The position numbers were made by a program, and so were the translations under genes. The notes under the pieces were generated by a model, which was not told the origin of the DNA, made no database searches, and worked only from the letters and a program-made list of their open reading frames with translations. Of a stretch of DNA of 64,000 nt, positions 1 to 64,000 are shown one piece after another. The DNA is from an archaeon (GTDB lineage: Archaea; EX4484-52; WAPT01): the NCBI GenBank assembly GCA_029258795.1, contig JAPDKB010000002.1, positions 50,822-114,821 on the forward strand, in the 5' to 3' direction. Positions within the stretch are counted from its first letter, which is position 1. Every line of letters begins with the position of its first letter.

Positions 1-1656
1 AGAATAGTTATAACTGAAATTCCATATCAGGTCAACAAAGCGAGAATGATAGAGCACATAGCAGAGCTTGTGAAGGATGGAGTTATAAGCGGTATAAGAG
101 ACATAAGGGATGAATCGGATAGAGAGGGATTGCGCGTCGTTATAGAGCTGAGAAAGGATGCAGACCCCAACATAGTTCTCAATCAGCTCTACAAGCACAC
201 TCAACTTGAAACCAGCTATTCCATGCTGAATCTGGCTCTGGTTGACAACCAGCCGAAAATCCTCACACTCCGCCAGATGCTGGATGAGTTCATAAAGCAC
301 CGCTTCACCGTCATCAGGAGGAAAGCTTCTTACGAGCTGAAGCTTGCCAGAGACAGGGAGCACATAGTGGAGGGCTTGCTCATAGCTCTGGCCAACATAG
401 ATGAGGTTATAGACCTCATCAAGAAATCAAAGGACAGGAAGGAAGCCATGAGCTCACTCATCTCAAGATTCCAGCTGAGCGAGAAGCAGGCAGATGCCAT
501 CCTAACCATGCAGCTGCAGAAGCTGACCTCCATGGAAGTGGAGAAGCTGAAGGAAGAAAAGAAGGAGCTGGAGGAGAGAATAAAGAAGCTGCAGAAGATT
601 GTGAATGAAGATGATGAAGTTTACAGGATAATGAGAGAGGAGTTTGAGGAGATAAAGAAGAAGTATGGAAGGGAGAGGAGAACGAGAATAGAGGAAAGGT
701 ATGAAAGCATCGATATTGAGGACCTCGTGCAGGAGGAGGAGGTCATAGTTCTCTGCACAAAGGAAGGTTTCATAAAAAGGATGCCCGCAAAGCTTTACAG
801 AACGCAGAGGAGGGGTGGCGCTGGCATAATAGGATTGCGTGCTGGCGATCACGATTACACAAAACATCTGATAGCTTGTTCAACCCACGATATTCTGCTC
901 ATCTTTTCAAACAAAGGTGTGCTCCGCACAATCAAAGCTTACGAGATTCCGGAGGCGAGCAGATACAGCAAGGGAAGGCACATCTCACAGCTTTTGAAAA
1001 TGGGTGAGGATGAGAAGGCGGCTGCAATCATTCCTTACAGAAAATCAAACAATTACAAGTACCTCTTCATGTACACCAAAATGGGCATCGTTAAAAAATG
1101 CGAGCTTGAGCTTTTTGCCAACGCAAAGAGGAGCGGAGTTATAGCAATAAAGCTGAAAGAGGGAGATAAGTTGATGGGTGCAATGCTCACTACAGGAAAC
1201 AATACGATAATGCTCGCAACAAGGAAGGGCATGGCAATACTTTTCAATGAGCAGGACGTCAGACCCATGGGAAGGAGCGCGGTCGGAGTGGTTGGAGTCC
1301 GGCTTGGCAAGGGTGATGAGGTCGTTGCAGGAGCTGTGGTTGATGACGCGGATTACATCCTCACGGTTACATCGAAGGGTTATGTGAAGAAGAGCAGGAA
1401 GGAAGAGTACAGGGTGATCAAGCGCGGTGGAAAGGGTGTGACTAACATAAAGCTGAGCGAGAAGAATGGTGAGGTGGTGACGGCTTTTGGAGTTAGAGAT
1501 GAGGACGAGATTGTTGCGATAACCAAGAGCGGCATGACCATAAAGGTGAGTGTGAAGCAAATTCCATGTCACGGAAGAGCAACCATGGGTGTCAGGTTGA
1601 TCAAACTTAAAGATGGGGATGTCGTGGCGGACGCTGCAAAAATAATTAATATTTAG
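1..1656 (+). CDS. gyrA: DNA gyrase subunit A, C-terminal portion (5' end cut by window edge)
   Basis: Frame-1 translation is open from nt 1 (RIVITEIPYQVNKARMIEHIAELV...) and continuous with ORF 46..1656; repeated beta-pinwheel-like segments typical of the GyrA C-terminal domain; stop TAG at 1654-1656. Confidence 0.85.
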   Translation, partial: RIVITEIPYQVNKARMIEHIAELVKDGVISGIRDIRDESDREGLRVVIELRKDADPNIVLNQLYKHTQLETSYSMLNLALVDNQPKILTLRQMLDEFIKHRFTVIRRKASYELKLARDREHIVEGLLIALANIDEVIDLIKKSKDRKEAMSSLISRFQLSEKQADAILTMQLQKLTSMEVEKLKEEKKELEERIKKLQKIVNEDDEVYRIMREEFEEIKKKYGRERRTRIEERYESIDIEDLVQEEEVIVLCTKEGFIKRMPAKLYRTQRRGGAGIIGLRAGDHDYTKHLIACSTHDILLIFSNKGVLRTIKAYEIPEASRYSKGRHISQLLKMGEDEKAAAIIPYRKSNNYKYLFMYTKMGIVKKCELELFANAKRSGVIAIKLKEGDKLMGAMLTTGNNTIMLATRKGMAILFNEQDVRPMGRSAVGVVGVRLGKGDEVVAGAVVDDADYILTVTSKGYVKKSRKEEYRVIKRGGKGVTNIKLSEKNGEVVTAFGVRDEDEIVAITKSGMTIKVSVKQIPCHGRATMGVRLIKLKDGDVVADAAKIINI

Positions 1657-1681
1657 CGCCATAATACTTTCCCTGTTGCAA

Positions 1682-1803
1682 GGGCCGGTGGTCTAGCGGC
1701 TATCTGCGAAAACCGGAGGGCTCAGCTCTCTCCGGTCTTCCAGACCGAAGATGACGTCGCCCTCACGCGGCGAAGGTCGGCGGTTCGAATCCGCCCCGGC
1801 CCA
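1682..1803 (+). tRNA. tRNA-Val (anticodon CAC, tentative) with ~49-nt intron in the D-loop region
   Basis: Acceptor GGGCCGG pairs with CCGGCCC+A; intact T-arm GGCGG-TTCGAAT-CCGCC; anticodon arm TCGCC-CTCACGC-GGCGA; ~49 extra nt between the D-loop and the 3' D-stem strand form internal hairpins. Confidence 0.7.
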
Positions 1804-2262
1804 TAGAAATTATCCGAATCGCATGTTTACCTAATCGCCAACATAATGCGTTACGAATATCACAAGGAGTGCTATCATCACGTGTTCTGCTATCATGTTG
1901 ACCGGGGTTCATTTTTCATTCTGGCCATTCTGTAACTCAGAAATGAAAGGAGAGACAACTCCCAGAAAACGCTGACCAAAACAGCCTTCTCCAATTCCAG
2001 AAGCAACATGGGCACCAGAAAGCTGAGAGCGAAGATGCTTATTAGGGAGAAGGCTTGCTCTACCGTGGTTCATCACTCCATTAGCTTGTTTGATGAACAG
2101 GTGGAACAAGCCTCCCTATAAATGTTTTGTTATCGGGACAGTATCAAAATTCCGGACATGTCAACTTAAGAACCAATTTCTCCACTCTGGCATAAAAATC
2201 AAAATAAGGGGGCTCAGCATATCTTGATTTTGCAAAACACACCTTAAAGGAGGTGATATACC

Positions 2263-2893
2263 ATGCTGAGCCCCCATATAGATGAAATGTTCTCAAGGAT
2301 ATTTAAAAGAAACAAAAAGCTGAAAGAAAAACAAGATAAAGCCAGTATTGCTTTATTTCTCGGGATTATCATACAGAAAAGCAGGAGATGAAACAGATAT
2401 GAGCCATGAGAACGTGAGAAAGTTATTCAGAAAAACGAAAGAATTTCTCAGGGAAATAAAGCCAGTAAAAAGAAAAACGATAGCAATGGATGAGACGGTG
2501 ATAAAAACAAACGGGAGGAGATGTTACATTTACGCAGCTTACGCATGAGGGCTTATGCAGCAAGAAGTTATTTGGCAGCTCTGGATTTTGTAAAACGGGT
2601 TTTTGGAGTTGGGTAAGAAAATAATCTCCTGTTTGCTGTTGATAAGGCTCCGCGGCATTAGACGGGTTTTTGAAAGACCCGGGTTGAGATATGTGCATGA
2701 GACTTCTGGAATGAGGAATAAAGTGTGGAGGGGGATCTTTTGGTTATTTGAAGCAGGGAAGTGTTTTGTTTTATTCACGACAATTAATGTGAATTTGGGG
2801 TCTGTGTTTGGAAGAATGGATAAAAGGGTTGAGGGATGGAGAAGCTTTGAGGCATCTGAATTTGTTTTTGAAGTTGTTTATGGTTTATTATGA
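2263..2893 (+). pseudogene. Degraded IS6-like transposase (multiple frameshifts)
   Basis: Three consecutive frames together read like one IS6-type transposase: MLSPHIDEMF...ALFLGIIIQKSRR*, then LYFSGLSYRK...MDETVIKTNGRRCYIYAAYA*, then RSYLAALDFVKRV and LRYVHETSGMRNKV; no single intact ORF. Confidence 0.5.
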
Positions 2894-3282
2894 TTGGTTT
2901 GTCAGGAGGTGAGGCTTATCCGGATGCACTCCTTGCACATACCACAAACATTTATATATAACTTTTGCCAAAATATAAAGCCATGATTAAAGATGCAATA
3001 ATGTTGGTTTCTATAATGTGGGGTGGAAGGTCGAAACAATAAGAAAAGAAAGTGGAAAGAATCTTCTTTTGAAATTGACTTTATTTTATGTTGCGCTGGG
3101 TATTGCTATATTTTTTTACTATGTTCGGGACTTTTATGTATATAATCAGGCATTGGATTTTTTGTTCGGTAAAATAGGTGGAACATTCCATACAATTTCA
3201 TTCCTTTCCATTTTCCTCTTCTCCGTAGATATATTTTATTCAGAGAAGTGGAAGAGATAGATATGCTTACTTTCTGGGAATT

Positions 3283-3636
3283 TTGCTGATGACTGTTTTC
3301 GTGATTTTCCTGTGGAACGTAACGTTTGCCAGTGAAATTCAGGTGGTTAAGCTTGATAAGGAGTACGTCGTAACTCACGTTTATTTTCCAGATAAATCCG
3401 AAATGATGCTTTACGTTGTTTTAGTGAGTGTAATATCATTTTTACCTATTCTCTCATTTTTAGCTTACGGAATAAAGGTTCCGGCGAAAAGAAGAAAGGC
3501 TCTAACCTATTGTTTGGGAATAGCCGTTACCGCCTCAGGAACCATGCTTTGCCTCCTTATATCCCCAATACTTGCACGAGTTATGTATCTGCTGGGTGCA
3601 GTCATCTGCTATTATGCTTTCAAAATGAAGAGTTGA
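3283..3636 (+). CDS. Small hydrophobic membrane protein (hypothetical)
   Basis: 117-aa ORF with 3 predicted TM segments, in an AT-rich region; no recognisable family. Confidence 0.3.
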   Translation: MLMTVFVIFLWNVTFASEIQVVKLDKEYVVTHVYFPDKSEMMLYVVLVSVISFLPILSFLAYGIKVPAKRRKALTYCLGIAVTASGTMLCLLISPILARVMYLLGAVICYYAFKMKS

Positions 3637-3640
3637 GGTA

Positions 3641-4114
3641 ATGAACATGACTGTGCTGCGAAAAAAAGAAAGAAGCATATGTATATCCCAGAGAGAATGG
3701 GCGGTGATGACTAAAAGGTTGTATGAAGTTGCAGGAAAGGTTTTTGGTAGAGCGCTCTATGAAGGTGGACAGGTAAAAGGAAAGGAATTGGTAAAAAAAT
3801 ATGGCGTAAAGAAAGACGATTTGAAACAATTGCAAGAAGTAATAAAAAAAGAGGGCCTTGCAAGAAATGTGGAGATACATGATAGAGAAATATTGGTTGA
3901 AGGTTCTTTTGAAGGAGAAGCTCTAAAACCATACACAAGGCCTGTGTGTTTTTATCTCGCAGGGATCATTGCAACCATTTATTCAAAGATAGAAAAGGAA
4001 GATGTAAAAGTTGAAGAAACGGACTGCATCTCCACAGGTAAAAAAGTGTGCAGGTTTGTCGTCAGGCCGCTTGAGTGGTATGAAAAGATGAATGAAGTTA
4101 TGGAAATAATTTGA
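3641..4114 (+). CDS. V4R domain protein
   Basis: 157 aa; C-terminal motif CFYLAGIIATIYS...ETDCISTGKKVCRFVV matches the V4R (4-vinyl reductase) Cys pattern. Confidence 0.55.
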   Translation: MNMTVLRKKERSICISQREWAVMTKRLYEVAGKVFGRALYEGGQVKGKELVKKYGVKKDDLKQLQEVIKKEGLARNVEIHDREILVEGSFEGEALKPYTRPVCFYLAGIIATIYSKIEKEDVKVEETDCISTGKKVCRFVVRPLEWYEKMNEVMEII

Positions 4115-4345
4115 AAAAAGTAAGCATGTTTTGGCTTCGTTTCCTTATATAAAGGGACAAGCAATTGCGACTTACTTATTCATATTATATCGTTTGGATA
4201 GAGGATGCTTGGAACTTTTGAAGTGAGAGGCTTTGGGACACCTATGTAAGCCACCTCCAAACATTTTTATTGGTTATAAGCTATATATCTCTATCGAACA
4301 AACACCTATTCGCGGTCTAAGCCGCAGTATAGCATCTTCGTTCAT

Positions 4346-4419
4346 GGGGATAGGGAAAGCTTAATCAAAATGTCGCAGTCTTAAGCTGCATGTCCCAAGT
4401 CAAGCTTTTCCCTATCCCC
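4346..4419. repeat. 17-bp inverted repeat (GGGGATAGGGAAAGCTT / AAGCTTTTCCCTATCCCC) with ~40-bp spacer
   Basis: Direct reading of 4346-4362 against 4402-4419; additional short palindromes nearby (GCGGTCTAAGCCGC); non-coding stretch. Confidence 0.5.
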
Positions 4420-4562
4420 TAAACATTTCCTTTCTTTTAAGCATGAAGTAAATTGCAATGCATAACTTTCTTGCTGCAGCAACTATTGTTTTGTGTGCTT
4501 CATAAATACCCACGGTGAGAGTCTGGGTCTTCTGGTGGCTATGCCCGACCGGGTTTTTTGAT

Positions 4563-5443
4563 ATGAGAGTGTGCATTGTTGGTCCTGCGAATCCTGGCGA
4601 GACAGAGATAGCTCTCACCGAGGCCGCCAAAAAGCGCTATTCCAAGGTATTGTACGCGCCCTTTTCCCGTCTCAGGATAGAAATGGTTGCCGGAGAGCCG
4701 AGAGCCTTCTACAAGGAATAGACCTTTCAGAGTTTGACATTGTCATACCCCGCGTCAGGAGGAGCGACGCGGATTTCGCATACGTCCTCTTAGGGGTTCT
4801 CGAGGACCTGGGAGTCTATTCTCCAATCTCGAGGGACAGCATTCTCTACGGGTTCAACGAGTATCTCATACCTTTCATTCTCGGGAGGGCTGGGGTCGAG
4901 ACCCTCACAACCCTCCTGGGCTCTACCCGGGCCGCCCTCGAGAAATCGATCTCGAGGCTGAGGTTCCCCGTGGTGGTAAAACTCCCCCACAACAAGGACG
5001 GGGCAATGATAGTGGACAGCGAGAAGATCGCCAGGTGCGTGCTCGACACTCTCGAGAGCCTCGGAGAGCCGATAATAGTCCAGGAGATGCTCGAGGGATC
5101 TGAGAGCTTCAGCATCCTCTATATCGGGGAGAGAACATATTGCATAGAAAAGCACAACGGGACCGCGAGAAAGAGAAAGCTTGGCATAGAAGAAAAGCGG
5201 ACCGCGAGGCGCATGACATCCCTCCTGGGAGCGAGCGTGTGTCAGCTGAACGGAATGATCTCTGGAGATAGGCTCGTGGTCATAGACCTCAACATCAACC
5301 CCTGGGTGCACAGACTCCAGGAGCACTTCAAGACCAACCTGTTCGAAAAGATCCTGGACCACCTGGAGAGCGGGTACTCTTCCTCTCGACGGGGCACTAT
5401 CCTAGACAAGTTCCTGAAATGGTTCGAGGAGATGAGGTGGTAG
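4563..5443 (+). pseudogene. RimK-like ATP-grasp ligase interrupted by a frameshift at ~4715
   Basis: N-terminal part MRVCIVGPANPGETEIALTEAAKKRYSKVLYAPFSRLRIEMVAGEPRAFYKE* (ORF 4515..4721) continues in another frame as GIDLSEFDIVIPRVRRSDADFAYV...PVVVKLPHNKDGAMIV (ORF 4571..5443); junction sits at a GG run; region is markedly GC-rich versus flanks. Confidence 0.6.
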
Positions 5444-5613
5444 AGTGTACAACGTTCTCATTACGGCATCGCCAAGAGTCTTGTGGACTACCCGCCAGCT
5501 TATTGAGGAGGGCAGGAAGAAGTTCAACCTCCACGTTGTCTCTCTATATGTTATCAATATTGAGGTTTCTCCCGGGATCGTCTCGTGCAGGCACAAGCGC
5601 TATTTATAAACGT

Positions 5614-6954
5614 TTAGTTTTTGCGGGAGAATAAGTCCTTATAATGACCCCAGTCCAGAATCTCCTTTAAGAAATCATTTATTTTAGACTCCAACATTAT
5701 GAGCCTTCCATCAGGGTCATAAACCCTTTCCAGAATATTTATGCGCTCGTCCAAAGTATTCCCATTTAAGCCTTGATAAAGAGGAGAGGAAAGAACTTCA
5801 TACAGTTTTTTAAGAATTTGTTCTTCACAAGCAAGAGCTTTACATTCCCGGATTTCCGATTTATATTTTTTAATTTCTTCAACCCTATTCTTCATTATTG
5901 AAATGCTTTCGCTTATTTTCTTCAGTTTTTCTTCACAATCCTCTACTCCCTTTATACTGTATTTCTTAAGCCAGATTTTTAATATCTGTGGCGGGAAAGT
6001 TTTCGGATTCTCTAGTATAATCCCCGAAAGATTTTCATCTCTTACTACCGAATTAATTTCATTGAAGATATCATCTCTGTTTATAACGTAATCCCATTTT
6101 ATTTCTATACCTTCCCGTGTTTTTTTTCCAAATTTATTCAACATATTAACAAAACTTCTCGGCAGATTGTTTGAATGTTTCTCCCACATATACTCTATTT
6201 TTCTGTCAGCTTTCACTCTATAGACTGAAAATAGACACGAAGAAAGTGGAGGTTCTACGCAGATTGGAAGACCTGAGATGTCTTCCAGACCTGAGATCTC
6301 TTCCAGATTTTCAGATTCTATATAACGATTATACTCATAGATTGGGTTTTTTGTTGATATTATAATTCTCTTGCCTTCATCCCGTTGCTCAAGGGCTATT
6401 AATGCAAGTTCATTCATGACAGCTTTTCCTATGTCTCTTGTAGCTTCTCTTGCGACAAGATCTCCTACGTAGTCCCAGTTATCGATGCATACAACCTCTG
6501 CCTCATTTATAAGCTTTTTTGGGTCAGTTAGATCGGCTTTTAGGGTCCATTCCCATTTTTCTCTATTTTCCTCTGAAAGATATATTCTAGGGTCAAATGC
6601 CTTTATATCTCCTGTGAAGATATCGAAATATACTCCTGCAGGAAATATATCTTCTTCCGCTAAAATATTAAACGCAGCTAGAATTCTGGTGGTTTTTCCT
6701 ATACCTCTTGTTCCACGAAGTTCTATATTATCTGACTTGATCCTATCTGCTAATATTTTCGAGTCCAAATAATATACTTTACATTTTAGTATGTCATTCA
6801 ATAGATTATAGTCCATTTCTTCCGCTCTGAGCGGAATATTCGGAGAGTAATCTTCTGATGTCACTTGATTTGGACTTTTAATATCAGTTTCCTTCATAGA
6901 TAGAAATTTTTGACATAAAATTTTAAATAATTTTGGCTCCACGCCATAAAACAT
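5614..6954 (-). CDS. Orphan P-loop NTPase (archaeal ATPase-like), function unknown
   Basis: 446 aa; Walker A LRGTRGIGKTTRIL, Walker B-like VVCIDNWD; coiled-coil-rich C-terminus; AT-rich gene beside IS elements. Confidence 0.55.
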   Translation of the reverse strand: MFYGVEPKLFKILCQKFLSMKETDIKSPNQVTSEDYSPNIPLRAEEMDYNLLNDILKCKVYYLDSKILADRIKSDNIELRGTRGIGKTTRILAAFNILAEEDIFPAGVYFDIFTGDIKAFDPRIYLSEENREKWEWTLKADLTDPKKLINEAEVVCIDNWDYVGDLVAREATRDIGKAVMNELALIALEQRDEGKRIIISTKNPIYEYNRYIESENLEEISGLEDISGLPICVEPPLSSCLFSVYRVKADRKIEYMWEKHSNNLPRSFVNMLNKFGKKTREGIEIKWDYVINRDDIFNEINSVVRDENLSGIILENPKTFPPQILKIWLKKYSIKGVEDCEEKLKKISESISIMKNRVEEIKKYKSEIRECKALACEEQILKKLYEVLSSPLYQGLNGNTLDERINILERVYDPDGRLIMLESKINDFLKEILDWGHYKDLFSRKN

Positions 6955-6978
6955 ATAAAAAACATTTAATTCGGCAAG

Positions 6979-7819
6979 GATTCATAACAAAAACAAGAGC
7001 TTTCTCTATTCCATCATCCAATTAATTTCCCATAAATTCAAAAACGAAGAAAATTTTTTCATGTTCTTAAAACCGCGAAACTTTCTGTATCTGTTCCTGA
7101 GCCATGAGATCAAACCTTCTGCCCTGTTATTGCTAAGAAAATAAATCATACCTTTATGAAAAACAATCTTTTTTTCAAAATGAGCTATAACACGCTTAAT
7201 CTTTCTAATTCTTAACCCCTTTCTCAGGGTTTTACTATCATATCCATACCATCCATCCGTTACTATTATCTCAGGTTTGTATCCCGCATTCTCTATAGCT
7301 TTTCTAAGCAATCTAACAACTTCTTTGCTTTCCCTTCTATCACTAACATGCATTGCCATAATTCTTGATCTTTCATCGCAGCAAACATAAAGATAGTTCA
7401 TTCTTCCCTTAGCTTTAACATACATCTCATCCAAATGCCATACCTCTGCAATTTTTTCAAATTCCTTATTCTTTGCCTTAAGCTCTTTGAGAAACTTTTT
7501 ATCCTTTCCAAATTTATGTATCCAGTTAAGAACAGTTCTTGCAGGAACTCTTATTCCTTTAAATTTTTCCATAATCTTCTCAACATCATAGGTTGAAACA
7601 ACAAATCTTGAGTAAAGCCACAGGCAAAGCATAACAATCTCTTTATCATATCTTATCCTCGCAAATTCGTCCATACCTTTTTCTGAGAAAACGTAGAAAC
7701 ATTTTTTGCATCTGTATCTCTGGTATTTCTTATCTTTATGTTTGTAAAAACCCAGCTTCCATATATCTCTTGATGAGCATCTGGGACATGAAATCTTCAT
7801 GAATTTTTTATTATGAATG
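6979..7819. mobile_element. IS6-like insertion sequence (~840 bp) with imperfect terminal inverted repeats
   Basis: Left end ATTCATAACAAAAA (~6980-6993) versus reverse complement of right end ATTCATAATAAAAA (~7805-7818), 13/14 match, bracketing the transposase ORF 7006..7800. Confidence 0.5.
7006..7800 (-). CDS. DDE transposase, IS6-family-like, with N-terminal zinc finger
   Basis: 264 aa; CPRCSS...YRCKKC zinc ribbon; DDE region WHLDEMYVKAKGRMNYLYVCCDERSR...IIVTDGWYGYD resembles the IS6 DETYVK..G..YL..A.D motif (IS1-like is an alternative). Confidence 0.7.
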   Translation of the reverse strand: MKISCPRCSSRDIWKLGFYKHKDKKYQRYRCKKCFYVFSEKGMDEFARIRYDKEIVMLCLWLYSRFVVSTYDVEKIMEKFKGIRVPARTVLNWIHKFGKDKKFLKELKAKNKEFEKIAEVWHLDEMYVKAKGRMNYLYVCCDERSRIMAMHVSDRRESKEVVRLLRKAIENAGYKPEIIVTDGWYGYDSKTLRKGLRIRKIKRVIAHFEKKIVFHKGMIYFLSNNRAEGLISWLRNRYRKFRGFKNMKKFSSFLNLWEINWMME

Positions 7820-7826
7820 AGGTTAT

Positions 7827-8726
7827 TTATATGTTTTTTGGCGTAGAACCCATTAATTTCTCTATTACTGCCAGAGTTTTCCCTATTAAATTTGTTTTTA
7901 AATTAAGCAAAAATTCGAAAAAGCTTACCCATAAGCTAAGATATTTCTTGCTTATCCCCCTAAACACCCTATACCATGATTTTAAAAAAGAAAATCTATT
8001 CTCTGCATTGTTAATATGAACATTGCCTTCCGCAAACCTTTTCTTGTTATGCGGGATTATTCCATGTTTATAACCTTTTCTCTCTATTTCCTTTGTATAA
8101 ATAGGAAAGTCATCAGTATTTACTATAGAGCCTTTCTCAACATAAGTTTCGAGTAGCTCTAAAACAAGCTCTTCACTTAAGCCTTCCAGAGCTACGAAGA
8201 ATATGCTCTTACCTTTTCTTTCAGTTAAAACTATGACTGGAGTTTTGCCTTCTTTTAGCCCACCTCTACCTTTAATTCCAGTTCCACCCCTCTTCATAGG
8301 CTTTCTAGAAAGCCTTCTATTACCCTTTTCACCAGCTGTTAGATAGGTTTCATCCATCTCAACATTAACTTTTAGCTTGGAAGCTATTTGCCTTGCAAGC
8401 AAATCTTGCTTGATTTTCTTAGCTGCTTTCCAAACATGCTCATATTTTCTACCAAGATCGATTGCTATTGAATAAATGCTTCTTCCAGCCGAATGCTCTT
8501 TTATTATATAAGACCATTCCCAAATCGGTAGCTTTGATTTATCGAATATCGTTTTGGTTCTATTGTTGAAAGTTCTTTTGCATTTTTTGCAAAGATAGCG
8601 TTGAAAGCCTTTCTTATCCTCACCCCTCTTAACAACCTCCTTTGACCCGCAGAAAACGCACCTTACTCCTTCTTTCCATCTAAGCTTTTGGATTATTTCT
8701 ATGCACTTCTCATCACCTGGGGGCAA
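7827..8726 (-). CDS. IS1595-family-like transposase
   Basis: 299 aa; N-terminal zinc ribbon CVFCGS...QRYLCKKCKRTF; DDE motifs VEMDETYLTAGEKG and VNTDDFPIY; C-terminal NAENRFSFLKSWYRVFRGISKKYLSLWVSFFEF typical of IS1595/ISH4. Confidence 0.7.
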   Translation of the reverse strand: MPPGDEKCIEIIQKLRWKEGVRCVFCGSKEVVKRGEDKKGFQRYLCKKCKRTFNNRTKTIFDKSKLPIWEWSYIIKEHSAGRSIYSIAIDLGRKYEHVWKAAKKIKQDLLARQIASKLKVNVEMDETYLTAGEKGNRRLSRKPMKRGGTGIKGRGGLKEGKTPVIVLTERKGKSIFFVALEGLSEELVLELLETYVEKGSIVNTDDFPIYTKEIERKGYKHGIIPHNKKRFAEGNVHINNAENRFSFLKSWYRVFRGISKKYLSLWVSFFEFLLNLKTNLIGKTLAVIEKLMGSTPKNI

Positions 8727-8820
8727 AATCTCTTGCAGTCAGCATACATTGTTATTTTATAGTTTTCTATTTTCGTTATGAGATGTGAGCGAAAGCTTTT
8801 TGTAGTTGATTTTTTGAACT

Positions 8821-9636
8821 TTGTTTATGATGCCCGGTAAAAAAGCTGTGATTCTAATAGGAGGAATGATAATGGTTGTGGCAGTTCTGAGCTTATGCGT
8901 GCAGAAACCGGAAGAAGGGGCACCCACGATTCAGCCAGGAAAGGAATTAAAGCTTTCTGATTTCCCTGAAGTGTTTAGCGAGAGTACTTTGATTGTTGTT
9001 GGAGACAACGCTTCTGAGGTTGAAGTTCAAGCAGCTAATGAAATTGCTGAATATTTGGAGGATGAGACCGGGAATAAACCTTTGATAAAGAAGTATTCTG
9101 AGGTTAGTGAGGAAGATAAGAGAAATTACAACTTGATTATTGTTGGCGCTTCTAATTCTAACCCTATGCTAAGGAAAGTCTCTGAGGAATGTACAAGAAA
9201 GAACTTCAAAAAATTAGAATTTAAGGGAGTTAATAGTTATTGGCAGGGCACAGGTAAAGGATACATACTTATTTTAGAAAACTTATGGTCGACAAGTAAA
9301 TGTATGTTGATTGTTGATGGATATGACAGCAGCGGGCTAGAATCTGCAGTTAGCACCCTTTTAAATACAGATATAATTATGTCCATAAACAATAGCGGTA
9401 TTTTAGTAAAATTAGAGAGTAGTACTCGAATACAAACTCTTCCAGTGTCTAAACTTTCAAAAATAGTGGCTAAAGATATTGCAGCAGAGTATTTGATAAA
9501 ACGATGTCAAACTATTCCTGAGGATAGTTTTAAGCTGAAAGTGTCGGATTTTGGAGATTACTGGCTAATTGAAGGAGGCTGTATCAAACTTCTAGTAGAT
9601 AAAAATAATGGTTTTGTAGAGGAGGTGAAATCTTGA
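8821..9636 (+). CDS. Secreted protein with S-layer-like N-terminal domain
   Basis: 271 aa; N-terminal signal/TM; conserved block TLIVVGDNASEVEVQAANEIAEYLEDETGNKPLIKKYSEVSEEDKRNYNLIIVGASNSN resembles archaeal S-layer N-terminal domains; paralog of the 9757..10685 gene. Confidence 0.55.
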   Translation: MFMMPGKKAVILIGGMIMVVAVLSLCVQKPEEGAPTIQPGKELKLSDFPEVFSESTLIVVGDNASEVEVQAANEIAEYLEDETGNKPLIKKYSEVSEEDKRNYNLIIVGASNSNPMLRKVSEECTRKNFKKLEFKGVNSYWQGTGKGYILILENLWSTSKCMLIVDGYDSSGLESAVSTLLNTDIIMSINNSGILVKLESSTRIQTLPVSKLSKIVAKDIAAEYLIKRCQTIPEDSFKLKVSDFGDYWLIEGGCIKLLVDKNNGFVEEVKS

Positions 9637-9756
9637 AGGCCAATTAATGACCTTCTTTGTATTATTCGTTCTCTTGTGTCCTACTGCATACGACATTCTA
9701 TCATCGAGATACTCTCTAAAATTCTATAGTAGTAACCAACTTTTGAAAGTTCACAT

Positions 9757-10685
9757 TCATGTATTATCACCTCCTACTAACATGGAACCGTCGCTACATC
9801 CTTCAGCCTGGCATGGAACTTTTACATTTTTTAAACCCCAGTCGTGGATCACTACTAAATTTAGACTCTTATTTAGATTAATCACAGCACAACTATGGTT
9901 GACAATATAGTTCAGAGTTGGATAACCTACGAAATAAGTTTCGTTTGATGATAAAAAGCTCTTGTTAACAATTATTCTCCCGTAATATTTATCTTCGCCA
10001 ACCTGGTGTAAAGGTGCTGTAACTATTTCTTTAATCGACTCGAACGTTCTTGTACTTTTATTATATCCGATCAATTGATATAAAGTCACTACTTTAGGTG
10101 GCTCTCCACTTAACTCATATTTTGGATCTGATGGTTCATCTGTTAGAACTAAAACATCTATTCTGATCTTGTCCTTAATGCTTGGAGCAATTACTACACT
10201 GGTTTCATTTTTAATCAGTGCAATCGGGTTTAGTTCAAGTCCCGCACTATACACCCCCACTCATCCCACCCTTCAACCAGTAACATCGCCTTATTTTTAT
10301 TCCAAGGATTCCTCAAAATTTCCAAAACACCCTTACCCTCTCCCGGAAATGTATCATTAACTTCCAAAACATCAACCATAGAATAAACTTCTATCAGCAT
10401 GAGATTGGAATTCGGCGTGCCAACAACAACTAAATTGTGGTTTCTTTTATCTTTCTCCGTGATTTCAGAATATTTTTTTATTAAGGGTTTATCCCCTGTT
10501 TCATTTTCCAAATAAGAGGTAATCTCGTTTGCGGCTTGCAATTCAATCTCAGAAGCATTATCACCAACGATAATTAAGGTATTATTCCCGAAATTTTGCC
10601 AGAGGAAAATGCCTATTATCAAAAGGATTAAAATTACGGTTCCTGCAATAATTAAGATCTTTCTGTTCATCATAATGTTTATCAT
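9757..10685 (-). pseudogene. Frameshifted paralog of the S-layer-domain protein
   Basis: ORFs 10230..10685 and 9757..10260 overlap by 31 nt in different frames; together they align with the 8821..9636 protein (LLVEGWDE then SAGLELNPIALI versus LIVDGYDSSGLESAVSTLL); shift lies in a poly-C run near 10254-10258. Confidence 0.55.
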
Positions 10686-10843
10686 TAAGTCTCATTATGC
10701 TTTTTTAATTATAAAATTTACGGCTCCAAGCGGCTTCGAGACAAAATTCATAGCTTGAGTTTTCGAGCTATGAAGATCAGAACTCCATACCACAAAAATT
10801 AGTTAGCTAAAACATTTCCGTATAAAAAACCATATTATACAGC

Positions 10844-11848
10844 ATGGGGGATAAAAAGAAAAGAAAAATAACAACCGAGGAAATAAGAGACATTACAAAC
10901 AAACTTGATAAAATAATCAAATATTACAAAGAGAAATACGGGGAAGATAAGAGCAGGAGAGACTGGCGTACATATGAGCAGAGAAGAACATTAAGGATGA
11001 AGCAGGCAGGGAGAGAGCTAAAAAATCTTATAGAAAGGGCTGCAGAGAATATAGAAATAGCTAAGGATAACAACAGGGGAAGAAAGCCGAAGCTTACAGC
11101 CAAGGACAAAGCCCTGATCATTCTTATAAAGGAAATATTCGATCTGAGCAACAGAGAACTTGCTGATATGATATTCATCTTTTCCTTAATGGCAGGAGTT
11201 GATGTAAGTTATAAAACCATTGAGAGAGCTTACGATGATGAGCTTGTTAAGTTAAGCCTGCACAACTTATTCGTTCTCATGGTTAAGGAAAAGATTATAG
11301 ATGATGTTGAGCTTGCTGGAGATGGAACTGGATACAGCTTGAGCATTAAGAAGCAATATGCTGATATTGAGGATGAGGGAAAGCAAAGAAAGGATTTCGT
11401 TTATTACTTTGCTCTGCTCGATTTAAGAACAAATCTTTATGTTGGATATGGCTACAGTAAAAGGTCGGAGAGGGATGCTTTTGATAAGGCCATGAAAATT
11501 ATGAGTAAGCTCGGCATTAATGTTAAGAGTGTGAGGCTTGATAGATATTATTCAAGCAACGCTGTGGTTAAAGAATATTTTGATGATAAGGATGTTAAGC
11601 TTTATTTAATTCCCAAGAAGAATGCTTCTGTTAAAGGCTGTAAGAAATGGAAGGAAGTTATGCATGGCTTTGCTGATGATGTTTACGGGTTTTTGCGTGA
11701 GTATTTTAAAAGGAATAAAGTTGAAAGCATGTTTTCCTTTGATAAGCGTAAGTTTTCTTCTCGATTAAGGGTCAGGAAGGATGAGAGAATTGCTACGAGC
11801 TTGCTTGCAAGGACTGTCTTGCATAATTTGTTTTGGTTTTATGGTTAG
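10844..11848 (+). CDS. Putative DDE-type transposase (family uncertain)
   Basis: 334 aa; lysine-rich N-terminus with HTH-like region, LAGDGTGYSL and later acidic motifs; sits among IS elements; family assignment not verified. Confidence 0.45.
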   Translation: MGDKKKRKITTEEIRDITNKLDKIIKYYKEKYGEDKSRRDWRTYEQRRTLRMKQAGRELKNLIERAAENIEIAKDNNRGRKPKLTAKDKALIILIKEIFDLSNRELADMIFIFSLMAGVDVSYKTIERAYDDELVKLSLHNLFVLMVKEKIIDDVELAGDGTGYSLSIKKQYADIEDEGKQRKDFVYYFALLDLRTNLYVGYGYSKRSERDAFDKAMKIMSKLGINVKSVRLDRYYSSNAVVKEYFDDKDVKLYLIPKKNASVKGCKKWKEVMHGFADDVYGFLREYFKRNKVESMFSFDKRKFSSRLRVRKDERIATSLLARTVLHNLFWFYG

Positions 11849-11923
11849 CTATTGGGTTAATTTTGTCCCAAAGCCACCACAACCACAAACTTTATATACG
11901 ACGATCGCAATATTTCTATCTGG

Positions 11924-12952
11924 GTGATTTGGATGGCGGAGAATTCTCCTAATTACCGATATGATCCTCTCATAGGCGAGCTTTACTTGAATAAAATCTC
12001 GTGTGAGTTAACAACCAGAAAGTTTCACAATGACTTGAGGAGGGAGTTCGAGGCCATTCTGGGCGCGGTAGCTAAATCCATGTTCTACACGGTGGGTAAG
12101 GTAACGGGCATGATTGTTGCAAAGTACTTTGATGATATTGATGTGCTTTCGTGGATGGGTTGGGGTGTGCCTCTGGTTAAAAAAGATGGAAGCGTGGAAG
12201 TTAAAAATTCTTACATGACCATGTATCGGAGCGAGATAGGCAAGAAGTCATGCGATATCGTTGCAGGATTTCTGGCAGGGTGGTTCAGTAGGAAGGAAAA
12301 GGATAATGTCGATTTTATAGAATCGAGGTGCGCCTCAACCACTAAGTTCAAGACCTGCAGGTTTGAAAGGGTTGAAAAGAATGTGGCTGTCGAAGTACCT
12401 AAAATCAGGATGAAGAAGCCCAGAGAACACCTGAAAAATGTGAATATAAACCTGAAACCATCCAGTGGTGAGATAATTTATAGGGGAGATTCGTCTCTCA
12501 TCATTCCACGTGGCTTTACCGCGATCTTTCAGAGGGAATTTGAAAGGGTGATCGGGGCTGTTGCTTCCAGAAAAATGTACGAAGTTGTGAAGAAAATAAG
12601 TTATGAGGCAGTTGTGAAGGAGCAGGGGTTCAGGTTTATTGGACTTGCTATTCTTCCCAAATTCATCCGTGCAAAGCTGCTTCTTCATGAAGAGCTTGTG
12701 CAGCTACCCGAAAGAGGTTTTGGGAATGTCAGGGTTTTAAGACTGGATTTGAAGGAAGGGATTCTGCTGGAAATTGATAATTCTTACAACGCATTCACCT
12801 ACGGTAAGGTTGGCAAGCCCGTGTGTCACACGCTTGCAGGAGTTCTTGCGGGAGGTGCCAAGGCGGTGATTGGCGGAGATTGGGAATGCGTGGAGAATAA
12901 ATGCGTTGCTGCAGGAGATGGTGTCTGCGAGTTCGAGTTGAAGCCGGCGTGA
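11924..12952 (+). CDS. Tandem V4R domain protein
   Basis: 342 aa; two repeats ending in V4R-like Cys motifs (CDIVAGFLAGWFS...CASTTKFKTCRFE and CHTLAGVLAGG...WECVENKCVAAGDGVCEFEL). Confidence 0.55.
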   Translation: MIWMAENSPNYRYDPLIGELYLNKISCELTTRKFHNDLRREFEAILGAVAKSMFYTVGKVTGMIVAKYFDDIDVLSWMGWGVPLVKKDGSVEVKNSYMTMYRSEIGKKSCDIVAGFLAGWFSRKEKDNVDFIESRCASTTKFKTCRFERVEKNVAVEVPKIRMKKPREHLKNVNINLKPSSGEIIYRGDSSLIIPRGFTAIFQREFERVIGAVASRKMYEVVKKISYEAVVKEQGFRFIGLAILPKFIRAKLLLHEELVQLPERGFGNVRVLRLDLKEGILLEIDNSYNAFTYGKVGKPVCHTLAGVLAGGAKAVIGGDWECVENKCVAAGDGVCEFELKPA

Positions 12953-13011
12953 AAGTACTGCAAAATTTAAAAGTTAACGCTGTAAAATATTTTTCGTTCT
13001 CCTGCCCGGGT

Positions 13012-13181
13012 GCGGGGGTTGCCGAGCCTGGCCAAAGGCGCTGCCTTGAGGGGGCAGCCGCCGCGGTGTATGAGAGGTGGCGCCGCAGTGGCCCATTCCC
13101 TTAGTGGGTTCGAGGGTTCAAAAGCTTGGTCAAGCCGTCCTCCCTCGGCAGCTTAAATGGCTGGAAGTCCCTCCCCCCGCA
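13012..13181 (+). tRNA. tRNA-Leu (anticodon GAG, tentative) with two non-canonical introns (variable region and T-loop)
   Basis: GCGGGGG acceptor pairs with CCCCCGC+A+CCA; D-arm GCCGAGCCTGGCCAAAGGCG; anticodon arm CTGCC-TTGAGGG-GGCAG; T-stem GAGGG...CCCTC split by ~45 nt; ~40 extra nt before the variable arm (TCCCTTAGTGGGTTC). Confidence 0.6.
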
Positions 13182-13213
13182 CCACCATCATGCTTCATGT
13201 TCCTTACGTTCAT

Positions 13214-13351
13214 GCGGGGGTTGCCGAGCCTGGCCAAAGGCGCGGGGCTTAGGACTCCGTGGCTCAGTGCCTGCGTGGGTTCGAAGGCCGCTGTTCGGTG
13301 GCTGGGTTTTCAAGTCCGATCTTAACGCGGCCGGAACTCCCACCCCCCGCA
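13214..13351 (+). tRNA. tRNA-Leu (anticodon TAG) with T-loop intron
   Basis: Same 30-nt 5' end as the upstream Leu gene; anticodon arm CGGGG-CTTAGGA-CTCCG; long variable arm; T-stem GTGGG...CCCAC interrupted by ~50 nt after TTCGAA; CCA encoded. Confidence 0.65.
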
Positions 13352-13423
13352 CCAGCCCGAACCAGATTTCTGCCAAGAATTCACCATTAATTATATAAAC
13401 GATGAAATCCCCAACCTTTACTC

Positions 13424-15463
13424 ATGAAGAAAGTACCGATCATGAGCGCTCTTTTAATCTCCGTATTTGTTTTTATCCTATTTCTCCCAGCATCCCATGC
13501 GGTTCAGATAATCATAATCAACGAAACTGAGGAATTCGCGCCAGCAAACCTCGAAAAAATGGTTATCAGTGGCGATCTATTTGAGGGCATGCTGTATTTT
13601 AGCGCAGAAGGTTATGCGGCTGAAACCGGAGGGAAGGCAAAGGTTTACATAGCAGGAAAGCCCTCCGACATTCTTGTTGAAAGCGTGACAATCAACGGAA
13701 ATGAAGGAAAGGTGTTTTTTGACGAGCGGGGGTATTTTGTGGTTGTTGATACGCCCTCCTTCCATCTTGAAGGCAGGATAAAAGTGAGGAGCGGCGATAA
13801 CATTCTGTTTTTCCCCGGACCAATAAACAAGCTGGAGTTCCGGCTTAAACATGGCTATGCGATAAACGGTCCGGAGTTTTACGGTGTGGTGAACAAGACA
13901 ATCACCCTCAAGAAAACTTTCGTGGAAAGGTACATCTCTGTTACTGGCTCTGGCAAGATAACTGTCGAAAGCACAAATACTGTAAGGTTCAAGTACGTGT
14001 TCGAGGTTGCGGGATATGGAGGGGTTATAGGCACGCTATCAATACCTCTGAACAACGGCGAGCTTGTTAACATCATTGACGTGGATAACTGCGCTGGTTC
14101 CAGCTGGAACAAGAACGAGGAAGGCATAACCTTCCAGCTGCCGTGCGAGAAGGCAATAATCACGCTGGAAGGTGTGTTCTCCTGCGGGGAATGCAATTCT
14201 ATCCGCTTCACAAACCCGATAGACAGCTATATGAAAGTGATTGTGGAGGCAGTGCCGGAAAAGAAGCTCACAATCAGGACATATGCAACGGAGCTGGATG
14301 TGAGTGAAGCACCATTTCCCATGCAATATCCTAACGGCAGGGTCTTTCTGCTCAGCGGGCATCAAGCCATGACTATTGAGGTTGAGGAGCTTGAGAAACT
14401 TCCTGCTCTTGCCGCAACTATTGATAGGGCAAAATGTACGCAAGCCATAAATAAGGATGGTGCTGCACTGACGAGTTGCGAGTACCGCTACAAGAACAGC
14501 GGTATGGATTTCATAAAGTTTGAGCTGGAAGGCACGCCATTATATGCTGAAGCTAACGATAAGTCGCTCAGGCTTACGGTTGAAGATGATGACCTTTATC
14601 TCGCTTTTCCGAAGAGCAGGTATGGAGGAGATATGGAAATCATGTATTTCACGAGCATGTCAAGAATTCTACCTATTGATTTGATCAGCTTGCCCATCCC
14701 ATCCACAGAAGTTCCAACAACCGAAATGGCTGTCGATGTTTACCTGCCCAAGGACGTTTACGTTCTGGCAGCTTTTGGAGGGGACAGATTTACAAGCGAG
14801 CTTCCTGCTCTTGAGTTTGTTGTGGCGTTCACCATAGCAGTGCTTCTTGTTGGACTCGCGCTGTGGAACGATAAGAGGAAGCTTCTCATGTTTTATGTCG
14901 TTTCCGCAGCCATATACTTCATCTCCCAGCAGCTCTTCCTGATATGGCTTGCAATCTGCCTGCTTCCGTTTGTTAAGCGCAACCTGCCGACGGAGGAAAT
15001 AAAGAAGACGTGGAGGGTTATAAAGTTTCTTCTTGCTACGGGAATTGTCATAGCTGCTCTGTTTTTCGTTATTTCATGGCTGTTTTCCGGAACGGGTAGC
15101 TATATGGCAGCTAAGCAAGAAGCGGCAGTGTATAAAGCTACAGGTGAGCGATTCATTGGAAATATGCCGGTGGTGGAGGAGAAGAGTGTGCAGCTTGGCG
15201 AGGAGGGTAAGGGAACAATAACCATACAGCTGAAGGAGGGAATAAAGCCGGTGAAGATGGAGATACCGCAGCTGGGTAAGGTTGTCTCGCTGCACCGCGC
15301 TCTTGTGACAGCGGAAAGACCGGCAAGCTTTAAGCTGGTTGTGATTGACAGGCTTGTGATCTACATGTTGCTGCTGGTAGCTCTCTATTTCTTCCTCAAA
15401 CTGCTTCCCGATCTCAAGAAAGCGTACATCGATGCATTTCCCTCTCTCAGAAAAATAAGGTGA
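13424..15463 (+). CDS. Large secreted/membrane-anchored protein (hypothetical)
   Basis: 679 aa; N-terminal signal peptide MKKVPIMSALLISVFVFILFLPASHA; several C-terminal TM helices; no recognisable catalytic motifs. Confidence 0.5.
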   Translation: MKKVPIMSALLISVFVFILFLPASHAVQIIIINETEEFAPANLEKMVISGDLFEGMLYFSAEGYAAETGGKAKVYIAGKPSDILVESVTINGNEGKVFFDERGYFVVVDTPSFHLEGRIKVRSGDNILFFPGPINKLEFRLKHGYAINGPEFYGVVNKTITLKKTFVERYISVTGSGKITVESTNTVRFKYVFEVAGYGGVIGTLSIPLNNGELVNIIDVDNCAGSSWNKNEEGITFQLPCEKAIITLEGVFSCGECNSIRFTNPIDSYMKVIVEAVPEKKLTIRTYATELDVSEAPFPMQYPNGRVFLLSGHQAMTIEVEELEKLPALAATIDRAKCTQAINKDGAALTSCEYRYKNSGMDFIKFELEGTPLYAEANDKSLRLTVEDDDLYLAFPKSRYGGDMEIMYFTSMSRILPIDLISLPIPSTEVPTTEMAVDVYLPKDVYVLAAFGGDRFTSELPALEFVVAFTIAVLLVGLALWNDKRKLLMFYVVSAAIYFISQQLFLIWLAICLLPFVKRNLPTEEIKKTWRVIKFLLATGIVIAALFFVISWLFSGTGSYMAAKQEAAVYKATGERFIGNMPVVEEKSVQLGEEGKGTITIQLKEGIKPVKMEIPQLGKVVSLHRALVTAERPASFKLVVIDRLVIYMLLLVALYFFLKLLPDLKKAYIDAFPSLRKIR

Positions 15464-15466
15464 TCT

Positions 15467-16633
15467 TCACTGCTCTCTCTTGCTCCCGATCGTCACCAGC
15501 TCCGTGTTTTCAAGCGCTTTTTCCACAAGCCCTTCAACATCCATATTCTCCTCTATTCTCTTCACAACCTCCAGCTTTGCCCTTGTTTCGGGATGCTTCG
15601 CTATCATGAACGAGCAGCAATCGGGATATGGTTGAATTGAAATTTCGTACGTGCCGATCCTTTTTGCAAGATCTATGGTTTCCTCCTTGTCAAAGCCAGC
15701 TAGCGGTGTGAGCACGGGCATGCCTGTAGCTTCATAAATCGCTGCAAGATTGTCCAGAGTTTGCGATGCTACCTGCGCCACATTGTCTCCGGTGACAAGC
15801 GCGTTTGCTCCCTCCTTTCTCGCTATTTTTTCACCTATCCTCATCATGAACCGCCTGTAGATTATCATTCTGTAGGAGGCGGGCACAACCTTTATTATCT
15901 CGCGCTGCACATCTCCAAAATTCACCATGTAGAGCTTGCTCTCGCCCTGAAATTCTGCAAGCACCCTCACAATGCTCTCGATCTTCTTCCTCACCTCCCT
16001 GCTGTGCAGCGTTTCATTGAAGAAATGGACAAAAACAATTTTGCATCCGCGTTTCATGAGAAGGAATGATGCAACAGGGCTGTCTATACCGCCTGAAAGC
16101 AGGGACACCACCCTGCCGGAAACGCTGACCGGCAGACCGCCAACACCCTCAATTCTTTCCGTGTAGATGTACGCTTCCTTCTCACATATCTCGATGTGCA
16201 CCACAACATCCGGCTCTTTCATCTTCACCTTCTTGCCCAGCTTCTCCACCACCACACTCCCAACCATTCTGTTGATCTCCATCGAGTTGTATGGAAAGGA
16301 TTTGTTTGAGCGTGATGCCGCTATCTTGAACGTGCTGAACTTCATGTCCTGGAGAATGGCTACTGCAGCTTTCTTGATCGCCTCGATATCCAGCTTGCAA
16401 ACCCTTGCCAGCGCGAAATATCTTATGCCCGGAGTTTTGCTGAGCTTCTCCGCAATTTCATCAGCCTTGCTTTCATCTCTAATCTCCACTATTATCCTTC
16501 CAAACCTTCTCCTTGCCAGCGCGCCGGCCCCCTTCACCTTCCTGTTGATGTTCTCCACCAGCTTTTTCTCAAAGAATTCCCTGTTCTCTCCTTTCAACCC
16601 TATTTCGGAATAATGCACAACAAAAACCTTCAT
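15467..16633 (-). CDS. thiI: tRNA 4-thiouridine sulfurtransferase ThiI
   Basis: 388 aa; N-terminal THUMP-like region; PP-loop SGGIDSPVASFLL; overall ThiI architecture. Confidence 0.8.
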   Translation of the reverse strand: MKVFVVHYSEIGLKGENREFFEKKLVENINRKVKGAGALARRRFGRIIVEIRDESKADEIAEKLSKTPGIRYFALARVCKLDIEAIKKAAVAILQDMKFSTFKIAASRSNKSFPYNSMEINRMVGSVVVEKLGKKVKMKEPDVVVHIEICEKEAYIYTERIEGVGGLPVSVSGRVVSLLSGGIDSPVASFLLMKRGCKIVFVHFFNETLHSREVRKKIESIVRVLAEFQGESKLYMVNFGDVQREIIKVVPASYRMIIYRRFMMRIGEKIARKEGANALVTGDNVAQVASQTLDNLAAIYEATGMPVLTPLAGFDKEETIDLAKRIGTYEISIQPYPDCCSFMIAKHPETRAKLEVVKRIEENMDVEGLVEKALENTELVTIGSKREQ

Positions 16634-16679
16634 GGAGAAAAAGTATTGTGAGGAAAGGTTAAAAAGGATGAACCCGGGT

Positions 16680-17261
16680 TTACTTGCCCCTGCCCTGATT
16701 TGCTCTTATGCTCGGCCTTACCTTCTCAGCACCTTTACCCTTGTTTCTCAATCCTCTGGCTTTCTTGCCCGCTGAGGTCAGCCCTCTAAACACCCTGCCT
16801 TTGTGCGCCTTTCCCGCTATCCATCCGAGCTGTTCATCGTTCTTTATGGCCGGATGGTGTGGGTCGAGCATTATCACCTCATACCACACGTACTGTCCGT
16901 CCTCCCCCACATAATAGCTGTTCAGAACTTCGAGGTTTGGATAGTGCCTTGCTGCCCTCTCCTCAGCTATCCACTGCAAGCTTTTCTTCGGACTGAACAG
17001 AACGAAACCGTATCTCTTTGGTCTCCTACCCTGCCTGTGTCTCGGCCTCTCTCTTCCACCCCTCTTAACACGTACCCTGACAACAACCACACCCTGCTTT
17101 GCTTTATAGCCGAGCGATCTTGCCCTGTCTATTCTTGTGGGTCTCTCAACTCTAACCACGGCAGGTTCTCTCCTCCACTTTATCAATCTCTCCTGCCATA
17201 GCTTGCCCAAGCTTTCCTTCGGTCTCTTCCACAGGGTTCTGACGTACTGGTACATGCCCAT
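16680..17261 (-). CDS. rpl15e: Ribosomal protein L15e
   Basis: 193 aa starting [16 protein letters not shown]; basic, with the L15e-type [12 protein letters not shown]... segment. Confidence 0.85.
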
Positions 17262-17362
17262 AGAACATCACTCCATAAACAACTGACAAACTTTCTTCAT
17301 CCTCCGCAACATTTATATATTTAACTGCGCCGACTTCGTGAAGCAGTATGCCCTATACTCAA

Positions 17363-17710
17363 TCACTTTTTCTTGGAAGAGGTGCTTTTCTTCTTGGTTG
17401 TGCTTTTTGCTTTGGTTGCTGTTTTCTTTGTTTTCTTCTCCCCAACCTCGGCTTCAACCTCCTCCAGCTCGGCTTCTTCTTCCTCCAGCAGCTTGTTCAT
17501 CTTGTAATCATCCCACGCTATCCACGCTACAAGCATGCCCATGAAGAACAGGAATGCTCCGAAGACGCCCTCAAACACTATCTTGAGGCTTTTCCAGAGT
17601 GCCGCTCCAAAGTACGGGATGTTACCGATATACCAATAGATGCCAGCAGCCATCAGCAGGATACCTATGACCATCTTAACTCCATTGTTCATCCGACCAC
17701 CTCTAAGCAT
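17363..17710 (-). CDS. Small membrane protein with acidic linker and lysine-rich tail (hypothetical)
   Basis: 115 aa; two hydrophobic helices, then EEEEAELEEVEAEV, then KKTKKTATKAKSTTKKKSTSSKKK; lies in the gap between L15e and the helicase. Confidence 0.4.
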   Translation of the reverse strand: MLRGGRMNNGVKMVIGILLMAAGIYWYIGNIPYFGAALWKSLKIVFEGVFGAFLFFMGMLVAWIAWDDYKMNKLLEEEEAELEEVEAEVGEKKTKKTATKAKSTTKKKSTSSKKK

Positions 17711-17839
17711 TTTTCCAGCTTTTCTGAAATTAGCGAGGGAAATTTTAAAAATCTACCAACCGCGCTCAAAAGGTCAGAGAAACGGGGAGAGTGTAAGCTG
17801 GGTTTTCCTTTCGGCATCCATGTTCTGCTAACCTTAAAA

Positions 17840-19750
17840 ATGTTCCCTCTGCAGTTTTTCAACATGCGCTTCTTCCCGTTCTCAACGATCAGGCCCGGAC
17901 AAAAGGATATGGTGGAAGCTGTAAGGGATGCGTGCGAGCAGGGGAAAGTTCTGCTGGTGCACGCTCCAACCGGAATAGGAAAGACCGCAGCTTCGCTTGC
18001 TCCTTCCTTGGAATATGCGGTGGAGCATGACAAGAGAGTTGTGTTTTTAACTCCGAGGCACACGCAGCACAAGATAGCTATTGATACAGTCAGAAGGATA
18101 AATGCTCGTGCCAACGTGAATCTGAAAGTTGTGGATGTGATCGGTAAGAAGTGGCTTTGCAGGATGGAGGGAATAGAAAAGCTGAGCTCCGCTGAGTTCA
18201 ACGAGTACTGCAGAGCTCTGAAGAGAAACGAGGCCTGCCCTTTTTACAACAACACGTGGAACAGGAGAAGTGGAGGGCTTACCAAGAAAGCTGAGGCCAT
18301 GATAAAAAGCGTGAGGAGAGATGTACTCTATGCGGAAGAGGTCTATGAACTTTGCGATGACCTGTGCCCCTATGAGATCCTCATGCAGGCAGCCAGAAAT
18401 GCCAACCTGCTGATAGGAGACTATTATCATATCTTCCATGAAAGAATAAGGAAGAGCTTCCTCGGCAGGAGCAACACGAAGCTGGAGGATGTTGTTCTTG
18501 TGGTGGATGAAGCGCACAACTTGCCAGCAAGGATAAGGGAACTCATGTCATCATCAACAAGCCTGCTTGCAATGAAAAGAGCTGAGAGAGAAGCGGAGGT
18601 TTTTGGCTACGACGATCTGGCCGAGATCATAGCCACAATCAGAACGCATGTGAAAAAGAAGCTGAAGGAAAAGCTGGAGAAATCCGGAACACCTCAGCTT
18701 TACGTTGGAAGAAGTTTGCTGCTCGATGCAGCTGAAAATAGTGGTGCTGATCTGGAAGAGCTGCTGGACTACATGGAGGAGGTGGCTGACGAGGTCAGGG
18801 AGGAGAAAAAGCGCTCATATGTTGGCGGGTTTGCATCATTTTTGAGGAGGTGGAAGGATGAAGCTCCAATCTACTGCAGAATAGCGGAGAAGAAGCTGAC
18901 CAGAAAGGGCAGAACCAACTATGTTCTCACGCTTCACTGCCTTGACCCCGCTCCCATTGCCTCGGAGGTGTTTAAGGAAGCGCATGCCACAATTCTCATG
19001 TCCGGCACCTTGCTCCCGCTTGAAATGTATGCAGATGTGCTCGGCGCAACGGAACTTGATGCAGTCAGATTGAAACTGAGGTCGCACTTTCCGCGCAGCA
19101 ACAAGCTTGAGATCGTGGTGGATGATGTTACAACCCAGTACAACAGAAGGGAGGAAAGGAACTTCGAGAAAATAGCGAAATACATCATTTCAGTAGTTAA
19201 TGCCACTCCTGACAACGTTTGCGTTTTCTTCCCGAGCTATGAGCTCCGCGACACCATCGCAAGAATGGTTGAGCTCTCGCTTGAAAAGAAGGTGCTTCTG
19301 GAGAAGCAGGGGATGAGCAAGAGCAGGAAAGCGCAGCTATTCCATGAGTTTGTAAGCGCAGCTGAGCAGGGAGGAGCATGCCTGCTTGGTGTGATGGGTG
19401 GCAGCTTCGATCAGGGTGTTGACTTTCCGAACAACGTGGTGAAGTGTGTTATCGTGGTGGGGCTGCCACTCGAAAAACCGGATTTGCTGACCGAAGCGAT
19501 GATAAACTACTATGATGCTAAATTTGGCAAGGGATGGGATTATGCCTACACCTATCCCGCAGTCATAAAAGCGCAGCAAGCAGCTGGAAGAGCCATAAGG
19601 AGTGAGAAGGATAAAGCGGTTGTGGTTTATATGGACAAGCGTTATCTCTGGGCAAACTACAGAAAGTGCTTCCCTGCTGAAACAAGATTCATAGTGTCAA
19701 GAAATCCAGCAGAGCTCATAAAAAGGTTCTTCTCGGATAGCAAGAAGTGA
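17840..19750 (+). CDS. XPD/Rad3-like (DinG family) Fe-S helicase
   Basis: Walker A VHAPTGIGKTAAS, DEAH box VVDEAHNL, four-Cys cluster (CRMEG...EYC...CPFY...CDDLCP); start placed at first ATG after the upstream minus-strand gene (17840 or 17864). Confidence 0.8.
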   Translation: MFPLQFFNMRFFPFSTIRPGQKDMVEAVRDACEQGKVLLVHAPTGIGKTAASLAPSLEYAVEHDKRVVFLTPRHTQHKIAIDTVRRINARANVNLKVVDVIGKKWLCRMEGIEKLSSAEFNEYCRALKRNEACPFYNNTWNRRSGGLTKKAEAMIKSVRRDVLYAEEVYELCDDLCPYEILMQAARNANLLIGDYYHIFHERIRKSFLGRSNTKLEDVVLVVDEAHNLPARIRELMSSSTSLLAMKRAEREAEVFGYDDLAEIIATIRTHVKKKLKEKLEKSGTPQLYVGRSLLLDAAENSGADLEELLDYMEEVADEVREEKKRSYVGGFASFLRRWKDEAPIYCRIAEKKLTRKGRTNYVLTLHCLDPAPIASEVFKEAHATILMSGTLLPLEMYADVLGATELDAVRLKLRSHFPRSNKLEIVVDDVTTQYNRREERNFEKIAKYIISVVNATPDNVCVFFPSYELRDTIARMVELSLEKKVLLEKQGMSKSRKAQLFHEFVSAAEQGGACLLGVMGGSFDQGVDFPNNVVKCVIVVGLPLEKPDLLTEAMINYYDAKFGKGWDYAYTYPAVIKAQQAAGRAIRSEKDKAVVVYMDKRYLWANYRKCFPAETRFIVSRNPAELIKRFFSDSKK

Positions 19751-20063
19751 AGCCAAAAATCCTGTATTCCACACTCCTACGAAGCAACCGTTCTTTCCTA
19801 CTAATTTTCAATTCTTCCTCCATAGCCCTCCTCAAACATTCCATTGATGCGTGAAGATAATTAATGCGATATTTTAGCTTTTCTCGTGGAGTGTTCTGGG
19901 CGAGCTCATGAAAGCAGTCACTTAACCATTTCCAGCCATCTGGATCGTCGGGATGTTCGTCAACATACTTAAGAAAAAGGTCTTTTGCCGCTTTGTAATT
20001 CCCCTCAGCATAAAGCTGCTTTGCTATGTGGTAAGGCGAGGTTATCTCTCTTATCTCAGCCAT
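19716..20063 (-). CDS. Small helical (TPR-like) protein, hypothetical
   Basis: 115-aa ORF convergent with and overlapping the helicase 3' end by 35 nt; helical repeats; weak support. Confidence 0.3.
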   Translation of the reverse strand: MAEIREITSPYHIAKQLYAEGNYKAAKDLFLKYVDEHPDDPDGWKWLSDCFHELAQNTPREKLKYRINYLHASMECLRRAMEEELKISRKERLLRRSVEYRIFGFTSCYPRRTFL

Positions 20064-20201
20064 GAAAATGAAGTAAAAATCCGCAAGTTTTAAATTTTCA
20101 ACAGATATGTTTGGAATAACAGAGTTTTCTTCGCCATCTCCTACCCAAATTCTCTCGCGTTTTCAAAAATTTTGATGGACGTTATGAATAACCTTTTTAA
20201 A

Positions 20202-20223
20202 ATTATGAACATATGTTCATAAT
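20202..20223. promoter_or_regulatory. Perfect 22-bp palindrome ATTATGAACATATGTTCATAAT abutting the operon start codon (candidate operator)
   Basis: Direct reading; extra half-site TTATGAA at ~20182-20188; A/T-rich TATA-like TTTTTAAAA just upstream; ATG of the DUF134 gene at 20224. Confidence 0.5.
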
Positions 20224-20646
20224 ATGCCCCGCAGGAAGAAGTGCAGGATGATAGGAGAGATGCCAGGAGTGCTGTTCTTCAAGCCACGTGGCATTCCAAC
20301 GAGCGATTTGGAAATTGTGGAACTTAGCATGGATGAACTTGAGGCCATCAAGCTGAAGGACATGGTGGGGCTGGATCAGGAGGAATGCGCAGAAAAGATG
20401 GGCATCTCAAGACCAACATTTCATCGCATACTCACAAAAGCGAGGAGGAAAATTGCCGATGCGATGATCAACGGCAAGGCAATAAAGCTGGATGAAAATG
20501 TGAAGCTCATCAACGCGAGAAGATTCAGATGCAGAAACTGTATGCACGAATTCACCATACCGCACGGCAGGAGAGTCGTGGATGTTACTTGTCCATCCTG
20601 CGGGAGCGGCGAGTTTGAATCACTTCACAAAATTGTATGGGGGTGA
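20224..20646 (+). CDS. DUF134-family predicted DNA-binding protein
   Basis: 140 aa; HTH-like core LDQEECAEKMGISRPTFHRILTKARRKIADAM plus C-terminal CRNC...CPSCG zinc ribbon; first gene of the NifX/MinD cluster. Confidence 0.7.
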   Translation: MPRRKKCRMIGEMPGVLFFKPRGIPTSDLEIVELSMDELEAIKLKDMVGLDQEECAEKMGISRPTFHRILTKARRKIADAMINGKAIKLDENVKLINARRFRCRNCMHEFTIPHGRRVVDVTCPSCGSGEFESLHKIVWG

Positions 20647-20652
20647 TGTTTT

Positions 20653-20877
20653 ATGCCTTGGGGGAGAGGTCTTGGAAGAATGCGCGGATGGAGATGTTTT
20701 GGTAGAGGATGGAATTTCGCTTTCTGGAGGGGGAGGGGTAGAGGAATGAGAGCTGGACCTCCGGCTAAATGTGTTTGTCCTAACTGCGGATATGAGGTGG
20801 TGCATGTTAGGGGCAGGCCATGTTCATCAGAAATCTGTCCCAAGTGCGGCAGCAGGATGGTTGGGAAGTGGGAGTAA
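20653..20877 (+). CDS. Small RG-rich zinc-ribbon protein
   Basis: 74 aa; RG/GRG repeats (GRGLGRMRGWRCFGRGW...RGRGRG) followed by CPNCG...CPKCG. Confidence 0.5.
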   Translation: MPWGRGLGRMRGWRCFGRGWNFAFWRGRGRGMRAGPPAKCVCPNCGYEVVHVRGRPCSSEICPKCGSRMVGKWE

Positions 20878-20896
20878 ATTTTGGGGGTGAGGTTAC

Positions 20897-21316
20897 ATGA
20901 AAATCTGTGTTCCAGCAACAGGAGAGGGTCTTGAGGTAAGGATATGTCCTGTATTTGGCAGAGCACCTTACTTTGTTTTTGTGGAGGTGGATGATGGAGG
21001 AAACATAACCTCATGGAACGCGGAAAAGAACCCAGCCGAGTATGCGAGGGGTGGTGCGGGCATAATGGCATCCCAGAAGGTGGTGGATGCTGGCTGTGAT
21101 GCACTCATAACCATTTCAATCGGGCCTAAAGCCTATGATGTGCTGAGAGCATCGGGAGTGAAGGTTTATGCCGGGGTGGAGGCATCGGTAAAGGATAATG
21201 TTGAAAAGCTGGTTAGAAACGAGCTGAGCGAGATGGTTGAAGCTGTGCCTGGAAGGTTCGGAAGAGGATGGAGAGGAGTAAGGGGCTTTGGAGCAGGGAG
21301 AGGGTGGAGATGGTGA
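20897..21316 (+). CDS. NifX/NafY-like (dinitrogenase FeMo-cofactor-binding fold) protein with RG-rich tail
   Basis: 139 aa; MKICVPATGEGLEVRICPVFGRAPYFVFVEVDD...GCDALITISIGPKAYDVL resembles the Nitro_FeMo-Co domain; C-terminal GRGWRGVRGFGAGRGWRW. Confidence 0.65.
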   Translation: MKICVPATGEGLEVRICPVFGRAPYFVFVEVDDGGNITSWNAEKNPAEYARGGAGIMASQKVVDAGCDALITISIGPKAYDVLRASGVKVYAGVEASVKDNVEKLVRNELSEMVEAVPGRFGRGWRGVRGFGAGRGWRW

Positions 21317-22569
21317 AGAACAGACACGCTGCTTTACGTGAGGGAATTAGGGCTATGCGTAACGTTTCCGTAGCTCTATTGCTGCTTGCTGCCCTGAAAT
21401 TTGCAGTTGGAATCATTGCCAACGCTCCCGTGCTTGTAGCGGACTCGCTCCATACCCTTGTGGATCTTTCCGCGGTGCTTGCCGTGCTTTTAGGCATAAA
21501 GCTTGCTACAAGACCTCCCTCGGAAAGGTTTCCGTACGGTTATTACAAGGCCGAATCTCTGGCAGCGCTTTTCGTTTCGGTAATCATAATGTACGGCGCG
21601 TACGAACTGGTTGGTGGGGCATTGCACAGGTGGAAGGAAGGCGCAGCCATCAACATGGTTCCGCTGGCTTCGGTTGTTGCAGCTATATCTCTGGTGCTCT
21701 CTTATATCCTTTCCAAGTATGAGGAAAGGGCAGCATTGCTGACGGGATCGGATGCCATCTCTGCCACCTCAAAAGAAGCATTGCTTGACGTCTTTTCTTC
21801 GGGCATGGTTCTGGTTTCCATCTTGCTCTCGTCAGCAGGACTTGCGTTCGTTGAAAGCGCAGTTACCATCCTCATCAGCCTGCTGGTTTTCAAGCTCGCT
21901 TTTGAAAATGTGTATTCAAGCATCATGGCTTTGATGGATGTCAGCCCTAGCAGGAAGATGGAGCAAAATGTAAGAAAAGTTCTGGAGAGCATGCCCGCCA
22001 TAGTTGGTTATAGGGACATGCGTCTCAGAAAGGCGGGCCCGTTCATATTTGGGGAGGTAACCATAATTACGGATCCAAAGCTTGATGTCGAAAAAGCCCA
22101 CAGCATTGCTGACGAGGTTGAGAGGAAAGTTATGGAAGAGGTGCCGCAGATAGAGCATCTTGTGGTGCATCTCGAGCCGTATGAGAAAGAGAAGTTGAGA
22201 GTTATCGTGCCCGTTACAGGGAATGAGGGAATGAATTCAAAACTTGCAGAACACTTCGGAAGGGCTGAAGGGTTCCTCATCTTTGAGGTTGAAAAAAAGA
22301 AGGGGAAAATGAAATTGCTTGATTTTGTCAAGAACTTGCAAAAACAAAAGAAGGTGAGAGCGGGATTAGCTGCCGCAAAACAGCTGCTGAAAAATGTCGA
22401 GTTTGATGCAGTCATAACTAAAGAGATGGGAGAGATAGCGTTTCATGTCCTGAAGGATGAGGGTAAGGATGTTTACAGGGCAAAAGGCTCTACCGCTGAA
22501 GAGGCTGTGAAGCTTTTCATGAAGGATGAGCTTGAAAAACTGGATACGCCCACAAAGGAAAAGGAGTGA
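21310..22569 (+). CDS. Cation diffusion facilitator (CDF) transporter fused to a C-terminal NifX-like domain
   Basis: CDF signature ADSLHTLVDLSAVL...RPPSERFPYGYYKAESLAALF with multiple TM helices, then LRVIVPVTGNEGMNSKLAEHFGRAEGFLIFEVE (NifX-like); ATG at 21310 overlaps the upstream stop (ATGGTGA). Confidence 0.7.
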   Translation: MVKNRHAALREGIRAMRNVSVALLLLAALKFAVGIIANAPVLVADSLHTLVDLSAVLAVLLGIKLATRPPSERFPYGYYKAESLAALFVSVIIMYGAYELVGGALHRWKEGAAINMVPLASVVAAISLVLSYILSKYEERAALLTGSDAISATSKEALLDVFSSGMVLVSILLSSAGLAFVESAVTILISLLVFKLAFENVYSSIMALMDVSPSRKMEQNVRKVLESMPAIVGYRDMRLRKAGPFIFGEVTIITDPKLDVEKAHSIADEVERKVMEEVPQIEHLVVHLEPYEKEKLRVIVPVTGNEGMNSKLAEHFGRAEGFLIFEVEKKKGKMKLLDFVKNLQKQKKVRAGLAAAKQLLKNVEFDAVITKEMGEIAFHVLKDEGKDVYRAKGSTAEEAVKLFMKDELEKLDTPTKEKE

Positions 22570-22573
22570 GGTG

Positions 22574-22918
22574 ATGCGAATGAAAATTGCCATACCGCTT
22601 GAGGAAAATAAGGGGGTTGATTCAAGAGTTGCGGAGCACTTCGGAAGGGTGAGATTCTTTCTGATATATGATACGGAAAGCGGAAGTTTTGAGGTGGTTG
22701 ATTTTGAGAAGGAGGAGGAAGGAGTCTGCAGCCCTGCGAGCTTTCTCATAGAGAGAGGTGTGCATGCCGTTTATGTGCTTGGAATGGGTTACAAAGCGAG
22801 ATGCATGCTTGAGGAAGCAGGCGTGCAGGTTCTCACAGGAGAGTACACGATAGCGAGAGACATCCTCAAAAATCTCGACCGCTTGAATAAATTTGAGGGA
22901 GGGTGTACTCATCACTGA
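22574..22918 (+). CDS. NifX/NafY-like domain protein
   Basis: MKIAIPLEENKGVDSRVAEHFGRVRFFLIYD...GVHAVYVLGMGYKARCMLEEAGVQV; RBS-like AAGGAGTGAGGTG upstream. Confidence 0.6.
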   Translation: MRMKIAIPLEENKGVDSRVAEHFGRVRFFLIYDTESGSFEVVDFEKEEEGVCSPASFLIERGVHAVYVLGMGYKARCMLEEAGVQVLTGEYTIARDILKNLDRLNKFEGGCTHH

Positions 22919-22942
22919 AGTGGAAAGTGCGGTGTGTGTTCG

Positions 22943-23815
22943 ATGCCCTTTACGATATGTGTTGTTTCAGGTAAGGGTGGTGTTGGCAAGACAACGGTAG
23001 CCGCAGCTCTCTCCAAAATATTGGCAAGAAAGTACAGGGTACTTGCGGTTGATGCGGATGTTGAATGCCCAAACCTCCACATCCTTTTGAAGGCAGGAGA
23101 GCTTGAGAAGGTGAGGGACGTTTGCACCACGCTTCCCGAGATAGATGAGAAGCGATGCATCCAATGCGGCAGGTGTGTGGAAGTGTGCAGAAAAAACGCG
23201 CTTTTCAGGAGAAAAGAAGGAGTTCCTCTCCTAATAGAAGAGCAGTGCAACGGCTGCAAGGCATGCTTCATTGTGTGTCCCACCAAAGCTATAGGGGAGA
23301 AAAAAGTTGTGATGGGAACGATAAGGAAGCGCGTGATCGAAAATGACAGGCTGGTTTTGCTATCCGGAGAGTTAGAGGTGGGACAGGAGGAGCCGACACC
23401 TGTTGTCAGAGAGCTGATGAGGGAGGTTGAAGCTGTAAAGCGTGATTTCGATTTTGTGGTGGTGGATGCAGCTCCCGGCGTGAAGTGCAACGTGGCTGCA
23501 GCTCTCGAGGGATGCGATCACACCTTGCTTGTTGTGGAGCCGACACCTTTCGGTGTTGAAGATGCGAAGCGAGTTGCGGAGCTAATCAAAATTATAGGTG
23601 TGGATGCTCATGTTGTCATCAACAGGTCTGTAAAGCGGGAGGAAGATGAGAAGAGAGTAATGGGTAGCGTACCATTTTCTGTAATCTGTACTTTACCCTA
23701 CTCCACGGAAGCCGTTAGACTCTATGTGGCAGGAGATGTGGAAAAGATGGAAGGTATAGGGGATATCGCAAAAGCTGTGGAGAAGCTTGCGGAGCTTTCG
23801 GGTGAGGAGGGATGA
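22943..23815 (+). CDS. MinD/ParA-superfamily P-loop ATPase with inserted 4Fe-4S ferredoxin domain
   Basis: Deviant Walker A VVSGKGGVGKTT; two Cys clusters CIQCGRCVEVC and CNGCKACFIVCP. Confidence 0.75.
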   Translation: MPFTICVVSGKGGVGKTTVAAALSKILARKYRVLAVDADVECPNLHILLKAGELEKVRDVCTTLPEIDEKRCIQCGRCVEVCRKNALFRRKEGVPLLIEEQCNGCKACFIVCPTKAIGEKKVVMGTIRKRVIENDRLVLLSGELEVGQEEPTPVVRELMREVEAVKRDFDFVVVDAAPGVKCNVAAALEGCDHTLLVVEPTPFGVEDAKRVAELIKIIGVDAHVVINRSVKREEDEKRVMGSVPFSVICTLPYSTEAVRLYVAGDVEKMEGIGDIAKAVEKLAELSGEEG

Positions 23816-24693
23816 AGAAAGTTGTGGTTGCATCCGGAAAGGGAGGGACGGGCAAAACAACCATCGCGTCAAGCCTCGCGGTGACGGCAGCAAAGCATTG
23901 TAAAGTGGTGGTGGCTGACTGTGATGTTGACGCTCCCAACTTGAAGCTGATTCTGGGGAAAGATAATATGGATGGCTTTGATTTTGTGGAGGTCAGCACG
24001 TCGGAGAAGGCATGTGTGGGTGAGCAGCGCTGCATCAACTGCGGGAGGTGTGTTGAAGCGTGTCAGTTTAATGCCATGCAGTGGGACAACAAGAAAAAGC
24101 TACCGAAGGTCAAGAAGATTTACTGCGAGGGTTGCGGAGCATGCCAGCTTGTGTGTCCAGCTGGAGCCATAGAAATAAAGGCTGTTAGAAACGGTAGAGT
24201 GGGGTGGGGAAAGCTAAGCCCAAATCTCTGGCTGGTTTTCGGTGAGCTTTACGTGGGAGAGTCAGCAAGTGGTAAAATAGTGGTGGATGTGAAGAAGAAA
24301 GCTCTCGAGCTTGCAAGAAATATAAATGCTGACCTGTTCATTGTTGATGCTTCCGCAGGTATAGGATGTCCCGTGATAGCATCCATGGCGTTCATGGATC
24401 ACGCTCTCATCGTTGCGGAGCCCACACCCTCAAGCGTCAGCGACATGGAAAGGATGCTCATGCTGGCGGAACACTTCAGGATGGAAAAGAGCGTGGTGAT
24501 AAATAAAGCCGGGCTGAGCGAGAGATGGCGAAAGGAAATAGAGACCATGGCATCGAGATATGATGCGGAAATCATAGCCACAATTCCGCACGACATGAGA
24601 GTTATGAATTCTGTATCAAGGCTCGTTCCTCTTGTTGAATATGAAGCCTCTTATCTTCCTTTATTCGAAAAAATTCTGACAAGATTACTCTGA
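23812..24693 (+). CDS. MinD/ParA-superfamily P-loop ATPase with ferredoxin domain (paralog)
   Basis: VASGKGGTGKTT; CINCGRCVEAC and CEGCGACQLVCP; start overlaps upstream stop (ATGA). Confidence 0.75.
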   Translation: MKKVVVASGKGGTGKTTIASSLAVTAAKHCKVVVADCDVDAPNLKLILGKDNMDGFDFVEVSTSEKACVGEQRCINCGRCVEACQFNAMQWDNKKKLPKVKKIYCEGCGACQLVCPAGAIEIKAVRNGRVGWGKLSPNLWLVFGELYVGESASGKIVVDVKKKALELARNINADLFIVDASAGIGCPVIASMAFMDHALIVAEPTPSSVSDMERMLMLAEHFRMEKSVVINKAGLSERWRKEIETMASRYDAEIIATIPHDMRVMNSVSRLVPLVEYEASYLPLFEKILTRLL

Positions 24694-25173
24694 AAAGAAC
24701 AGCTTCCTGTAATTCTCTGCTAGCTTAACAACCACAACCTTCCCTTCTTTCTCCCTGCTCACCACCCCTCTCTTCTCCAGCCTCTGCACAGCCCTGAAAA
24801 CGCGCAGCTTATCAAGCCTTGCCTGCTTTGCTATCCTTGCCTGTGTACTCTCTCCACCGCTTTCAAGCAAGATCTTCATAACTCTGGCCTCATCATCTCT
24901 GAGCAAGCTAAGCAATAGCTTCTTTTGCTGCGTTTCATTTCTGAAGCGGGGAGAAAGAAGGTAGTAGGTCGTGGTGCCTATGAAAAGGCCGAGCACCCCT
25001 ATGAAAGGAATAAAGAGGTAAACGGGAATGGCACAGGCGCAAATATCTCCTTCGTACACATGTTCCTGCACGTAAAGGGAAGAGAGAGCAACTATAAAAA
25101 CAAAGATGGACAGAATAAGCATTGCAAGTATGATTTTTTTATGGAGAGTTTTGAATGATAACGAGCTGTCCAT
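24685..25173 (-). CDS. Membrane-anchored winged-helix transcriptional regulator (hypothetical)
   Basis: 162 aa; two N-terminal TM helices, then an HTH-like segment ARVMKILLESGGESTQARIAKQARLDKLRVFRAVQRLEKRGVV. Confidence 0.5.
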   Translation of the reverse strand: MDSSLSFKTLHKKIILAMLILSIFVFIVALSSLYVQEHVYEGDICACAIPVYLFIPFIGVLGLFIGTTTYYLLSPRFRNETQQKKLLLSLLRDDEARVMKILLESGGESTQARIAKQARLDKLRVFRAVQRLEKRGVVSREKEGKVVVVKLAENYRKLFFSE

Positions 25174-25231
25174 GTATCTGGCATGAGCGGAGAAAAACTT
25201 TTATATATATCTTTGGGTGCAATTAAAGGTA

Positions 25232-26164
25232 ATGCCCGCAAAAAAGCAGAGCTTTGGAGAATTTTTGAAGGATAATGTGGCAACGTCTTTCAAGCATGCG
25301 ATCCACAGCAGGAGTTTTGTGATAGTTTATCTTTTTCATCTCGTGTTTTTCTCGGCGATGATTTACACAGCATTAAAAATGGTTCCTTCTTTTCTCCAAC
25401 TGAGCATCGCTCAAGAAATGGGGATCGGGCTTGCTGCAGGCACGAACACAGCCGGAATTCTAATGACGCAGTTCGTATACTTGGGAGTGATATTTATCAT
25501 ATACTGGCTCCTCAGCTATGTCATAACGGTTGCAGTGCTGGTGGGATTTGATGAGATGAGACGCACCAAAAAAGAGGGAAGGTTTCTTGATCACTTCGTT
25601 TACGGGTTTTATCGGCTGCCCACATTGATAGGCATAGCTATCGTTTCCGCCTTGCTCATGCTTCCCGGTGCAATACTATCCGAGCTGGTCAAGAAGGTGT
25701 CATTGACTGCCGGAAGCTTTGTTTATGACGTTTATTCCATTGTTCTCACACTGACCATTTTGCTTGCTGTGCCATATGCCGTGCTGAAGAAGGAAGGCAT
25801 CCTGAGTTCCATCAAGAAATCCTACCGTGCCTTTAAGGACAATCCCGTCGAGATTCTGATCTCCTATCTTGTGGGGGTCGCGGTCTCGCTCTCTGTTGTG
25901 CTCGCATTTCTCGTGCCGGTTGGTGTTGTGCTGGTCATGAAGCTCTCTCCAGCCATATCACCACTCTTACAGCAGCTGGGTGGCGCAGCACAACAAAACC
26001 CGCAGCTTATGGTGGGTTCAATCTCCGGAATAGTAACCGCACTTTATCAGCACCGTTACTGGCTCATTGGAGGTTATGTTGTTGGCATTGTGGGTTTCAC
26101 ACTTTCTTACCTTTTCTGGGCTTCTTATCTAGTAGGGTTGTTCAGGAGGTACGGGAGAAAGTAA
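25232..26164 (+). CDS. Polytopic membrane protein (hypothetical)
   Basis: ~310 aa with at least 6 hydrophobic helices; ATG at 25232 within ORF 25217..26164. Confidence 0.45.
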   Translation: MPAKKQSFGEFLKDNVATSFKHAIHSRSFVIVYLFHLVFFSAMIYTALKMVPSFLQLSIAQEMGIGLAAGTNTAGILMTQFVYLGVIFIIYWLLSYVITVAVLVGFDEMRRTKKEGRFLDHFVYGFYRLPTLIGIAIVSALLMLPGAILSELVKKVSLTAGSFVYDVYSIVLTLTILLAVPYAVLKKEGILSSIKKSYRAFKDNPVEILISYLVGVAVSLSVVLAFLVPVGVVLVMKLSPAISPLLQQLGGAAQQNPQLMVGSISGIVTALYQHRYWLIGGYVVGIVGFTLSYLFWASYLVGLFRRYGRK

Positions 26165-26244
26165 TTCGTTGATTGACGGTATTCTCTGAAGGGTGAATTC
26201 TAATGTTTTAAAAATTTAAAGTGTAACTATCAAGCGGTGAAATT

Positions 26245-26874
26245 ATGAATGATGATCGGGTAAATAAAATTAAAATCATGTATGTTTTAATCCCGGTGCC
26301 TGTATCGAAATCTCCATTTATTGAAAATGAACACAAAACCTATTCTGAAAAGAGCAAGTCTGGTGTGATACATCCAGAAATACTTTCTGCTGGTTTTGCA
26401 GCATCCCTTTTTGAGGATAAGCATTTTGAGCGCATTTATAAAAAGGTCGCGCGAAGATTTGGGAATCATTTAGGAAGTAGAACGTATGATGTCAAAAACA
26501 GAGGTTCTCTTCCACTAATGGTCATTGAGGCATGCTCAAAAGCTGTGGGTCTAGATGCTTTGGATCCTGAAGAAATTTATATCCAGAATTTATTGGAATT
26601 CAAAAGAAACAAAGAATATCGAATTCAGGTTTTGAAAGAGTGTTCTGAGATGAGCAAGGGAGCGAGGTACAAAGACAAGTATGTGGAGGTCATACGCCAA
26701 TTCTTGGGCGATATACCTTGGTACAAGAGAATAACGGAGAAATTAAAGGGCAAGCAGGGTGACGATTTTGAGAATATGGAAGGACTGGGTAAAGAGATTC
26801 ATGAACACATTATCGATGGTTATTTCATCTTACATGATTACCTCCAACAAAAATCGTGTGAATGTTACGGGTGA
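26245..26874 (+). CDS. Hypothetical protein (ORFan, AT-rich island)
   Basis: 209-aa ORF, AT-rich codon usage distinct from neighbours; no recognisable motifs. Confidence 0.4.
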   Translation: MNDDRVNKIKIMYVLIPVPVSKSPFIENEHKTYSEKSKSGVIHPEILSAGFAASLFEDKHFERIYKKVARRFGNHLGSRTYDVKNRGSLPLMVIEACSKAVGLDALDPEEIYIQNLLEFKRNKEYRIQVLKECSEMSKGARYKDKYVEVIRQFLGDIPWYKRITEKLKGKQGDDFENMEGLGKEIHEHIIDGYFILHDYLQQKSCECYG

Positions 26875-27971
26875 TGCATATGCAGGCTATGGAGCTTCCA
26901 CCACTATTTAAGGAAACAGAGGAAAAATACGAAGTGCATAGGTTGCCTGAGTATATAATTACTGATAAAGAAGTTAAAGATGAGAAAAAAGCTAACTCAT
27001 ACCGTGATAGCGGATATTTCGTTGTAGAGGGTAAAGTATATTCACTACCTCCAGAAGTTCCGGCAGCAGGACTTGCTTCTTCAAGATGGGATGATGACGA
27101 GATAGTAGAATATTATCTAAACTACCTTATCAGAGATTTTATCCCTAAAGAAAAGAAAAAGTTCGTTGAACACTATATTGATAACCCATTATCTATAGCT
27201 AAAACCTTGGGTCCCGAAAATATAATTTTGAGAGTTTTTGGTAAGGAAAGTATGAAGGATAAAAAAATTTATGAAGAAAAGGTAAAAGACACGGATCAAG
27301 ATAAGCTGCGCGGATTACTTCCTGCTATCTGGGCAGAATATTATTTTCAGAATCCATTTTATCATATGTCCTACAGCCCGTATGAAGAGCTGAAAGAAGG
27401 AACAACGGCTAAAGACATATACCTTCTGTGTATTCACGGATTCCGTGACAATCCTAAATATAAGGAGAAAGCTCTACACACTTGGGGTAAGTGGAGCGAG
27501 CTTGTAGGGCACACGGATGATCCTCTTATCGAGAAATACCGCATTCTCAGTACAGACCCAGAAATGGAGACCAGACTGAGACGTGAGACCATGGAACTTC
27601 TGGCGGCACCTATTGCTGCCGGAACGATTCTCGGTGTCGGAACATTATCCACAGCGCTCCTCGCACAGACAGATGTGCTCAAGTGGGGCTTGAAGGCAGG
27701 ATTTGAAGCTTACAAACACACAGGTGTTACGGGTGCGATTCCAGCACTAGCATATGGAGCGGTCGCGATTCCCGGATTCATAATCGGCGGTACTGCAGGT
27801 TGGCTGGTCTACAACATCCTCGGAAAAATGGGTGGAGAGAAAATAAGTGAAGGAAAAATACGAAGGATAGAGGAGGATAAAAGCAGGGTGAGGACAGAGC
27901 TTGAAAAAGACATGGAAATCTATCAGAATCTTGCAGACAGTTACTACCGGATGTTAAGAGCTTTGGAATGA
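26862..27971 (+). CDS. Hypothetical protein with C-terminal glycine-zipper membrane segment
   Basis: 369 aa; soluble N-terminal part, then AAPIAAGTILGVGTLSTALLAQ...GVTGAIPALAYGAVAIPGFIIGGTAGWLVYNILG, then a charged coiled-coil tail. Confidence 0.45.
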   Translation: MLRVMHMQAMELPPLFKETEEKYEVHRLPEYIITDKEVKDEKKANSYRDSGYFVVEGKVYSLPPEVPAAGLASSRWDDDEIVEYYLNYLIRDFIPKEKKKFVEHYIDNPLSIAKTLGPENIILRVFGKESMKDKKIYEEKVKDTDQDKLRGLLPAIWAEYYFQNPFYHMSYSPYEELKEGTTAKDIYLLCIHGFRDNPKYKEKALHTWGKWSELVGHTDDPLIEKYRILSTDPEMETRLRRETMELLAAPIAAGTILGVGTLSTALLAQTDVLKWGLKAGFEAYKHTGVTGAIPALAYGAVAIPGFIIGGTAGWLVYNILGKMGGEKISEGKIRRIEEDKSRVRTELEKDMEIYQNLADSYYRMLRALE

Positions 27972-27972
27972 A

Positions 27973-30828
27973 TTAAGAGACGGGTAAGGAAGGGTTGTTG
28001 GGCCAGTAATACATGGCATCTATTTGTGCATATGCCCATTCCTCCGCCATACCCATTCCAAATTCTGCCACCGCAAGCCACGCACCAGCGGTAAAGTACG
28101 CTGCCACTACGTTAACCGCAGTCATGAAAGCGCTAACACCCAATTTCAAAGCCTGTTCTTGAAGGGTGCCGCTTCCATAGTAACAGAAGTTGTCAGTGTT
28201 TGTTGGAGCTCGAACAACCGAAACCGTGATTACGGGGTGAGTGGTTTTATCAATTAGCTGTTGAGGCACAATACCGTCTAAAGCACTTGTGAAGATATTG
28301 GGTGGATTACAGCTTCTTTTGACCTTAACGTTAGTCGGGAGGATATCAACATCTTCTCCAAGCCAATGCTTAAAGGAGCTGTAATCATAGAGTTCGTTAT
28401 TGGCACGACCGGTGGGCTCAAAAATACCCCATATCGGATTATTCTCTGGTGTCTTTCCCACACAGTAAACTTCCTCTCTTATGGGTAAGGGCATACCATT
28501 CTCTACTATTATTCCTCCAGCACCAGTAACTTTAGCCACATAAACACAGGATTTAGGCCAAGAGGCACATATGTCTCTTGGAGGTGGTGTGAACGGATTC
28601 ACGAAATCGGTAAACCAACTCCAGTCCGCACCAGAATAAGGTAACAAATTACACATTTGGATTAATGCCGCGCACTCCTCATACATTTTTCGAGTTTCAT
28701 TATTATCATCTTTTGTTACTACGTGGTCGATTACATGGTCTTGATAATATTTTTGGAGGTCATCAAGCACCTCGTCATCAGAGTGTGAGTCATCGAATAG
28801 AACTAATTCAGTATGCGTTTTAATATCTTCAGGAATTTTTTCGGTGTCACAATTAAGCTTTGTTTTGACATATTCCGCACACACATGTCTATCAAATCTA
28901 GTGACAGCACATTCTTTTGTGGCGGTTTTTGAAACCAGCAAGTCCGCTTTGCAGGGAGCGGCAAAATACATTCTTAAACTTGAACCTCCCTTGTCGATCT
29001 CCACAAAATAAGGTCTGACTTCATCCACCAGCTTTATGGTTTGAGTTGCCCTCTCCGGGCTGGCGGAAGCCGTGAGAATGTCCAGCAGGAACACTTTTTG
29101 AGGGGAGTAAACATGAAGTGTGTTATAGTCAGAAGGCAACTCCTTGACTTTGAGTGCCATGTCTATTTGCTGAGTGGTATAGAGGAGTGCAGCAAGAGCA
29201 CAGGTCGAAAATCTCTTGAAAGGTCTACCACTGCCTGTCAGAGCTGTGCACTCATAAGAGTTTTTCGCAACTTGTGCCCAGTAAGAATCTTCCGGTATGA
29301 TCTGATCCGCAAGTCCGGTATCATCAAGCGCTTCCAGCATCCAGAAGGAGAAATGTGCACCTTCTCGGTAAGCCAGAAACTTCATAACCTCCGGGAAATT
29401 CTTCCCCACCCCTTTCCAAAATTCCGGACTTAATTTTCGCTGACCCATGAAGCCATATTGATCGGCTAACTTTCTTATATTATTTTTGAGCGCTTGGTAT
29501 GTAGTTTCATCATTTAGAGCATCCTTGAGTATACCCATCGCCTCTTCTTTACTTCCAGCATTTTTTATCTTCTCCAAGGTTTCTTCCGGTAAGTCCTTCG
29601 CGATTGTCGATGCTATTTTGTTATCTGTTTTTAGAACTACCACTGCCAACTTGCTATCTAACTCACCACTTTTTACCCCCTTAACTATTTCATAGATTCT
29701 TTTCCATTGATCTCCCATTTCTTTTATGCTTAGAGTGTAACCTTTAGTGTTAAGATCTCCAAAAATTTCTCGAAAAACAACACTTCCGTCCTCTCCATTT
29801 CTAATAGCATTTTGCAGCTTTTCGGCTGCTTCTTTGGCAACGTTTTCACTCACGCCTTTATTTTTTAACCACTTTTCAAAACTCTCCGCCAGGATTTCGT
29901 CTCCATCCTTTCGTAGCGTCTTGGCAAATCCTTCCAAGCCCTCAGTACAGCTTTTTAGTGCAATTCTGGATAGAACCTTCCCTTCTCCTCCAAATATTCT
30001 GCCCAAAAAGTTCAGTTTTTTAAGCGCCTTAAAAGCCTTCCCAGCTATACCGCCGCCAACGTTCAAAAATCCCGCAAGCACCATACTTCCGAAGAGGTCT
30101 GCAGCTTCTTCAGACTCGAGCCATGCCTGCTCTTCTCCCTCTGGAAAAGAATTGTAATAAATTATGACATCAGGGTCGTAATATTTTGGTTTGATTCTCT
30201 CACCGAACTCAACTTTCCCGCTTTCATGCTGTTTCAAGTCAAAATTGAACACTTTACACTTGAATTCTGGTGTGTTCAGTTGAGAATAGTATTCAGTTAT
30301 CTTCTCATCCTTGCTGGCGGGATTGCTCCATAAAGCATCTTTTGATAGCAATGTGCTGTTCGCACACACAACAACACTATTACCGAACCTGTAAGCAACG
30401 GGTTTTTCCTCAGCATAGGCAAGCTCGATTCCAAATAATCCTGTTACAATGTTCTCAACCTTTCTCTTAACTCTTTTCATATCCCTTATCATCATCGCCG
30501 TTGGGTTGTTTTTTCCAGCTTCTATTGCATTTATTGCATCATCAAATGTGTATAGAGGCTCTATCGTTACTGATCCTGCATTGTTCGTTATTTCTGAATT
30601 TTCACAGGTATAGTCGTTAATGTATCCTGCAGCCTCACTGTTTATTGCGCAAGCTAACGCTAGAGCTGAAGCCTGGCTTATGGGGTCGATTTTGAACTCG
30701 AGAAGCTTGCTTAAGAATTCATTCAGGCCTATGATGAATGCCACAAGAAGAAACAATATGAAAATGAAGAGAAGTATTCTAAAAATAGGTTCTTCTTTCA
30801 ACGTGGCTTTGGTACGGGAGAGTTTCAT
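27973..30828 (-). CDS. Large (951 aa) signal-anchored extracellular protein, hypothetical
   Basis: N-terminal TM anchor FRILLFIFILFLLVAFIIGL; long Cys-containing C-terminal region; AT-rich; abuts the tRNA-Gly 3' end. Confidence 0.55.
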   Translation of the reverse strand: MKLSRTKATLKEEPIFRILLFIFILFLLVAFIIGLNEFLSKLLEFKIDPISQASALALACAINSEAAGYINDYTCENSEITNNAGSVTIEPLYTFDDAINAIEAGKNNPTAMMIRDMKRVKRKVENIVTGLFGIELAYAEEKPVAYRFGNSVVVCANSTLLSKDALWSNPASKDEKITEYYSQLNTPEFKCKVFNFDLKQHESGKVEFGERIKPKYYDPDVIIYYNSFPEGEEQAWLESEEAADLFGSMVLAGFLNVGGGIAGKAFKALKKLNFLGRIFGGEGKVLSRIALKSCTEGLEGFAKTLRKDGDEILAESFEKWLKNKGVSENVAKEAAEKLQNAIRNGEDGSVVFREIFGDLNTKGYTLSIKEMGDQWKRIYEIVKGVKSGELDSKLAVVVLKTDNKIASTIAKDLPEETLEKIKNAGSKEEAMGILKDALNDETTYQALKNNIRKLADQYGFMGQRKLSPEFWKGVGKNFPEVMKFLAYREGAHFSFWMLEALDDTGLADQIIPEDSYWAQVAKNSYECTALTGSGRPFKRFSTCALAALLYTTQQIDMALKVKELPSDYNTLHVYSPQKVFLLDILTASASPERATQTIKLVDEVRPYFVEIDKGGSSLRMYFAAPCKADLLVSKTATKECAVTRFDRHVCAEYVKTKLNCDTEKIPEDIKTHTELVLFDDSHSDDEVLDDLQKYYQDHVIDHVVTKDDNNETRKMYEECAALIQMCNLLPYSGADWSWFTDFVNPFTPPPRDICASWPKSCVYVAKVTGAGGIIVENGMPLPIREEVYCVGKTPENNPIWGIFEPTGRANNELYDYSSFKHWLGEDVDILPTNVKVKRSCNPPNIFTSALDGIVPQQLIDKTTHPVITVSVVRAPTNTDNFCYYGSGTLQEQALKLGVSAFMTAVNVVAAYFTAGAWLAVAEFGMGMAEEWAYAQIDAMYYWPNNPSLPVS

Positions 30829-30868
30829 AGTTATGGTTTTGATATTAAGTGGTATTTATTGATTTTGG

Positions 30869-30988
30869 TGCGCCGGCCGGGATTTCCTGCTGCGGAACAG
30901 CCGGAAATGTGAGGGAGTTTCTTCCGCAGCAATCGAACCCGGGTCAGCGGCTTGGGGGGCCGCTGTCATACCACTAGACCACCGGCGC
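30869..30988 (-). tRNA. tRNA-Gly (anticodon CCC, tentative) with T-loop intron
   Basis: Reverse complement gives GCGCCGG acceptor pairing with CCGGCGC+A+CCA; anticodon arm GCGGC-CCCCCAA-GCCGC (unusual C at position 33); T-stem CCGGG...CCCGG split by ~47 nt after TTCGA. Confidence 0.6.
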
Positions 30989-31067
30989 ACAATATCCAAT
31001 CTTCTGCAAGAATGTTTTTGCCGGTTCAACCTTTAAATTTATTAATGATGCAACCCACAATTTCGTC

Positions 31068-31583
31068 ATGACTGGAATAACGATTCGCGAACCAGAAATG
31101 AATGATGCCAAGCTTCTTCTTGAGTACTTTAACGAGCTGATGGAGGAGAGAACATATCTGGTTTATGATAGAAAGATGACGTTGCGAGAGGAGAGAAAGT
31201 GGTTGAAGGAACAGCTGGAGAAGATGAAGAAGGGCAAGCTGGTTTTTGTTGTTGCCGAAGCGGACGGGAGGATCGTCGGCACAGCGCGTATAGAAAGAAA
31301 GAATGGTAGAGAGAGTCATCTTGCAGAGTTCGGGATAGCGGTATCCAAGGACTACAGGAGCAAAGGCATCGGAAAAATGCTGTGGAATGCAGGTTATGAA
31401 CGCGCTAAAAAGCTATGGGGCGGAAAAGTGAGATACCTCATTCTGTATGTTTTTGAGAACAATGATATCGCACAAAATTTTTACAGAAAACTGGGCTTCA
31501 AGGAAGTTGCCCGCGTCCCGAATGCCATAAGATGGAACGACGGAAGTTTGATAGATGATATAGTGATGATGCGAGAATTCTGA
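31068..31583 (+). CDS. GNAT-family N-acetyltransferase
   Basis: 171 aa; acetyl-CoA-binding-like motif VSKDYRSKGIGKMLW and the NNDIAQNFYRKLGF block typical of GNAT. Confidence 0.75.
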   Translation: MTGITIREPEMNDAKLLLEYFNELMEERTYLVYDRKMTLREERKWLKEQLEKMKKGKLVFVVAEADGRIVGTARIERKNGRESHLAEFGIAVSKDYRSKGIGKMLWNAGYERAKKLWGGKVRYLILYVFENNDIAQNFYRKLGFKEVARVPNAIRWNDGSLIDDIVMMREF

Positions 31584-31590
31584 TGTTTCG

Positions 31591-32613
31591 TCATTTCCTC
31601 TTCTTTCCACACCACACATGCACCAGCATTTCTTCCCTGCTAATTCCACCATGAGCACCTATAAGCTCAGCACTTTTTTGCCTCTCAAACGGGTAAACGA
31701 ACCTTGCATTATTATCCGCTATTACCACCACATTTCCATACATCCTGTAACATCTTCTGCTTATTCTTCCTTCAAACAATTCGGATAGCGCACATATCTC
31801 CACATATTTATCCTGAGGCTTAAGCGCCTTCGACACAGTATCAACAGTTGTGTCCTTGTAAAAAGCCACTCTGCTACCGCCGACAGGCACACATCCGTCT
31901 ACTTCCGGCAGTTTGATTTTATGTGTGGTTTTTATCAAACCGTGATCGGATAAAATGATCAATTCCGACCCTTCAGGCATCTTTTTCCAGAGATGTTTTA
32001 CGAATACCTTTATCATTGCTCTCTCGACCGTCATGGCATCGTTATCAAAACTCTTGTGAAGTATGCGATCCACACCATCCCAATAGATGAGTGAGAAATC
32101 CGCTTCTCTGAGTGGGAACACCTCAGACAGTTGCTTTATCCCTACGATTTCGGCGTGCTTGCATGTCATTCTCGTGAAAATGCTATCTGGATATGGCGTG
32201 TAGTAGCATGCTTTCAGTCCCATCTCGTATAACATTTGGGATAATGGCTTGAAAGGAAAGACACGTCTTTTAAGAATCTTTTCATCAACTTCTACACTTT
32301 CGGGATAAGCTACGTGCCAAGGAGGGATCTCCATTATCAACTCCTCTCCATAAACTTCAACTCTCGCATACCATTCCAGATAGCCGTGCTGATGTGGATC
32401 CTTCAGTGAATGGAACGAGTATTGAAATGTGGGTGTGGATGACGGAAAGACAGTTCTATATAAGTGCCTTTTCAGGGACCTTAAGCCAAGCTCCCTTGTA
32501 CCAAACCCATCAATAAGAAAGAGTACAGTTGGGTGTTCCTTTGCAATTTCGGGAATATCTCGAATCAAATCCATCAATTTAGGTATCTCTTCATACCGGA
32601 ATGAGCTCCTCAT
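31591..32613 (-). CDS. Alkaline-phosphatase-superfamily protein (phosphodiesterase/pyrophosphatase-like)
   Basis: 340 aa; metal-ligand-like motifs LFLIDGFGT, ILSDHG and GAHGG. Confidence 0.5.
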   Translation of the reverse strand: MRSSFRYEEIPKLMDLIRDIPEIAKEHPTVLFLIDGFGTRELGLRSLKRHLYRTVFPSSTPTFQYSFHSLKDPHQHGYLEWYARVEVYGEELIMEIPPWHVAYPESVEVDEKILKRRVFPFKPLSQMLYEMGLKACYYTPYPDSIFTRMTCKHAEIVGIKQLSEVFPLREADFSLIYWDGVDRILHKSFDNDAMTVERAMIKVFVKHLWKKMPEGSELIILSDHGLIKTTHKIKLPEVDGCVPVGGSRVAFYKDTTVDTVSKALKPQDKYVEICALSELFEGRISRRCYRMYGNVVVIADNNARFVYPFERQKSAELIGAHGGISREEMLVHVWCGKKRK

Positions 32614-32721
32614 AATTTAGTGGGGGGTAAAAAACTATTTAATATAGTGCTCTGTGGAACATTGTCTCGACATCTCAATACACGCGAACCATTTTAAAGT
32701 TTGGTTTTGCTCTTCTAAGGT

Positions 32722-33219
32722 ATGGGCGATTCAATGAAAAATGGATTCGAGGCGGCAAAAGAGGTTTACGATCTCAAGCGCGAGAAATATGGTTTACCTC
32801 CTTTTGAGGTCATCTCAATTCTTTTCGATGTTTCCAATCTCGGAAGGCCGGCACGCTTCATTCTGTACGAGATAGCTCAGTGCATGACTCAAACCGTCAA
32901 CACCATGCTTGCTCTTATCGAAAGCCTGGTTTCAGGGATGAGGTTGGGCTCATCCTACGAGTACAAGATGCTCACGCTGGAGGAGAGAGAAGCGGTGAAA
33001 AAAATGTGGTTCAAGCTCCAGAGCAAGATGTGGATGCTTCACCGCATAAGCTCGAGCTTGGATGAGGAGGAATTGTGCAAGGGTATAAAGGAAGTGTACG
33101 ACTTCTGGGTGAACGAGTTCATACCGTTCAGGGATGTGGTGTTCAGGAAGCTGGAGGAAAGATGGGACAATCAGAAGGTGAAGAAGCTCGGACAGGAGAG
33201 TTTGGAAATATATGAGTAG
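32722..33219 (+). CDS. Hypothetical protein
   Basis: 165-aa ORF with typical local codon usage; no recognisable motifs. Confidence 0.4.
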   Translation: MGDSMKNGFEAAKEVYDLKREKYGLPPFEVISILFDVSNLGRPARFILYEIAQCMTQTVNTMLALIESLVSGMRLGSSYEYKMLTLEEREAVKKMWFKLQSKMWMLHRISSSLDEEELCKGIKEVYDFWVNEFIPFRDVVFRKLEERWDNQKVKKLGQESLEIYE

Positions 33220-33224
33220 CTTTC

Positions 33225-34253
33225 TCACAGCAGCTTGATTAGGATGTAAGGCAGGCTCAAATACGTCACAGGCAGAATGAAGAACATCAGCACAACCTCA
33301 AGCCATTTTCTCGTTTTCACATTGGAAGCCAGAGCAAAGAGGTTTAGAAAAATCACGAATTTAAGGGCGTTGAGACAGAAAGCAAGCACGTCCTTCCTGT
33401 CCATCCTCTTAAATGCTTCTTCAAAATTATATTTCACATGGATGGCTTCATCTACAAACTCCAGATTGATGAGCTTTTCATAGCTGAAGCGGAAAGCCAT
33501 ATCAAGCTCCATGGAGTTGAGGAACCTTGCTTTCAGCTTGACTTTTCTCTCCATGAGCTTCTCAAGCGCCTTCCTGTTCTTCTCCACCCCCACTTTAACA
33601 GGCTTGTCCATGAATAGCAGAGCAGATTCGATGGAATAAAGCACGGCTTTTGATGATAGCTTGAGGCAGAGCTTTGGAAAGAATAAGGCTCCCATCGAGC
33701 TTAGCAGGGTCATGTAGAAGGGTACCATTATGGCTTTGAACTTCTCCCATAGCGTCGGCTTGACACCTATCACCTTCCTTATATCCCTGCCGTACAGCAC
33801 CTTACCTTCTCTTTTCATCTTCAGAAACAGCATGGACTGGGAGGCAACAAGCTTTGCTCCAAGCTTGAGGTCAGGCCTTTTTATCTCCCCGTTTTTCCAG
33901 TCAATGTCCTCTGGACTGAACACCTCGAAGGGCACGTAGAGCTTGGCTTTCTGCAGAGCTTTATCCAGCTTTCCCCTTCCTGCGGTTGAGCAAACCTTGT
34001 GGAACATCGTGCCATGCTTCTTATCAAGCTCCCAGAAGAGTTTTTCAGCATAAACGCGCACGGGCCCAACATCCTCCTTTTTCTTTACTCCAATTATGAG
34101 GTCGACATCGCTTATACCTCGCTTCCACTCACCTCTCGCAGCGCTACCAAAAAGCAATATGAAGTCGATTTTGTCTGGATATTTTTGTGTTAATTCGTCC
34201 ACAAAATCCCTGAGGAAGTTTTCAACCAGCTGCTGTTCGGAAGGGTTCTGCAT
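33225..34253 (-). CDS. Nucleotidyltransferase-domain protein with C-terminal membrane segments
   Basis: N-terminal Pol-beta-type NTase motif LFGSAARGEWKRGISDVDLII; hydrophobic C-terminus. Confidence 0.55.
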   Translation of the reverse strand: MQNPSEQQLVENFLRDFVDELTQKYPDKIDFILLFGSAARGEWKRGISDVDLIIGVKKKEDVGPVRVYAEKLFWELDKKHGTMFHKVCSTAGRGKLDKALQKAKLYVPFEVFSPEDIDWKNGEIKRPDLKLGAKLVASQSMLFLKMKREGKVLYGRDIRKVIGVKPTLWEKFKAIMVPFYMTLLSSMGALFFPKLCLKLSSKAVLYSIESALLFMDKPVKVGVEKNRKALEKLMERKVKLKARFLNSMELDMAFRFSYEKLINLEFVDEAIHVKYNFEEAFKRMDRKDVLAFCLNALKFVIFLNLFALASNVKTRKWLEVVLMFFILPVTYLSLPYILIKLL

Positions 34254-34361
34254 GAACGAAAAATTAGTATGATGTGTATTTATTAATTACTCTTATCGCG
34301 ATAAGCACTTTGATGAAGCACCCAAAAATATATTAATCCCTTTGAACCCAAATTTTAAGGT

Positions 34362-35120
34362 ATGGCGAGAACAAGGATAAGAAGGGTGAAGTTCGGGATT
34401 CCGGGACTGGATGAGGCGCTTGGTGGTGGCATACCTAAAGGAAATGCTGTGGTGCTCTCAGGTCCACCAGGATCAGGAAAGACCATTCTGGGTTTGCAGT
34501 TCTTGATCAACGGAGCAACCATGTTTAAGGAGCCGGGAGTTTACATCACTCTGGAGGAAGAAAGAAAGGATGTTGTGGATCAGGCATCCGTTTTTGGATG
34601 GGATCTGGAAGAACTGGAGAAGAACGGCATGCTTAAGATAGTGGAGCTGAGAAGGGAGGACATTCCGACCTTCCTGAACGGATATCTCGATGAGCTCAAG
34701 AAAAAAATGAATCCCGCCAGAGTTGTTGTGGACTCGATAACCTTTTACTACGCTTACGCGCTCCTCCACACCTACACCAAAGAGTACATAAAGACGCAGC
34801 AGGAGCTGCTTTTACATGATGGGGACCGGATGACACATCCAATGGTGGCAAGAACGACCATAATGGATCTCGTGAGAAAATTGAAATCGATGGGTGTGAC
34901 GTCTTTACTCACTTCCGAAATTCCGGGTAGCTCCCGCTATTACACTCGAGATAAGCTTTCAGAGTTCATAGCAGATGGTGTCATCACACTGCACTCTGTG
35001 GAAGTTGGAGAAAAGAACTTCAGAAGCATAAAGATAGTCAAGATGAGGAAGACGGGTCACGAGTTCGGGTACATTCCATTTGAAATCACATCCAAAGGCA
35101 TAGAGATCAGAAAGATGTAG
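34362..35120 (+). CDS. KaiC-like RecA-superfamily ATPase
   Basis: GIPGLDEALGGGIPKGNAVVLSGPPGSGKTILGLQFL (KaiC/RadA-type Walker A context); Walker B-like VVVDSITF. Confidence 0.7.
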   Translation: MARTRIRRVKFGIPGLDEALGGGIPKGNAVVLSGPPGSGKTILGLQFLINGATMFKEPGVYITLEEERKDVVDQASVFGWDLEELEKNGMLKIVELRREDIPTFLNGYLDELKKKMNPARVVVDSITFYYAYALLHTYTKEYIKTQQELLLHDGDRMTHPMVARTTIMDLVRKLKSMGVTSLLTSEIPGSSRYYTRDKLSEFIADGVITLHSVEVGEKNFRSIKIVKMRKTGHEFGYIPFEITSKGIEIRKM

Positions 35121-35215
35121 GATAGAAGGAATGCAATTTATGAGGTTTATATATTTTCAGAAGATTTAAAACTGTTTGCCACATATCTATATTTCTGTCT
35201 TGGATGATTTGTCGT

Positions 35216-35365
35216 GGGCCGGTGGTCTAGCCTGGAAGGACGTCGCCTTGGCATCACACAGCTTTCACGGCTGTGTGCCAGTATGGCGGAGGCCCCGGGT
35301 TCAAAATGGCTGCTTACGCCGTTTTAAGAATCGGGCAAGCTTTCATGAAAATCCCGGCCGGTCCA
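35216..35365 (+). tRNA. tRNA-Ala (anticodon GGC) with a canonical anticodon-loop intron and a second intron in the T-loop
   Basis: Acceptor GGGCCGG/CCGGTCC gives the G3:U70 alanine identity pair; D-arm GTCT-AGCCTGGAA-GGAC; anticodon stem TCGCC...GGCGG with ~30-nt insert after TTGGCA containing a 9-bp hairpin; T-stem CCGGG...CCCGG split by ~45 nt; CCA encoded. Confidence 0.75.
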
Positions 35366-35403
35366 CCACATATAAATTTTTTTCTCTCCATCTTTAACTC
35401 TCA

Positions 35404-37182
35404 ATGACAAGAAAACTACCAACGATGTATGAGATAAAATCAATAAGGAATGAGACGCCTTCTATAAAGACGTTTTCATTTCACGCTCCCGAGATAGCGA
35501 AGCTAGCAAAACCCGGGCAGTTTCTCATGGTCTGGTTGCCCGATATTGATGAAATTCCAATAAGCGTTGCCTTTGCCGATGAGAAAAGCGGCACGGTGGA
35601 GCTGGCAATTGCAAAAGTGGGGGACTGTACATCCAAAATCCATGAGTTGAAAGAGGGTGATGTTCTGGGTTTGCGCGGTCCCTATGGTAACGGCTTCGAT
35701 ATTAATTATGGGATGGAGGAAGCTTGGCTCGTTGCAGGAGGGTGTGGCGCTGCCCCACTACGCTTTCTCGCAAGCAGGCTGAAGGAAAAGGGAGCGAGTG
35801 TTACAACTTTCATAGGCGCGAGAAATAGGAGTGAGCTTCTCTACCTTGCCAAGTTTAAGGAGATAGGTGAAGTTATGGTTGCCACAGATGATGGAAGCAC
35901 CGGCTACAAGGGTTTTGTGACCGAACTGCTGGAAAACGAGCTCAAAAACTGCAAGCCAGACATGATTTTCACTTGCGGACCCGAGCCCATGATGCGAAAG
36001 GTCTGTGAGGTGGCAGAAAAGGAAGGGGTAAGGGTGCAGGCATCGATAGAAAGGATGGTGAAGTGTGCAAGAGGCGCATGCGGAGCATGCGACATTTTTG
36101 GCTTTAGGGTCTGTAAGGAAGGTCCAGTGTTCGATGGAATGTTCCTGCTCAGGACAGAATTCGGCAGGTGGAAGCGCGACAAGAGCGGGAAGAGGATAGG
36201 GATTGCGGGCAACACAGACCTTTCCTCACCACCCATTCCCGAGTTCAGACCAACCATAAATCCCAAGCTGAGTATGAAGCTCCTCAACATCCAATTCCCG
36301 AATCCATTCATGAATGCTGCTGGTTTTGGTGTGTCCGGCATGCTTCTTTACCGCTACGTCAAAAACGGAGCTGGAGCAGTCGTTACAAAATCCGTGGGGA
36401 AGGAGGAGAGAGGAGGATTTCCCAACCCTACCTTTGGCGAGCTTGAAGATGGCACTTATTTCAACGCTATGGGTCTTCCCAACCCCGGCATAGATAATTA
36501 CCAGCTTGACATTCAGGATGCGAAGAAAGCTAACGTGCCCGTTGTGGTCAGCATATTTGGACAGAGTGAGGAGGAATGTGCTTACGTGGCGTCAAAAGCC
36601 ATTGAATATGGTGCAGATATGATCGAGATTAATGTTTCATGTCCTCATACGGAAATTTCAAGCGTGGAGAACGACCCCGAACTTGTGAAAAGCATAACAA
36701 GAGCTGTGGTTGAGATTGCAGGGAAAAACGGTGTGCCTGTAACCGTAAAACTATCTCCCAACGGTGATTACGTGAGCGTTGCCAAAGCCGCTGAGGAAGG
36801 AGGGGCAAGCGCCATAACCGCCATAAACACTGCACGAATAAGACCCACAATCGAGTTTGATGGCAAGGAGCTCAAAATCCTTGGAAATCCTACCGGCTAT
36901 GGCGGGATGTCGGGCAGGAAGCATAAGGAAACCGGAAAGAAGGTTGTGTACGAGCTTTATGAGGAGATAAGCATACCCATAATCGGCGTGGGAGGTATAT
37001 TCAACGGCAGGGACGCTTTTGAATACGCGGCATGTGGAGCTTCACTCTTCCAGATAGGTAGCGCTATGGTCCACAGAGGCTTAAGCGTGTTTTCAGCCAT
37101 CCAGAAGGAGCTTGAGGAAGAGCTTGAAAAGAATGGGTTTGAGAAGCTGGAGGATGTTGTGGGAGCTTATCACAAAAGGTGA
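35404..37182 (+). CDS. pyrD: Fused dihydroorotate dehydrogenase: electron-transfer subunit (PyrK-like) plus catalytic subunit (PyrD class 1B)
   Basis: N-terminal PyrK-like FAD/NAD and Fe-S region (GQFLMVWLPDIDEIPISVA...CARGACGACDIFG), C-terminal PyrD region (FPNPFMNAAGFGVSG...NPGIDNY...IGVGGI). Confidence 0.8.
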   Translation: MTRKLPTMYEIKSIRNETPSIKTFSFHAPEIAKLAKPGQFLMVWLPDIDEIPISVAFADEKSGTVELAIAKVGDCTSKIHELKEGDVLGLRGPYGNGFDINYGMEEAWLVAGGCGAAPLRFLASRLKEKGASVTTFIGARNRSELLYLAKFKEIGEVMVATDDGSTGYKGFVTELLENELKNCKPDMIFTCGPEPMMRKVCEVAEKEGVRVQASIERMVKCARGACGACDIFGFRVCKEGPVFDGMFLLRTEFGRWKRDKSGKRIGIAGNTDLSSPPIPEFRPTINPKLSMKLLNIQFPNPFMNAAGFGVSGMLLYRYVKNGAGAVVTKSVGKEERGGFPNPTFGELEDGTYFNAMGLPNPGIDNYQLDIQDAKKANVPVVVSIFGQSEEECAYVASKAIEYGADMIEINVSCPHTEISSVENDPELVKSITRAVVEIAGKNGVPVTVKLSPNGDYVSVAKAAEEGGASAITAINTARIRPTIEFDGKELKILGNPTGYGGMSGRKHKETGKKVVYELYEEISIPIIGVGGIFNGRDAFEYAACGASLFQIGSAMVHRGLSVFSAIQKELEEELEKNGFEKLEDVVGAYHKR

Positions 37183-38480
37183 TGGTTATGCACGAGCTTG
37201 TTATCGAGGGCAGGTTTGTAACACTTGATGGTGTGAAATCCGGTTACATCGGGATTGATGGTGACAGGATTTCTGAGGTATCGCTTAGCGCTATAAAAGG
37301 AAAGAACAAAAAGAGGTTTGCGCAGGAGTGCCTCATTTTTCCGGGATTTATCGATATTCATGTTCACCTCCGTGAGGATGAGAGCCGGAAGTGGGTGCAT
37401 AAGGAAGATTTTAAGACAGGGAGTTTAGCAGCCATTAACGGAGGCGTGACCCGTGTTGTTGACATGCCAAACACACCAGCCACAGGCACCACAAGAGAAA
37501 GGATTGAGAACAAGATTGAGCGTGCAAGAAAAGCCAAAATTCCGGTGCAGTTTTATGGCGGTATTGCAACAAACAATCTGGAAGACCTTGAAAAAATGAA
37601 AGATGTTGTGATCGGTTACAAGGGCTTTCTTTGCCAGAGCACGGGTGATATGACCATAAACTATGAGATTCTGGAAAGGGCCATCCAGAAGATCAGAGAT
37701 GCTGGTTTGCCATTAACTCTCCACTGCGAGGAGCAGAGCATGGTTGATGAACTACAGAAAAAATACGCGAACTCCAGTTTGGGTGTGCTTGCTCATCCAG
37801 AAATAAGGGCTCCAGAGACAGAGTATGTTTGCGTGGAGAAGGTGTTGAAGCTTGCGGAAAAATATGATGGTATGCATTTCAACATAGCTCACGTTTCCAC
37901 GCCGGAAGCAATGGAGATGGTTGAGAAAGCTAGGGAAAGGGGGCTTAAAGTTACGTGCGAGGTTACACCTCACCACCTCTTTTTCAGCAAGAGCGCGATG
38001 AAGAAGAAAGGAGCGTATCTCAAAATGAACCCTCCTTTAAGAGACGAGGAAAGGAGGAGGAAGCTTCTGAACATGGTTAAGGAGGGCAAAGCTGATTTTG
38101 TGGCAAGTGACCATGCACCCCACACCATAGAGGAGAAGGAAAGCGAAAATCCTCCGAGTGGGGTTCCGCAGCTTGATACCTACGGTATTTTTGCAGGGTG
38201 GCTGATCAGGGAGGAAAAACTCGACCCAGCCTTGATATTGAAAATGTGTTCCTACAACCCTGCAAGATTCCTCGGGCTTGAGGATGAGGGCAAAATAGAG
38301 GCAGGATGTAGAGCAAACCTGACCGTGCTTGACACGAAGCACAGTATTAAGGTGGAGAATGATATGGTTAAGAGCAAATGCGGATGGACACCATTCGATG
38401 GCTTAACATTTCCATCATGCGTCGCTGCTGTAATGTTGAATGGTGAGGTTCTTGCGGAATATCACGAGCTCTTCATGTGA
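37182..38480 (+). CDS. pyrC: Dihydroorotase (cyclic amidohydrolase)
   Basis: Metal-binding GFIDIHVHLRED, later HCEE and VASDHAPH; immediately follows the pyrK-pyrD fusion; start overlaps upstream stop. Confidence 0.75.
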   Translation: MVMHELVIEGRFVTLDGVKSGYIGIDGDRISEVSLSAIKGKNKKRFAQECLIFPGFIDIHVHLREDESRKWVHKEDFKTGSLAAINGGVTRVVDMPNTPATGTTRERIENKIERARKAKIPVQFYGGIATNNLEDLEKMKDVVIGYKGFLCQSTGDMTINYEILERAIQKIRDAGLPLTLHCEEQSMVDELQKKYANSSLGVLAHPEIRAPETEYVCVEKVLKLAEKYDGMHFNIAHVSTPEAMEMVEKARERGLKVTCEVTPHHLFFSKSAMKKKGAYLKMNPPLRDEERRRKLLNMVKEGKADFVASDHAPHTIEEKESENPPSGVPQLDTYGIFAGWLIREEKLDPALILKMCSYNPARFLGLEDEGKIEAGCRANLTVLDTKHSIKVENDMVKSKCGWTPFDGLTFPSCVAAVMLNGEVLAEYHELFM

Positions 38481-38593
38481 ACGACTTCTGCCGATTGTTT
38501 TGAAAAAAACGGTATAAGGGACGAAAACCTTTATATAATTCCGCATGCCTAAATAAACATAGCTAATCTTAAAACGGTTGAGGGGTGAATTAG

Positions 38594-38890
38594 ATGGCGA
38601 AGAAGGGAAAGAAGAGGTACTTTGTTTTGCTGGATGACAAGGGCAATGAAATCGGTGTCTTTACCGGAAGGCAGCCAAGACAGGCAGCTCTTAAGGCTGC
38701 TACAAGGGGTTACACCAAAATCAGATTGAGAGAGAGGGGAACAAACAAGATCCACATCTATCAGGGTAGTAGGAAGAAGGTGCCTGCTCCAGCCAACGCA
38801 CCAGAATGGATGGGTAAGGAAGTGTGGAAGCCAGTGGTTAAGAAGGTAGGAATCGAGAAGATCGAGAAGAAAAGGAAAAAGAAGAAGTAA
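38594..38890 (+). CDS. Chromosomal protein MC1
   Basis: 98 aa; RYFVLLDDKGNEIGVFTGRQPRQAALKAATRGYTKIRLRERGTNKIHIY closely matches MC1 as recalled from Methanosarcina. Confidence 0.75.
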   Translation: MAKKGKKRYFVLLDDKGNEIGVFTGRQPRQAALKAATRGYTKIRLRERGTNKIHIYQGSRKKVPAPANAPEWMGKEVWKPVVKKVGIEKIEKKRKKKK

Positions 38891-38936
38891 ATTTATTCAG
38901 GCGCTGACAACATAAGATGGTCAGCGCCCCTCTTTT

Positions 38937-40163
38937 CTATTTTTTCCATGCCACAAGTGTTGTTTGCCTTTCTTTAAGTTTGTTGAGGAGCTTGCTTATG
39001 CTTTTGAGATGGAGATTGCACTTCATTTCATTTTCAACGATTTTGATGGCTTGTTCCACACTTTCCATGATTCGTGGTTTCGTTCTCATCGCTTCCCTCA
39101 CAGTTTCCCTGACCACCCACACACCCAAAGGAGCCCAGTAGTCCGGCAGGATTTCCCTCACAATCAGCACACTCGCCTGCCTTTTTATCTTTGCAAGATG
39201 TTCCAGCACGGCAAGACGGGAAGCGTAGTAACCACCAGCGGTCTCATCCACATACTTTTTGCGGGAGGTGAAGTCCTCGTAATCCTTTGTGATGTAATAC
39301 CTCTTTCCAAATTTCTTCCACTCGCCAATCGGGTGGGCTATTTCCACCAGCTCGAATTTCCATGTGGAGGGAAAAAGCAGAACCCAGAATCGATTGCCGT
39401 TGTACTCAGCATAGTGAATCATCACGGAATCCACCACATCATATTGCCTTATCTCATTGATGAAGTGCTTCCCCAGCATGTCATCCACAGCCGTTATGCT
39501 CCACCTCGTGGGAACGAGCTTCCTCTGCTTTTTCACGCCCAGCATGCCAACAGAAAGCACCCTTGAGAGTACGTTTTCATCCACACCTCTCACATAAAGT
39601 TCAACTAAGGCATCGGTTGCTTTCAGGTCGGAATCGTAATATGCTTTCTCCACCCTTCTGTCAACTTTAGGATTTTCCGCGAGCACCATTCTTTTCAATT
39701 TACCCCTCAACCCCACAGGAGAAAAAACGTAGGAAAAGTTAACCTCTATGGATGGTTTTTTCATGAACTCCACTTCTGTTAGCACGCTTCTCCTTGCCAT
39801 CGCAATTTCGTGCACCATCTCCACAAGTTTGGAAGGGGTTTTAACACTTGTTTTGAAAGCGGGATTTATCATGCTCAACCTCTTGGCAAGTACTGAGGCG
39901 ACATCCAGCTTCTGCGTGAACCAGAGGCGTGGAGCATCATAGTATTCAGGAGAGTTATCCTTAACGCCCAGCGCACCAACATTAACAGCAGGATACCCGA
40001 ATCTCCCCACAAAGACAGAAGGAGGGGTGTAGAGCTCATCCCTCTCCTTTATTTGAGTTGCCCTCTCCTTCAGCTTCAGCGCTTCCACGAAGTAGCACGG
40101 CTTTCCGCAGAGGTTTTTACCCTTGCATTTAACACAGAGCGCGGGGTCTATTATCTTGCCCAT
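38937..40163 (-). CDS. Nre-family (NreA-like) protein, putative DNA repair
   Basis: 408 aa; N-terminal Cys motif CVKCKGKNLCGKPC; overall size and pattern recalled for archaeal Nre proteins; not verified. Confidence 0.5.
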   Translation of the reverse strand: MGKIIDPALCVKCKGKNLCGKPCYFVEALKLKERATQIKERDELYTPPSVFVGRFGYPAVNVGALGVKDNSPEYYDAPRLWFTQKLDVASVLAKRLSMINPAFKTSVKTPSKLVEMVHEIAMARRSVLTEVEFMKKPSIEVNFSYVFSPVGLRGKLKRMVLAENPKVDRRVEKAYYDSDLKATDALVELYVRGVDENVLSRVLSVGMLGVKKQRKLVPTRWSITAVDDMLGKHFINEIRQYDVVDSVMIHYAEYNGNRFWVLLFPSTWKFELVEIAHPIGEWKKFGKRYYITKDYEDFTSRKKYVDETAGGYYASRLAVLEHLAKIKRQASVLIVREILPDYWAPLGVWVVRETVREAMRTKPRIMESVEQAIKIVENEMKCNLHLKSISKLLNKLKERQTTLVAWKK

Positions 40164-40255
40164 AGGGAAATGTAGGGCGCGCAGTTTTTAATTAGTAAAA
40201 CCAAAACTAGGACATATCCAAAAATATTTAATAGTGTTATCCCAATTCATCTCCT

Positions 40256-40537
40256 GCGGCAGGGCTAGGCCGGGGAGCTAGCCCCTCCCTGTAACCGCAA
40301 ACGGGCTAACGGCGGGGCCGAAAACCGGGGGGCGGGCGATTGGCGGCTCGCTGGGCAGCTTGCTGCTGAACAATGACTCTCTGCCCCCGAAGGCCGCTGT
40401 ACCGGTGAACCGGGTCAGGCCCGGAAGGGAGCAGCCCTAAGCCGGTACTTCGGTGCTTCGGGATCAGCGGAGAGGAGGTAGGCAGCATCTCTGCCCGCGA
40501 GCTTAGCCGCGCTCCACCCCCGGGAAGCCCTGCCGCG
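40256..40537 (+). ncRNA. Signal recognition particle RNA (7S/SRP RNA)
   Basis: Helix-8 core GGUGAACCGGGUCAGGCCCGGAAGGGAGCAGCCCUAAGCC; 5' GCGGCAGGGCUAGGCCGGGG pairs with 3' CCCCGGGAAGCCCUGCCGC; GC-rich ~280 nt; TATA-like AAAATATTTAA about 30 nt upstream. Confidence 0.75.
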
Positions 40538-40564
40538 TAATTTTGCAAAAGGGTGTGGAGTTGC

Positions 40565-41368
40565 ATGAAGCGCGAGAAAAGGAGTATGACCGCAAGAAGG
40601 GTGGAGATGGTTGTTTTTATTTTGCTTGTGTTCGCTTTCTCACTTGGTCTTATGATGGGAAGCGCAGGTTATCTTGCAGAACTCATGATTAAAAGTGGTT
40701 TGGAGCAGCAAAAAGAGGTTAAGAGTGTGGAGGAGCTGACGGGGAGCAGAGCTTTTGAGGGTAACAACACCGCAAGCGTGACTATACCTGCTGTTATGGC
40801 AAACGATACGGGAGTTTACGCAACTCTCGTTGTAAGGGCCGTGCCTGGAACCGGAAAGATTTTCGTGCAGATGAACAACTTGCTTGTGAATGATGACACG
40901 CAGCAGTCCATAAGGAAAGCGGCACTGGTGGCTTCAAAGCTCGCGGATGTCAATCTAAGCACCGTTGATCTTTATTACGAGATTAACGCCCCAGCCACCG
41001 AGCTTGAAGGAGGGAGTGGAGGAGCAACAATCGCTGTTGCGACTTATGCAGCACTTACCGGCAAGAAGCTTCGAGACGATGTGATGATGACCGGGAGCAT
41101 AAATCACGATGGCACGGTGAGCATAGCGAGCAAGGTGATAGAAAAGGCAAAGGTTGCAGAGAGTTTGGGGATGAAGTACTTTCTCGTGCCCAAAGGCATG
41201 AAAATGCTTTACGATTACAAGCCCACAACTTTTTGCTATGAGTGGCAAGATGGTGTGGAGTTCTGCGATACAGAATACGAGCGCGTCAAAACAGAGCTTT
41301 GGAACTTGAGCGTTGAAGTCGTGGAGGTAAGCACGCTTCGGGAAGCTCTGAAGTATTTTTTGGAGTGA
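40565..41368 (+). CDS. Membrane-anchored Lon-like (S16 family) protease domain protein without AAA+ module
   Basis: N-terminal TM helix; C-terminal EGGSGGATIAVATYAALTGKKLRDDVMMTGSINHDGTVSIASKVIEKAKVAESLGMKYFLVP resembles the Lon proteolytic domain. Confidence 0.6.
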   Translation: MKREKRSMTARRVEMVVFILLVFAFSLGLMMGSAGYLAELMIKSGLEQQKEVKSVEELTGSRAFEGNNTASVTIPAVMANDTGVYATLVVRAVPGTGKIFVQMNNLLVNDDTQQSIRKAALVASKLADVNLSTVDLYYEINAPATELEGGSGGATIAVATYAALTGKKLRDDVMMTGSINHDGTVSIASKVIEKAKVAESLGMKYFLVPKGMKMLYDYKPTTFCYEWQDGVEFCDTEYERVKTELWNLSVEVVEVSTLREALKYFLE

Positions 41369-41457
41369 TAAGTTTTTGCAAGAAATTGCCAATATTATGC
41401 AAAAACTGTGAAATCGAAAACTCAGAACTTTAAACATTCTTGAGATCCATGAATTGG

Positions 41458-41588
41458 CGCCGCGGGCCGGATTTTCACTTCTCAAAGAGCAGGTTTCCTC
41501 TTTTATTCCCAGCTCCGCTTCGAACCGGCGCGCCCTTGCGGGCAGTGGCTCTCGAGGCCACCGCACTACCTGGCTATGCGACCGCGGC
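41458..41588 (-). tRNA. tRNA-Ser (anticodon CGA, tentative) with T-loop intron
   Basis: Reverse complement: acceptor GCCGCGG/CCGCGGC+G+CCA; anticodon arm GTGGC-CTCGAGA-GCCAC; long variable arm TGCCCGCAAGGGCGC; T-stem GCCGG...CCGGC split by ~48 nt. Confidence 0.6.
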
Positions 41589-41641
41589 GCGAAGAATACC
41601 ACTACTCAATTAACATACTATTGGGTGGAGCTTTAAAATCT

Positions 41642-42115
41642 TTACTCCTTGATCTTCTTCTCAAACTCCAGAATCTGGTGTTTGAGCCTCACAAGCACAT
41701 CGGTGGTTTTGCTGAGCGATTCCTTCAACTTCTCCTTTTCTTTCTCAAGCTCTTTTATCTCTTCCTCTAAGGTTGCTTTTTCAGCGGTAAGCTTTGCGAC
41801 TTCATCCTTCAAACTCTTCAGTTCTATCTCCATCTGTTCCTTTTCCTTTGTTAGCTTGCTGACCTTCTGGCTCAGCTCTTTTCTCGTATGCTCAAGCTCT
41901 TCAACCTCAAGCTTCAGCTGTTGCTCTTCCGTGGTAAGTTCCTTCAACTTGTTTTCAAGCCGCTTTTTCTCTTCCTTTATCTTTATTGCTTCTTCTATGC
42001 TTTTTTCAAGCACATCCAGAATGTTCGCGAGCTCTTTCTCATACTCCCCAGACATCTGCGCTTCTTGTTTCTTGGAACCTCCGTTTCCCATTAGCTCACC
42101 TCCATCTGAAAACAC
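41642..42115 (-). CDS. Coiled-coil protein (hypothetical)
   Basis: 157 aa, heptad-rich E/K/L sequence (KRLENKLKELTTEEQQLKLEVEELE...). Confidence 0.45.
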   Translation of the reverse strand: MFSDGGELMGNGGSKKQEAQMSGEYEKELANILDVLEKSIEEAIKIKEEKKRLENKLKELTTEEQQLKLEVEELEHTRKELSQKVSKLTKEKEQMEIELKSLKDEVAKLTAEKATLEEEIKELEKEKEKLKESLSKTTDVLVRLKHQILEFEKKIKE

Positions 42116-42206
42116 TGCCTGAGAATTAAGTATTGTTCACCCCTATAAATAATTTTCGAAAAAATACTCAAAAAATATAATAGGGTGTTTCACCACAAAA
42201 CAACTC

Positions 42207-43193
42207 ATGGAAATTCAGTACACTTACGAGAACCTGAACTGGATAATACTGACAGCAGGGATCATAATCATTCTACACCTTCTCGTGCTGAAAAAAAGCA
42301 GGGAGCGCGTGATTCTCTTTGCAAATTACGAAACGCTCAGAAAGGTTACTGGAGGTGAGCTAATACATCGCAATCTTGTGCCTCTTACCCTAAGAGTTCT
42401 GGCAGTTATATGTCTTTTGCTCGCGATTTCCAACCTAAAGATTATCGTGATAAAGCCGGTTTCCGATGTGGACTTCGTCATTACAATAGATACTTCCCCC
42501 ACCATGCTCAGCTCTGATGGAGGCAATTTCACCCCCAGCAGGTTGGAAGTGGCTAAAATGGCTGCCGAGCAGGTTGTGGATGTGCTGCCCGAAACCACCA
42601 AGGTGGGTGTAGTAACATTTGCGGGCAAAGCCAAATTGAAACTTCAACTCACCAACAATAAAGAAGTCATAAAGAAAACGCTTGATTCCATCTCTCTTGA
42701 GGGGCCTGCGGGCACAGCCATTGGTGATGCAGTAATTGTGGCCTCAATGCTCCTCTCCAACTCAACCAAGGACAAAAAGGTTGTGGTGCTGATCACAGAC
42801 GGTAAATCGAATAAGGGCGTATCTATCAACGAATCCGCAAAGTTCGCCCTTGACCATGGTGTGCGCGTCAACGCTATAGGTGTGGGAAAAAAGAACGTCA
42901 CTGTGCCCTTCAACATTACAGAGCTGAATTTGACCGAGCTAATCAACGAAAATGCCACCATTTATATGGGAGAGGCGCTGGATGAACAAGCCCTGCAGTA
43001 CCTTGCAAACATGACGGGAGGCAAGTACTTCTACGTTCAGAACAGCACGCAGATGCTGGAAGCTTTCAAGGAATCCGTGCTGAAAGCCAATGCCGTTGAG
43101 CTGAATGTGAGAAAGTGGGCCATAATTATTGGCGTCATACTTCTCATTCTCGAATGGGCGCTTGGCGCAACCAAATACAAAACTTTACCCTGA
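42207..43193 (+). CDS. von Willebrand factor A (vWA) domain membrane protein (BatA-like)
   Basis: N-terminal TM helices; MIDAS-like DTSPTMLSSDG, later TAIGDAV and VLITDGKSN. Confidence 0.65.
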   Translation: MEIQYTYENLNWIILTAGIIIILHLLVLKKSRERVILFANYETLRKVTGGELIHRNLVPLTLRVLAVICLLLAISNLKIIVIKPVSDVDFVITIDTSPTMLSSDGGNFTPSRLEVAKMAAEQVVDVLPETTKVGVVTFAGKAKLKLQLTNNKEVIKKTLDSISLEGPAGTAIGDAVIVASMLLSNSTKDKKVVVLITDGKSNKGVSINESAKFALDHGVRVNAIGVGKKNVTVPFNITELNLTELINENATIYMGEALDEQALQYLANMTGGKYFYVQNSTQMLEAFKESVLKANAVELNVRKWAIIIGVILLILEWALGATKYKTLP

Positions 43194-43197
43194 AAAA

Positions 43198-44193
43198 CTA
43201 TAACCCCCTTCCTGCAGCCCACACATCCAGCCAGTGTATAATCGGCTTGACGAAGGGCTCGTCCGTTATGTATTTCAGGAGATGTACTCCCGCCCTGTGA
43301 AATCCTTTCTCTACCATCTTCATTTGCTTTAAGGCCTCTCTCTTGTATTCTTCAGCATACTTATCCAGATCCACCTCCATGACTTTACCTGTCAGCGGAT
43401 CTTTTAATCTATAATAACCAGTACCCTTGGGAAGCTCGATGTCGCGTCGGTCACGCACCATTATGCCCAGAACACCCTCAAATTTGGATGACGCCATCCT
43501 TAACTTATCCTCCCAATCCCCCTGCAAACCGATAAAATCGGAGATGATGAAGAGCATGGTTTCCCTTCTGAGGATCTTCACAGCGAAATCCAGAGCTGAA
43601 GAGAAGTCCTTTTTTCCTTTCCAGTTTCTTCTGTCGAGCATGGCTGAAAGGATGCGGTAATAGTGTGCGCTCTCTTTTAACGGAGGTACAAATCTATTTA
43701 TCTTATCAGAAAACATGATGATCCCGGCATTATCTCCATTCTCAAGCGTGGCGTAGGTAATGGCGCCAGCTATAAGCGTTGCGTACTCACTTTTCAGCCG
43801 TTTAGCGGTGCCAAAAAGCATGGTGGGGGAGGCATCAACCATTACAACTACATCAAGATCACGTTCCTGTTCAAAAACCTTAACGTAAAGCTTTGTAATT
43901 GTGCCACCAGCGTTGACCCTCAGAGTCGATTTCCAGTCGATAAGGGAAGCGTCATCACCTTCCTCATACTGCCTGAGTCCGTAGAACTCAAGACCCTTGC
44001 CCCTGAAAACCACCTTGTACTTCAAAACCAGCCTGAAAATGTCCGCAAGTTTCTTGACTTCAACATCTATTTCCTTAACAAGCTTCTTGACTTCCTCAGG
44101 AACTTCACGCCTTCTTTTTGCTTTTTCCAGCTCTCTTTCCAACTTTTTCTTGTGCGCTTTTCTGTTAACAAGCTTCTTTATTTTTGGGCTCAT
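43198..44193 (-). CDS. DUF58-family protein (vWA-like fold)
   Basis: 331 aa; SLIDWKSTLRV and VVVMVDASPTMLFG motifs characteristic of DUF58. Confidence 0.6.
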   Translation of the reverse strand: MSPKIKKLVNRKAHKKKLERELEKAKRRREVPEEVKKLVKEIDVEVKKLADIFRLVLKYKVVFRGKGLEFYGLRQYEEGDDASLIDWKSTLRVNAGGTITKLYVKVFEQERDLDVVVMVDASPTMLFGTAKRLKSEYATLIAGAITYATLENGDNAGIIMFSDKINRFVPPLKESAHYYRILSAMLDRRNWKGKKDFSSALDFAVKILRRETMLFIISDFIGLQGDWEDKLRMASSKFEGVLGIMVRDRRDIELPKGTGYYRLKDPLTGKVMEVDLDKYAEEYKREALKQMKMVEKGFHRAGVHLLKYITDEPFVKPIIHWLDVWAAGRGL

Positions 44194-44319
44194 GCAAGAT
44201 GATTTGGTTAAGCTTCCCTAAAAAAGTTTCTCTAATTTTGTGGCTCTGAGATTAAGTATCATAACTTCGTTCACCGAAAAATATATATAGAATGTTAATC
44301 CAATTTTAAAGTAATTCGG

Positions 44320-44946
44320 TTGGGTGAGATGAAAATGCCATCTCGTAGAGCAATTAAAGATGAAGAATACGAAATACCCTATGATGATTATGAAGTAATG
44401 CCTATAAATCCGTTGCGCAGACTTGAGAAAAGGTTGGAAGCTCTGGAGGAGTCAAGAACACTCTCCAATCTCGAAAGATTTATAGACAAGATAATCGATA
44501 TGACTGAGCTAAATCAAAAGATTGTTGAGGAGGTTGTAAGGTCTAATCAGGGTTTGAGAGAAGAGATTGAAGTGCTTGTGGGCAAGCTGGATAAGCTTGA
44601 GGAAAAAATAGAGCAGTTCGTGGACATTTTGAAAATGCTTGGTGAGGAGGAAGCCAGAAGTGGTGGAGAGGAAGTCATGATGAAGATTGCAGAGAAATTT
44701 GATGATATCGCCAACAAAATAGCGGAGAGTAACACAAACGTTCTGCAGGCTTTGACATCCATCGATAAGCGTCTGAAGAAGCTCGCGAGTGAAGGGTCAC
44801 ACATCCACGCAATGCACAAGCCGTCCGCACCACCCGCATCTCCGGCACCACACGGAATGGGGTCGGGAATGCCGCCCACTCCATCAGAATTTGGAGCACC
44901 CCAACCAACCTCTCCAGGTCCTACTCCTCCACTCAAAAGAATATGA
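44320..44946 (+). CDS. Coiled-coil protein with proline-rich C-terminus (hypothetical)
   Basis: 208 aa; coiled-coil core and PSAPPASPAPHGMGSGMPPTPSEFGAPQPTSPGPTPP tail. Confidence 0.45.
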   Translation: MGEMKMPSRRAIKDEEYEIPYDDYEVMPINPLRRLEKRLEALEESRTLSNLERFIDKIIDMTELNQKIVEEVVRSNQGLREEIEVLVGKLDKLEEKIEQFVDILKMLGEEEARSGGEEVMMKIAEKFDDIANKIAESNTNVLQALTSIDKRLKKLASEGSHIHAMHKPSAPPASPAPHGMGSGMPPTPSEFGAPQPTSPGPTPPLKRI

Positions 44947-44952
44947 TAAGGG

Positions 44953-45165
44953 GTGATGATGATGGATAAGCAGACGAAAAAAATAATAGAATCGATTGAA
45001 TATTTCGTGCTTCTGCTGGCTCTGGCCATGATAGGTGTGCTGATGGGTATGATGAGTGTTGTGCAGAATCAGCAGGATATGCTCGTGATAATTTCGATGA
45101 TGAATGTGATGGGAATACTGCTTGCGGACATGTTGCTGTTCAAGATTTACAGAGAGAAGAAATGA
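44953..45165 (+). CDS. Small membrane protein (hypothetical)
   Basis: 70 aa with two hydrophobic helices, between the coiled-coil gene and the pilin genes. Confidence 0.3.
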   Translation: MMMMDKQTKKIIESIEYFVLLLALAMIGVLMGMMSVVQNQQDMLVIISMMNVMGILLADMLLFKIYREKK

Positions 45166-45184
45166 TAATTGAGAGGTGGATTAA

Positions 45185-45646
45185 ATGATGAGGAAAGGTC
45201 TGACGCCTATCATAGCGATGGTTTTGCTTTTAATGCTGGCTATAGCCGCAGGAGGTATGCTTTTTGTTTTTGCACAAAAGATGCAGTCGAGTTTACAGGA
45301 AAATGTCCAAAAAGAAATGTTGTCTGAAGCAGAGAGGCAGGCGATGAGGGTTGCTATAGTTAGTGTCTACAAGACAAGTGAGGGTAAAATTGGTGTGGCT
45401 GTAAGAAATATAGGAAGGAAAGATATTCCTACAGATTACATAAGTCTTTATCTAAATGGACAACCCGTATCCGATGTTACCTTCAATTGCGACGGCACAA
45501 TTCAAGTTTTTAAAACCTGTGGATTGAAATTAGACAACATGGACTTTCCGGGAGATGGTGAGCGGTTTACTATCAGAGTGGATGCTCCCGGGAACACTGA
45601 TACTAAAGTATGTAAATCAGAGGGCGGGATGTGCGTTCCTCCATAA
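45185..45646 (+). CDS. Archaeal type IV pilin-like protein (class III signal peptide)
   Basis: MMRKGLTPIIAMVLLLMLAIAAGG: RKG followed by hydrophobic helix is the prepilin-peptidase substrate pattern. Confidence 0.6.
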   Translation: MMRKGLTPIIAMVLLLMLAIAAGGMLFVFAQKMQSSLQENVQKEMLSEAERQAMRVAIVSVYKTSEGKIGVAVRNIGRKDIPTDYISLYLNGQPVSDVTFNCDGTIQVFKTCGLKLDNMDFPGDGERFTIRVDAPGNTDTKVCKSEGGMCVPP

Positions 45647-45658
45647 ACCTTTTATTTT

Positions 45659-46315
45659 GTGGTGTTGAGTATGAGGCCGAAAGCTCAGGTTCAGGCAGTT
45701 TCCTATGTATTGGTGTTGGGAATAATCTTAGCCACGGTATCAGCAACCTATTTTTGGGGGTTACCCCTTCTTCAGAAAGGAGAGGCGACAAGCAAGCTCG
45801 AATCTGCAAAAAATACAGCAATGGAAATAGCAGACACTCTTAATGATGTTGCTACAACTGGCTCTCAGAAAACCCTGACCTTTAATCTTTACGGGATGGT
45901 TAAAATAGATCCAAACGATAATTCCATTTATTACATTATCAGGTCTCAAAAAAGCCCCTATGCCCTGAATGTGTGGATTCCGCTGGGTAGTGATGAACCA
46001 CATGGTGTGAAAGGTACGGAATGGGAAAATTCAACCGCGGTTTTGGGTCAGGATCCACCAGCAACTGTTCTTGTCAGGGCTGAAAGGTATGGTTCAGAAT
46101 ATGTTATTCTCTACAGGATCGCATTTAGAGAACTTTACGATTTGGATAGTGGGGAGAGTTATTATTATAATCTAACAGCAGGAGGTAATACTCAGGTGAC
46201 GGCAGGAAGGGCCACATTAACTCTTACTAAAGGAGAACCAACAAGAAGTGGAAGCAACAGTTTAGGCGGCAAAAGGATAAATGTACCGATCTATGCAGGA
46301 GTGAATTCTGGATAG
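45659..46315 (+). CDS. Pilin-like protein
   Basis: N-terminus MRPKAQVQAVSYVLVLGIILATV fits a class III signal peptide (K-A then Q and hydrophobic stretch). Confidence 0.45.
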   Translation: MVLSMRPKAQVQAVSYVLVLGIILATVSATYFWGLPLLQKGEATSKLESAKNTAMEIADTLNDVATTGSQKTLTFNLYGMVKIDPNDNSIYYIIRSQKSPYALNVWIPLGSDEPHGVKGTEWENSTAVLGQDPPATVLVRAERYGSEYVILYRIAFRELYDLDSGESYYYNLTAGGNTQVTAGRATLTLTKGEPTRSGSNSLGGKRINVPIYAGVNSG

Positions 46316-46332
46316 TTTTTTTTAGTTTTAAG

Positions 46333-46767
46333 TTGGTGAGTGAATTGAAAAGAAAGGGTCAGACTTTAACCCTAGAACAGGTGCTCGTTTTCAGTATAGG
46401 TATTACTATGATTATATCTCTTTTAATTTTAGTTTCCAATATTTATCAGCAGTTGGGGAGAGAAGCCGATGCCGTAATGGGAGAAACAACGCTCATGTAC
46501 ATTTACGCTGCAGCAAGCCAGCTGGATAAAGAATCATTGCAGAATTACATAAAGATTCCACTTCCAACAACTTCCACATTTAGAGATTACCGAATAACAG
46601 GGATGGGAGAACTAGGTATAGGAATAGAATTACCCACCTATTCCATCGGTCTGCATTTATCGCTTCATGGAATTAAGGGCTTTTACGGAGCGGTTGAGAG
46701 TGATGATAAATATGCTGTGATTTCGACTGGTGGGGGTTCTCAATTTGTGGGGATCTCCCCACCATAG
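46333..46767 (+). CDS. Pilin-like protein
   Basis: N-terminus LKRKGQTLTLEQVLVFSIGITMIISLLILV (KG-Q class III signal pattern). Confidence 0.45.
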   Translation: MVSELKRKGQTLTLEQVLVFSIGITMIISLLILVSNIYQQLGREADAVMGETTLMYIYAAASQLDKESLQNYIKIPLPTTSTFRDYRITGMGELGIGIELPTYSIGLHLSLHGIKGFYGAVESDDKYAVISTGGGSQFVGISPP

Positions 46768-46769
46768 TT

Positions 46770-47444
46770 CTATTTAACAATGGAAAGAAGGTCTTCTATG
46801 TCATCGATAATATAGTCGGGCTCAACCTTTCCTTCAAACTTCATCCCCCCATATTTTGCAAAACAGGTTTTCATCCCAACGGCTTTAGCTCCGGCTATGT
46901 CCACTTCTTCTCTGTCCCCGACATAAAGCGATTCTTCTGGATTTACTCCTGCAATTTTTAAACCAAGCATGAATGGTTCCGGAGAAGGTTTTCTCTTTCC
47001 AGTGTCATCCAGCGTGACCACTATCTTGAAAAAGTGATGTAACTTGAGAGTGCACAATCTTATCCATGCTTTGAGGCGCGGAGCATCCGTTATTATACCC
47101 AGCTTGACTCCACGCCTCATTAGCTCAAGTAATGTGGGTATCACGTGTGGATATGGCTCAAGAAAGCTAACCCTTCTTTGTCTGTATGCAACGATGGCAG
47201 CAGCCAGAATTTTTGGATCGGGCGTGTCCATCACTTCCTTAAGGAAATCATCGAAGATGTGTTTGTACTCCATGCCGTGCTTATCATAAAGTTTGTAGAG
47301 GAGTTCCATCGCCTTATCCCTCTCTATTTTCAGCCCTGCATCCACCATCGCTTCCACACTTCCCTCGAGACACATTCTCTTGAATCGCATGAAATCCACA
47401 AGCGTGTTGTCCAGATCGAAAAACACCGCCTTGATTCGAGTCAT
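46770..47444 (-). CDS. HAD-superfamily hydrolase
   Basis: Motif I VFFDLDNTLVDF at N-terminus; later GIITDAP and YVGD motifs. Confidence 0.75.
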   Translation of the reverse strand: MTRIKAVFFDLDNTLVDFMRFKRMCLEGSVEAMVDAGLKIERDKAMELLYKLYDKHGMEYKHIFDDFLKEVMDTPDPKILAAAIVAYRQRRVSFLEPYPHVIPTLLELMRRGVKLGIITDAPRLKAWIRLCTLKLHHFFKIVVTLDDTGKRKPSPEPFMLGLKIAGVNPEESLYVGDREEVDIAGAKAVGMKTCFAKYGGMKFEGKVEPDYIIDDIEDLLSIVK

Positions 47445-47501
47445 AAATTTTTAAGAGTGAACAACATTCTTAAAATTATAATAACTACAGAAAGATAGAG
47501 G

Positions 47502-48077
47502 GTGGATAATGTGGGTCTGCCGTCGGTCATAAAGGTTAAGGGATACAGGTTGGTGAGGAACGACAGTTATGACGAGCCTCTTTACTCTGTAGTTTTGGAA
47601 GCCAGAGCCAAGTCGCTGTCTTCAGCTATAACTAGGTGTATAAGTAAAGCAAAATCAATCGAGGAGATGATACAAGACAGCTACGGCCTTATATACTATG
47701 GATTTGAGGTGCTAACTCAAGTTAAGGATGAGAATTGCTGGCATGCGGTGGTTAGAGCGGACTACATCCCTGATGAATCAATAAATGACGAAAGTGAGGA
47801 GTACGATTACAAGGAATTGTATGATGGGAGGGACGATCTCAGCGTCAAGAAAACCAAGATTGATGTGCGTGGCCAGGCAGATATAGTCGAATCGATGATT
47901 CTTCTCAACATAATCGATGAGCTGGAAATGATATTGATGAGGCCACCACTCATCAGAGATGTTACGCAGGTGGCTAGGGATTTAGGTATCAGGAATGCCG
48001 CATCTAAACTCATTAATTTATCCAAGAAAGGATTGGTAAGTATAAAAAAAGGGAGAGTGTCCAGAGAGAATTTGTAA
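47502..48077 (+). CDS. Hypothetical protein with possible C-terminal HTH
   Basis: 191-aa ORF; acidic central region; C-terminal VTQVARDLGIRNAASKLINLSKKGLV. Confidence 0.4.
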   Translation: MDNVGLPSVIKVKGYRLVRNDSYDEPLYSVVLEARAKSLSSAITRCISKAKSIEEMIQDSYGLIYYGFEVLTQVKDENCWHAVVRADYIPDESINDESEEYDYKELYDGRDDLSVKKTKIDVRGQADIVESMILLNIIDELEMILMRPPLIRDVTQVARDLGIRNAASKLINLSKKGLVSIKKGRVSRENL

Positions 48078-48084
48078 GTTGAGA

Positions 48085-48489
48085 TTATTGTTGCTTCTTC
48101 TTTTTTTCGTACTCCTCAATAAGCTTCTGTAACCCTTCAACAGCCATTTTTGTGCAGTGGACCTTTACTGGAGGCAATCCACCGAGCTCCTTAACCAGCG
48201 ATTCGTACGAGAGTTTCTTCGCTTCTTCAATCGTTTTTCCCTTTGCAAGCTCCGCCAGTATGTCGCTGCTTGCTATGGCTGCAGCACATCCAAATGTTTT
48301 GAATTTGATGTCTTCAATTATCTCCTTATCTCCCTCTTTCCTGACTTTCATTGTGAAGCTCATCACATCTCCACACACAGGATTTCCAACTGTCACTTTG
48401 GCATCTGCATCCTCAATTTCTCCTGTATTTCTGGGATTGCGGAAGTGTTCTATGAGCTTCTCAGTGTAAACATCACTCAATATTATCAC
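48085..48489 (-). CDS. iscU: Fe-S cluster assembly scaffold protein IscU/NifU-like
   Basis: 134 aa; NPVCGDVM and FGCAAAIASSD motifs with conserved Cys. Confidence 0.8.
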   Translation of the reverse strand: MIILSDVYTEKLIEHFRNPRNTGEIEDADAKVTVGNPVCGDVMSFTMKVRKEGDKEIIEDIKFKTFGCAAAIASSDILAELAKGKTIEEAKKLSYESLVKELGGLPPVKVHCTKMAVEGLQKLIEEYEKKKKQQ

Positions 48490-48502
48490 CCCTCTTTATG
48501 TT

Positions 48503-49705
48503 TCACCCTTTCCATAGCGGCGAGATTTCACGCAACTTATTAACGACTTCCGGAAAGACCTCGAGGAAATAATCCACATCCTCATCCGTGTTGAATCTTC
48601 CGGCACTTATTCTGATTGAGCCATGCGCTATCTCCGGCCTCAACCCTATCGCTATGAGGACGTGGGACGGCACGAGCTTGGTGGAAGAGCAAGCGGAGCC
48701 AGTGGATACCTCTATTCCGTACTCATCAAGCATCATGACCGTGCTCTCCCCTTCCACCCCCTCTATTGAAAAGTTAACGTTTCCCGGCAATCTTTTGTTG
48801 AGGTCAGAAGGACCATTGAGATAAACCTTTTCCAATCTGCTTGTAATACCTTCTATTATCCTCTTCTGAAGTCTTCTCAACTTTTCCTTGTCCTTGCTCA
48901 CTTCCTCCATAACAAGCTCTGCGGCCTTCCCCATACCGACTATACCCGCAACGTTCTCCGTTCCTGACCTCCTGCCCTTTTCCTGTCCACCTCCATGCAA
49001 GAGAGGGTCGATTTTCACACCGTTCCTGATGTACAAAGCGCCTATTCCTTTCGGAGCGTAGAATTTGTGCCCGCTTATCGTCATCAAATCCACGCCCAGC
49101 TCTTCAACATCCACCTCCGTCTTACCAATTGCCTGACACGCATCCGTATGGAAGTACGCGTCGCTTTTTTCCTTTACAATCTGGCACGCTTCCTTCACGG
49201 GTTCAAGCGTACCTATCTCATTATTGGCAAGCATTATGGAAACGAGAATTGTATCCTTCCTAAGCGCGTTCTCCAGCTCTTCCAAGTTTATGAACCCTTC
49301 CTTATCCACCTTAAGATACGTGATGTCAAATCCCTGCTTCTCAAGCCACTTGCATGTGTTGAGTATGCATTTGTGCTCTATTGGTGTGGCGATTATGTGC
49401 TTTCCTTTATCCTTATTGGCAAAAGCAACCCCTTTCAATGCCCAGTTGTTGCTTTCAGTACCGCCGCTGGTAAAGTAAACACCACCATCCTTACAGTTTA
49501 TCATCTTCTCCACCTTTTCCCTGGCATCCTCAACAGCTTCTCTGGCTTCCCTTCCCTTTCTGTGAACATTGTTTGGATTACCCCATTTTTCCTTTAGAAA
49601 GGGCAACATAGCATCCAAAACTCTCGGATCAACGGGTGTGGTTGAGTTATTGTCCAGATAAACATATCTGTTCATGGTGAGTTCACCTATAACACTGTTA
49701 TACAA
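48503..49705 (-). CDS. iscS: Cysteine desulfurase IscS/NifS
   Basis: PLP-dependent class V aminotransferase pattern (SGGTESNN, PLP lysine context SGHKFYAPKGIGALY, active-site SACSS); likely start at internal MNRYVYLD. Confidence 0.8.
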   Translation of the reverse strand: MYNSVIGELTMNRYVYLDNNSTTPVDPRVLDAMLPFLKEKWGNPNNVHRKGREAREAVEDAREKVEKMINCKDGGVYFTSGGTESNNWALKGVAFANKDKGKHIIATPIEHKCILNTCKWLEKQGFDITYLKVDKEGFINLEELENALRKDTILVSIMLANNEIGTLEPVKEACQIVKEKSDAYFHTDACQAIGKTEVDVEELGVDLMTISGHKFYAPKGIGALYIRNGVKIDPLLHGGGQEKGRRSGTENVAGIVGMGKAAELVMEEVSKDKEKLRRLQKRIIEGITSRLEKVYLNGPSDLNKRLPGNVNFSIEGVEGESTVMMLDEYGIEVSTGSACSSTKLVPSHVLIAIGLRPEIAHGSIRISAGRFNTDEDVDYFLEVFPEVVNKLREISPLWKG

Positions 49706-49740
49706 AAAGCTTATATCGTAAAAATTTATAAATGTGTGTA

Positions 49741-51300
49741 TCAGAGAAACGCGCTCACATCCTCCTGCTTTTTCTTCTTTTCCTCAACCCATTTTCTGAC
49801 CGCATCTTCCAGCGTGTCCTCAAACAAACTTGCACTGCATTTCCTCTTCCTGATTTTAACGAACACAGGGACATTCACAGCTTCTCCAACCATCACCGCT
49901 TCTCCCGGCTGGAGGGAGGTTATGAGTTCAAGCGCTTCTCTCGTGAGACCTTCCGAACTCTCCTTTATATGATTGAGGTCGTTCGGGTTTGTTATTCTCA
50001 TTATGATGTGTGTGTTGCACTGTGCAAGTGCTGTCTGTGAGAGATAGTAGGGGCGCTGAGACACGAGGCATAGACATGCATAAAACTTCCTTCCCTCCCT
50101 TGCCAGCGTTTCTATGGGCTCCTTTGCCAGCGCTTCATATTTGCTGGCTATAGAAGGGACAAAATTATGTGCTTCCTCCACCACCAGCAGGAACGGAGGA
50201 ACGACACCAGTTACTCTCATCCTGAAAAGCTGCTGTGTGAGGAGCCGCACAATCAGCAGCTTCTTTCTCACGTTTTCCGTATCGCTCAGATCTATCACGT
50301 AGAGATGTGCATGCATTATATCCCTCAGGTTTGGATACGCAACTTTTGAAAACAGGTTTAAGGAAGCAAGAGCGTTCATTATTTCTTCCCCCACTTCTCG
50401 CTCCTTCTTCTCCAACCCCATGGAATCAAGATTTGCAAGCACGTCTTCCACATCATAACTGCCGTGTTCTTTGAAAAACTCTCTTACTTTTGAAATGAAG
50501 GAGGATGCTGCCCTTCTTTTTTTGTCTTTTAAGTCAGGAAAAAGCAGTTTTATGAGCTCGACATCCACCACGTCAGTAAGGGAAAATGACACCTCCCTAC
50601 CTTTAATTACTGTTGTCATTCTAGCATAATTTGCATCTTCCGCATAGACAGTGTATTCTCCGTGGGGGTCCACAACCACCACAGCCGGAACATATCCTCC
50701 GTTTTTAGCGATGTCGAACAATTCTTCTATGATCACACTTACCGTGTGGCTTTTACCAGCTCCAGACATCGCAAGAATCGCAAGGTGTTTCCGAAGCAGT
50801 TTTGTCGGATCAACCACCAGGTCTACCTCAGGCTGGAAAAGGAACTTACCGAGCTTAATCCCCGATTCAGCCGTACCTGTCAGCTTTTTCACATGGTTTG
50901 GTGGAGATGGCACCACTTTATCTCCAGGTATGGGTGGAGAAAAACACTTGACGAGATAAAAATCACCATCTCCTTCTTTTATTTCCCCGATAATTCTGGC
51001 ATTAGCATATACGGATTGCCATCTCTGCAGATAGGAGCTGCTGCTTGAACTCTCATCAAGCATGTCCGTCATAACAACTTTATCTTCCATATAGGGGTTA
51101 TATGCAACTATATCTTCAACAACTGCAACGATTCTATGCCCACGAGAGGTAAGGACCTCCACATACTGATTCTTTCTCACTGTATTCATTTCATCTTCAT
51201 TCTCCTTTATCACGAAAGTAAGGTTTGTGGTGGATGGAGACTTTTCGGCTGACACCACATATCCTATGACTTGATCATCTTGTAACTCTTTCCCTTTCAT
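49741..51300 (-). CDS. HerA-like (FtsK/HerA superfamily, DUF87) ATPase
   Basis: 519 aa; Walker A LAILAMSGAGKSHTV; Walker B VVEEAHNF; no NurA-like nuclease gene adjacent. Confidence 0.65.
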   Translation of the reverse strand: MKGKELQDDQVIGYVVSAEKSPSTTNLTFVIKENEDEMNTVRKNQYVEVLTSRGHRIVAVVEDIVAYNPYMEDKVVMTDMLDESSSSSSYLQRWQSVYANARIIGEIKEGDGDFYLVKCFSPPIPGDKVVPSPPNHVKKLTGTAESGIKLGKFLFQPEVDLVVDPTKLLRKHLAILAMSGAGKSHTVSVIIEELFDIAKNGGYVPAVVVVDPHGEYTVYAEDANYARMTTVIKGREVSFSLTDVVDVELIKLLFPDLKDKKRRAASSFISKVREFFKEHGSYDVEDVLANLDSMGLEKKEREVGEEIMNALASLNLFSKVAYPNLRDIMHAHLYVIDLSDTENVRKKLLIVRLLTQQLFRMRVTGVVPPFLLVVEEAHNFVPSIASKYEALAKEPIETLAREGRKFYACLCLVSQRPYYLSQTALAQCNTHIIMRITNPNDLNHIKESSEGLTREALELITSLQPGEAVMVGEAVNVPVFVKIRKRKCSASLFEDTLEDAVRKWVEEKKKKQEDVSAFL

Positions 51301-51425
51301 AAAGAGAGATGTTGCACGTCAAAATTTTTAAACAGAATATACCCTCTCGACATATTTGCAGTCGCAACTTTTATATATGGGCAAATCCATAAACATCAGT
51401 AAGCTAAGCCCAAAGAGGTGAGTGA

Positions 51426-51854
51426 ATGATGGCAAGGAAAGGTATATCTCCATTGATAGCGGTAGTGTTGCTCGTGGTCTTTACAGTGGGTATTAGTGTA
51501 GTGATATCCAGCTGGCTGAGCAGCTATGCCAAGCAAACCACAGAACAGGCAGGACAGGGCACACAGCAGGCCATAGAGTGTGCAAAAGCTGTGGTTGACA
51601 TAACCGATGCAACGAACAACGGCGTGTTTGTGGCAAATGTGGGTGCTACAGACATAACGGTTACGAGATTATACCTCTACGACGATAACAACAATATCTG
51701 TTCGCAGGATGTGAATCAGAACCTCCAGATAGGAGAAGAAGTGTACATCAACTATAACTTCACAGGATGTCCTGCAGGCTTTAACAGCGCAGCACTAACA
51801 AAGGTCAGAGCAGTGACGAACTGCCCAGGAGTAACAGATGAATACACTTACTAA
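51426..51854 (+). CDS. Archaeal type IV pilin-like protein
   Basis: MMARKGISPLIAVVLLVVFTVGISVVI class III signal peptide. Confidence 0.6.
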   Translation: MMARKGISPLIAVVLLVVFTVGISVVISSWLSSYAKQTTEQAGQGTQQAIECAKAVVDITDATNNGVFVANVGATDITVTRLYLYDDNNNICSQDVNQNLQIGEEVYINYNFTGCPAGFNSAALTKVRAVTNCPGVTDEYTY

Positions 51855-51984
51855 CCGACAAAAATTAGAAAGCAAGATTTTTCCTCTTTTCTTCTTTTTC
51901 ATTTATTTTGTGGAGCATCCCATACGGAGTTTCAAAAACTTTAAATACCTTATTGCAATTATAAGAAATATCATCTTCTGCAGA

Positions 51985-52105
51985 CCCGCCGTAGCTTAGT
52001 CTGGTAGAGCGCTCGGCTGTAGGTCTGTGCCGCGTGGTATGGCGCAGCCACGCAGCCAGTTGCTCAGAAACCGAGAGGTCCCCGGTTCGAATCCGGGCGG
52101 CGGGA
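51985..52105 (+). tRNA. tRNA-Tyr (anticodon GTA) with canonical anticodon-loop intron (~47 nt)
   Basis: Acceptor CCCGCCG/CGGCGGG+A+CCA; D-arm GCTT-AGTCTGGTA-GAGC; anticodon stem CTCGG...CCGAG with CTGTAG then intron; intact T-arm CCCGG-TTCGAAT-CCGGG. Confidence 0.75.
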
Positions 52106-52432
52106 CCAAATTGAAAATGCTAGATTTTTCATAACAAACATGTATTCAAAATCCAATCGGTAATTTTTTATAAGTAAAAATGAACGGATATGAAAGGGGA
52201 TTTGAACACTTCTGACTGTTCAAGAAATATTCTGAAAAAGATTAGAAATATTTCCACCTTATCTATGAGACCACAAAACTTATTAAGCACTTTTTGACGA
52301 ATTATGAGAAAAGCTAGTTATTTAGAAGTGAATAACTCATTTTGTAAAGGACTCCCCACAAAAGAAATTAGAAACACAGAGGGAAAATTAAACATTTTTT
52401 ACAAATGGTCTATTAAGTAATGAATGAGGAAA

Positions 52433-53863
52433 CTACCCAAAGGGTGAGTTAGGAATATTCAGCTTTTTGTACAAATATGCGCAACTTTCTCCTTTACATA
52501 TTTCTTTTATAATTTTTAATGAAGAGTCGTTACACCTGAAAAATGCTATCTTATATTCAATTGGAGATTCTAAAAATTCTTTCTCAGAATATACCACATG
52601 TATCTTTTTATTTGAATAGAATGCAATTGGAGGACAATTTCCAATACAGACAACTTCAGGAATATTAGTGGTGTTGAGATAGAGACCCATTTCTTTAGTA
52701 ACATATCTTAATCCTTGCTCAAATTCTATTTGAGGAGTGTAACATCTTTGGTATTGTGTAATTAAAAAAGAAAATGAAAACAGAATAAAAAATGAAAATA
52801 TAATAAAGAATATTGGGCGATCCAACTTAAAATATTTTCCAAACTCTACAAAAAAATAAGATATGAAACACACTAGAAAAGATACCAGAAGAAGAAAAAA
52901 CCTTTCTACTTCCCAAGGAATTGTAGGAGGCTTCGCAACATTTCTAAAAACTATACTTGAAGAGTATACAAATAGTGTCAAAGAGGCATAGATTAGAATA
53001 AGATTATATTTTCTTTCATATGGAGATAATTGTCTGTTGAATATTTTTTCTTTCATAAAAATAAGTATTCCAAGAAAAGAAAAAAGCACAAAACCAGTTC
53101 CTAGAGAATCGTTAAAAAGATAAACTAAAAAACTAAGCTCAGACTTGTCTCCTTCGGAAATTACATGTGATGCCTTTATGAAGGTATAGAAAGGGTTTCC
53201 AAATTTTAGATAATTGAACAATATATACGGTAACATTCCCATGAAAAAGATAAAAATGAAGAAAAATATCTCTTTTATTTTCTTTCTTCTAATTAATTCT
53301 AGAACTAGTGGCAATATTAGAACCCAAATCAAAAGATTTGTGAATTTCATCAAAACTGCTAAACTCAAGAACAATGCACTTGCATAAATATGTACTGGGT
53401 TTTGGTTTTTTGTTCCATAATACATAAGAATGAAACTCATTAAACCAAGAACACACGCGGGATGATCTGTAAGGACATACCTACTGTGGAGTATGCTAAG
53501 CGGAAATATCGCAATAAGAGAGGAACTAAATCTTGCAACTCTTTCATCAAATAATTTACCTAAATAGTATACAGGAAAAACAATTAAAGAATTAAAAAAG
53601 GCAAGAAACACTTTAGAATATACGAGATAATTTTGTGGAGATAATTTCCATATAATGGCTAAGAATAGAGATATCAATGGAGGCCTTAAAGAGATTTCTT
53701 CATACCCAATTTCTTCCCCTCCAAATAATTTTCCGTGGAGTAAATATACGGCTTCGTCCCATATCACATACGTTGTATCTATAAATGTGAGTCTCAAAAA
53801 TAAAGCTATTCCAAAAATAAATAGGAGGAATGTCACATCCTTTCTGCCCATCTTCAATCTCAT
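52433..53863 (-). CDS. GT-C type glycosyltransferase (PMT/ArnT-like, family 39/83-like)
   Basis: 476 aa, polytopic; N-terminal YVIWDEAVYLLHGKLFGG...RPPL motif typical of PMT_2/ArnT; strongly AT-rich gene. Confidence 0.55.
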   Translation of the reverse strand: MRLKMGRKDVTFLLFIFGIALFLRLTFIDTTYVIWDEAVYLLHGKLFGGEEIGYEEISLRPPLISLFLAIIWKLSPQNYLVYSKVFLAFFNSLIVFPVYYLGKLFDERVARFSSSLIAIFPLSILHSRYVLTDHPACVLGLMSFILMYYGTKNQNPVHIYASALFLSLAVLMKFTNLLIWVLILPLVLELIRRKKIKEIFFFIFIFFMGMLPYILFNYLKFGNPFYTFIKASHVISEGDKSELSFLVYLFNDSLGTGFVLFSFLGILIFMKEKIFNRQLSPYERKYNLILIYASLTLFVYSSSIVFRNVAKPPTIPWEVERFFLLLVSFLVCFISYFFVEFGKYFKLDRPIFFIIFSFFILFSFSFLITQYQRCYTPQIEFEQGLRYVTKEMGLYLNTTNIPEVVCIGNCPPIAFYSNKKIHVVYSEKEFLESPIEYKIAFFRCNDSSLKIIKEICKGESCAYLYKKLNIPNSPFG

Positions 53864-54090
53864 AATAGTTTGTTTTTCGTTCGTTTAAATTAATTATAAT
53901 TATCACGGAAATTATCGACCTGTTCTCTGAAATTCAATTTATGGGATAAATGATATTAATTGAATCTAGATTTTTGGAGATGACAAAATAAAATAAATTC
54001 GTAACGATTAAATCCAAGAGGAGAGGATAAGAGTGCTGGCATTATGATATAATTACCAGAAGTAGGTTTAGAAGCGCCTTCTCATTTTCA

Positions 54091-55515
54091 TCATTCAATC
54101 ATTATCTCAGAACTTCTGGTTCTTATCTTTCTTCTTCCAACCTGTGCTCGCACTTCTACTGGTGGAAGCTTTATTTTGCCCTCCACGTGCAAAAGCGGCT
54201 TTATTTTGTAAGCGAGCACCTTCTCCTCTCCCGGTTTCAAACTTGCGAATCTCCACACTATTCTTGTCTTTCCATGCAATTTTTTGATTTCCACGGGCTT
54301 TCCAGCCTCAAATTCTCTTATCACCTGGAACATTCCGGGCACGTCATCCACGACTTCAACGTTCTTAAGCGTGCGTTTGCCACGGTTTCTTATGGTTACA
54401 TAAACTTTGTGTATGTCCTCATGTCTCCTGTGTTTTTTATGCACACGCGGATATTGCACGACCTCAAAAACAATGAAAAAGATGATAAGTGCAGCCAGAA
54501 TCATGAACAAGAACGGCCAGTAGTTTATTCCGTATCGTATCGTGCATGATTCAAGCGGTTTTAGTTTGCATTCCCACACGAAATAAGTGCTTCCATCCTC
54601 CTCCACAATCTCTGGCTTGGTGATTATTATGTACGCAAAGTCAGGATATCTTTTTGGTTCTTGAATAGTGAATGTTCCTTCCTCATTACCTTTGTTGGTT
54701 ACAGTTATGATTATTTCTTTCTCCATGAACTTTTTCTCCACTGCTTTGGATTTATCCATCACAGCTTTGCTCTCGATGGTAAAGGATGTTCTTTTTTCAT
54801 CCAGCGTGTCACCTATATCATCAACGAGTTTTGCCACCACACTATATTCTCCCTTTGCTTTATACGGATCGAGGGTGAAGTTGAAAGTCAGTAACTTTGT
54901 CTCGTTGACCTTTAGATCAGGCACACGTTTTTTCGCAACTTCTTTGCCAGTTATACCTTCAACCTCAACAACCACGTAGATGTTGTAGCCTTCTGTGCTC
55001 TCAGAACCCTCGTTTTTGACACCCACCATAACCGTTATCGGCTCGCCCATCGAATAAAGTTGCTTGGATGTTTCGAGCTTTTTCATCACGAGCTTTATAG
55101 ATTTTTCCACGTAGACAGTGTCTTTAATTTCTATTTTCTGAGCATGATTATTTTTGTTCCTGACTATAATTATGAACTGGTAAAGACCGGACGGTGTTCC
55201 TTCGGGAGGAGAGATGGTGATGGAGACCTTTTTAGTTTCATGGGGCGCAAGTCGCAGGTATGATGGCTCGACATTATACCACGCGATCTGAGAAGCGCTC
55301 AGAAGCACCTCCAGTTCTAAAGGTGTGTCTTCAAGGTTGGTTATAATCGCGGTGTATTTTACGCTTTCAGGTGGTTTGACAACCTTCACATCCGCTAAAA
55401 TTTTCACCTGAAACGGATTTGTTTGAGAAAAACCAACAGGCATCAGGTTAACTATGAAAATCCCCAGCACCGCGAATAGCAAAATATACCTCTTCACATC
55501 GCTCCCCTCAATCAT
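54091..55515 (-). CDS. Secreted/membrane-anchored protein with beta-sandwich-like repeats (hypothetical)
   Basis: N-terminal hydrophobic signal, TM helix near residue 340, repetitive V/K/E/T-rich segments; start set at internal Met so as not to overlap the upstream small gene. Confidence 0.45.
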   Translation of the reverse strand: MIEGSDVKRYILLFAVLGIFIVNLMPVGFSQTNPFQVKILADVKVVKPPESVKYTAIITNLEDTPLELEVLLSASQIAWYNVEPSYLRLAPHETKKVSITISPPEGTPSGLYQFIIIVRNKNNHAQKIEIKDTVYVEKSIKLVMKKLETSKQLYSMGEPITVMVGVKNEGSESTEGYNIYVVVEVEGITGKEVAKKRVPDLKVNETKLLTFNFTLDPYKAKGEYSVVAKLVDDIGDTLDEKRTSFTIESKAVMDKSKAVEKKFMEKEIIITVTNKGNEEGTFTIQEPKRYPDFAYIIITKPEIVEEDGSTYFVWECKLKPLESCTIRYGINYWPFLFMILAALIIFFIVFEVVQYPRVHKKHRRHEDIHKVYVTIRNRGKRTLKNVEVVDDVPGMFQVIREFEAGKPVEIKKLHGKTRIVWRFASLKPGEEKVLAYKIKPLLHVEGKIKLPPVEVRAQVGRRKIRTRSSEIMIE

Positions 55516-55703
55516 TCTGTGGGCGAGTAGTAGCATCTCTTGGGAACACATACCAATCCTTTCTTTTTAAGCTTGCTCATTATTCTGGACACCTCCTTGA
55601 CTTCCATCCCCGGCATTCTGGCCACTTCTCCCGGTCTAACGGGTTTGCCAGCTTTTTTCATGGCGTCCAGCAACAACTTTTCCTCCTCGCTTATGTTGCT
55701 CAT
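55512..55703 (-). CDS. Small winged-helix DNA-binding protein (hypothetical regulator)
   Basis: 63 aa; KAGKPVRPGEVARMPGMEVKEVSRIMSKLKKKGLV resembles a compact HTH; stop overlaps downstream gene start. Confidence 0.45.
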   Translation of the reverse strand: MSNISEEEKLLLDAMKKAGKPVRPGEVARMPGMEVKEVSRIMSKLKKKGLVCVPKRCYYSPTE

Positions 55704-55852
55704 TAACTCGCCCCCACTTTACATAGAAAATTGCCAGCAAAATGATAAATATGTTTTGTCATGTTTTGAAAGAAGATGAGATTCGAAATATCGGTTAGGA
55801 CCTAAGGCGGGAGTGATGGTCTAAAATTAGGAAAAATCCGTGATATGATTGG

Positions 55853-55973
55853 AGCCCCGGCCGGGATTTTCATGGAAGATTACTCGACCCTTAAAGCGGC
55901 GTCGAGCAGCCATTTTGAACCCGGGACCTCTTCCTTACCAGGGAAGCGCTCCACCAGGCTGAGCTACCGGGGC
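55853..55973 (-). tRNA. tRNA-Thr (anticodon GGT) with T-loop intron
   Basis: Reverse complement: acceptor GCCCCGG/CCGGGGC+T+CCA; D-arm GCTC-AGCCTGGTGGA-GAGC; anticodon arm CTTCC-CTGGTAA-GGAAG; T-stem CCGGG...CCCGG split by ~45 nt. Confidence 0.7.
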
Positions 55974-56034
55974 GTAAATGAAAGACATTTCAACAAACGA
56001 GACGAAATTTTAAAATAGTTTTTATGTTTTTGCG

Positions 56035-56814
56035 TCAGGCTGCAAGGGCTTCTATGAAAAGTGCAGCCAGCATGAATATGGAAAAGGACGCTCCCAAAAC
56101 ATAACTTTCCTTTGCATATTTTTCGGGGTCAAGCAACATTTTGTAAGCACAGTAAAAAAGCACAGCCATAAAAATAGCTCCAACCTTCACATGCACCATC
56201 CCGAACAACTTGACCGGGAGCAGAAGGATTGTTCCGCCCACGAAAAGAAAAATAGAAGCCACCATGCCCGTAATTTTCTCACCGTACAGCGCTGAGAGGG
56301 TCTCATAGCGGTATTTATCAGTATCTAACGACACCTCCCACATGAGTTCCAAAGCCGCGAAAACGAAAAATATGGTAATGCTGAGCAACGCAAGTGTTTC
56401 ATTTATTCCAAAAACAGAACCTCCAGCCAGAAAGATCAGAGCTGCTGCAAAAGAGCGGAGGATGAAAGATAGCCATTTATCTCGGAGCAGAAAGTGAAGC
56501 ATACTCATCACAAAGAGGAGCGAGTATAACAATCCAGATGTTGTGGAGATTGTGAAGAACATGAGGATCATCGCAAATGGAAGGGCGAGTAACGCAATTC
56601 CGGGAACCCATTTGAACTTTTCTCCGTTTCTCATTCTTGAATCCAGAATGATGAGGAATCCTATTGAGATCAGACCCAGCGGAATCACATGCAGCGTGTC
56701 CCTCACACCAATTCCGGAATTTCTTGCACTCACCAAAGCACCAGTAATGAATAAAGAAAGAGCAAGAAGCATCTTTTCTATTGTGTGTCCATTACTGCTT
56801 TCAGCATCGTCCAT
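56035..56814 (-). CDS. Polytopic membrane protein (hypothetical)
   Basis: ~260 aa with at least 7 hydrophobic helices; ATG at 56814 inside ORF 56035..56832. Confidence 0.45.
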   Translation of the reverse strand: MDDAESSNGHTIEKMLLALSLFITGALVSARNSGIGVRDTLHVIPLGLISIGFLIILDSRMRNGEKFKWVPGIALLALPFAMILMFFTISTTSGLLYSLLFVMSMLHFLLRDKWLSFILRSFAAALIFLAGGSVFGINETLALLSITIFFVFAALELMWEVSLDTDKYRYETLSALYGEKITGMVASIFLFVGGTILLLPVKLFGMVHVKVGAIFMAVLFYCAYKMLLDPEKYAKESYVLGASFSIFMLAALFIEALAA

Positions 56815-56847
56815 GATCCCCACTCTTTCCAAATAAAATAGCAGGAA

Positions 56848-57024
56848 TTACTTCTTGGATGCTCCTCTCATCTGTTTCTTCTTCGGTCTTAATCTTTTAG
56901 AACCACATTTCCTGCACTTCGCTTTAGCAGGATTCTTAACCCTGATTCTCGCATTGCACCTCATGCAAACATAAACATTCCTGAACATTCTCTCCTCCAC
57001 AACTTCCGGTCTGGGCGTGGCCAT
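56848..57024 (-). CDS. rpl40e: Ribosomal protein L40e
   Basis: Hand translation of the minus strand: MATPRPEVVEERMFRNVYVCMRCNARIRVKNPAKAKCRKCGSKRLRPKKKQMRGASKK*; C-x2-C...C-x2-C zinc ribbon; below the 60-aa ORF-track cutoff. Confidence 0.75.
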   Translation of the reverse strand: MATPRPEVVEERMFRNVYVCMRCNARIRVKNPAKAKCRKCGSKRLRPKKKQMRGASKK

Positions 57025-57101
57025 GAGACATCACCATCAAAAACTGAACACGGAGTTTGAACACAATTATGCTGTTGTGTAAATTTTATAAATATTTGGC
57101 A

Positions 57102-57689
57102 TTATGGCTGTCCTTTTTCATGTTTCTCATTCCTCACCAGCTTCTCAAGCTCATCGGACCAGCTAACCGATCCAATTTCGTACTCTTCCTCTTTTACCCC
57201 GCGCTCAAGGAGAGCAAGCATAACTTCCACCACGTCATCAGGCGGGGTGGATGTGGTGTCTATTTCGTAAGCCATTTTCCATCTTTTCAAGTGATACGCT
57301 TCTTGAGTTATCACATCCAGTATCTCCGCCTCAACGTTTTCCCTGATTTTTTCCGGACCCCATCCTTTCGCTTCAAGACGTTTTCTAAGTTCATTCGGGT
57401 GGCACCTTAGAATGAAAAGAGCATCGACCTTTATGAAGTGCGCCAGGTGTCCCTCTACCACAACATGTCTGGAAAGGTTAGCCTTTTCCAGCGCGTTTTC
57501 CAGCTTTTCAACATCAACAATATAGCATTTTCTTTTCTTATCATAACCTTCTATTGCTTTAAGTTTCTCAGCAAGCTCATTAACTTCAACTACTTTCCAT
57601 CCCAGCCTTCTTGCAAGTTTTTGGGCAAGAGTGGTCTTACCAGTTCCGGGAGTGCCTGTTATCCCGATGCTTTTTACGTTCACATCCAT
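57102..57689 (-). CDS. Putative adenylate kinase (AK6/Fap7-like)
   Basis: Walker A IGITGTPGTGKTTLAQKLARRLG near N-terminus; ~190 aa; first ATG at 57689. Confidence 0.6.
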   Translation of the reverse strand: MDVNVKSIGITGTPGTGKTTLAQKLARRLGWKVVEVNELAEKLKAIEGYDKKRKCYIVDVEKLENALEKANLSRHVVVEGHLAHFIKVDALFILRCHPNELRKRLEAKGWGPEKIRENVEAEILDVITQEAYHLKRWKMAYEIDTTSTPPDDVVEVMLALLERGVKEEEYEIGSVSWSDELEKLVRNEKHEKGQP

Positions 57690-57697
57690 AGACGTTC

Positions 57698-59911
57698 TCA
57701 ACCTCTTATTGTTTGAAAAATGAGCTTGATGATTGTGTTCAGCTGTTGAATTAATTCAGATAATAAGGTGGAAATGTTTTCTTTCATCTGACCGATGAAA
57801 ATGCGGACCCCATTACCTTTCAATTCTCCCCGCCACACAACTTTTGACCCCACTTCATCAAAACATACAATCTCAGCGTTCTTTCCGGAGAGAGGCGCAT
57901 CTATCATCACTCTGTTATCTCCAGCCAAAAGTTTGTTAGGGATGGGAACATAGTTTTTGCCATCAACCAAAACACTCAGATTGTGACATACATTGTTGAT
58001 GGAAATTAACAGGAATGTTCTGTTATCGCGTGCATACACATCTTTAACTTTCATCTCAGTCTTCTCTATGATCTTGTATACAACGGGTATGGCATCAACG
58101 ACCTCATCATTCATTAGGAGCTTCACCCAAACCATTCTTTCACCAGTTCCTCTGGGTTTGATGTTTGCCTCAAGCTCATTTTTACCATTTTCGAGTTTGA
58201 ATTCTTCAGCACCGATTTTGATGGTTAGATTTTGGGCTTTGGAAGGGTTGAAAATCTCAACTTTGATGGTGATCTCGCTTCCGTTATACACAGTACTGGG
58301 ATGGAACACACTACCAATGTACGGAAGCTTAACATCGCTGGTGGTGTAGCTTAGCACTTGATAACCACCATGTTCATCGAACACAAACATCCTCTGGGAT
58401 GGAGTTTGGGGGAGGTAAAATATTCGAGACTCACTTTGAAGATCATAAGATTCCAGCATGACATCATTACCCACATATAATTTGAGGGGAGTTACACACC
58501 CTTCTGCGTTCACAATAACACCCACATCCGCATTACTTTGCACCTCTTGCCTGAGAAGTGATGCACGCCAGCATTTTGCATGCGGTTTTTGGAGCGGTGA
58601 TACTTTAATTTCAACCGGCAGGGCTCGTGGTTCAGTGTAGTATGTGTTGAGCGTGAGGGGGCAGATGTATTCGTAGTGGGGGTCCAGCTGATTTGAGGCT
58701 TTGACGATCCAGTAGTGGTATGCATTCTTTCCCGCCGCTTCCGTAACATATGCTGTGCTGTCCTCAATTTCCAAAATGCTGGCGCCTTTACATGGCAGAA
58801 GAATGAGTTTATCCACTTTTGTCGTGGTTGGAGTTATCTTAACCCATACAACACCCGAGCCACCAAGAGGTAAGGTTAAAGGGGCAGCGTACAGCGCAAC
58901 ATCATCTCTTGGAAACTGCTTTTCAACCAAGCTTACTTCAAATTGGGGTTCTTCCGAGTTCCAGTTTATATCTCGTATGTTGTACCCTTCCACTTTTATG
59001 TTGTTCGATATCTTGTTGTCCAGATACGATCCCATATATATGTGGGTTGCATCCACATTACCCACTTCAAGCCATAAGACATCCACGGGAATCCATCTAT
59101 CACCCACATAGACCTCTGCTATGGCATGACTTTCCCATCCATTTTTGCCAAAAGCATAAACATGAGCATATCTTGCAGGAATGCCTATTGCTCTTGCAAG
59201 CGCTATGAAAAGGGTTGTATATTCAGCGCACACACCTCTCCTGTTTTTCAGAACCCACAACGCATCTTTGTTTTCATCAGCATATCCCTCATCATACTCA
59301 ACATTTTCGTTTACCCAGATAGCCAACGCTGCAACCTTCTCAAAATCATTTGTGGCATTTTGCGTTAATCTCCGGGCCAGCGATCGGATTTCGGGGGCGT
59401 TGCTTTGAATGTTCTCTGTCGGCAGGAGGTACTGCTGAATTTCTGCAGGATATGCGCTACCGATTAGATTGCTGCTTTCCAATGGGTGTTTCACCTCAAA
59501 GGATTTCGAAACCACATGAAACTTGAGTTCATATCTGTAAGTGTTGGGCGGATTCTTTATTTTCAGGCTGCATATTGTGTTCCCATCCTTATCCTTCAAC
59601 AACTCACATTCCGAAGGGTATGAAATTACGTTCTGCCATTTGTTGCTGTAAGGTATGCTCAGGTTGATTTCGAGAAGTTTACCTTCTCCATGAAAGCTTA
59701 CCTCTCCTTTAAACGTGATCCACGCATCCAGCTCTGACACATACCTTGCCTCAGTTGAATTTAAAACAACATTTTCCCGAGCCAAGGATAAATTGCTCAC
59801 AAAACTCAGGAAAATCATTGCTGCAAAGACGGATAAAATGGAGATGTTAATCCATCTACGGTTCCAGATAACAGATTTAAAAGTTAAGCACTCACTTACT
59901 ATCATACGCAT
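57698..59911 (-). CDS. Secreted transglutaminase-like domain protein
   Basis: 737 aa; signal anchor; catalytic-core-like GVCAEYTTLFIALARAIGIPARYAHVY...HAIAEVYVGDRWIPVD (Cys-His-Asp). Confidence 0.65.
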   Translation of the reverse strand: MRMIVSECLTFKSVIWNRRWINISILSVFAAMIFLSFVSNLSLARENVVLNSTEARYVSELDAWITFKGEVSFHGEGKLLEINLSIPYSNKWQNVISYPSECELLKDKDGNTICSLKIKNPPNTYRYELKFHVVSKSFEVKHPLESSNLIGSAYPAEIQQYLLPTENIQSNAPEIRSLARRLTQNATNDFEKVAALAIWVNENVEYDEGYADENKDALWVLKNRRGVCAEYTTLFIALARAIGIPARYAHVYAFGKNGWESHAIAEVYVGDRWIPVDVLWLEVGNVDATHIYMGSYLDNKISNNIKVEGYNIRDINWNSEEPQFEVSLVEKQFPRDDVALYAAPLTLPLGGSGVVWVKITPTTTKVDKLILLPCKGASILEIEDSTAYVTEAAGKNAYHYWIVKASNQLDPHYEYICPLTLNTYYTEPRALPVEIKVSPLQKPHAKCWRASLLRQEVQSNADVGVIVNAEGCVTPLKLYVGNDVMLESYDLQSESRIFYLPQTPSQRMFVFDEHGGYQVLSYTTSDVKLPYIGSVFHPSTVYNGSEITIKVEIFNPSKAQNLTIKIGAEEFKLENGKNELEANIKPRGTGERMVWVKLLMNDEVVDAIPVVYKIIEKTEMKVKDVYARDNRTFLLISINNVCHNLSVLVDGKNYVPIPNKLLAGDNRVMIDAPLSGKNAEIVCFDEVGSKVVWRGELKGNGVRIFIGQMKENISTLLSELIQQLNTIIKLIFQTIRG

Positions 59912-59941
59912 ATCAATTTATGTTCGCGAGGTGATTAATAA

Positions 59942-60907
59942 ATGTTTGAGATATGGACCGAAAAATACCGACCAAAACGACTGGATGAAGTTATCGGACA
60001 GGAACATGTTGTCTCACGTCTCAAAGCTTTTGTAAAAAGCAAGAACATACCAAACATGCTTTTTGCTGGGCCAGCGGGTGTAGGTAAGACAACATGTGCT
60101 ATCGCCCTCGCAAGAGAGCTTTATGGAGAGGAGAACTGGAAACAGAACTTTCTGGAAACAAATGCTTCAGACGAGAGAGGCATAAATGTTATAAGGGGTA
60201 AGATCAAAGAATTCGCGAGAACAAAGCCCATAGGAGATGTGGGCTTCAAGATAATCTTTCTGGATGAGAGCGATGCTCTCACACAGGAAGCTCAGCAGGC
60301 GTTAAGGAGAACCATGGAAAAATACGCCAACACAACTCGCTTTATCCTTTCCTGTAATTATTCATCTAAGATTATTCCTCCAATACAATCGAGGTGTGCT
60401 GTTTTTCGCTTCAAACCGATAGATCCGGAGAAGATGAAAGCACACCTGAAGAAGATATGCGAATCCGAGGGTATTGAGGTGACGGAGGAAGGACTGGATG
60501 CGGTGGTGAGGGTTTCAGAGGGGGACATGAGGCAGGCGATAAACATTCTTCAGGCGGTTTCCATCACCACCAAAAAGCTTACAGTCCAAAACGTTTACGA
60601 GGTGGCAGCTTCCCTTAAACCAGAGGAAGTAAAGGAGATACTGGAACTTGCTTTAAAGGGTAATTTCACTCAGGCGAGAGATAAGCTCATCGAGGTTATG
60701 GTTGAGCGTGGTATGTCGGGAGTGGATGTGATTAAGGGGATACACAGGGAGATTCTCGGCCTGAACATAGAGGAAAGAGAGAAGGCGCATCTTATTGATA
60801 GACTTGGGGAATATGAGTTCAGAATTGTAGAGGGGGGTAGTGAGGATCTGCAAATTGAAGCATTTCTTGCAGAAGTGGTAGCGCTAAAATCAAAATTGAT
60901 TAGATGA
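59942..60907 (+). CDS. rfcS: Replication factor C small subunit
   Basis: WTEKYRPKRLDEVIGQEHVV, Walker A GPAGVGKTT, DEAD-like FLDESDAL, SRC motif IQSRCAVFRF. Confidence 0.85.
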   Translation: MFEIWTEKYRPKRLDEVIGQEHVVSRLKAFVKSKNIPNMLFAGPAGVGKTTCAIALARELYGEENWKQNFLETNASDERGINVIRGKIKEFARTKPIGDVGFKIIFLDESDALTQEAQQALRRTMEKYANTTRFILSCNYSSKIIPPIQSRCAVFRFKPIDPEKMKAHLKKICESEGIEVTEEGLDAVVRVSEGDMRQAINILQAVSITTKKLTVQNVYEVAASLKPEEVKEILELALKGNFTQARDKLIEVMVERGMSGVDVIKGIHREILGLNIEEREKAHLIDRLGEYEFRIVEGGSEDLQIEAFLAEVVALKSKLIR

Positions 60908-61002
60908 TACTGCTCCTCAAAAGACCTCTTCTTTTCTTTTTAATCTTCGTGTCAAAATAAAATAAAAAGAAAGAGAAATTCAGTGCTTGCCCTTTATCTC
61001 GT

Positions 61003-61467
61003 TTAAGCGTACTTGCCGCTCAAGGTTCCTGTGTTCGCTATATCCTGAGTAAATCCTTCAGGTGTGTAGTATATTGTTGTTTGCAATGTGTAGCACTTTC
61101 CTTCCTTTGCATCGGAAATAGTTGCTGACCCCGAAATAACCGCTTTGCTTCCTGGCTGTAGGTTGGTTCCTCCGTTTATGTTCGTTACCTCAACATCACC
61201 CAGCTTCACTCGGGTGATATTCACCACTCTATCCATTCTGTTTTCCACTTCAATCTGAAAAGTCACTGTACCGGTATTGTCAGCATCCAAGGAAAATGTC
61301 CCTGTAGGAACAACTGCATTCACCATTTCAAAGCCATTCGCTCCTCCCGGTCCACAGGCCCTGTTAGAGAACACTTGGGTATAGAGTAAAGCACCCACTA
61401 TTGCTATCGCTAGCAACGCCCAGCCATACGTCATTAAGTATTCGGTTGCTGCCTGACCTTTTCTCAT
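61003..61467 (-). CDS. Archaeal type IV pilin (class III signal peptide)
   Basis: MRKGQAATEYLMTYGWALLAIAIVGAL: KG-Q cleavage motif with hydrophobic helix. Confidence 0.65.
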   Translation of the reverse strand: MRKGQAATEYLMTYGWALLAIAIVGALLYTQVFSNRACGPGGANGFEMVNAVVPTGTFSLDADNTGTVTFQIEVENRMDRVVNITRVKLGDVEVTNINGGTNLQPGSKAVISGSATISDAKEGKCYTLQTTIYYTPEGFTQDIANTGTLSGKYA

Positions 61468-61561
61468 GCTAACACCTCCTAAGAGCTGCTTAATGTTTTT
61501 ATGCCATAAACCCCTATATAAATCTTTTCCGCGGATATCTTCTCATTCGACAGCCAACTAA

Positions 61562-62611
61562 TTACAATATGATGCTGAATATCTTTTCCATAACCTTTAT
61601 CGTGCCATAATATATGCTGAGCGAAAGGATTATGAAGGGAGGTATGTATTTTATTGCCTCTTTTGCAGAACCGTTCTGAATTATGGAAATCAGTATGCTG
61701 GCGAATATTATGTTTATGACCAAACAGAGAATGGAGAAAATGGAAAAGCTATGGACATCCAGCTGAACAGGTTTCATGGTTATGAACCCTCCTCCCAAGA
61801 ATTGAGACGCTTCCTCCCCTATGGTTACACCACCCCACACAGACGTTGTGGTGGATAACAACACATTAGAAATCGCGAAAAGAAATGGAGCTGCTATGAC
61901 TCCTGCTATGAATATAAACATCATGTACATGGAAACATTCGACCTTATTTCCCGCTGGAGCACCTCAGCAGTCCTTAAATCGTTGGCAGTTTCCTCAAGC
62001 AAATTTGCTATTGTTCCACCTGATTTTATACCTTCAAGCAGCAGTTTTACTGTTCTTTCAAGGGATACAGATTTTACTCTATTAACCAGTTTTTTAAACG
62101 CCGTGCCGACATCCTCTCCTCCATAAATCTCGAATGCGACCTTCTTAAACTCCTGGGCAAGCTCCCCAAACTCGGGACGGGAAGCGAAAAGAATGGCACG
62201 GTCTATGGTAAGCCCTGACTTTATGTTGGCCGCTATCAGCATCAGGATGTCGGGAAGCACCGCTTCCATCCTTTTTCTTCTCCCCTCAGCCATGTAGGTG
62301 AAGAGAAGGTAAGGTAGGTAGTATCCGAAGGGAAGCATGATGAATGAAGGAATCAGGGCAAGATGAATCGGTACATGAAATGTAACGAAAAGAACAGCAC
62401 TTTCTATCAATCCCACGAGCCACATTATGAGAATTAAAGCTCCACAAAAAACACTTTTATCTCCCTCTATCCCCGCATATATTTTTTCTTTTTCAATCTT
62501 TTTCCTGTATTTTCTTGGCAGATAAGAGTAGAAGGTGTACGCTATATCCTTTAAATTCTGTTTTACATTCAATTTCCTTATCTTCCTGTGTGTGAATTTC
62601 AATTGCTTCAT
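61562..62611 (-). CDS. Pilus assembly membrane platform protein (T2SS-F domain, TadC/FlaJ-like)
   Basis: 349 aa polytopic; central cytoplasmic domain AVLPDILMLIAANIKSGLTIDRAILFAS...LLEGIKSGGTIANLLEE. Confidence 0.55.
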   Translation of the reverse strand: MKQLKFTHRKIRKLNVKQNLKDIAYTFYSYLPRKYRKKIEKEKIYAGIEGDKSVFCGALILIMWLVGLIESAVLFVTFHVPIHLALIPSFIMLPFGYYLPYLLFTYMAEGRRKRMEAVLPDILMLIAANIKSGLTIDRAILFASRPEFGELAQEFKKVAFEIYGGEDVGTAFKKLVNRVKSVSLERTVKLLLEGIKSGGTIANLLEETANDLRTAEVLQREIRSNVSMYMMFIFIAGVIAAPFLFAISNVLLSTTTSVWGGVTIGEEASQFLGGGFITMKPVQLDVHSFSIFSILCLVINIIFASILISIIQNGSAKEAIKYIPPFIILSLSIYYGTIKVMEKIFSIIL

Positions 62612-63471
62612 ATTTTCACCGATGGACGTTTACTTCTAACCACCTGAACGAACATGTACTGAAAGACGAGCAGGGTGAACAAACCCACCGCAAGCATACT
62701 CTTATCCACCACCAAACCGACAAATGATGAAAGTATCATGAGGAAAGTTATGCCCAGCGAAGGCACGATTATCCCGAACATCATGTACATCAGGGTCCAT
62801 GGGTTGAGTTCCTGTCCGTATTTCTTTATCGCGATGAGCTGCTCTTTCAAAATTTCATCCACCACTGCTTCAAGCGATTTGGTGAGGTCTGCTCCGGTCT
62901 TCACGGCAGTGAGCAGCTGCCACAGAGCCCTTCTTAAAGGGAGAGACGGATTTTTGGATATGCTGTCCTCAAGCGCTTCCACCTGACTCTTACCGGCATT
63001 TATGTTCTCGATTATATGTCTGAACTCCTTTGACGCTTCTCCATACCCTTCGGAGACGGCAACCATGGCATGGTAGAGAGGCACACCCGCTTTAACCTGA
63101 ATCAGCAAATGCCTCAGAGCGTAGGGGAGATCCTCCTCTATCTTTCTGCCGCGCTTTCTCACGAGGAGTCGTGGATAGTAAAGTGAGGAATAGAAGTTGA
63201 CCAGAAAAAATAGAGGATATGAAATTAACCCCACTTTTATGATGAGGTTATCCTGCATTATAATTCCTCCAAGCAGAATGATGGTGCCAATCATGAATGA
63301 AGTATATACACCTTTGTAAAGCGAGACGGCTATATGCTCAACCAAATTAAGCTTTGATCTGGCTTTGACGAGATCGGCATTGAGATGAAAGAGGGATGGC
63401 TCGAGCTTCTTTGCAAGCGGAAAGAACTTCCTCGCTTTTTTGAGCATTATCTCATCATCGACACGAGGCAT
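62608..63471 (-). CDS. Pilus assembly membrane platform protein (T2SS-F domain, TadB-like)
   Basis: 287 aa; EDLPYALRHLLIQVKAGVPLYHAMVAVSEG...LLTAVKTGADLTKSLE; 4-nt overlap with the downstream paralog. Confidence 0.55.
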   Translation of the reverse strand: MPRVDDEIMLKKARKFFPLAKKLEPSLFHLNADLVKARSKLNLVEHIAVSLYKGVYTSFMIGTIILLGGIIMQDNLIIKVGLISYPLFFLVNFYSSLYYPRLLVRKRGRKIEEDLPYALRHLLIQVKAGVPLYHAMVAVSEGYGEASKEFRHIIENINAGKSQVEALEDSISKNPSLPLRRALWQLLTAVKTGADLTKSLEAVVDEILKEQLIAIKKYGQELNPWTLMYMMFGIIVPSLGITFLMILSSFVGLVVDKSMLAVGLFTLLVFQYMFVQVVRSKRPSVKI

Positions 63472-63477
63472 CGCACA

Positions 63478-64000
63478 TCACAGCGCTATAATTTTGAGTT
63501 CTTCAAGCAGGTCTTCGTCCAGAAGCACTCTTGGGTCTTCATCTTTCTGTGCCATCCTCACTATTTCCTCTTCATTTCTGTAGTATTCTGCCGTTATCTT
63601 GCCTATGGTGTTCACGGTTTTAATTCCATGTTTTTTCAACCACTCCAGAATCATCACTTTCTTTCGTATGTCTTCATCAATTTCTCGCTCAGTTAAGCCG
63701 GTGTAAAGATTTATCTCTCTGTAAATGCGCCAGCATTTGTTGAGCCGCTTAAAGGTATCATTTCCAGCATTCCATCTATAAATCACATTAAGACCAAGTT
63801 CCTTATCACCCGGCATTATCTCAACCATTTCCAGAGTTTTTCTAACTCCCAACCTCCTGTGACGGAACTGCACAACTATCATGTGCAGAGCACTGAGTAT
63901 GGAGGGTGGCAGTTCCATGGGGGGATTTGTGAGTCTTTTCACAACCTCCTCAGCCCTGTCTCCATGGAAGGTGGCGTAAGCGCTGTGACCCGTCCTTATG
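63478..64000 (-). CDS. Type II/IV secretion-family ATPase (FlaI/TadA-like), C-terminal part (5' end beyond window)
   Basis: Frame stays open to the window edge (...TGHSAYATFHGDRAEEVVKRLTNPPMELPPSILSALHMIVVQFR...), matching the C-terminal region of archaeal pilus/archaellum ATPases. Confidence 0.65.
   Translation of the reverse strand, partial: IRTGHSAYATFHGDRAEEVVKRLTNPPMELPPSILSALHMIVVQFRHRRLGVRKTLEMVEIMPGDKELGLNVIYRWNAGNDTFKRLNKCWRIYREINLYTGLTEREIDEDIRKKVMILEWLKKHGIKTVNTIGKITAEYYRNEEEIVRMAQKDEDPRVLLDEDLLEELKIIAL

Follow-up and report, generated by a model that had tools for sequence, protein, structure and literature searches.

The stretch of DNA analysed here (the window, 64 kb) holds at positions 41642-46767 the cluster under study, whose genes are listed in Table 1 together with the pilus genes found elsewhere in the window. 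All the elements named in a previous sequence-only reading of this DNA were recovered in place, and one further gene, tm70, which had been overlooked, brings the cluster to eight. They are arranged in no fewer than four transcription units, namely the single genes cc1 (-), vWA (+) and DUF58 (-) and the run cc2-tm70-pil1-pil2-pil3 (+), in which neighbouring genes are only 6-19 bp apart. The vWA and DUF58 genes are convergent, their stop codons being separated by 4 bp, and DUF58 and cc2 are divergent, with 127 bp between their starts. Each of the two divergent intergenic regions contains an A/T-rich TATA-like box, one of them about 40 bp 5' of cc2. In comparison with orthologues, pN is far below pS for all cluster genes, vWA included, which indicates that these are real genes under purifying selection. 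In what follows, cc1, vWA and DUF58 are referred to as block A and the five-gene unit as block B.

Table 1. Genes of the cluster (first eight rows) and pilus genes elsewhere in the window
Feature	Position	Strand	Description
cc1	41642-42115	-	157 aa soluble coiled-coil protein, divergent from vWA
vWA	42207-43193	+	BatA-type membrane vWA protein, 328 aa; PF00092, PF13519, PF07584
DUF58	43198-44193	-	331 aa, vWA-like, soluble; PF01882
cc2	44320-44946	+	about 203-208 aa, soluble coiled-coil; first gene of pilin operon
tm70	44953-45165	+	70 aa, two TM helices; between cc2 and pil1
pil1	45185-45646	+	PilA-type archaeal type IV pilin-like; TIGR02537
pil2	45659-46315	+	214-218 aa, pilin-like, DUF7289 family (PF23960)
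pil3	46333-46767	+	140-144 aa, pilin-like; class III rule only
PilA-type pilin, stand-alone	51426-51854	+	TIGR02537, 24.7 bits (cut-off 20); class III rule passed
Pilin-like gene	61003-61467	-	MRKG/QAATEYL…; class III rule passed; last gene of pilus-machinery locus
Two T2SSF platform genes (TadC/PilC-like)	61562-62611, 62608-63471	-	PF00482
T2SSE/PilB-type secretion ATPase, C-terminal part	63478-64000	-	Cut by window end

Judged from its sequences, block B is one operon and a surface-structure gene set. Its first gene, cc2, gave weak coiled-coil matches only and encodes a Pro-rich tail; the orthologue (64%) is also the first gene of the same operon at a related locus, L099, where tm70 has an orthologue (47%) in the same position, and the tm70 gene is also called in L001. 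The N-termini of the three pilin-like proteins were evaluated with a FlaFind-like class III signal rule. Pil1 (MMRKG/LTPIIAMVLLLMLAIAAGG, motif RKG/LTPIIA…) and pil3 (LKRKG/QTLTLEQVLVFSIGITMIISLL, motif RKG/QTLTLEQVLVFSIG…) pass this rule, and pil2 (MRPKA/QVQAVSYVLVLGIILATVSA, motif PKA/QVQAVSYVLVLG…, with Q at +1) is class III-like; all three N-termini are conserved in the L099 orthologues. Pil1 matches the archaellin/type IV pilin N-terminal domain TIGR02537 (21.9 bits, cut-off 20) and has two tandem orthologues in L099 with an identical N-terminal helix. Pil2 matches DUF7289 (PF23960, 34.2 bits, cut-off 27) and 259 representative clusters at E<=1e-3, with [KR][GAS]Q at the N-terminus of 124 of the 150 best matches, and its L099 orthologue is 67% identical. 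Pil3 gave no family match above threshold; its L099 orthologue (52%) retains the motif, with a weak match to DUF7266 (E=0.008).

The block B operon includes no ATPase, platform or peptidase gene of its own, and its products are therefore most likely served by machinery encoded elsewhere. A T2SSE-T2SSF-T2SSF-pilin locus of system-1-like type is found at 61003-64000, 14 kb from block B. Both T2SSF genes match PF00482 (E=1e-15 and 2e-17) as well as phmmer queries with the T2SSF proteins of a relative at 62% identity (L003), the ATPase matches the T2SSE of the same relative (phmmer, E=1.2e-21) and, weakly, PF23989 (PilB3_C), and a pilin-like gene lies directly downstream of the two T2SSF genes. 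Two platform genes mark archaeal TFF system 1, which is present in DPANN archaea and operates together with stand-alone sets of pilins (bioRxiv 10.64898/2026.04.22.720090; PMC4858521). The stand-alone PilA-type pilin of the window has a 56% identical orthologue in L099 and belongs to the conserved right-hand synteny block described below; no gene for a prepilin peptidase was detected in the 64-kb window. Block B is probably an accessory pilin operon served by machinery such as that at 61-64 kb. Alongside a coiled-coil protein of the cytoplasm and a very small membrane protein, it encodes three different class-III-signal pilin-like proteins. These would most likely be processed by the prepilin peptidase of the genome, after which type-IV-filament machinery encoded elsewhere would assemble them or take them up as minor or priming subunits.

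An alternative that we regard as unlikely is that these proteins are not filament subunits but class III surface proteins anchored in the membrane, or a short pseudopilus, comparable to the bindosome components of Sulfolobus or to the stator proteins ArlF/ArlG of the archaellum, with cc2 and tm70 as their cytoplasmic and membrane base. The three proteins vary in length and sequence, none is an obvious major pilin, and block B supplies a coiled-coil protein and a small membrane protein of its own; all this would fit such a structure, as would the weak matches of pil1 to ArlF, ArlG and BasA as well as UpsA, but these matches all fall below threshold and stem from the N-terminal helix. Moreover, the window encodes, 14 kb from block B, a complete filament machinery that has a pilin of its own, and the AF2 model of pil2 (pLDDT 74) displays the classical long helix (8-67) and a beta domain.

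In block A, the family search with cc1 gave only coiled-coil-type matches (e.g. SMC, ATG16), all below cut-offs, and the protein has no TM segment and no sequons. L088 and L091 carry an orthologue at the corresponding place (73-74% identity) and L003 has none; among relatives, only the nearest have cc1 as part of block A. The vWA protein matches PF00092 (VWA, 65 bits), PF13519 (also above cut-off) and the BatA N-terminal domain PF07584 (27.2 bits, cut-off 25.9), and its match to the BatA model NF047508 has an E-value of 1.4e-23, yet is under the cut-off. It has three hydrophobic segments, arranged as TM1, a basic loop, TM2, the vWA domain with a MIDAS-like motif (DxSxT…T…D) and a C-terminal TM. 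All nine N-X-S/T sequons (9/9) fall between TM2 and TM3, and across 77 orthologues sequons are about twice as frequent as expected, the family-wide observed/expected ratio being 1.95 for vWA, 0.60 for DUF58 and 1.00 for MoxR. Given the positive-inside charge pattern and the confinement of the sequons to the vWA domain, this domain is predicted to be outward-facing, probably with N-glycosylation. The DUF58 protein (PF01882, E=2e-47; 179 DPANN homologues) has neither TM segments nor sequons, retains 27/27 invariant columns of our alignment (A1) and shows a dN/dS of about 0.07 against L090.

Of 88 DPANN loci with an orthologue of DUF58, 71 have MoxR beside it, mostly in the order MoxR-DUF58-vWA, and this three-gene module is nearly universal next to the DUF58 family among DPANN archaea. 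In the window itself, the only proteins detected by a Walker-A scan that also allowed the AKT variant were KaiC, RFC, a kinase, HerA, XPD and MinD-like proteins, phmmer with three MoxR queries against the window ORFs gave no match, and tblastn with four MoxRs of the lineage (best E 0.07) gave no MoxR remnant. The cluster is thus without MoxR, as had been claimed, and no MoxR is encoded in the 41 kb upstream of it or in the 17 kb on its downstream side. The convergent, MoxR-less DUF58/vWA pair is common to relatives at 84%, 74% and 62% identity, and in the nearest relatives retaining MoxR (L008-L010, about 51% identity) the vWA gene is already inverted. Sought in the genomes of relatives, MoxR was found as a stand-alone gene in two: GCA_054040935.1 carries DUF58/vWA on contig …011.1 and MoxR (P0135) on contig …004.1, and GCA_054011715.1 carries them on contigs …012.1 and …002.1 (P0156), respectively. 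Because these two relatives share the MoxR-less pair and carry MoxR on another contig, relocation is indicated rather than loss. With MoxR encoded elsewhere in the genomes of close relatives, the cluster is ordinary, and the absence that had been taken as unusual is not so. A third MoxR from public data (P0155) is 80% and 77% identical to the P0135/P0156 pair; the DUF58 of the window is 74% and 62% identical to those of the same two genomes, a congruent topology. These relatives and P0155, a candidate for the copy of this genome, suggest that MoxR is unlinked or relocated in the lineage of the window, not lost, and that its own genome has a copy. It is improbable that MoxR was lost from the genome and that the pair does without an AAA+ partner or relies on a different ATPase: such a loss would agree with the lack of MoxR or a remnant in 64 kb and with the purifying selection still acting on DUF58 and vWA, but a stand-alone MoxR is conserved in both relatives whose assemblies were examined, P0155 exists with the expected phylogenetic position and, DPANN MAGs being incomplete, absence from one contig says little.

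The two blocks have separate synteny. The left block (window 34717-44133) is retained in L091 as KaiC…Lon-cc1-vWA-DUF58 and then an IS remnant; in L090, L091 and L092, the closest relatives, the region covered by the contig reaches no more than 0.4-1 kb beyond DUF58 on its upstream side. The right block (window 44358-56226) is retained in L099 as cc2-tm70-pilins-HAD…HerA, with Alba, carbonic anhydrase and integrase genes to the left of cc2. L091 has the left block only and L099 the right block only; the break falls exactly between DUF58 and cc2, and an IS-derived segment is common to both junctions. In L003 the gene next to DUF58 encodes an unrelated membrane protein. Among 80 related loci, pilin-like ORFs are not enriched near DUF58 (0.050 vs 0.043 per kb), and T2SSE/T2SSF was found within 10 kb of MoxR-DUF58-vWA in 0/80. 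The 62% relative has a pilus machinery locus 3 kb away from DUF58, and 1.3 kb separate its relocated MoxR from an orphan T2SSE; block A may thus have a loose, lineage-specific association with pilus genes.

The sequence-only reading had described three consecutive pilin-like genes, whose N-termini do resemble class III signal peptides, and had proposed that the locus may be a surface-structure or adhesion module of unusual, MoxR-less composition. The surface-structure part holds for the pilin block, and the vWA domain probably faces outward, but a single module made up of blocks A and B, which are inherited separately in L091 and L099, is not supported. A composite adhesion module, in which the outward vWA would serve as adhesin or anchor with the three pilin-like proteins, much as in the bacterial PilY1/minor-pilin tip complex or in TadG, with DUF58 and the coiled-coil proteins as cytoplasmic accessories and no need of MoxR, is very doubtful: the adjacency across those 127 bp, the predicted extracellular vWA domain, the proposal that vWA proteins with MoxR/GvpN ATPases modulate archaeal type IV pili (PMC4858521) and the proximity of DUF58 and of the relocated MoxR to pilus genes in the 62% relative would favour it, but the adjacency is missing in L099, L003 and all 80 more distant loci, the genes are on four separate transcription units, the vWA/DUF58 family is otherwise tied to MoxR and not to pilins, and the vWA proteins that published work links to pili form another family (cytoplasmic, ArnB-like, arCOG02900).

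We consider it likely that the region is a junction of two independent gene sets, blocks A and B, in a tiny symbiotic archaeon of the DPANN group, and not a functional unit. Block A would be a fragmented MoxR/DUF58/BatA chaperone module, the remainder at this locus of an operon dismantled in the lineage of the window by inversion of vWA, which made it convergent with DUF58, and by the move of MoxR elsewhere. The cytoplasmic MoxR (AAA+ chaperone) and the soluble DUF58 adaptor would still act in trans on the vWA membrane protein, probably via its basic, conserved BatA loop, which lies in the cytoplasm between TM1 and TM2, and the MIDAS-type vWA domain would be displayed, N-glycosylated, on the outer face of the membrane. 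The adjacency with block B would result from a rearrangement at the junction, where relatives have IS remnants.

Several known systems resemble parts of this region. With the bacterial Bat (MoxR-DUF58-vWA) systems of Bacteroides fragilis and Riemerella anatipestifer (PMC11834572), block A shares the BatA-type membrane vWA with its BatA N-terminal domain, the MIDAS-like motif and the DUF58 partner; however, it has no MoxR at the operon head or in the 64 kb and no BatB-E/TPR genes, its pair is convergent instead of co-directional, and its archaeal vWA is predicted to be extracellular and glycosylated. The DPANN MoxR-DUF58-vWA loci (Altiarchaeales L005, Aenigmatarchaeota L007/L053) possess an orthologous DUF58 (36-52% identity) and a BatA-type vWA with the same sequon-rich domain, but one or two MoxR genes are directly upstream and co-directional, whereas MoxR is at another locus in the lineage of the window. 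Block B resembles archaeal TFF system 1 (Epd-like) with stand-alone pilin sets (PMC4858521; bioRxiv 10.64898/2026.04.22.720090): both have class III signals, two with Q at +1, and dissimilar pilins in an operon without ATPase or platform, the two-platform machinery being elsewhere. It differs in its coiled-coil protein and 70-aa two-TM protein, which are not among the described components, in a pil2 family annotated only as DUF7289 and in the lack of a dedicated peptidase in the window. The thaumarchaeal pilus loci with an ArnB-like vWA and a GvpN/MoxR ATPase (PMC4858521) also place a vWA beside pilus genes, but this vWA is of a different, cytoplasmic family (arCOG02900), it is accompanied by the ATPase and, unlike those in the window, the genes stay linked from genome to genome. 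Finally, bacterial PilY1/TadG, extracellular vWA proteins encoded near minor-pilin genes, offer a functional analogy without sequence relationship, the vWA of the window being a three-TM BatA-type protein and not a pilin-like or tip protein.

The 41642-46767 cluster is a real but ordinary juxtaposition of known kinds of gene sets. All the elements that the sequence-only reading had listed there, namely a vWA membrane protein, a DUF58 protein, two coiled-coil proteins (cc1 and cc2) and three pilin-like genes (pil1, pil2 and pil3), are present, together with an overlooked gene, tm70. For all eight genes, pN was far below pS in comparisons with orthologues. Their organisation speaks against the single surface or adhesion module that had been proposed, the eight genes being arranged in divergent and convergent units without one shared operon. 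Indeed, cc1 and vWA diverge from an A/T-rich spacer of 91 bp with TATA-like boxes, vWA and DUF58 converge with 4 bp between their stop codons, and DUF58 and cc2 diverge from a spacer of 127 bp. Only cc2, tm70, pil1, pil2 and pil3, with intergenic gaps of 6-19 bp, look co-transcribed. Hereafter, block A denotes cc1, vWA and DUF58, and block B the five genes from cc2 to pil3.

Features of the window discussed in the text, from left to right
Feature	Position	Strand	Description
Two adjacent transposase genes	7006-8726	-	IS6/IS240 DDE (7006-7800) and IS1595 (7827-8726)
Lon_C-only protease	40553-41368	+	Membrane-anchored; Lon C-terminal (S16) protease domain alone, ATPase domain absent
tRNA-Ser(CGA), probable	41455-41590	-	Non-canonical T-loop intron; CCA encoded
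cc1	41642-42115	-	157-aa soluble coiled-coil protein; SMC-like matches only, sub-threshold
vWA	42207-43193	+	328-aa membrane protein; PF00092, 65 bits; BatA N-terminal PF07584, 27.2 bits (cut-off 25.9)
DUF58	43198-44193	-	PF01882, E=2e-47, 161.7 bits
cc2	44320-44946	+	Second soluble coiled-coil protein; tail proline-rich
tm70	44953-45165	+	70 aa, two TM helices
HerA-like DUF87 ATPase	49741-51300		Adjoins the stand-alone pilin gene
Stand-alone PilA-type pilin	51426-51854	+	TIGR02537, 24.7 bits; 56% conserved in L099
tRNA	51985-52105	+	121 nt, by Rfam, presumably with an intron; ARAGORN silent
CARDB/DUF11 surface protein	54091-55551	-
Partial tRNA match	55918-55973	-	56 nt, by Rfam, 98% identical in L099; ARAGORN silent
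Transglutaminase-like protein	57698-59911	-	737 aa
T2SSE, two T2SSF, pilin-like gene	61003-64000	-	C-terminal part of the T2SSE/PilB ATPase, cut by the window end

In relatives, the pilin block and the DUF58/vWA pair are inherited separately. L091, a locus whose DUF58 is 74% identical to that of the window, is collinear with window 34717-44133 and shows, with an MFS gene extra, the order KaiC-like ATPase, PyrK-PyrD, dihydroorotase, MC1, Nre, SRP RNA (the window encodes an archaeal SRP RNA), Lon_C protease, tRNA, cc1, vWA and DUF58. The similarity ends at DUF58; between it and the contig end lies a non-coding stretch of about 0.5-1 kb that includes a transposase remnant. L099, the sole non-trivial pil2 homologue from a word-indexed search (67%), is collinear with window 44358-56226, with identities of 64% for cc2, 47% for tm70, 46-49% for pil1 (two copies), 67% for pil2 and 52% for pil3. 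After pil3 it carries HAD hydrolase, IscU, IscS, HerA, the stand-alone pilin, a tRNA and the CARDB surface protein; left of cc2 lie Alba, carbonic anhydrase and an integrase, DUF58 and vWA being absent. In L003 (DUF58 identity 62%), the DUF58 neighbour is an unrelated 328-aa multi-TM protein. A 235-bp IS-derived segment occurs, at 71% identity, both at the distal end of the sequence upstream of DUF58 in L092, another 74% relative, and directly left of cc2 in L099, which makes the DUF58-cc2 junction a rearrangement point. Translated by eye, the DUF58-upstream stretch of L092 resembles an IS remnant (HTH plus DDE); tblastx of this stretch against the window's own IS copies was not significant, and Rfam gave no match in the DUF58-upstream non-coding sequence of L090 (84%) and L088 (74%). 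Since the contigs of the three closest relatives end before the cc2 position is visible, the DUF58-cc2 adjacency might extend to the nearest species. More broadly, 80 loci were collected from species-representative genomes through the DUF58 family profile, a set that does not include the window's own species, the best match to the window DUF58 having 51% identity. Pilin-like ORFs are not enriched around the module in these distant loci (0.050 per kb within 3 kb of it versus 0.043 further away), and no T2SSE or T2SSF gene was found within 10 kb of the module in any of the 80 (1.09 Mb searched). The proposed single unusual module is thus not supported, its two blocks being separate in relatives and pilus genes unlinked to the module in the 80 loci.

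Traces of mobile elements are found in several places. The relatives' junctions upstream of DUF58 and upstream of cc2 carry IS remnants (L092 1-560, L099 3514-3740 and L091 1-511), made up of HTH and DDE transposase fragments interrupted by stop codons, and five independent assemblies break at most 1 kb upstream of DUF58. In the window, the 6-12 kb stretch that holds both transposases has a GC content of 33-36%, versus 43-49% elsewhere, with S-layer-like small proteins adjoining; it may be an acquired island.

Block A belongs to a family in which MoxR is the usual partner. MoxR, DUF58 and vWA were labelled by phmmer in the 80 profile loci plus the loci from exact look-ups: in 71 of 88 loci MoxR and the DUF58 orthologue are neighbours, contigs that end at DUF58 account for many of the remainder, and the commonest arrangement is MoxR-DUF58-vWA on a single strand. 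This MoxR-DUF58-BatA trio is very widely conserved across DPANN archaea. The window belongs to a DPANN (Nanobdellati) archaeon; the MAGs with close homologues of its DUF58 are all labelled Aenigmatarchaeota, Nanohalarchaeota, Altiarchaeota, Woesearchaeota or "archaeon", and an exact-sequence look-up of this DUF58 returned two short Logan contigs carrying the same genes. The inversion of the vWA gene seen in the window is already present in the nearest relatives that retain MoxR (L008-L010, about 51% identity), and a convergent DUF58/vWA pair without adjacent MoxR is common to L090 (84%), L088, L089, L091 and L092 (74%) and L003 and L004 (62%). Two tandem MoxR genes are frequent in Altiarchaeota and Aenigmatarchaeota; such paralogues precede DUF58-vWA in L005, L021, L022, L027, L029-L031, L033-L040, L042 and L043, and the MoxR ORFs of L020, L045 and L086 are far longer, reaching about 920 aa. 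Divergently upstream of MoxR, L008 encodes (674-2507, minus strand) a 104-aa coiled-coil and a 484-aa Lys-rich coiled-coil protein, neither detectably similar to cc1 or cc2; genes for small coiled-coil proteins may recur next to the MoxR-DUF58-vWA module.

The absence of MoxR noted at the outset was borne out across the 64 kb by Walker-A scans (AKT variant included), Pfam scans of P-loop candidates, phmmer with three MoxR queries (zero matches) and tblastn with four MoxRs of the lineage (best E only 0.07). The lineage's MoxR has moved elsewhere and is not lost, as seen directly in two relatives and, we infer, in the window genome. Stand-alone MoxRs were traced by a search with the L008 MoxR and then by look-ups. 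P0135 lies on JBPKYA010000004.1 of GCA_054040935.1, whose contig …011.1 carries the 62% DUF58/vWA pair, and P0156 on JBPMXQ010000002.1 of GCA_054011715.1, whose contig …012.1 carries the 74% pair; both MoxR genes are without a neighbouring DUF58 or vWA. A third MoxR, P0155, is encoded on a 104,676-bp NCBI/Logan contig; its identity is 80% with P0156 and 77% with P0135. These values parallel the identities of the window DUF58 to those of GCA_054011715.1 (74%) and GCA_054040935.1 (62%), so the MoxR and DUF58 trees have the same shape. P0155 is a plausible candidate for the MoxR encoded by the genome of the window or by that of a very close relative. Since the best 120 homologues of the L008 MoxR do not include one on the window's 236,191-bp contig, a MoxR gene probably does not lie immediately beyond the window. 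The trio tolerates splitting across the genome, which argues that the three proteins act in trans and do not require co-translation. In GCA_054040935.1 (locus L093, 3356-9880), the relocated MoxR lies upstream of an orphan T2SSE ATPase, at 1.3 kb, and has a pilin-like gene (32% identity to the window's stand-alone pilin) 2.2 kb away; this proximity may be chance in a small genome.

The vWA protein is composed of an acidic N-terminus, TM1, a basic loop (KKSRER…RK), TM2, the vWA domain with its MIDAS motif (read as DTSPT…GTAIG…ITDG), TM3 and a short basic tail, a charge pattern that would, by the positive-inside rule, put the vWA domain outside the cell. All nine of its N-X-S/T sequons fall inside this domain, and none occurs in DUF58, cc1 or cc2. 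Family-wide, the observed/expected sequon ratio is 1.95 for vWA (77 proteins, counted on the BatA-type ORFs of L003-L087 and the window), versus 0.60 for DUF58 and 1.00 for MoxR. Together, charge pattern, confined sequons and family ratios point to an outward-facing, glycosylated MIDAS domain. The roughly 2-fold sequon excess of the family, confined to vWA, suggests an extracellular vWA domain for this widely conserved DPANN module. Cytoplasmic DUF58 and trans-encoded MoxR are predicted to act on the conserved BatA loop. This extracellular, glycosylated look bears on how DPANN episymbionts shape their cell surface.

Concerning block B, the three pilin-like genes first read from the sequence do have class III-like N-termini. 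The N-termini are RKG followed by LTPIIAMVLLLMLAIAAGG in pil1, PKA followed by QVQAVSYVLVLGIILATVSA in pil2 and RKG followed by QTLTLEQVLVFSIGITMIISLL in pil3; all three pass a FlaFind-like class III rule, which requires a short and basic N-terminus, a [KR][GA] cleavage motif and about 20 uncharged residues forming a hydrophobic helix, and the motif is kept in the L099 orthologues. By this motif, they are putative substrates of a class III signal peptidase (PibD/FlaK/EppA). Pil1 scores 21.9 bits against TIGR02537, the archaellin/type IV pilin N-terminal domain (cut-off 20). Pil2 is above the cut-off for DUF7289, a family of unknown function and its sole curated match. The word-indexed search gave only 2 clusters for pil2, and an exhaustive HMMER search was needed to reveal at least 259 (259 representative relatives); among the best 150, 124 start with [KR][GAS]Q and continue with a hydrophobic helix. 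Its AF2 model (pLDDT 74) has an N-terminal helix of 60 residues followed by a beta domain, with no significant match in structural searches. The PF19917 (bpX1) match of the L099 pil2 orthologue was discarded as noise (19.8 bits versus a cut-off of 27, spanning the N-terminal helix and absent in the window protein). Pil3 has no family match; its motif is nonetheless conserved in the orthologue. Block B has no ATPase, platform or peptidase gene, and Peptidase_A24 was not found among the scanned window ORFs. Cc2 and tm70 would serve as accessories specific to the lineage, one cytoplasmic and the other in the membrane.

The window does contain, at its right end, an ATPase (partial), two platform genes and a pilin in one locus, the combination that characterises archaeal TFF system 1; the N-terminus of this pilin-like protein is MRKG followed by QAATEYL…. 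The two platform genes are typical of this system, which is present in DPANN with diverse and stand-alone pilins (bioRxiv 10.64898/2026.04.22.720090). Makarova et al. (PMC4858521) concluded that archaeal secretion ATPases serve different pilin sets, so the dissimilar pil1-3 are best taken for a set of accessory or minor pilins; they may instead have a role outside filaments, like bindosome or stator proteins. The same machinery arrangement occurs in L003, 3 kb from the DUF58 gene. The genes for the CARDB/DUF11 and transglutaminase-like proteins fall in the interval from the stand-alone pilin to the machinery locus; a link of transglutaminase-family peptidases to clade 1 archaeal pilus loci has been reported (PMC4858521).

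Alternatively, the freed BatA-type protein and the accessory pilins would form a host-attachment device, an archaeal counterpart of the PilY1/minor-pilin tip complex of bacteria. The glycosylated, outward vWA/MIDAS domain would work with the pilin-like proteins, and the loose nearness of DUF58 and MoxR to pilus genes in the 62% relative would be another sign of this emerging association. We regard this as very improbable, its basis being that the genes adjoin in a single lineage and lie loosely close in a single relative. A tie to the neighbouring membrane Lon_C-only protease was rejected, as it adjoins cc1 in a 74% relative and not in a 62% relative. An anti-phage defence system was dropped because no PADLOC component model matched, cc1 and cc2 giving coiled-coil noise and the other six proteins no match. 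The practical value of separating the two blocks is mainly negative, a candidate "new surface module" being struck off; adjacency of genes can mislead in small, rearranged DPANN genomes.

The probable tRNA-Ser(CGA) was missed by ARAGORN and by the Rfam gathering threshold (16.7 bits only). Its exons are 96-99% identical in the 74% relatives, where the Lon_C-only gene also adjoins the tRNA and cc1 in one case, and the intron, about 45 nt long in the window, measures about 24 nt in L088, L091 and L093. In L093, a tRNA-Ser(GGA) is interrupted by an intron at that position as well. Unusual or split tRNA genes seem abundant in the genome.

Compared with the Bat-like module, whose bacterial Bat/MoxR operons influence stress tolerance, envelope and virulence (PMC11834572), the window has the DUF58 and the BatA-type membrane vWA with MIDAS motif but not the adjacent MoxR (AAA_3) that heads the operon, and its vWA and DUF58 are convergent whereas the genes of the module are co-directional and co-transcribed. 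Neither a second BatA/BatB-type vWA nor a TPR family (BatB-E/TPR) was found among the neighbouring genes. Despite the two missing defining features, the pair clearly descends from this module. A vWA/MoxR link to archaeal pili has already been proposed (PMC4858521), but for a different vWA family, cytoplasmic and ArnB-like, with conserved linkage. Finally, block B fits a known kind of gene set, the archaeal stand-alone pilin sets.

Follow-up and report, generated by a model that had tools for sequence, protein, structure and literature searches.

Type IV filament systems whose membrane platform consists of two separate proteins have been published for the archaeal Epd pilus, for Tad pili, for many euryarchaeal loci of clade 2 and for DPANN archaea, and in the literature on such systems the two platform genes are attributed to gene fission. 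Epd corresponds to clade 1 of Makarova and to the "Epd-like" group of Denise et al. (2019), and its platform pair is attributed to the fission of a two-domain gene. Denise et al. treat TadC as the counterpart of the N-terminal half of the platform (N-half) and TadB as that of the C-terminal half (C-half). Clade 2 of Makarova et al. (2016) (arCOG01817, e.g. afGspE, AF0659) includes nanoarchaeal ATPases, "many" of its loci carry two tadC-like genes, and its signature pilins are arCOG02911, PilA family, while the platforms of system 2 are single genes according to bioRxiv 10.64898/2026.04.22.720090. DPANN loci have been described from Nanohaloarchaeota, Undinarchaeota and others (PMC9563170, PMC11291902 and the same bioRxiv study), and earlier genomic surveys reported DPANN pilins as not found. 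For the ultra-small DPANN archaea, most of which need a host, filaments on the cell surface are prime candidates for the means by which hosts are found and held.

Here we analysed a stretch of 64,000 nucleotides (the window) from an uncultured DPANN archaeon, one end of which very probably carries the core genes of a machine that assembles archaeal type IV pili (type IV filaments). A two-piece platform in such systems has already been published and the locus is ordinary in this respect; the small addition made here is a DPANN pilin family that carries neither Pfam nor NCBIfam annotation.

Gene content of the locus and its secretion ATPase

The first-pass annotation had described four co-directional genes, and all four turned out to be present on the minus strand: the 3' part of an ATPase gene (63478..>64000), the N-half equivalent of the platform (62608..63471, 287 aa), the C-half equivalent (61562..62611, 349 aa) and a prepilin gene (61003..61467, 154 aa). 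The observation lies far beyond chance, given strong E-values for the domains and a gene order kept in 71 related loci. The GC content of the locus (0.435-0.442) is the same as in the remainder of the window, and RFC adjoins the locus here and also in L033 and L042, two of the related loci; with this native GC and recurrent neighbour, the locus looks native and vertically inherited.

From 63999 the ATPase frame runs uninterrupted to a stop codon at 63480-63478, giving 173 codons in the window (residues 349-521 of 521), which begin at the His box GHSAYATFH and run to the stop, while the remainder of the gene lies beyond the window end. Taken alone, this fragment is sub-threshold in Pfam (T2SSE E=0.019, PilB3_C E=0.0019). 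The whole protein, which the first-pass annotation knew only as a partial FlaI/TadA-like ATPase, was obtained from an identical metagenome contig (L001; 0 mismatches over 6505 nt), where the gene for all 521 aa occupies positions 8429-9994. The full ATPase matches T2SSE with 8.5e-36 in the Pfam profile search, and the Walker A, Asp box, Walker B and His box are present at residues 259, 282, 325 and 352, respectively. As judged from its sequence, it is a secretion ATPase of the PilB/FlaI/VirB11/TadA class. Among solved structures, afGspE (2OAP; 1.1e-70, 242 bits, residues 14-494) matches it best, followed by FlaI (200 bits) and CpaF (164 bits, 4.5e-47). In NCBIfam, the FlaI, TadA and BasE models are matched, FlaI being the best with 288 bits and the TadA family reaching 196 bits.

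This resemblance to FlaI, which is both the best NCBIfam match and the second-best solved homologue, would suit an archaellum, i.e. a motility filament instead of a pilus, and a distant pilin-like gene of the window (45185..45646) weakly matches ArlF and ArlG. Such an identity is very unlikely, since the FlaI score of 288 bits falls well below the equivalog cut-off of 550 bits, no ArlH/FlaH, ArlF/G (FlaF/G) or archaellin gene adjoins the ATPase, the platform is split where FlaJ is a single gene, and the adjoining filament protein belongs to a non-archaellin family. Neither FlaH/KaiC-like nor MinD-like ATPases were found in the flanks of the locus, and no PilY-like adhesin is adjacent to it.

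Elsewhere in the window, the gene at 45185..45646 is one of four further pilin-like genes, all of which proved to be real as annotated at first; the others are 45671..46315 (DUF7289, 2.3e-8), 46333..46767 and 51426..51854. The other pilin cluster of the window is headed by a coiled-coil gene (44320..44946), and the sole KaiC-like gene (34362..35120) is 26 kb from the locus. Besides, a transglutaminase-like surface protein (57698..59911) was considered as a pilus accessory, a transglutaminase link with clade 1 having been noted by Makarova; it occurs near the locus in no relative, and this role is unsupported. The 3' end of its gene overlaps by 4 nt the start of an ORF (57102..57701) in which a P-loop NTPase motif was judged by eye.

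The split membrane platform and its conservation

Both platform proteins contain a Pfam T2SSF domain (PF00482, cut-off 25.2 bits). The N-half scores 63.8 bits (2e-17) over residues 118-241, with transmembrane hairpins on either side, and the C-half scores 58.2 bits (1.1e-15) over residues 124-247; four hydrophobic segments were counted in the N-half, and flanking hydrophobic segments exist in both. The profile searches thus support one T2SSE and two T2SSF domains in the locus, and the two consecutive T2SS-F proteins proposed at first, with their 4-nt overlap, are confirmed: in the sequence ATGA at 62611-62608, the start codon of the C-half lies on the stop codon of the N-half. An SD-like GGTGA (62620-62616) is located ahead of the C-half start.

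The two halves correspond to consecutive parts of one undivided platform protein. On the UpsF profile of 484 positions, the N-half maps to 35-252 and the C-half to 264-460. They are also paralogous to each other (BLASTP 5e-12; hhalign probability 99.6%, E=7e-24, 226 columns). Single-sequence searches of PDB with either half returned no match, and profile searches with the halves gave only weak matches to M. xanthus PilC (E=0.0036 and 0.1).

To see how general this arrangement is, we compared 80 related DPANN loci from Micr-, Woese-, Aenigmat-, Iain-, Alt- and Nanohalarchaeota. It turned out that the ATPase is followed by the N-half and then by the C-half, as separate ORFs, in most of them (71 of 80); in the remaining 9 the sequence ends too soon or no pair is detectable, and a fused platform gene was found in none of the 80. 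Each half has its own start codon in all 71 loci that hold both, and the junctions between them vary, being -4 nt in 21 loci and otherwise mostly 0-11 nt.

A single FlaJ/PilC-type gene broken by a frameshift, by a nonsense mutation or in assembly could in principle look similar, as a pseudogene or an artefact, since the two ORFs together make up one two-domain platform protein on the UpsF profile and abut with an overlap of just 4 nt. This explanation is virtually untenable. Two independent assemblies (L001 and L002) are identical in sequence, an SD-like GGTGA precedes the second start, all 71 loci holding both halves have two ORFs with own starts, varied junctions and no fusion, and published Epd, Tad and DPANN systems show the same arrangement. 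Because the split is conserved, the broken gene is effectively refuted. The initial description of a split instead of a single FlaJ-like gene therefore holds, the two ORFs remaining apart in 71 loci, and its analogy with TadB/TadC is apt and already drawn in the literature for archaeal Epd-like and DPANN systems. The split platform is a conserved trait, not an oddity, a sequencing error or gene decay, and the locus shows it to be ancient and fixed.

The cognate pilin and its predicted processing

The gene at 61003..61467 encodes a protein that begins with MRKG|QAATEYLMTYGWALLAIAIVG and is, as judged from its signal peptide and a structural model, a class III prepilin. The predicted cleavage site is MRKG|Q, after which the mature N-terminus QAATEYLMTYGWA leads into a beta-sandwich domain. 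In the AF2 model (pLDDT 88), residues 4-33 form a helix and 7-8 strands are present. Foldseek retrieved the Aap (8q30) and Pyrobaculum (6w8u) pilins, which are weak matches (E about 3-4e-3, TM 0.37-0.42) with generic Ig-like matches ranking beside them.

In an alignment of 63 family members, Q5, A7 and the whole stretch Y10-A17 never vary and E9 hardly does, and the resulting N-terminal pattern G|QxAxEYLMTYGWA is constant across phyla. This family-wide constancy and the MRKG| signal bear out the class III pilin of the first-pass annotation. Of 66 relatives, 28 have a homologous pilin gene immediately 3' of the platform pair. No pilin model of Pfam or NCBIfam was matched by the pilin, and a Pfam scan of all 63 members gave neither a pilin family nor Class_IIIsignal or Flp. 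The cognate pilins escaped at least one paper on DPANN genomes. Knowing the family aids annotation and gives proteomics and cryo-EM of cultivated DPANN something definite to look for.

The pilin gene may be transcribed on its own. A purine-rich BRE-like stretch with the TATA box ATTTATATA, read by eye at 61515..61530 on the minus strand, is a putative promoter of the gene by comparison with the archaeal promoter consensus; the TATA box itself (61522-61515) lies about 50 nt 5' of the pilin ATG. An SD sequence, GGAGGTG, can be read at 61479-61473, and 3' of the stop codon a T-rich tract (60954..60978, minus strand) likely serves as an archaeal oligo-T terminator. A scan for sigma-70 promoters and terminators returned the same counts as shuffled sequence, and such a scan is not applicable to archaea.

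Extending the sequence upstream, as had been suggested at first, recovered the complete ATPase but no prepilin peptidase. Pfam searches of multi-TM ORFs found no A24 prepilin peptidase in the 64-kb window or in 9.5 kb upstream, a six-frame GxGDxK scan of the window revealed no prepilin peptidase either, and motif scans of 82 loci, out to 8 kb from the ATPase, gave no A24 peptidase. An ORF with 9 TM segments (56035..56832) was tried as an EppA candidate and rejected, as it has no A24 match and no GxGD motif; its only matches are faint and UbiA/GGGP-transferase-like. A gene of the archaeosortase family, the immediate upstream neighbour of the ATPase (L001 7779-8366), was likewise considered as a part of the system or an alternative processing enzyme. 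It was rejected as a conserved part: a homologue exists only in the closest relative (L003), 2.3 kb off, and is missing from the 78 other related loci, and the gene has a promoter context of its own.

Proposed assembly model and comparison with known systems

By analogy with the homologous Epd, Aap, Ups and Tad systems, the products of the locus could work as follows. The 154-aa prepilin would enter the membrane, where a class III signal peptidase, presumably encoded elsewhere, would cut off the short basic leader at MRKG|Q. The platform would consist of the two paralogous polypeptides, whose translation is probably coupled by the ATGA overlap to give near-equal amounts and which would pair as a heterodimer, and a hexamer of the PilB/FlaI-class ATPase would dock at its cytoplasmic T2SSF domains. 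ATP hydrolysis would then shift the platform and extract pilins from the membrane, which would stack via their invariant hydrophobic N-terminal helices with the beta-sandwich domains facing outward. Such a filament would most likely fasten the archaeon to a host cell or to a surface.

The same machine might instead have its main role in DNA or nutrient uptake or in host-cell penetration, and not in simple adhesion. The Undinarchaeota and Nanohaloarchaeota papers propose DNA import via equivalent clusters, Hamm et al. tie conserved DPANN T4P loci to coiled-coil proteins like viral attachment proteins, and the other pilin cluster of this window opens with a coiled-coil gene. Against this, the locus has one ATPase and contains no retraction ATPase and no DNA-binding or translocation components, and Epd, the sole experimentally studied archaeal system with a split platform, is adhesive. 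We consider the uptake role plausible though rather unlikely; the sequence itself favours neither role.

Attachment or not, the locus is a clean example of a minimal DPANN pilus machine, and it leaves the current understanding of type IV filament systems unchanged. UpsF, FlaJ/ArlJ and AapF share the T2SSF repeat, but are single polypeptides of about 480-600 aa, whereas the halves are encoded here by separate genes. Epd of Methanococcus maripaludis (EpdJ/EpdK/EpdL with EppA) has two contiguous single-T2SSF platform genes as well. At positions +1 and +5 the pilin described here carries Gln and Glu, as does the EpdE pilin; EpdE is without a globular domain, while the present pilin keeps its beta-sandwich within 154 aa. 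The gene order is also different, for it is ATPase, N-half and C-half here, and in Epd the platform genes come before the ATPase and a FlaH-like gene after it. Epd works with the 9-TM peptidase EppA and FlaH/KaiC, neither of which is linked to the present locus. Besides, Epd belongs to clade 1, and the ATPase here best matches, among solved structures, the clade-2 protein afGspE, which argues weakly against clade 1.

Tad (Flp, type IVc; TadA/CpaF, TadB, TadC and Flp) shares a platform of two single-T2SSF proteins, a related ATPase (CpaF matches the one here at 4.5e-47) and the type of pilin N-terminus, since the Flp motif is G|xxxxEY and the pilin here carries G|QAATEY, a conserved pattern. 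With the TadA-family NCBIfam match of 196 bits, these likenesses could suggest that a bacterial Tad system was gained by horizontal transfer. We find this highly improbable. The ATPase is nearer to archaeal afGspE (242 bits) and FlaI (200) than to CpaF (164); no secretin (RcpA), TadZ or TadV was found in the 16-kb locus and no other Tad accessory gene in the flanks; the pilin, with 154 aa and a large globular domain, is about three times as long as Flp (about 50-80 aa); and the locus is kept across DPANN phyla with native GC. The host is archaeal and Tad is bacterial, and the transfer described in the literature went from Archaea to Bacteria. With TadC as the N-half and TadB as the C-half, the order tadA-tadB-tadC is permuted relative to the co-linear N-then-C order of the present locus.

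The locus combines a Flp-like G|xxxxEY N-terminus and a retained globular domain with halves that are co-linear with the unsplit gene. It is conceivable, and in our view quite doubtful, that the platform fission behind Epd and Tad also gave the DPANN arrangement of ATPase, N-half, C-half and pilin, either as its ancestral product or as an independent one, and that the QxAxEYLMTYGWA family forms a conserved DPANN host-contact filament.

Close systems are also known from clade 2 and from DPANN themselves. As often in clade 2, two tadC-like genes are present, and afGspE, as the best solved match of the ATPase over its full length, may point to clade 2. The "Tad-like" loci of DPANN (archaeal TFF system 1 and subsystem 4A) agree with the present locus in the DPANN host, in the pair of platform genes that comes after a VirB11/TadA-class ATPase, and in the minimal set of ATPase, two platform proteins and pilin. 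In the papers on these loci the pilins are unannotated or classified by arCOG, whereas the present analysis identifies the cognate pilin family and finds it conserved.

Gene order and the complete ATPase

Four co-directional genes occupy 61003-64000 on the minus strand: an open ATPase frame of 173 codons which runs off the window end (stop at 63478), platform ORFs of 287 aa (62608..63471) and 349 aa (61562..62611), and a pilin ORF of 154 aa (61003..61467). The ATG of the 349-aa ORF overlaps the TGA of the 287-aa ORF as ATGA (62611-62608), with GGTGA 5 nt upstream of the start, and a spacer of 94 nt separates the 349-aa ORF from the pilin ORF. Such an overlap would couple the translation of two subunits required in equal amounts. 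The GC content of the region (0.435-0.442) is the same as that of its surroundings, and the window is archaeal, as it contains an archaeal SRP RNA and an RFC small subunit.

By exact-protein look-up we got two independent Logan assemblies bearing the same genes. One of these metagenome contigs, L001, is identical to the window across the 6505 nt compared and reaches 9.5 kb past its end, giving the full ATPase of 521 aa, so the part in the window is residues 349-521. The first-pass annotation had read a partial FlaI/TadA-like ATPase and proposed upstream extension for the rest and for any prepilin peptidase; the full protein matched Pfam T2SSE (8.5e-36), and no prepilin peptidase was found in the L001 genes upstream. 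Walker A (GTASGKT), Asp box, Walker B and His box are all present, and the nearest solved homologues are the archaeal secretion ATPase afGspE 2OAP (1.1e-70, residues 14-494), FlaI (3e-58) and CpaF (4.5e-47). The 5' neighbours in L001 are an archaeosortase-family gene, a TrmB-family regulator, a DNA ligase, a Band_7 protein and an FtsZ/CetZ-like tubulin, and a TTAATATA box roughly 27 nt 5' to the ATG start codon of the ATPase is a putative promoter element.

The split platform and its conservation

Each membrane ORF contains exactly one T2SSF domain above the Pfam threshold (287 aa, 2e-17; 349 aa, 1.1e-15). Against the NCBIfam model of UpsF, the two-domain archaeal platform protein (484 positions), they align with 35-252 and 264-460 respectively, and are therefore equivalents of its N- and C-halves in the order of the unsplit gene. 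The halves matched each other in BLASTP (5e-12), as did their family profiles in hhalign (99.6%, E=7e-24, 226 columns); judging by these alignments, they are paralogues, with similarity that runs from the transmembrane hairpin through the T2SSF domain into the next helix.

Relatives of the ATPase were sought in one genome per species, and of more than 500 found, the ORFs of the best 80 were searched with the window proteins. These 80 come almost throughout from DPANN MAGs, including Nanobdellati (85% identity) and Nanohal-, Aenigmat-, Micr-, Iain-, Woese- and Altarchaeota. Two with non-DPANN names, L011 (Methanosarcinales archaeon) and L045 (Candidatus Falkowbacteria bacterium), nevertheless have ATPases of the DPANN type (65% and 50% identity) and are probably mis-binned contigs.

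It turned out that both halves are present in 71 of the best 80 loci, invariably as separate ORFs some 290 and 330-390 aa long (approximate lengths, as the first start codon was taken as start), and none of the 71 has a fused gene. A frameshift or assembly error as the source of the split is thereby effectively refuted, and the split is an old, fixed trait. Two consecutive T2SS-F proteins with a 4-nt overlap, in place of a single FlaJ-like gene, were rightly recognized from the beginning. The junction between the halves is -4 nt in 21 of the 71 loci and 0-11 nt in most others. The halves lie directly 3' of the ATPase in 51 of 71 loci, and the other 20, Micrarchaeota included, have an insert of 0.25-4 kb. 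Inserts of about 0.5-4 kb were seen in L048, L050-L059, L064, L067-L071, L075 and L080, mostly Micrarchaeota-labelled MAGs, while the ATPase abuts the platform genes in other DPANN phyla; the inserted genes could be lineage-specific accessory components.

The pilin family and the surrounding genes

The pilin begins with MRKG|QAATEYLMTYGWALLAIAIVG and lies on the minus strand like the other three genes, in agreement with the class III pilin first described. A search of a large protein database returned 89 homologues, all unnamed or "hypothetical" and all lacking a Pfam domain; no family member matched the Pfam pilin, Class_IIIsignal or Flp models. Among 63 of these homologues that were aligned, Q(+1), A(+3) and YLMTYGWA do not vary, and E(+5) hardly does. 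Pilin-like ORFs adjoining the platform genes bear the same N-terminus across DPANN phyla, and in 28 of 66 loci such a pilin follows the platform genes on the same strand, no more than 300 nt away. The G|xxxxEY pattern matches the processing motif of bacterial Flp, and Gln(+1)/Glu(+5) is shared with the EpdE pilin of Methanococcus. AlphaFold2, given the family alignment, produced a confident model (pLDDT 88) with an N-terminal helix of 30 residues followed by a beta-sandwich of 7-8 strands. Foldseek against PDB returned generic Ig-like folds, and its top ten holds the S. acidocaldarius Aap pilin (8q30) and a P. arsenaticum pilin (6w8u) with E of about 3-4e-3, which indicates architectural agreement, not strong homology. 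By reading, GAAAAG-ATTTATATA (61529-61515, minus) is plausibly the gene's own archaeal promoter; GGAGGTG is a strong SD for the gene, and oligo-T follows its stop.

Four further pilin-like genes had been claimed, and all four are real: 45185..45646 (+; archaellin/pilin N-terminal domain, weak UpsA and ArlF/G matches), 45671..46315 (+; DUF7289), 46333..46767 (+; KRKG|QTLTLEQ signal) and 51426..51854 (pilin N-terminal domain, UpsA-like match). The first three form a second filament-gene cluster (44320-46767, +) headed by a 208-aa coiled-coil protein and a 70-aa 2-TM protein (44320..45165), with no adjoining ATPase or platform gene. It resembles the two conserved type IV pilus loci tied to coiled-coil proteins in cluster-2 DPANN (Hamm et al. 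2024).

The window's multi-TM ORFs, a motif scan of the window and the surroundings of the ATPase in 82 loci yielded no A24 peptidase. The 9-TM ORF 56035..56832, considered as EppA, is not EppA-like. The archaeosortase-family gene (short-form exosortase/archaeosortase, 195 aa; L001 7779-8366; TIGR04178 5.6e-13) lies 62 nt upstream of the ATPase, just past the window end. Its Cys, Arg and His motifs are readable, its score falls short of the cut-offs of all named subfamilies, and no obvious substrate with a C-terminal sorting signal was seen in the window. Among the 80 related loci only L003, the nearest relative, has a homologue, at 2.3 kb from the ATPase, and we do not count the gene in the pilus system. 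Beyond RFC, two genes downstream of the pilin, is a membrane-anchored transglutaminase-core protein of 737 aa (57698-59911, minus; 2e-30); transglutaminase-family surface peptidases are linked to clade-1 loci (Makarova et al. 2016). No such protein is near the locus in any of the 80 relatives.

Besides, a stand-alone single-domain KaiC/ArlH-like ATPase (34362-35120, +; thermo_KaiC_1 2.9e-43, ArlH 1.5e-14) lies 26 kb from the pilus locus, with no evidence of linkage; KaiC-like proteins are found with some archaeal type IV pilus clusters. Rfam gave two tRNA matches missed by ARAGORN: 51985-52105 (+), whose 121 nt suggest an intron, and 55918-55973 (-), of only 56 nt and barely above threshold (30.2 bits), which might represent a truncated, split or atypical tRNA; such tRNAs are known from some nanoarchaea. 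Two stretches, 6001-12000 and 52001-54000, have GC of 0.32-0.36 (about 0.45 elsewhere) and are possibly islands acquired laterally or serving surface variation. In the former, ORFs 7006..7800 and 7827..8726 start with Cys-rich, Zn-ribbon-like sequences by eye; the latter contains a PMT_2-like 8-TM glycosyltransferase and adjoins a CARDB/DUF11 surface protein.

Comparison with published systems

Two single-T2SSF platform genes occur in the Epd-like pili of archaea and in the Tad pili of bacteria, with fission of a two-domain gene as the proposed source (TadC, N-half; TadB, C-half) (Denise et al. 2019). Two tadC-like genes are found in clade 1 and many clade-2 loci, and clade-2 ATPases occur in nanoarchaea (Makarova et al. 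2016); afGspE, the best solved match here, belongs to clade 2/arCOG01817. DPANN system 1 and subsystem 4A loci have two platform genes, the minimal 4A system being two platform proteins, ATPase and pilin (2026 preprint, bioRxiv 10.64898/2026.04.22.720090). TadA/TadB/TadC clusters are annotated in Nanohaloarchaeota and Undinarchaeota genome papers, in one of which the pilins could not be annotated. Therefore, neither this type of system nor its split platform is new. The first-pass annotation is confirmed in its observation and supported in its interpretation: the locus is a typical DPANN type IV pilus core, apparently inherited vertically. Its one modest contribution is that a conserved, unannotated DPANN pilin family is explicitly identified. 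Compared with Epd and Tad, the locus has no linked EppA, FlaH or TadZ, the ATPase comes first with the halves co-linear, N then C, and the pilin retains a globular domain.
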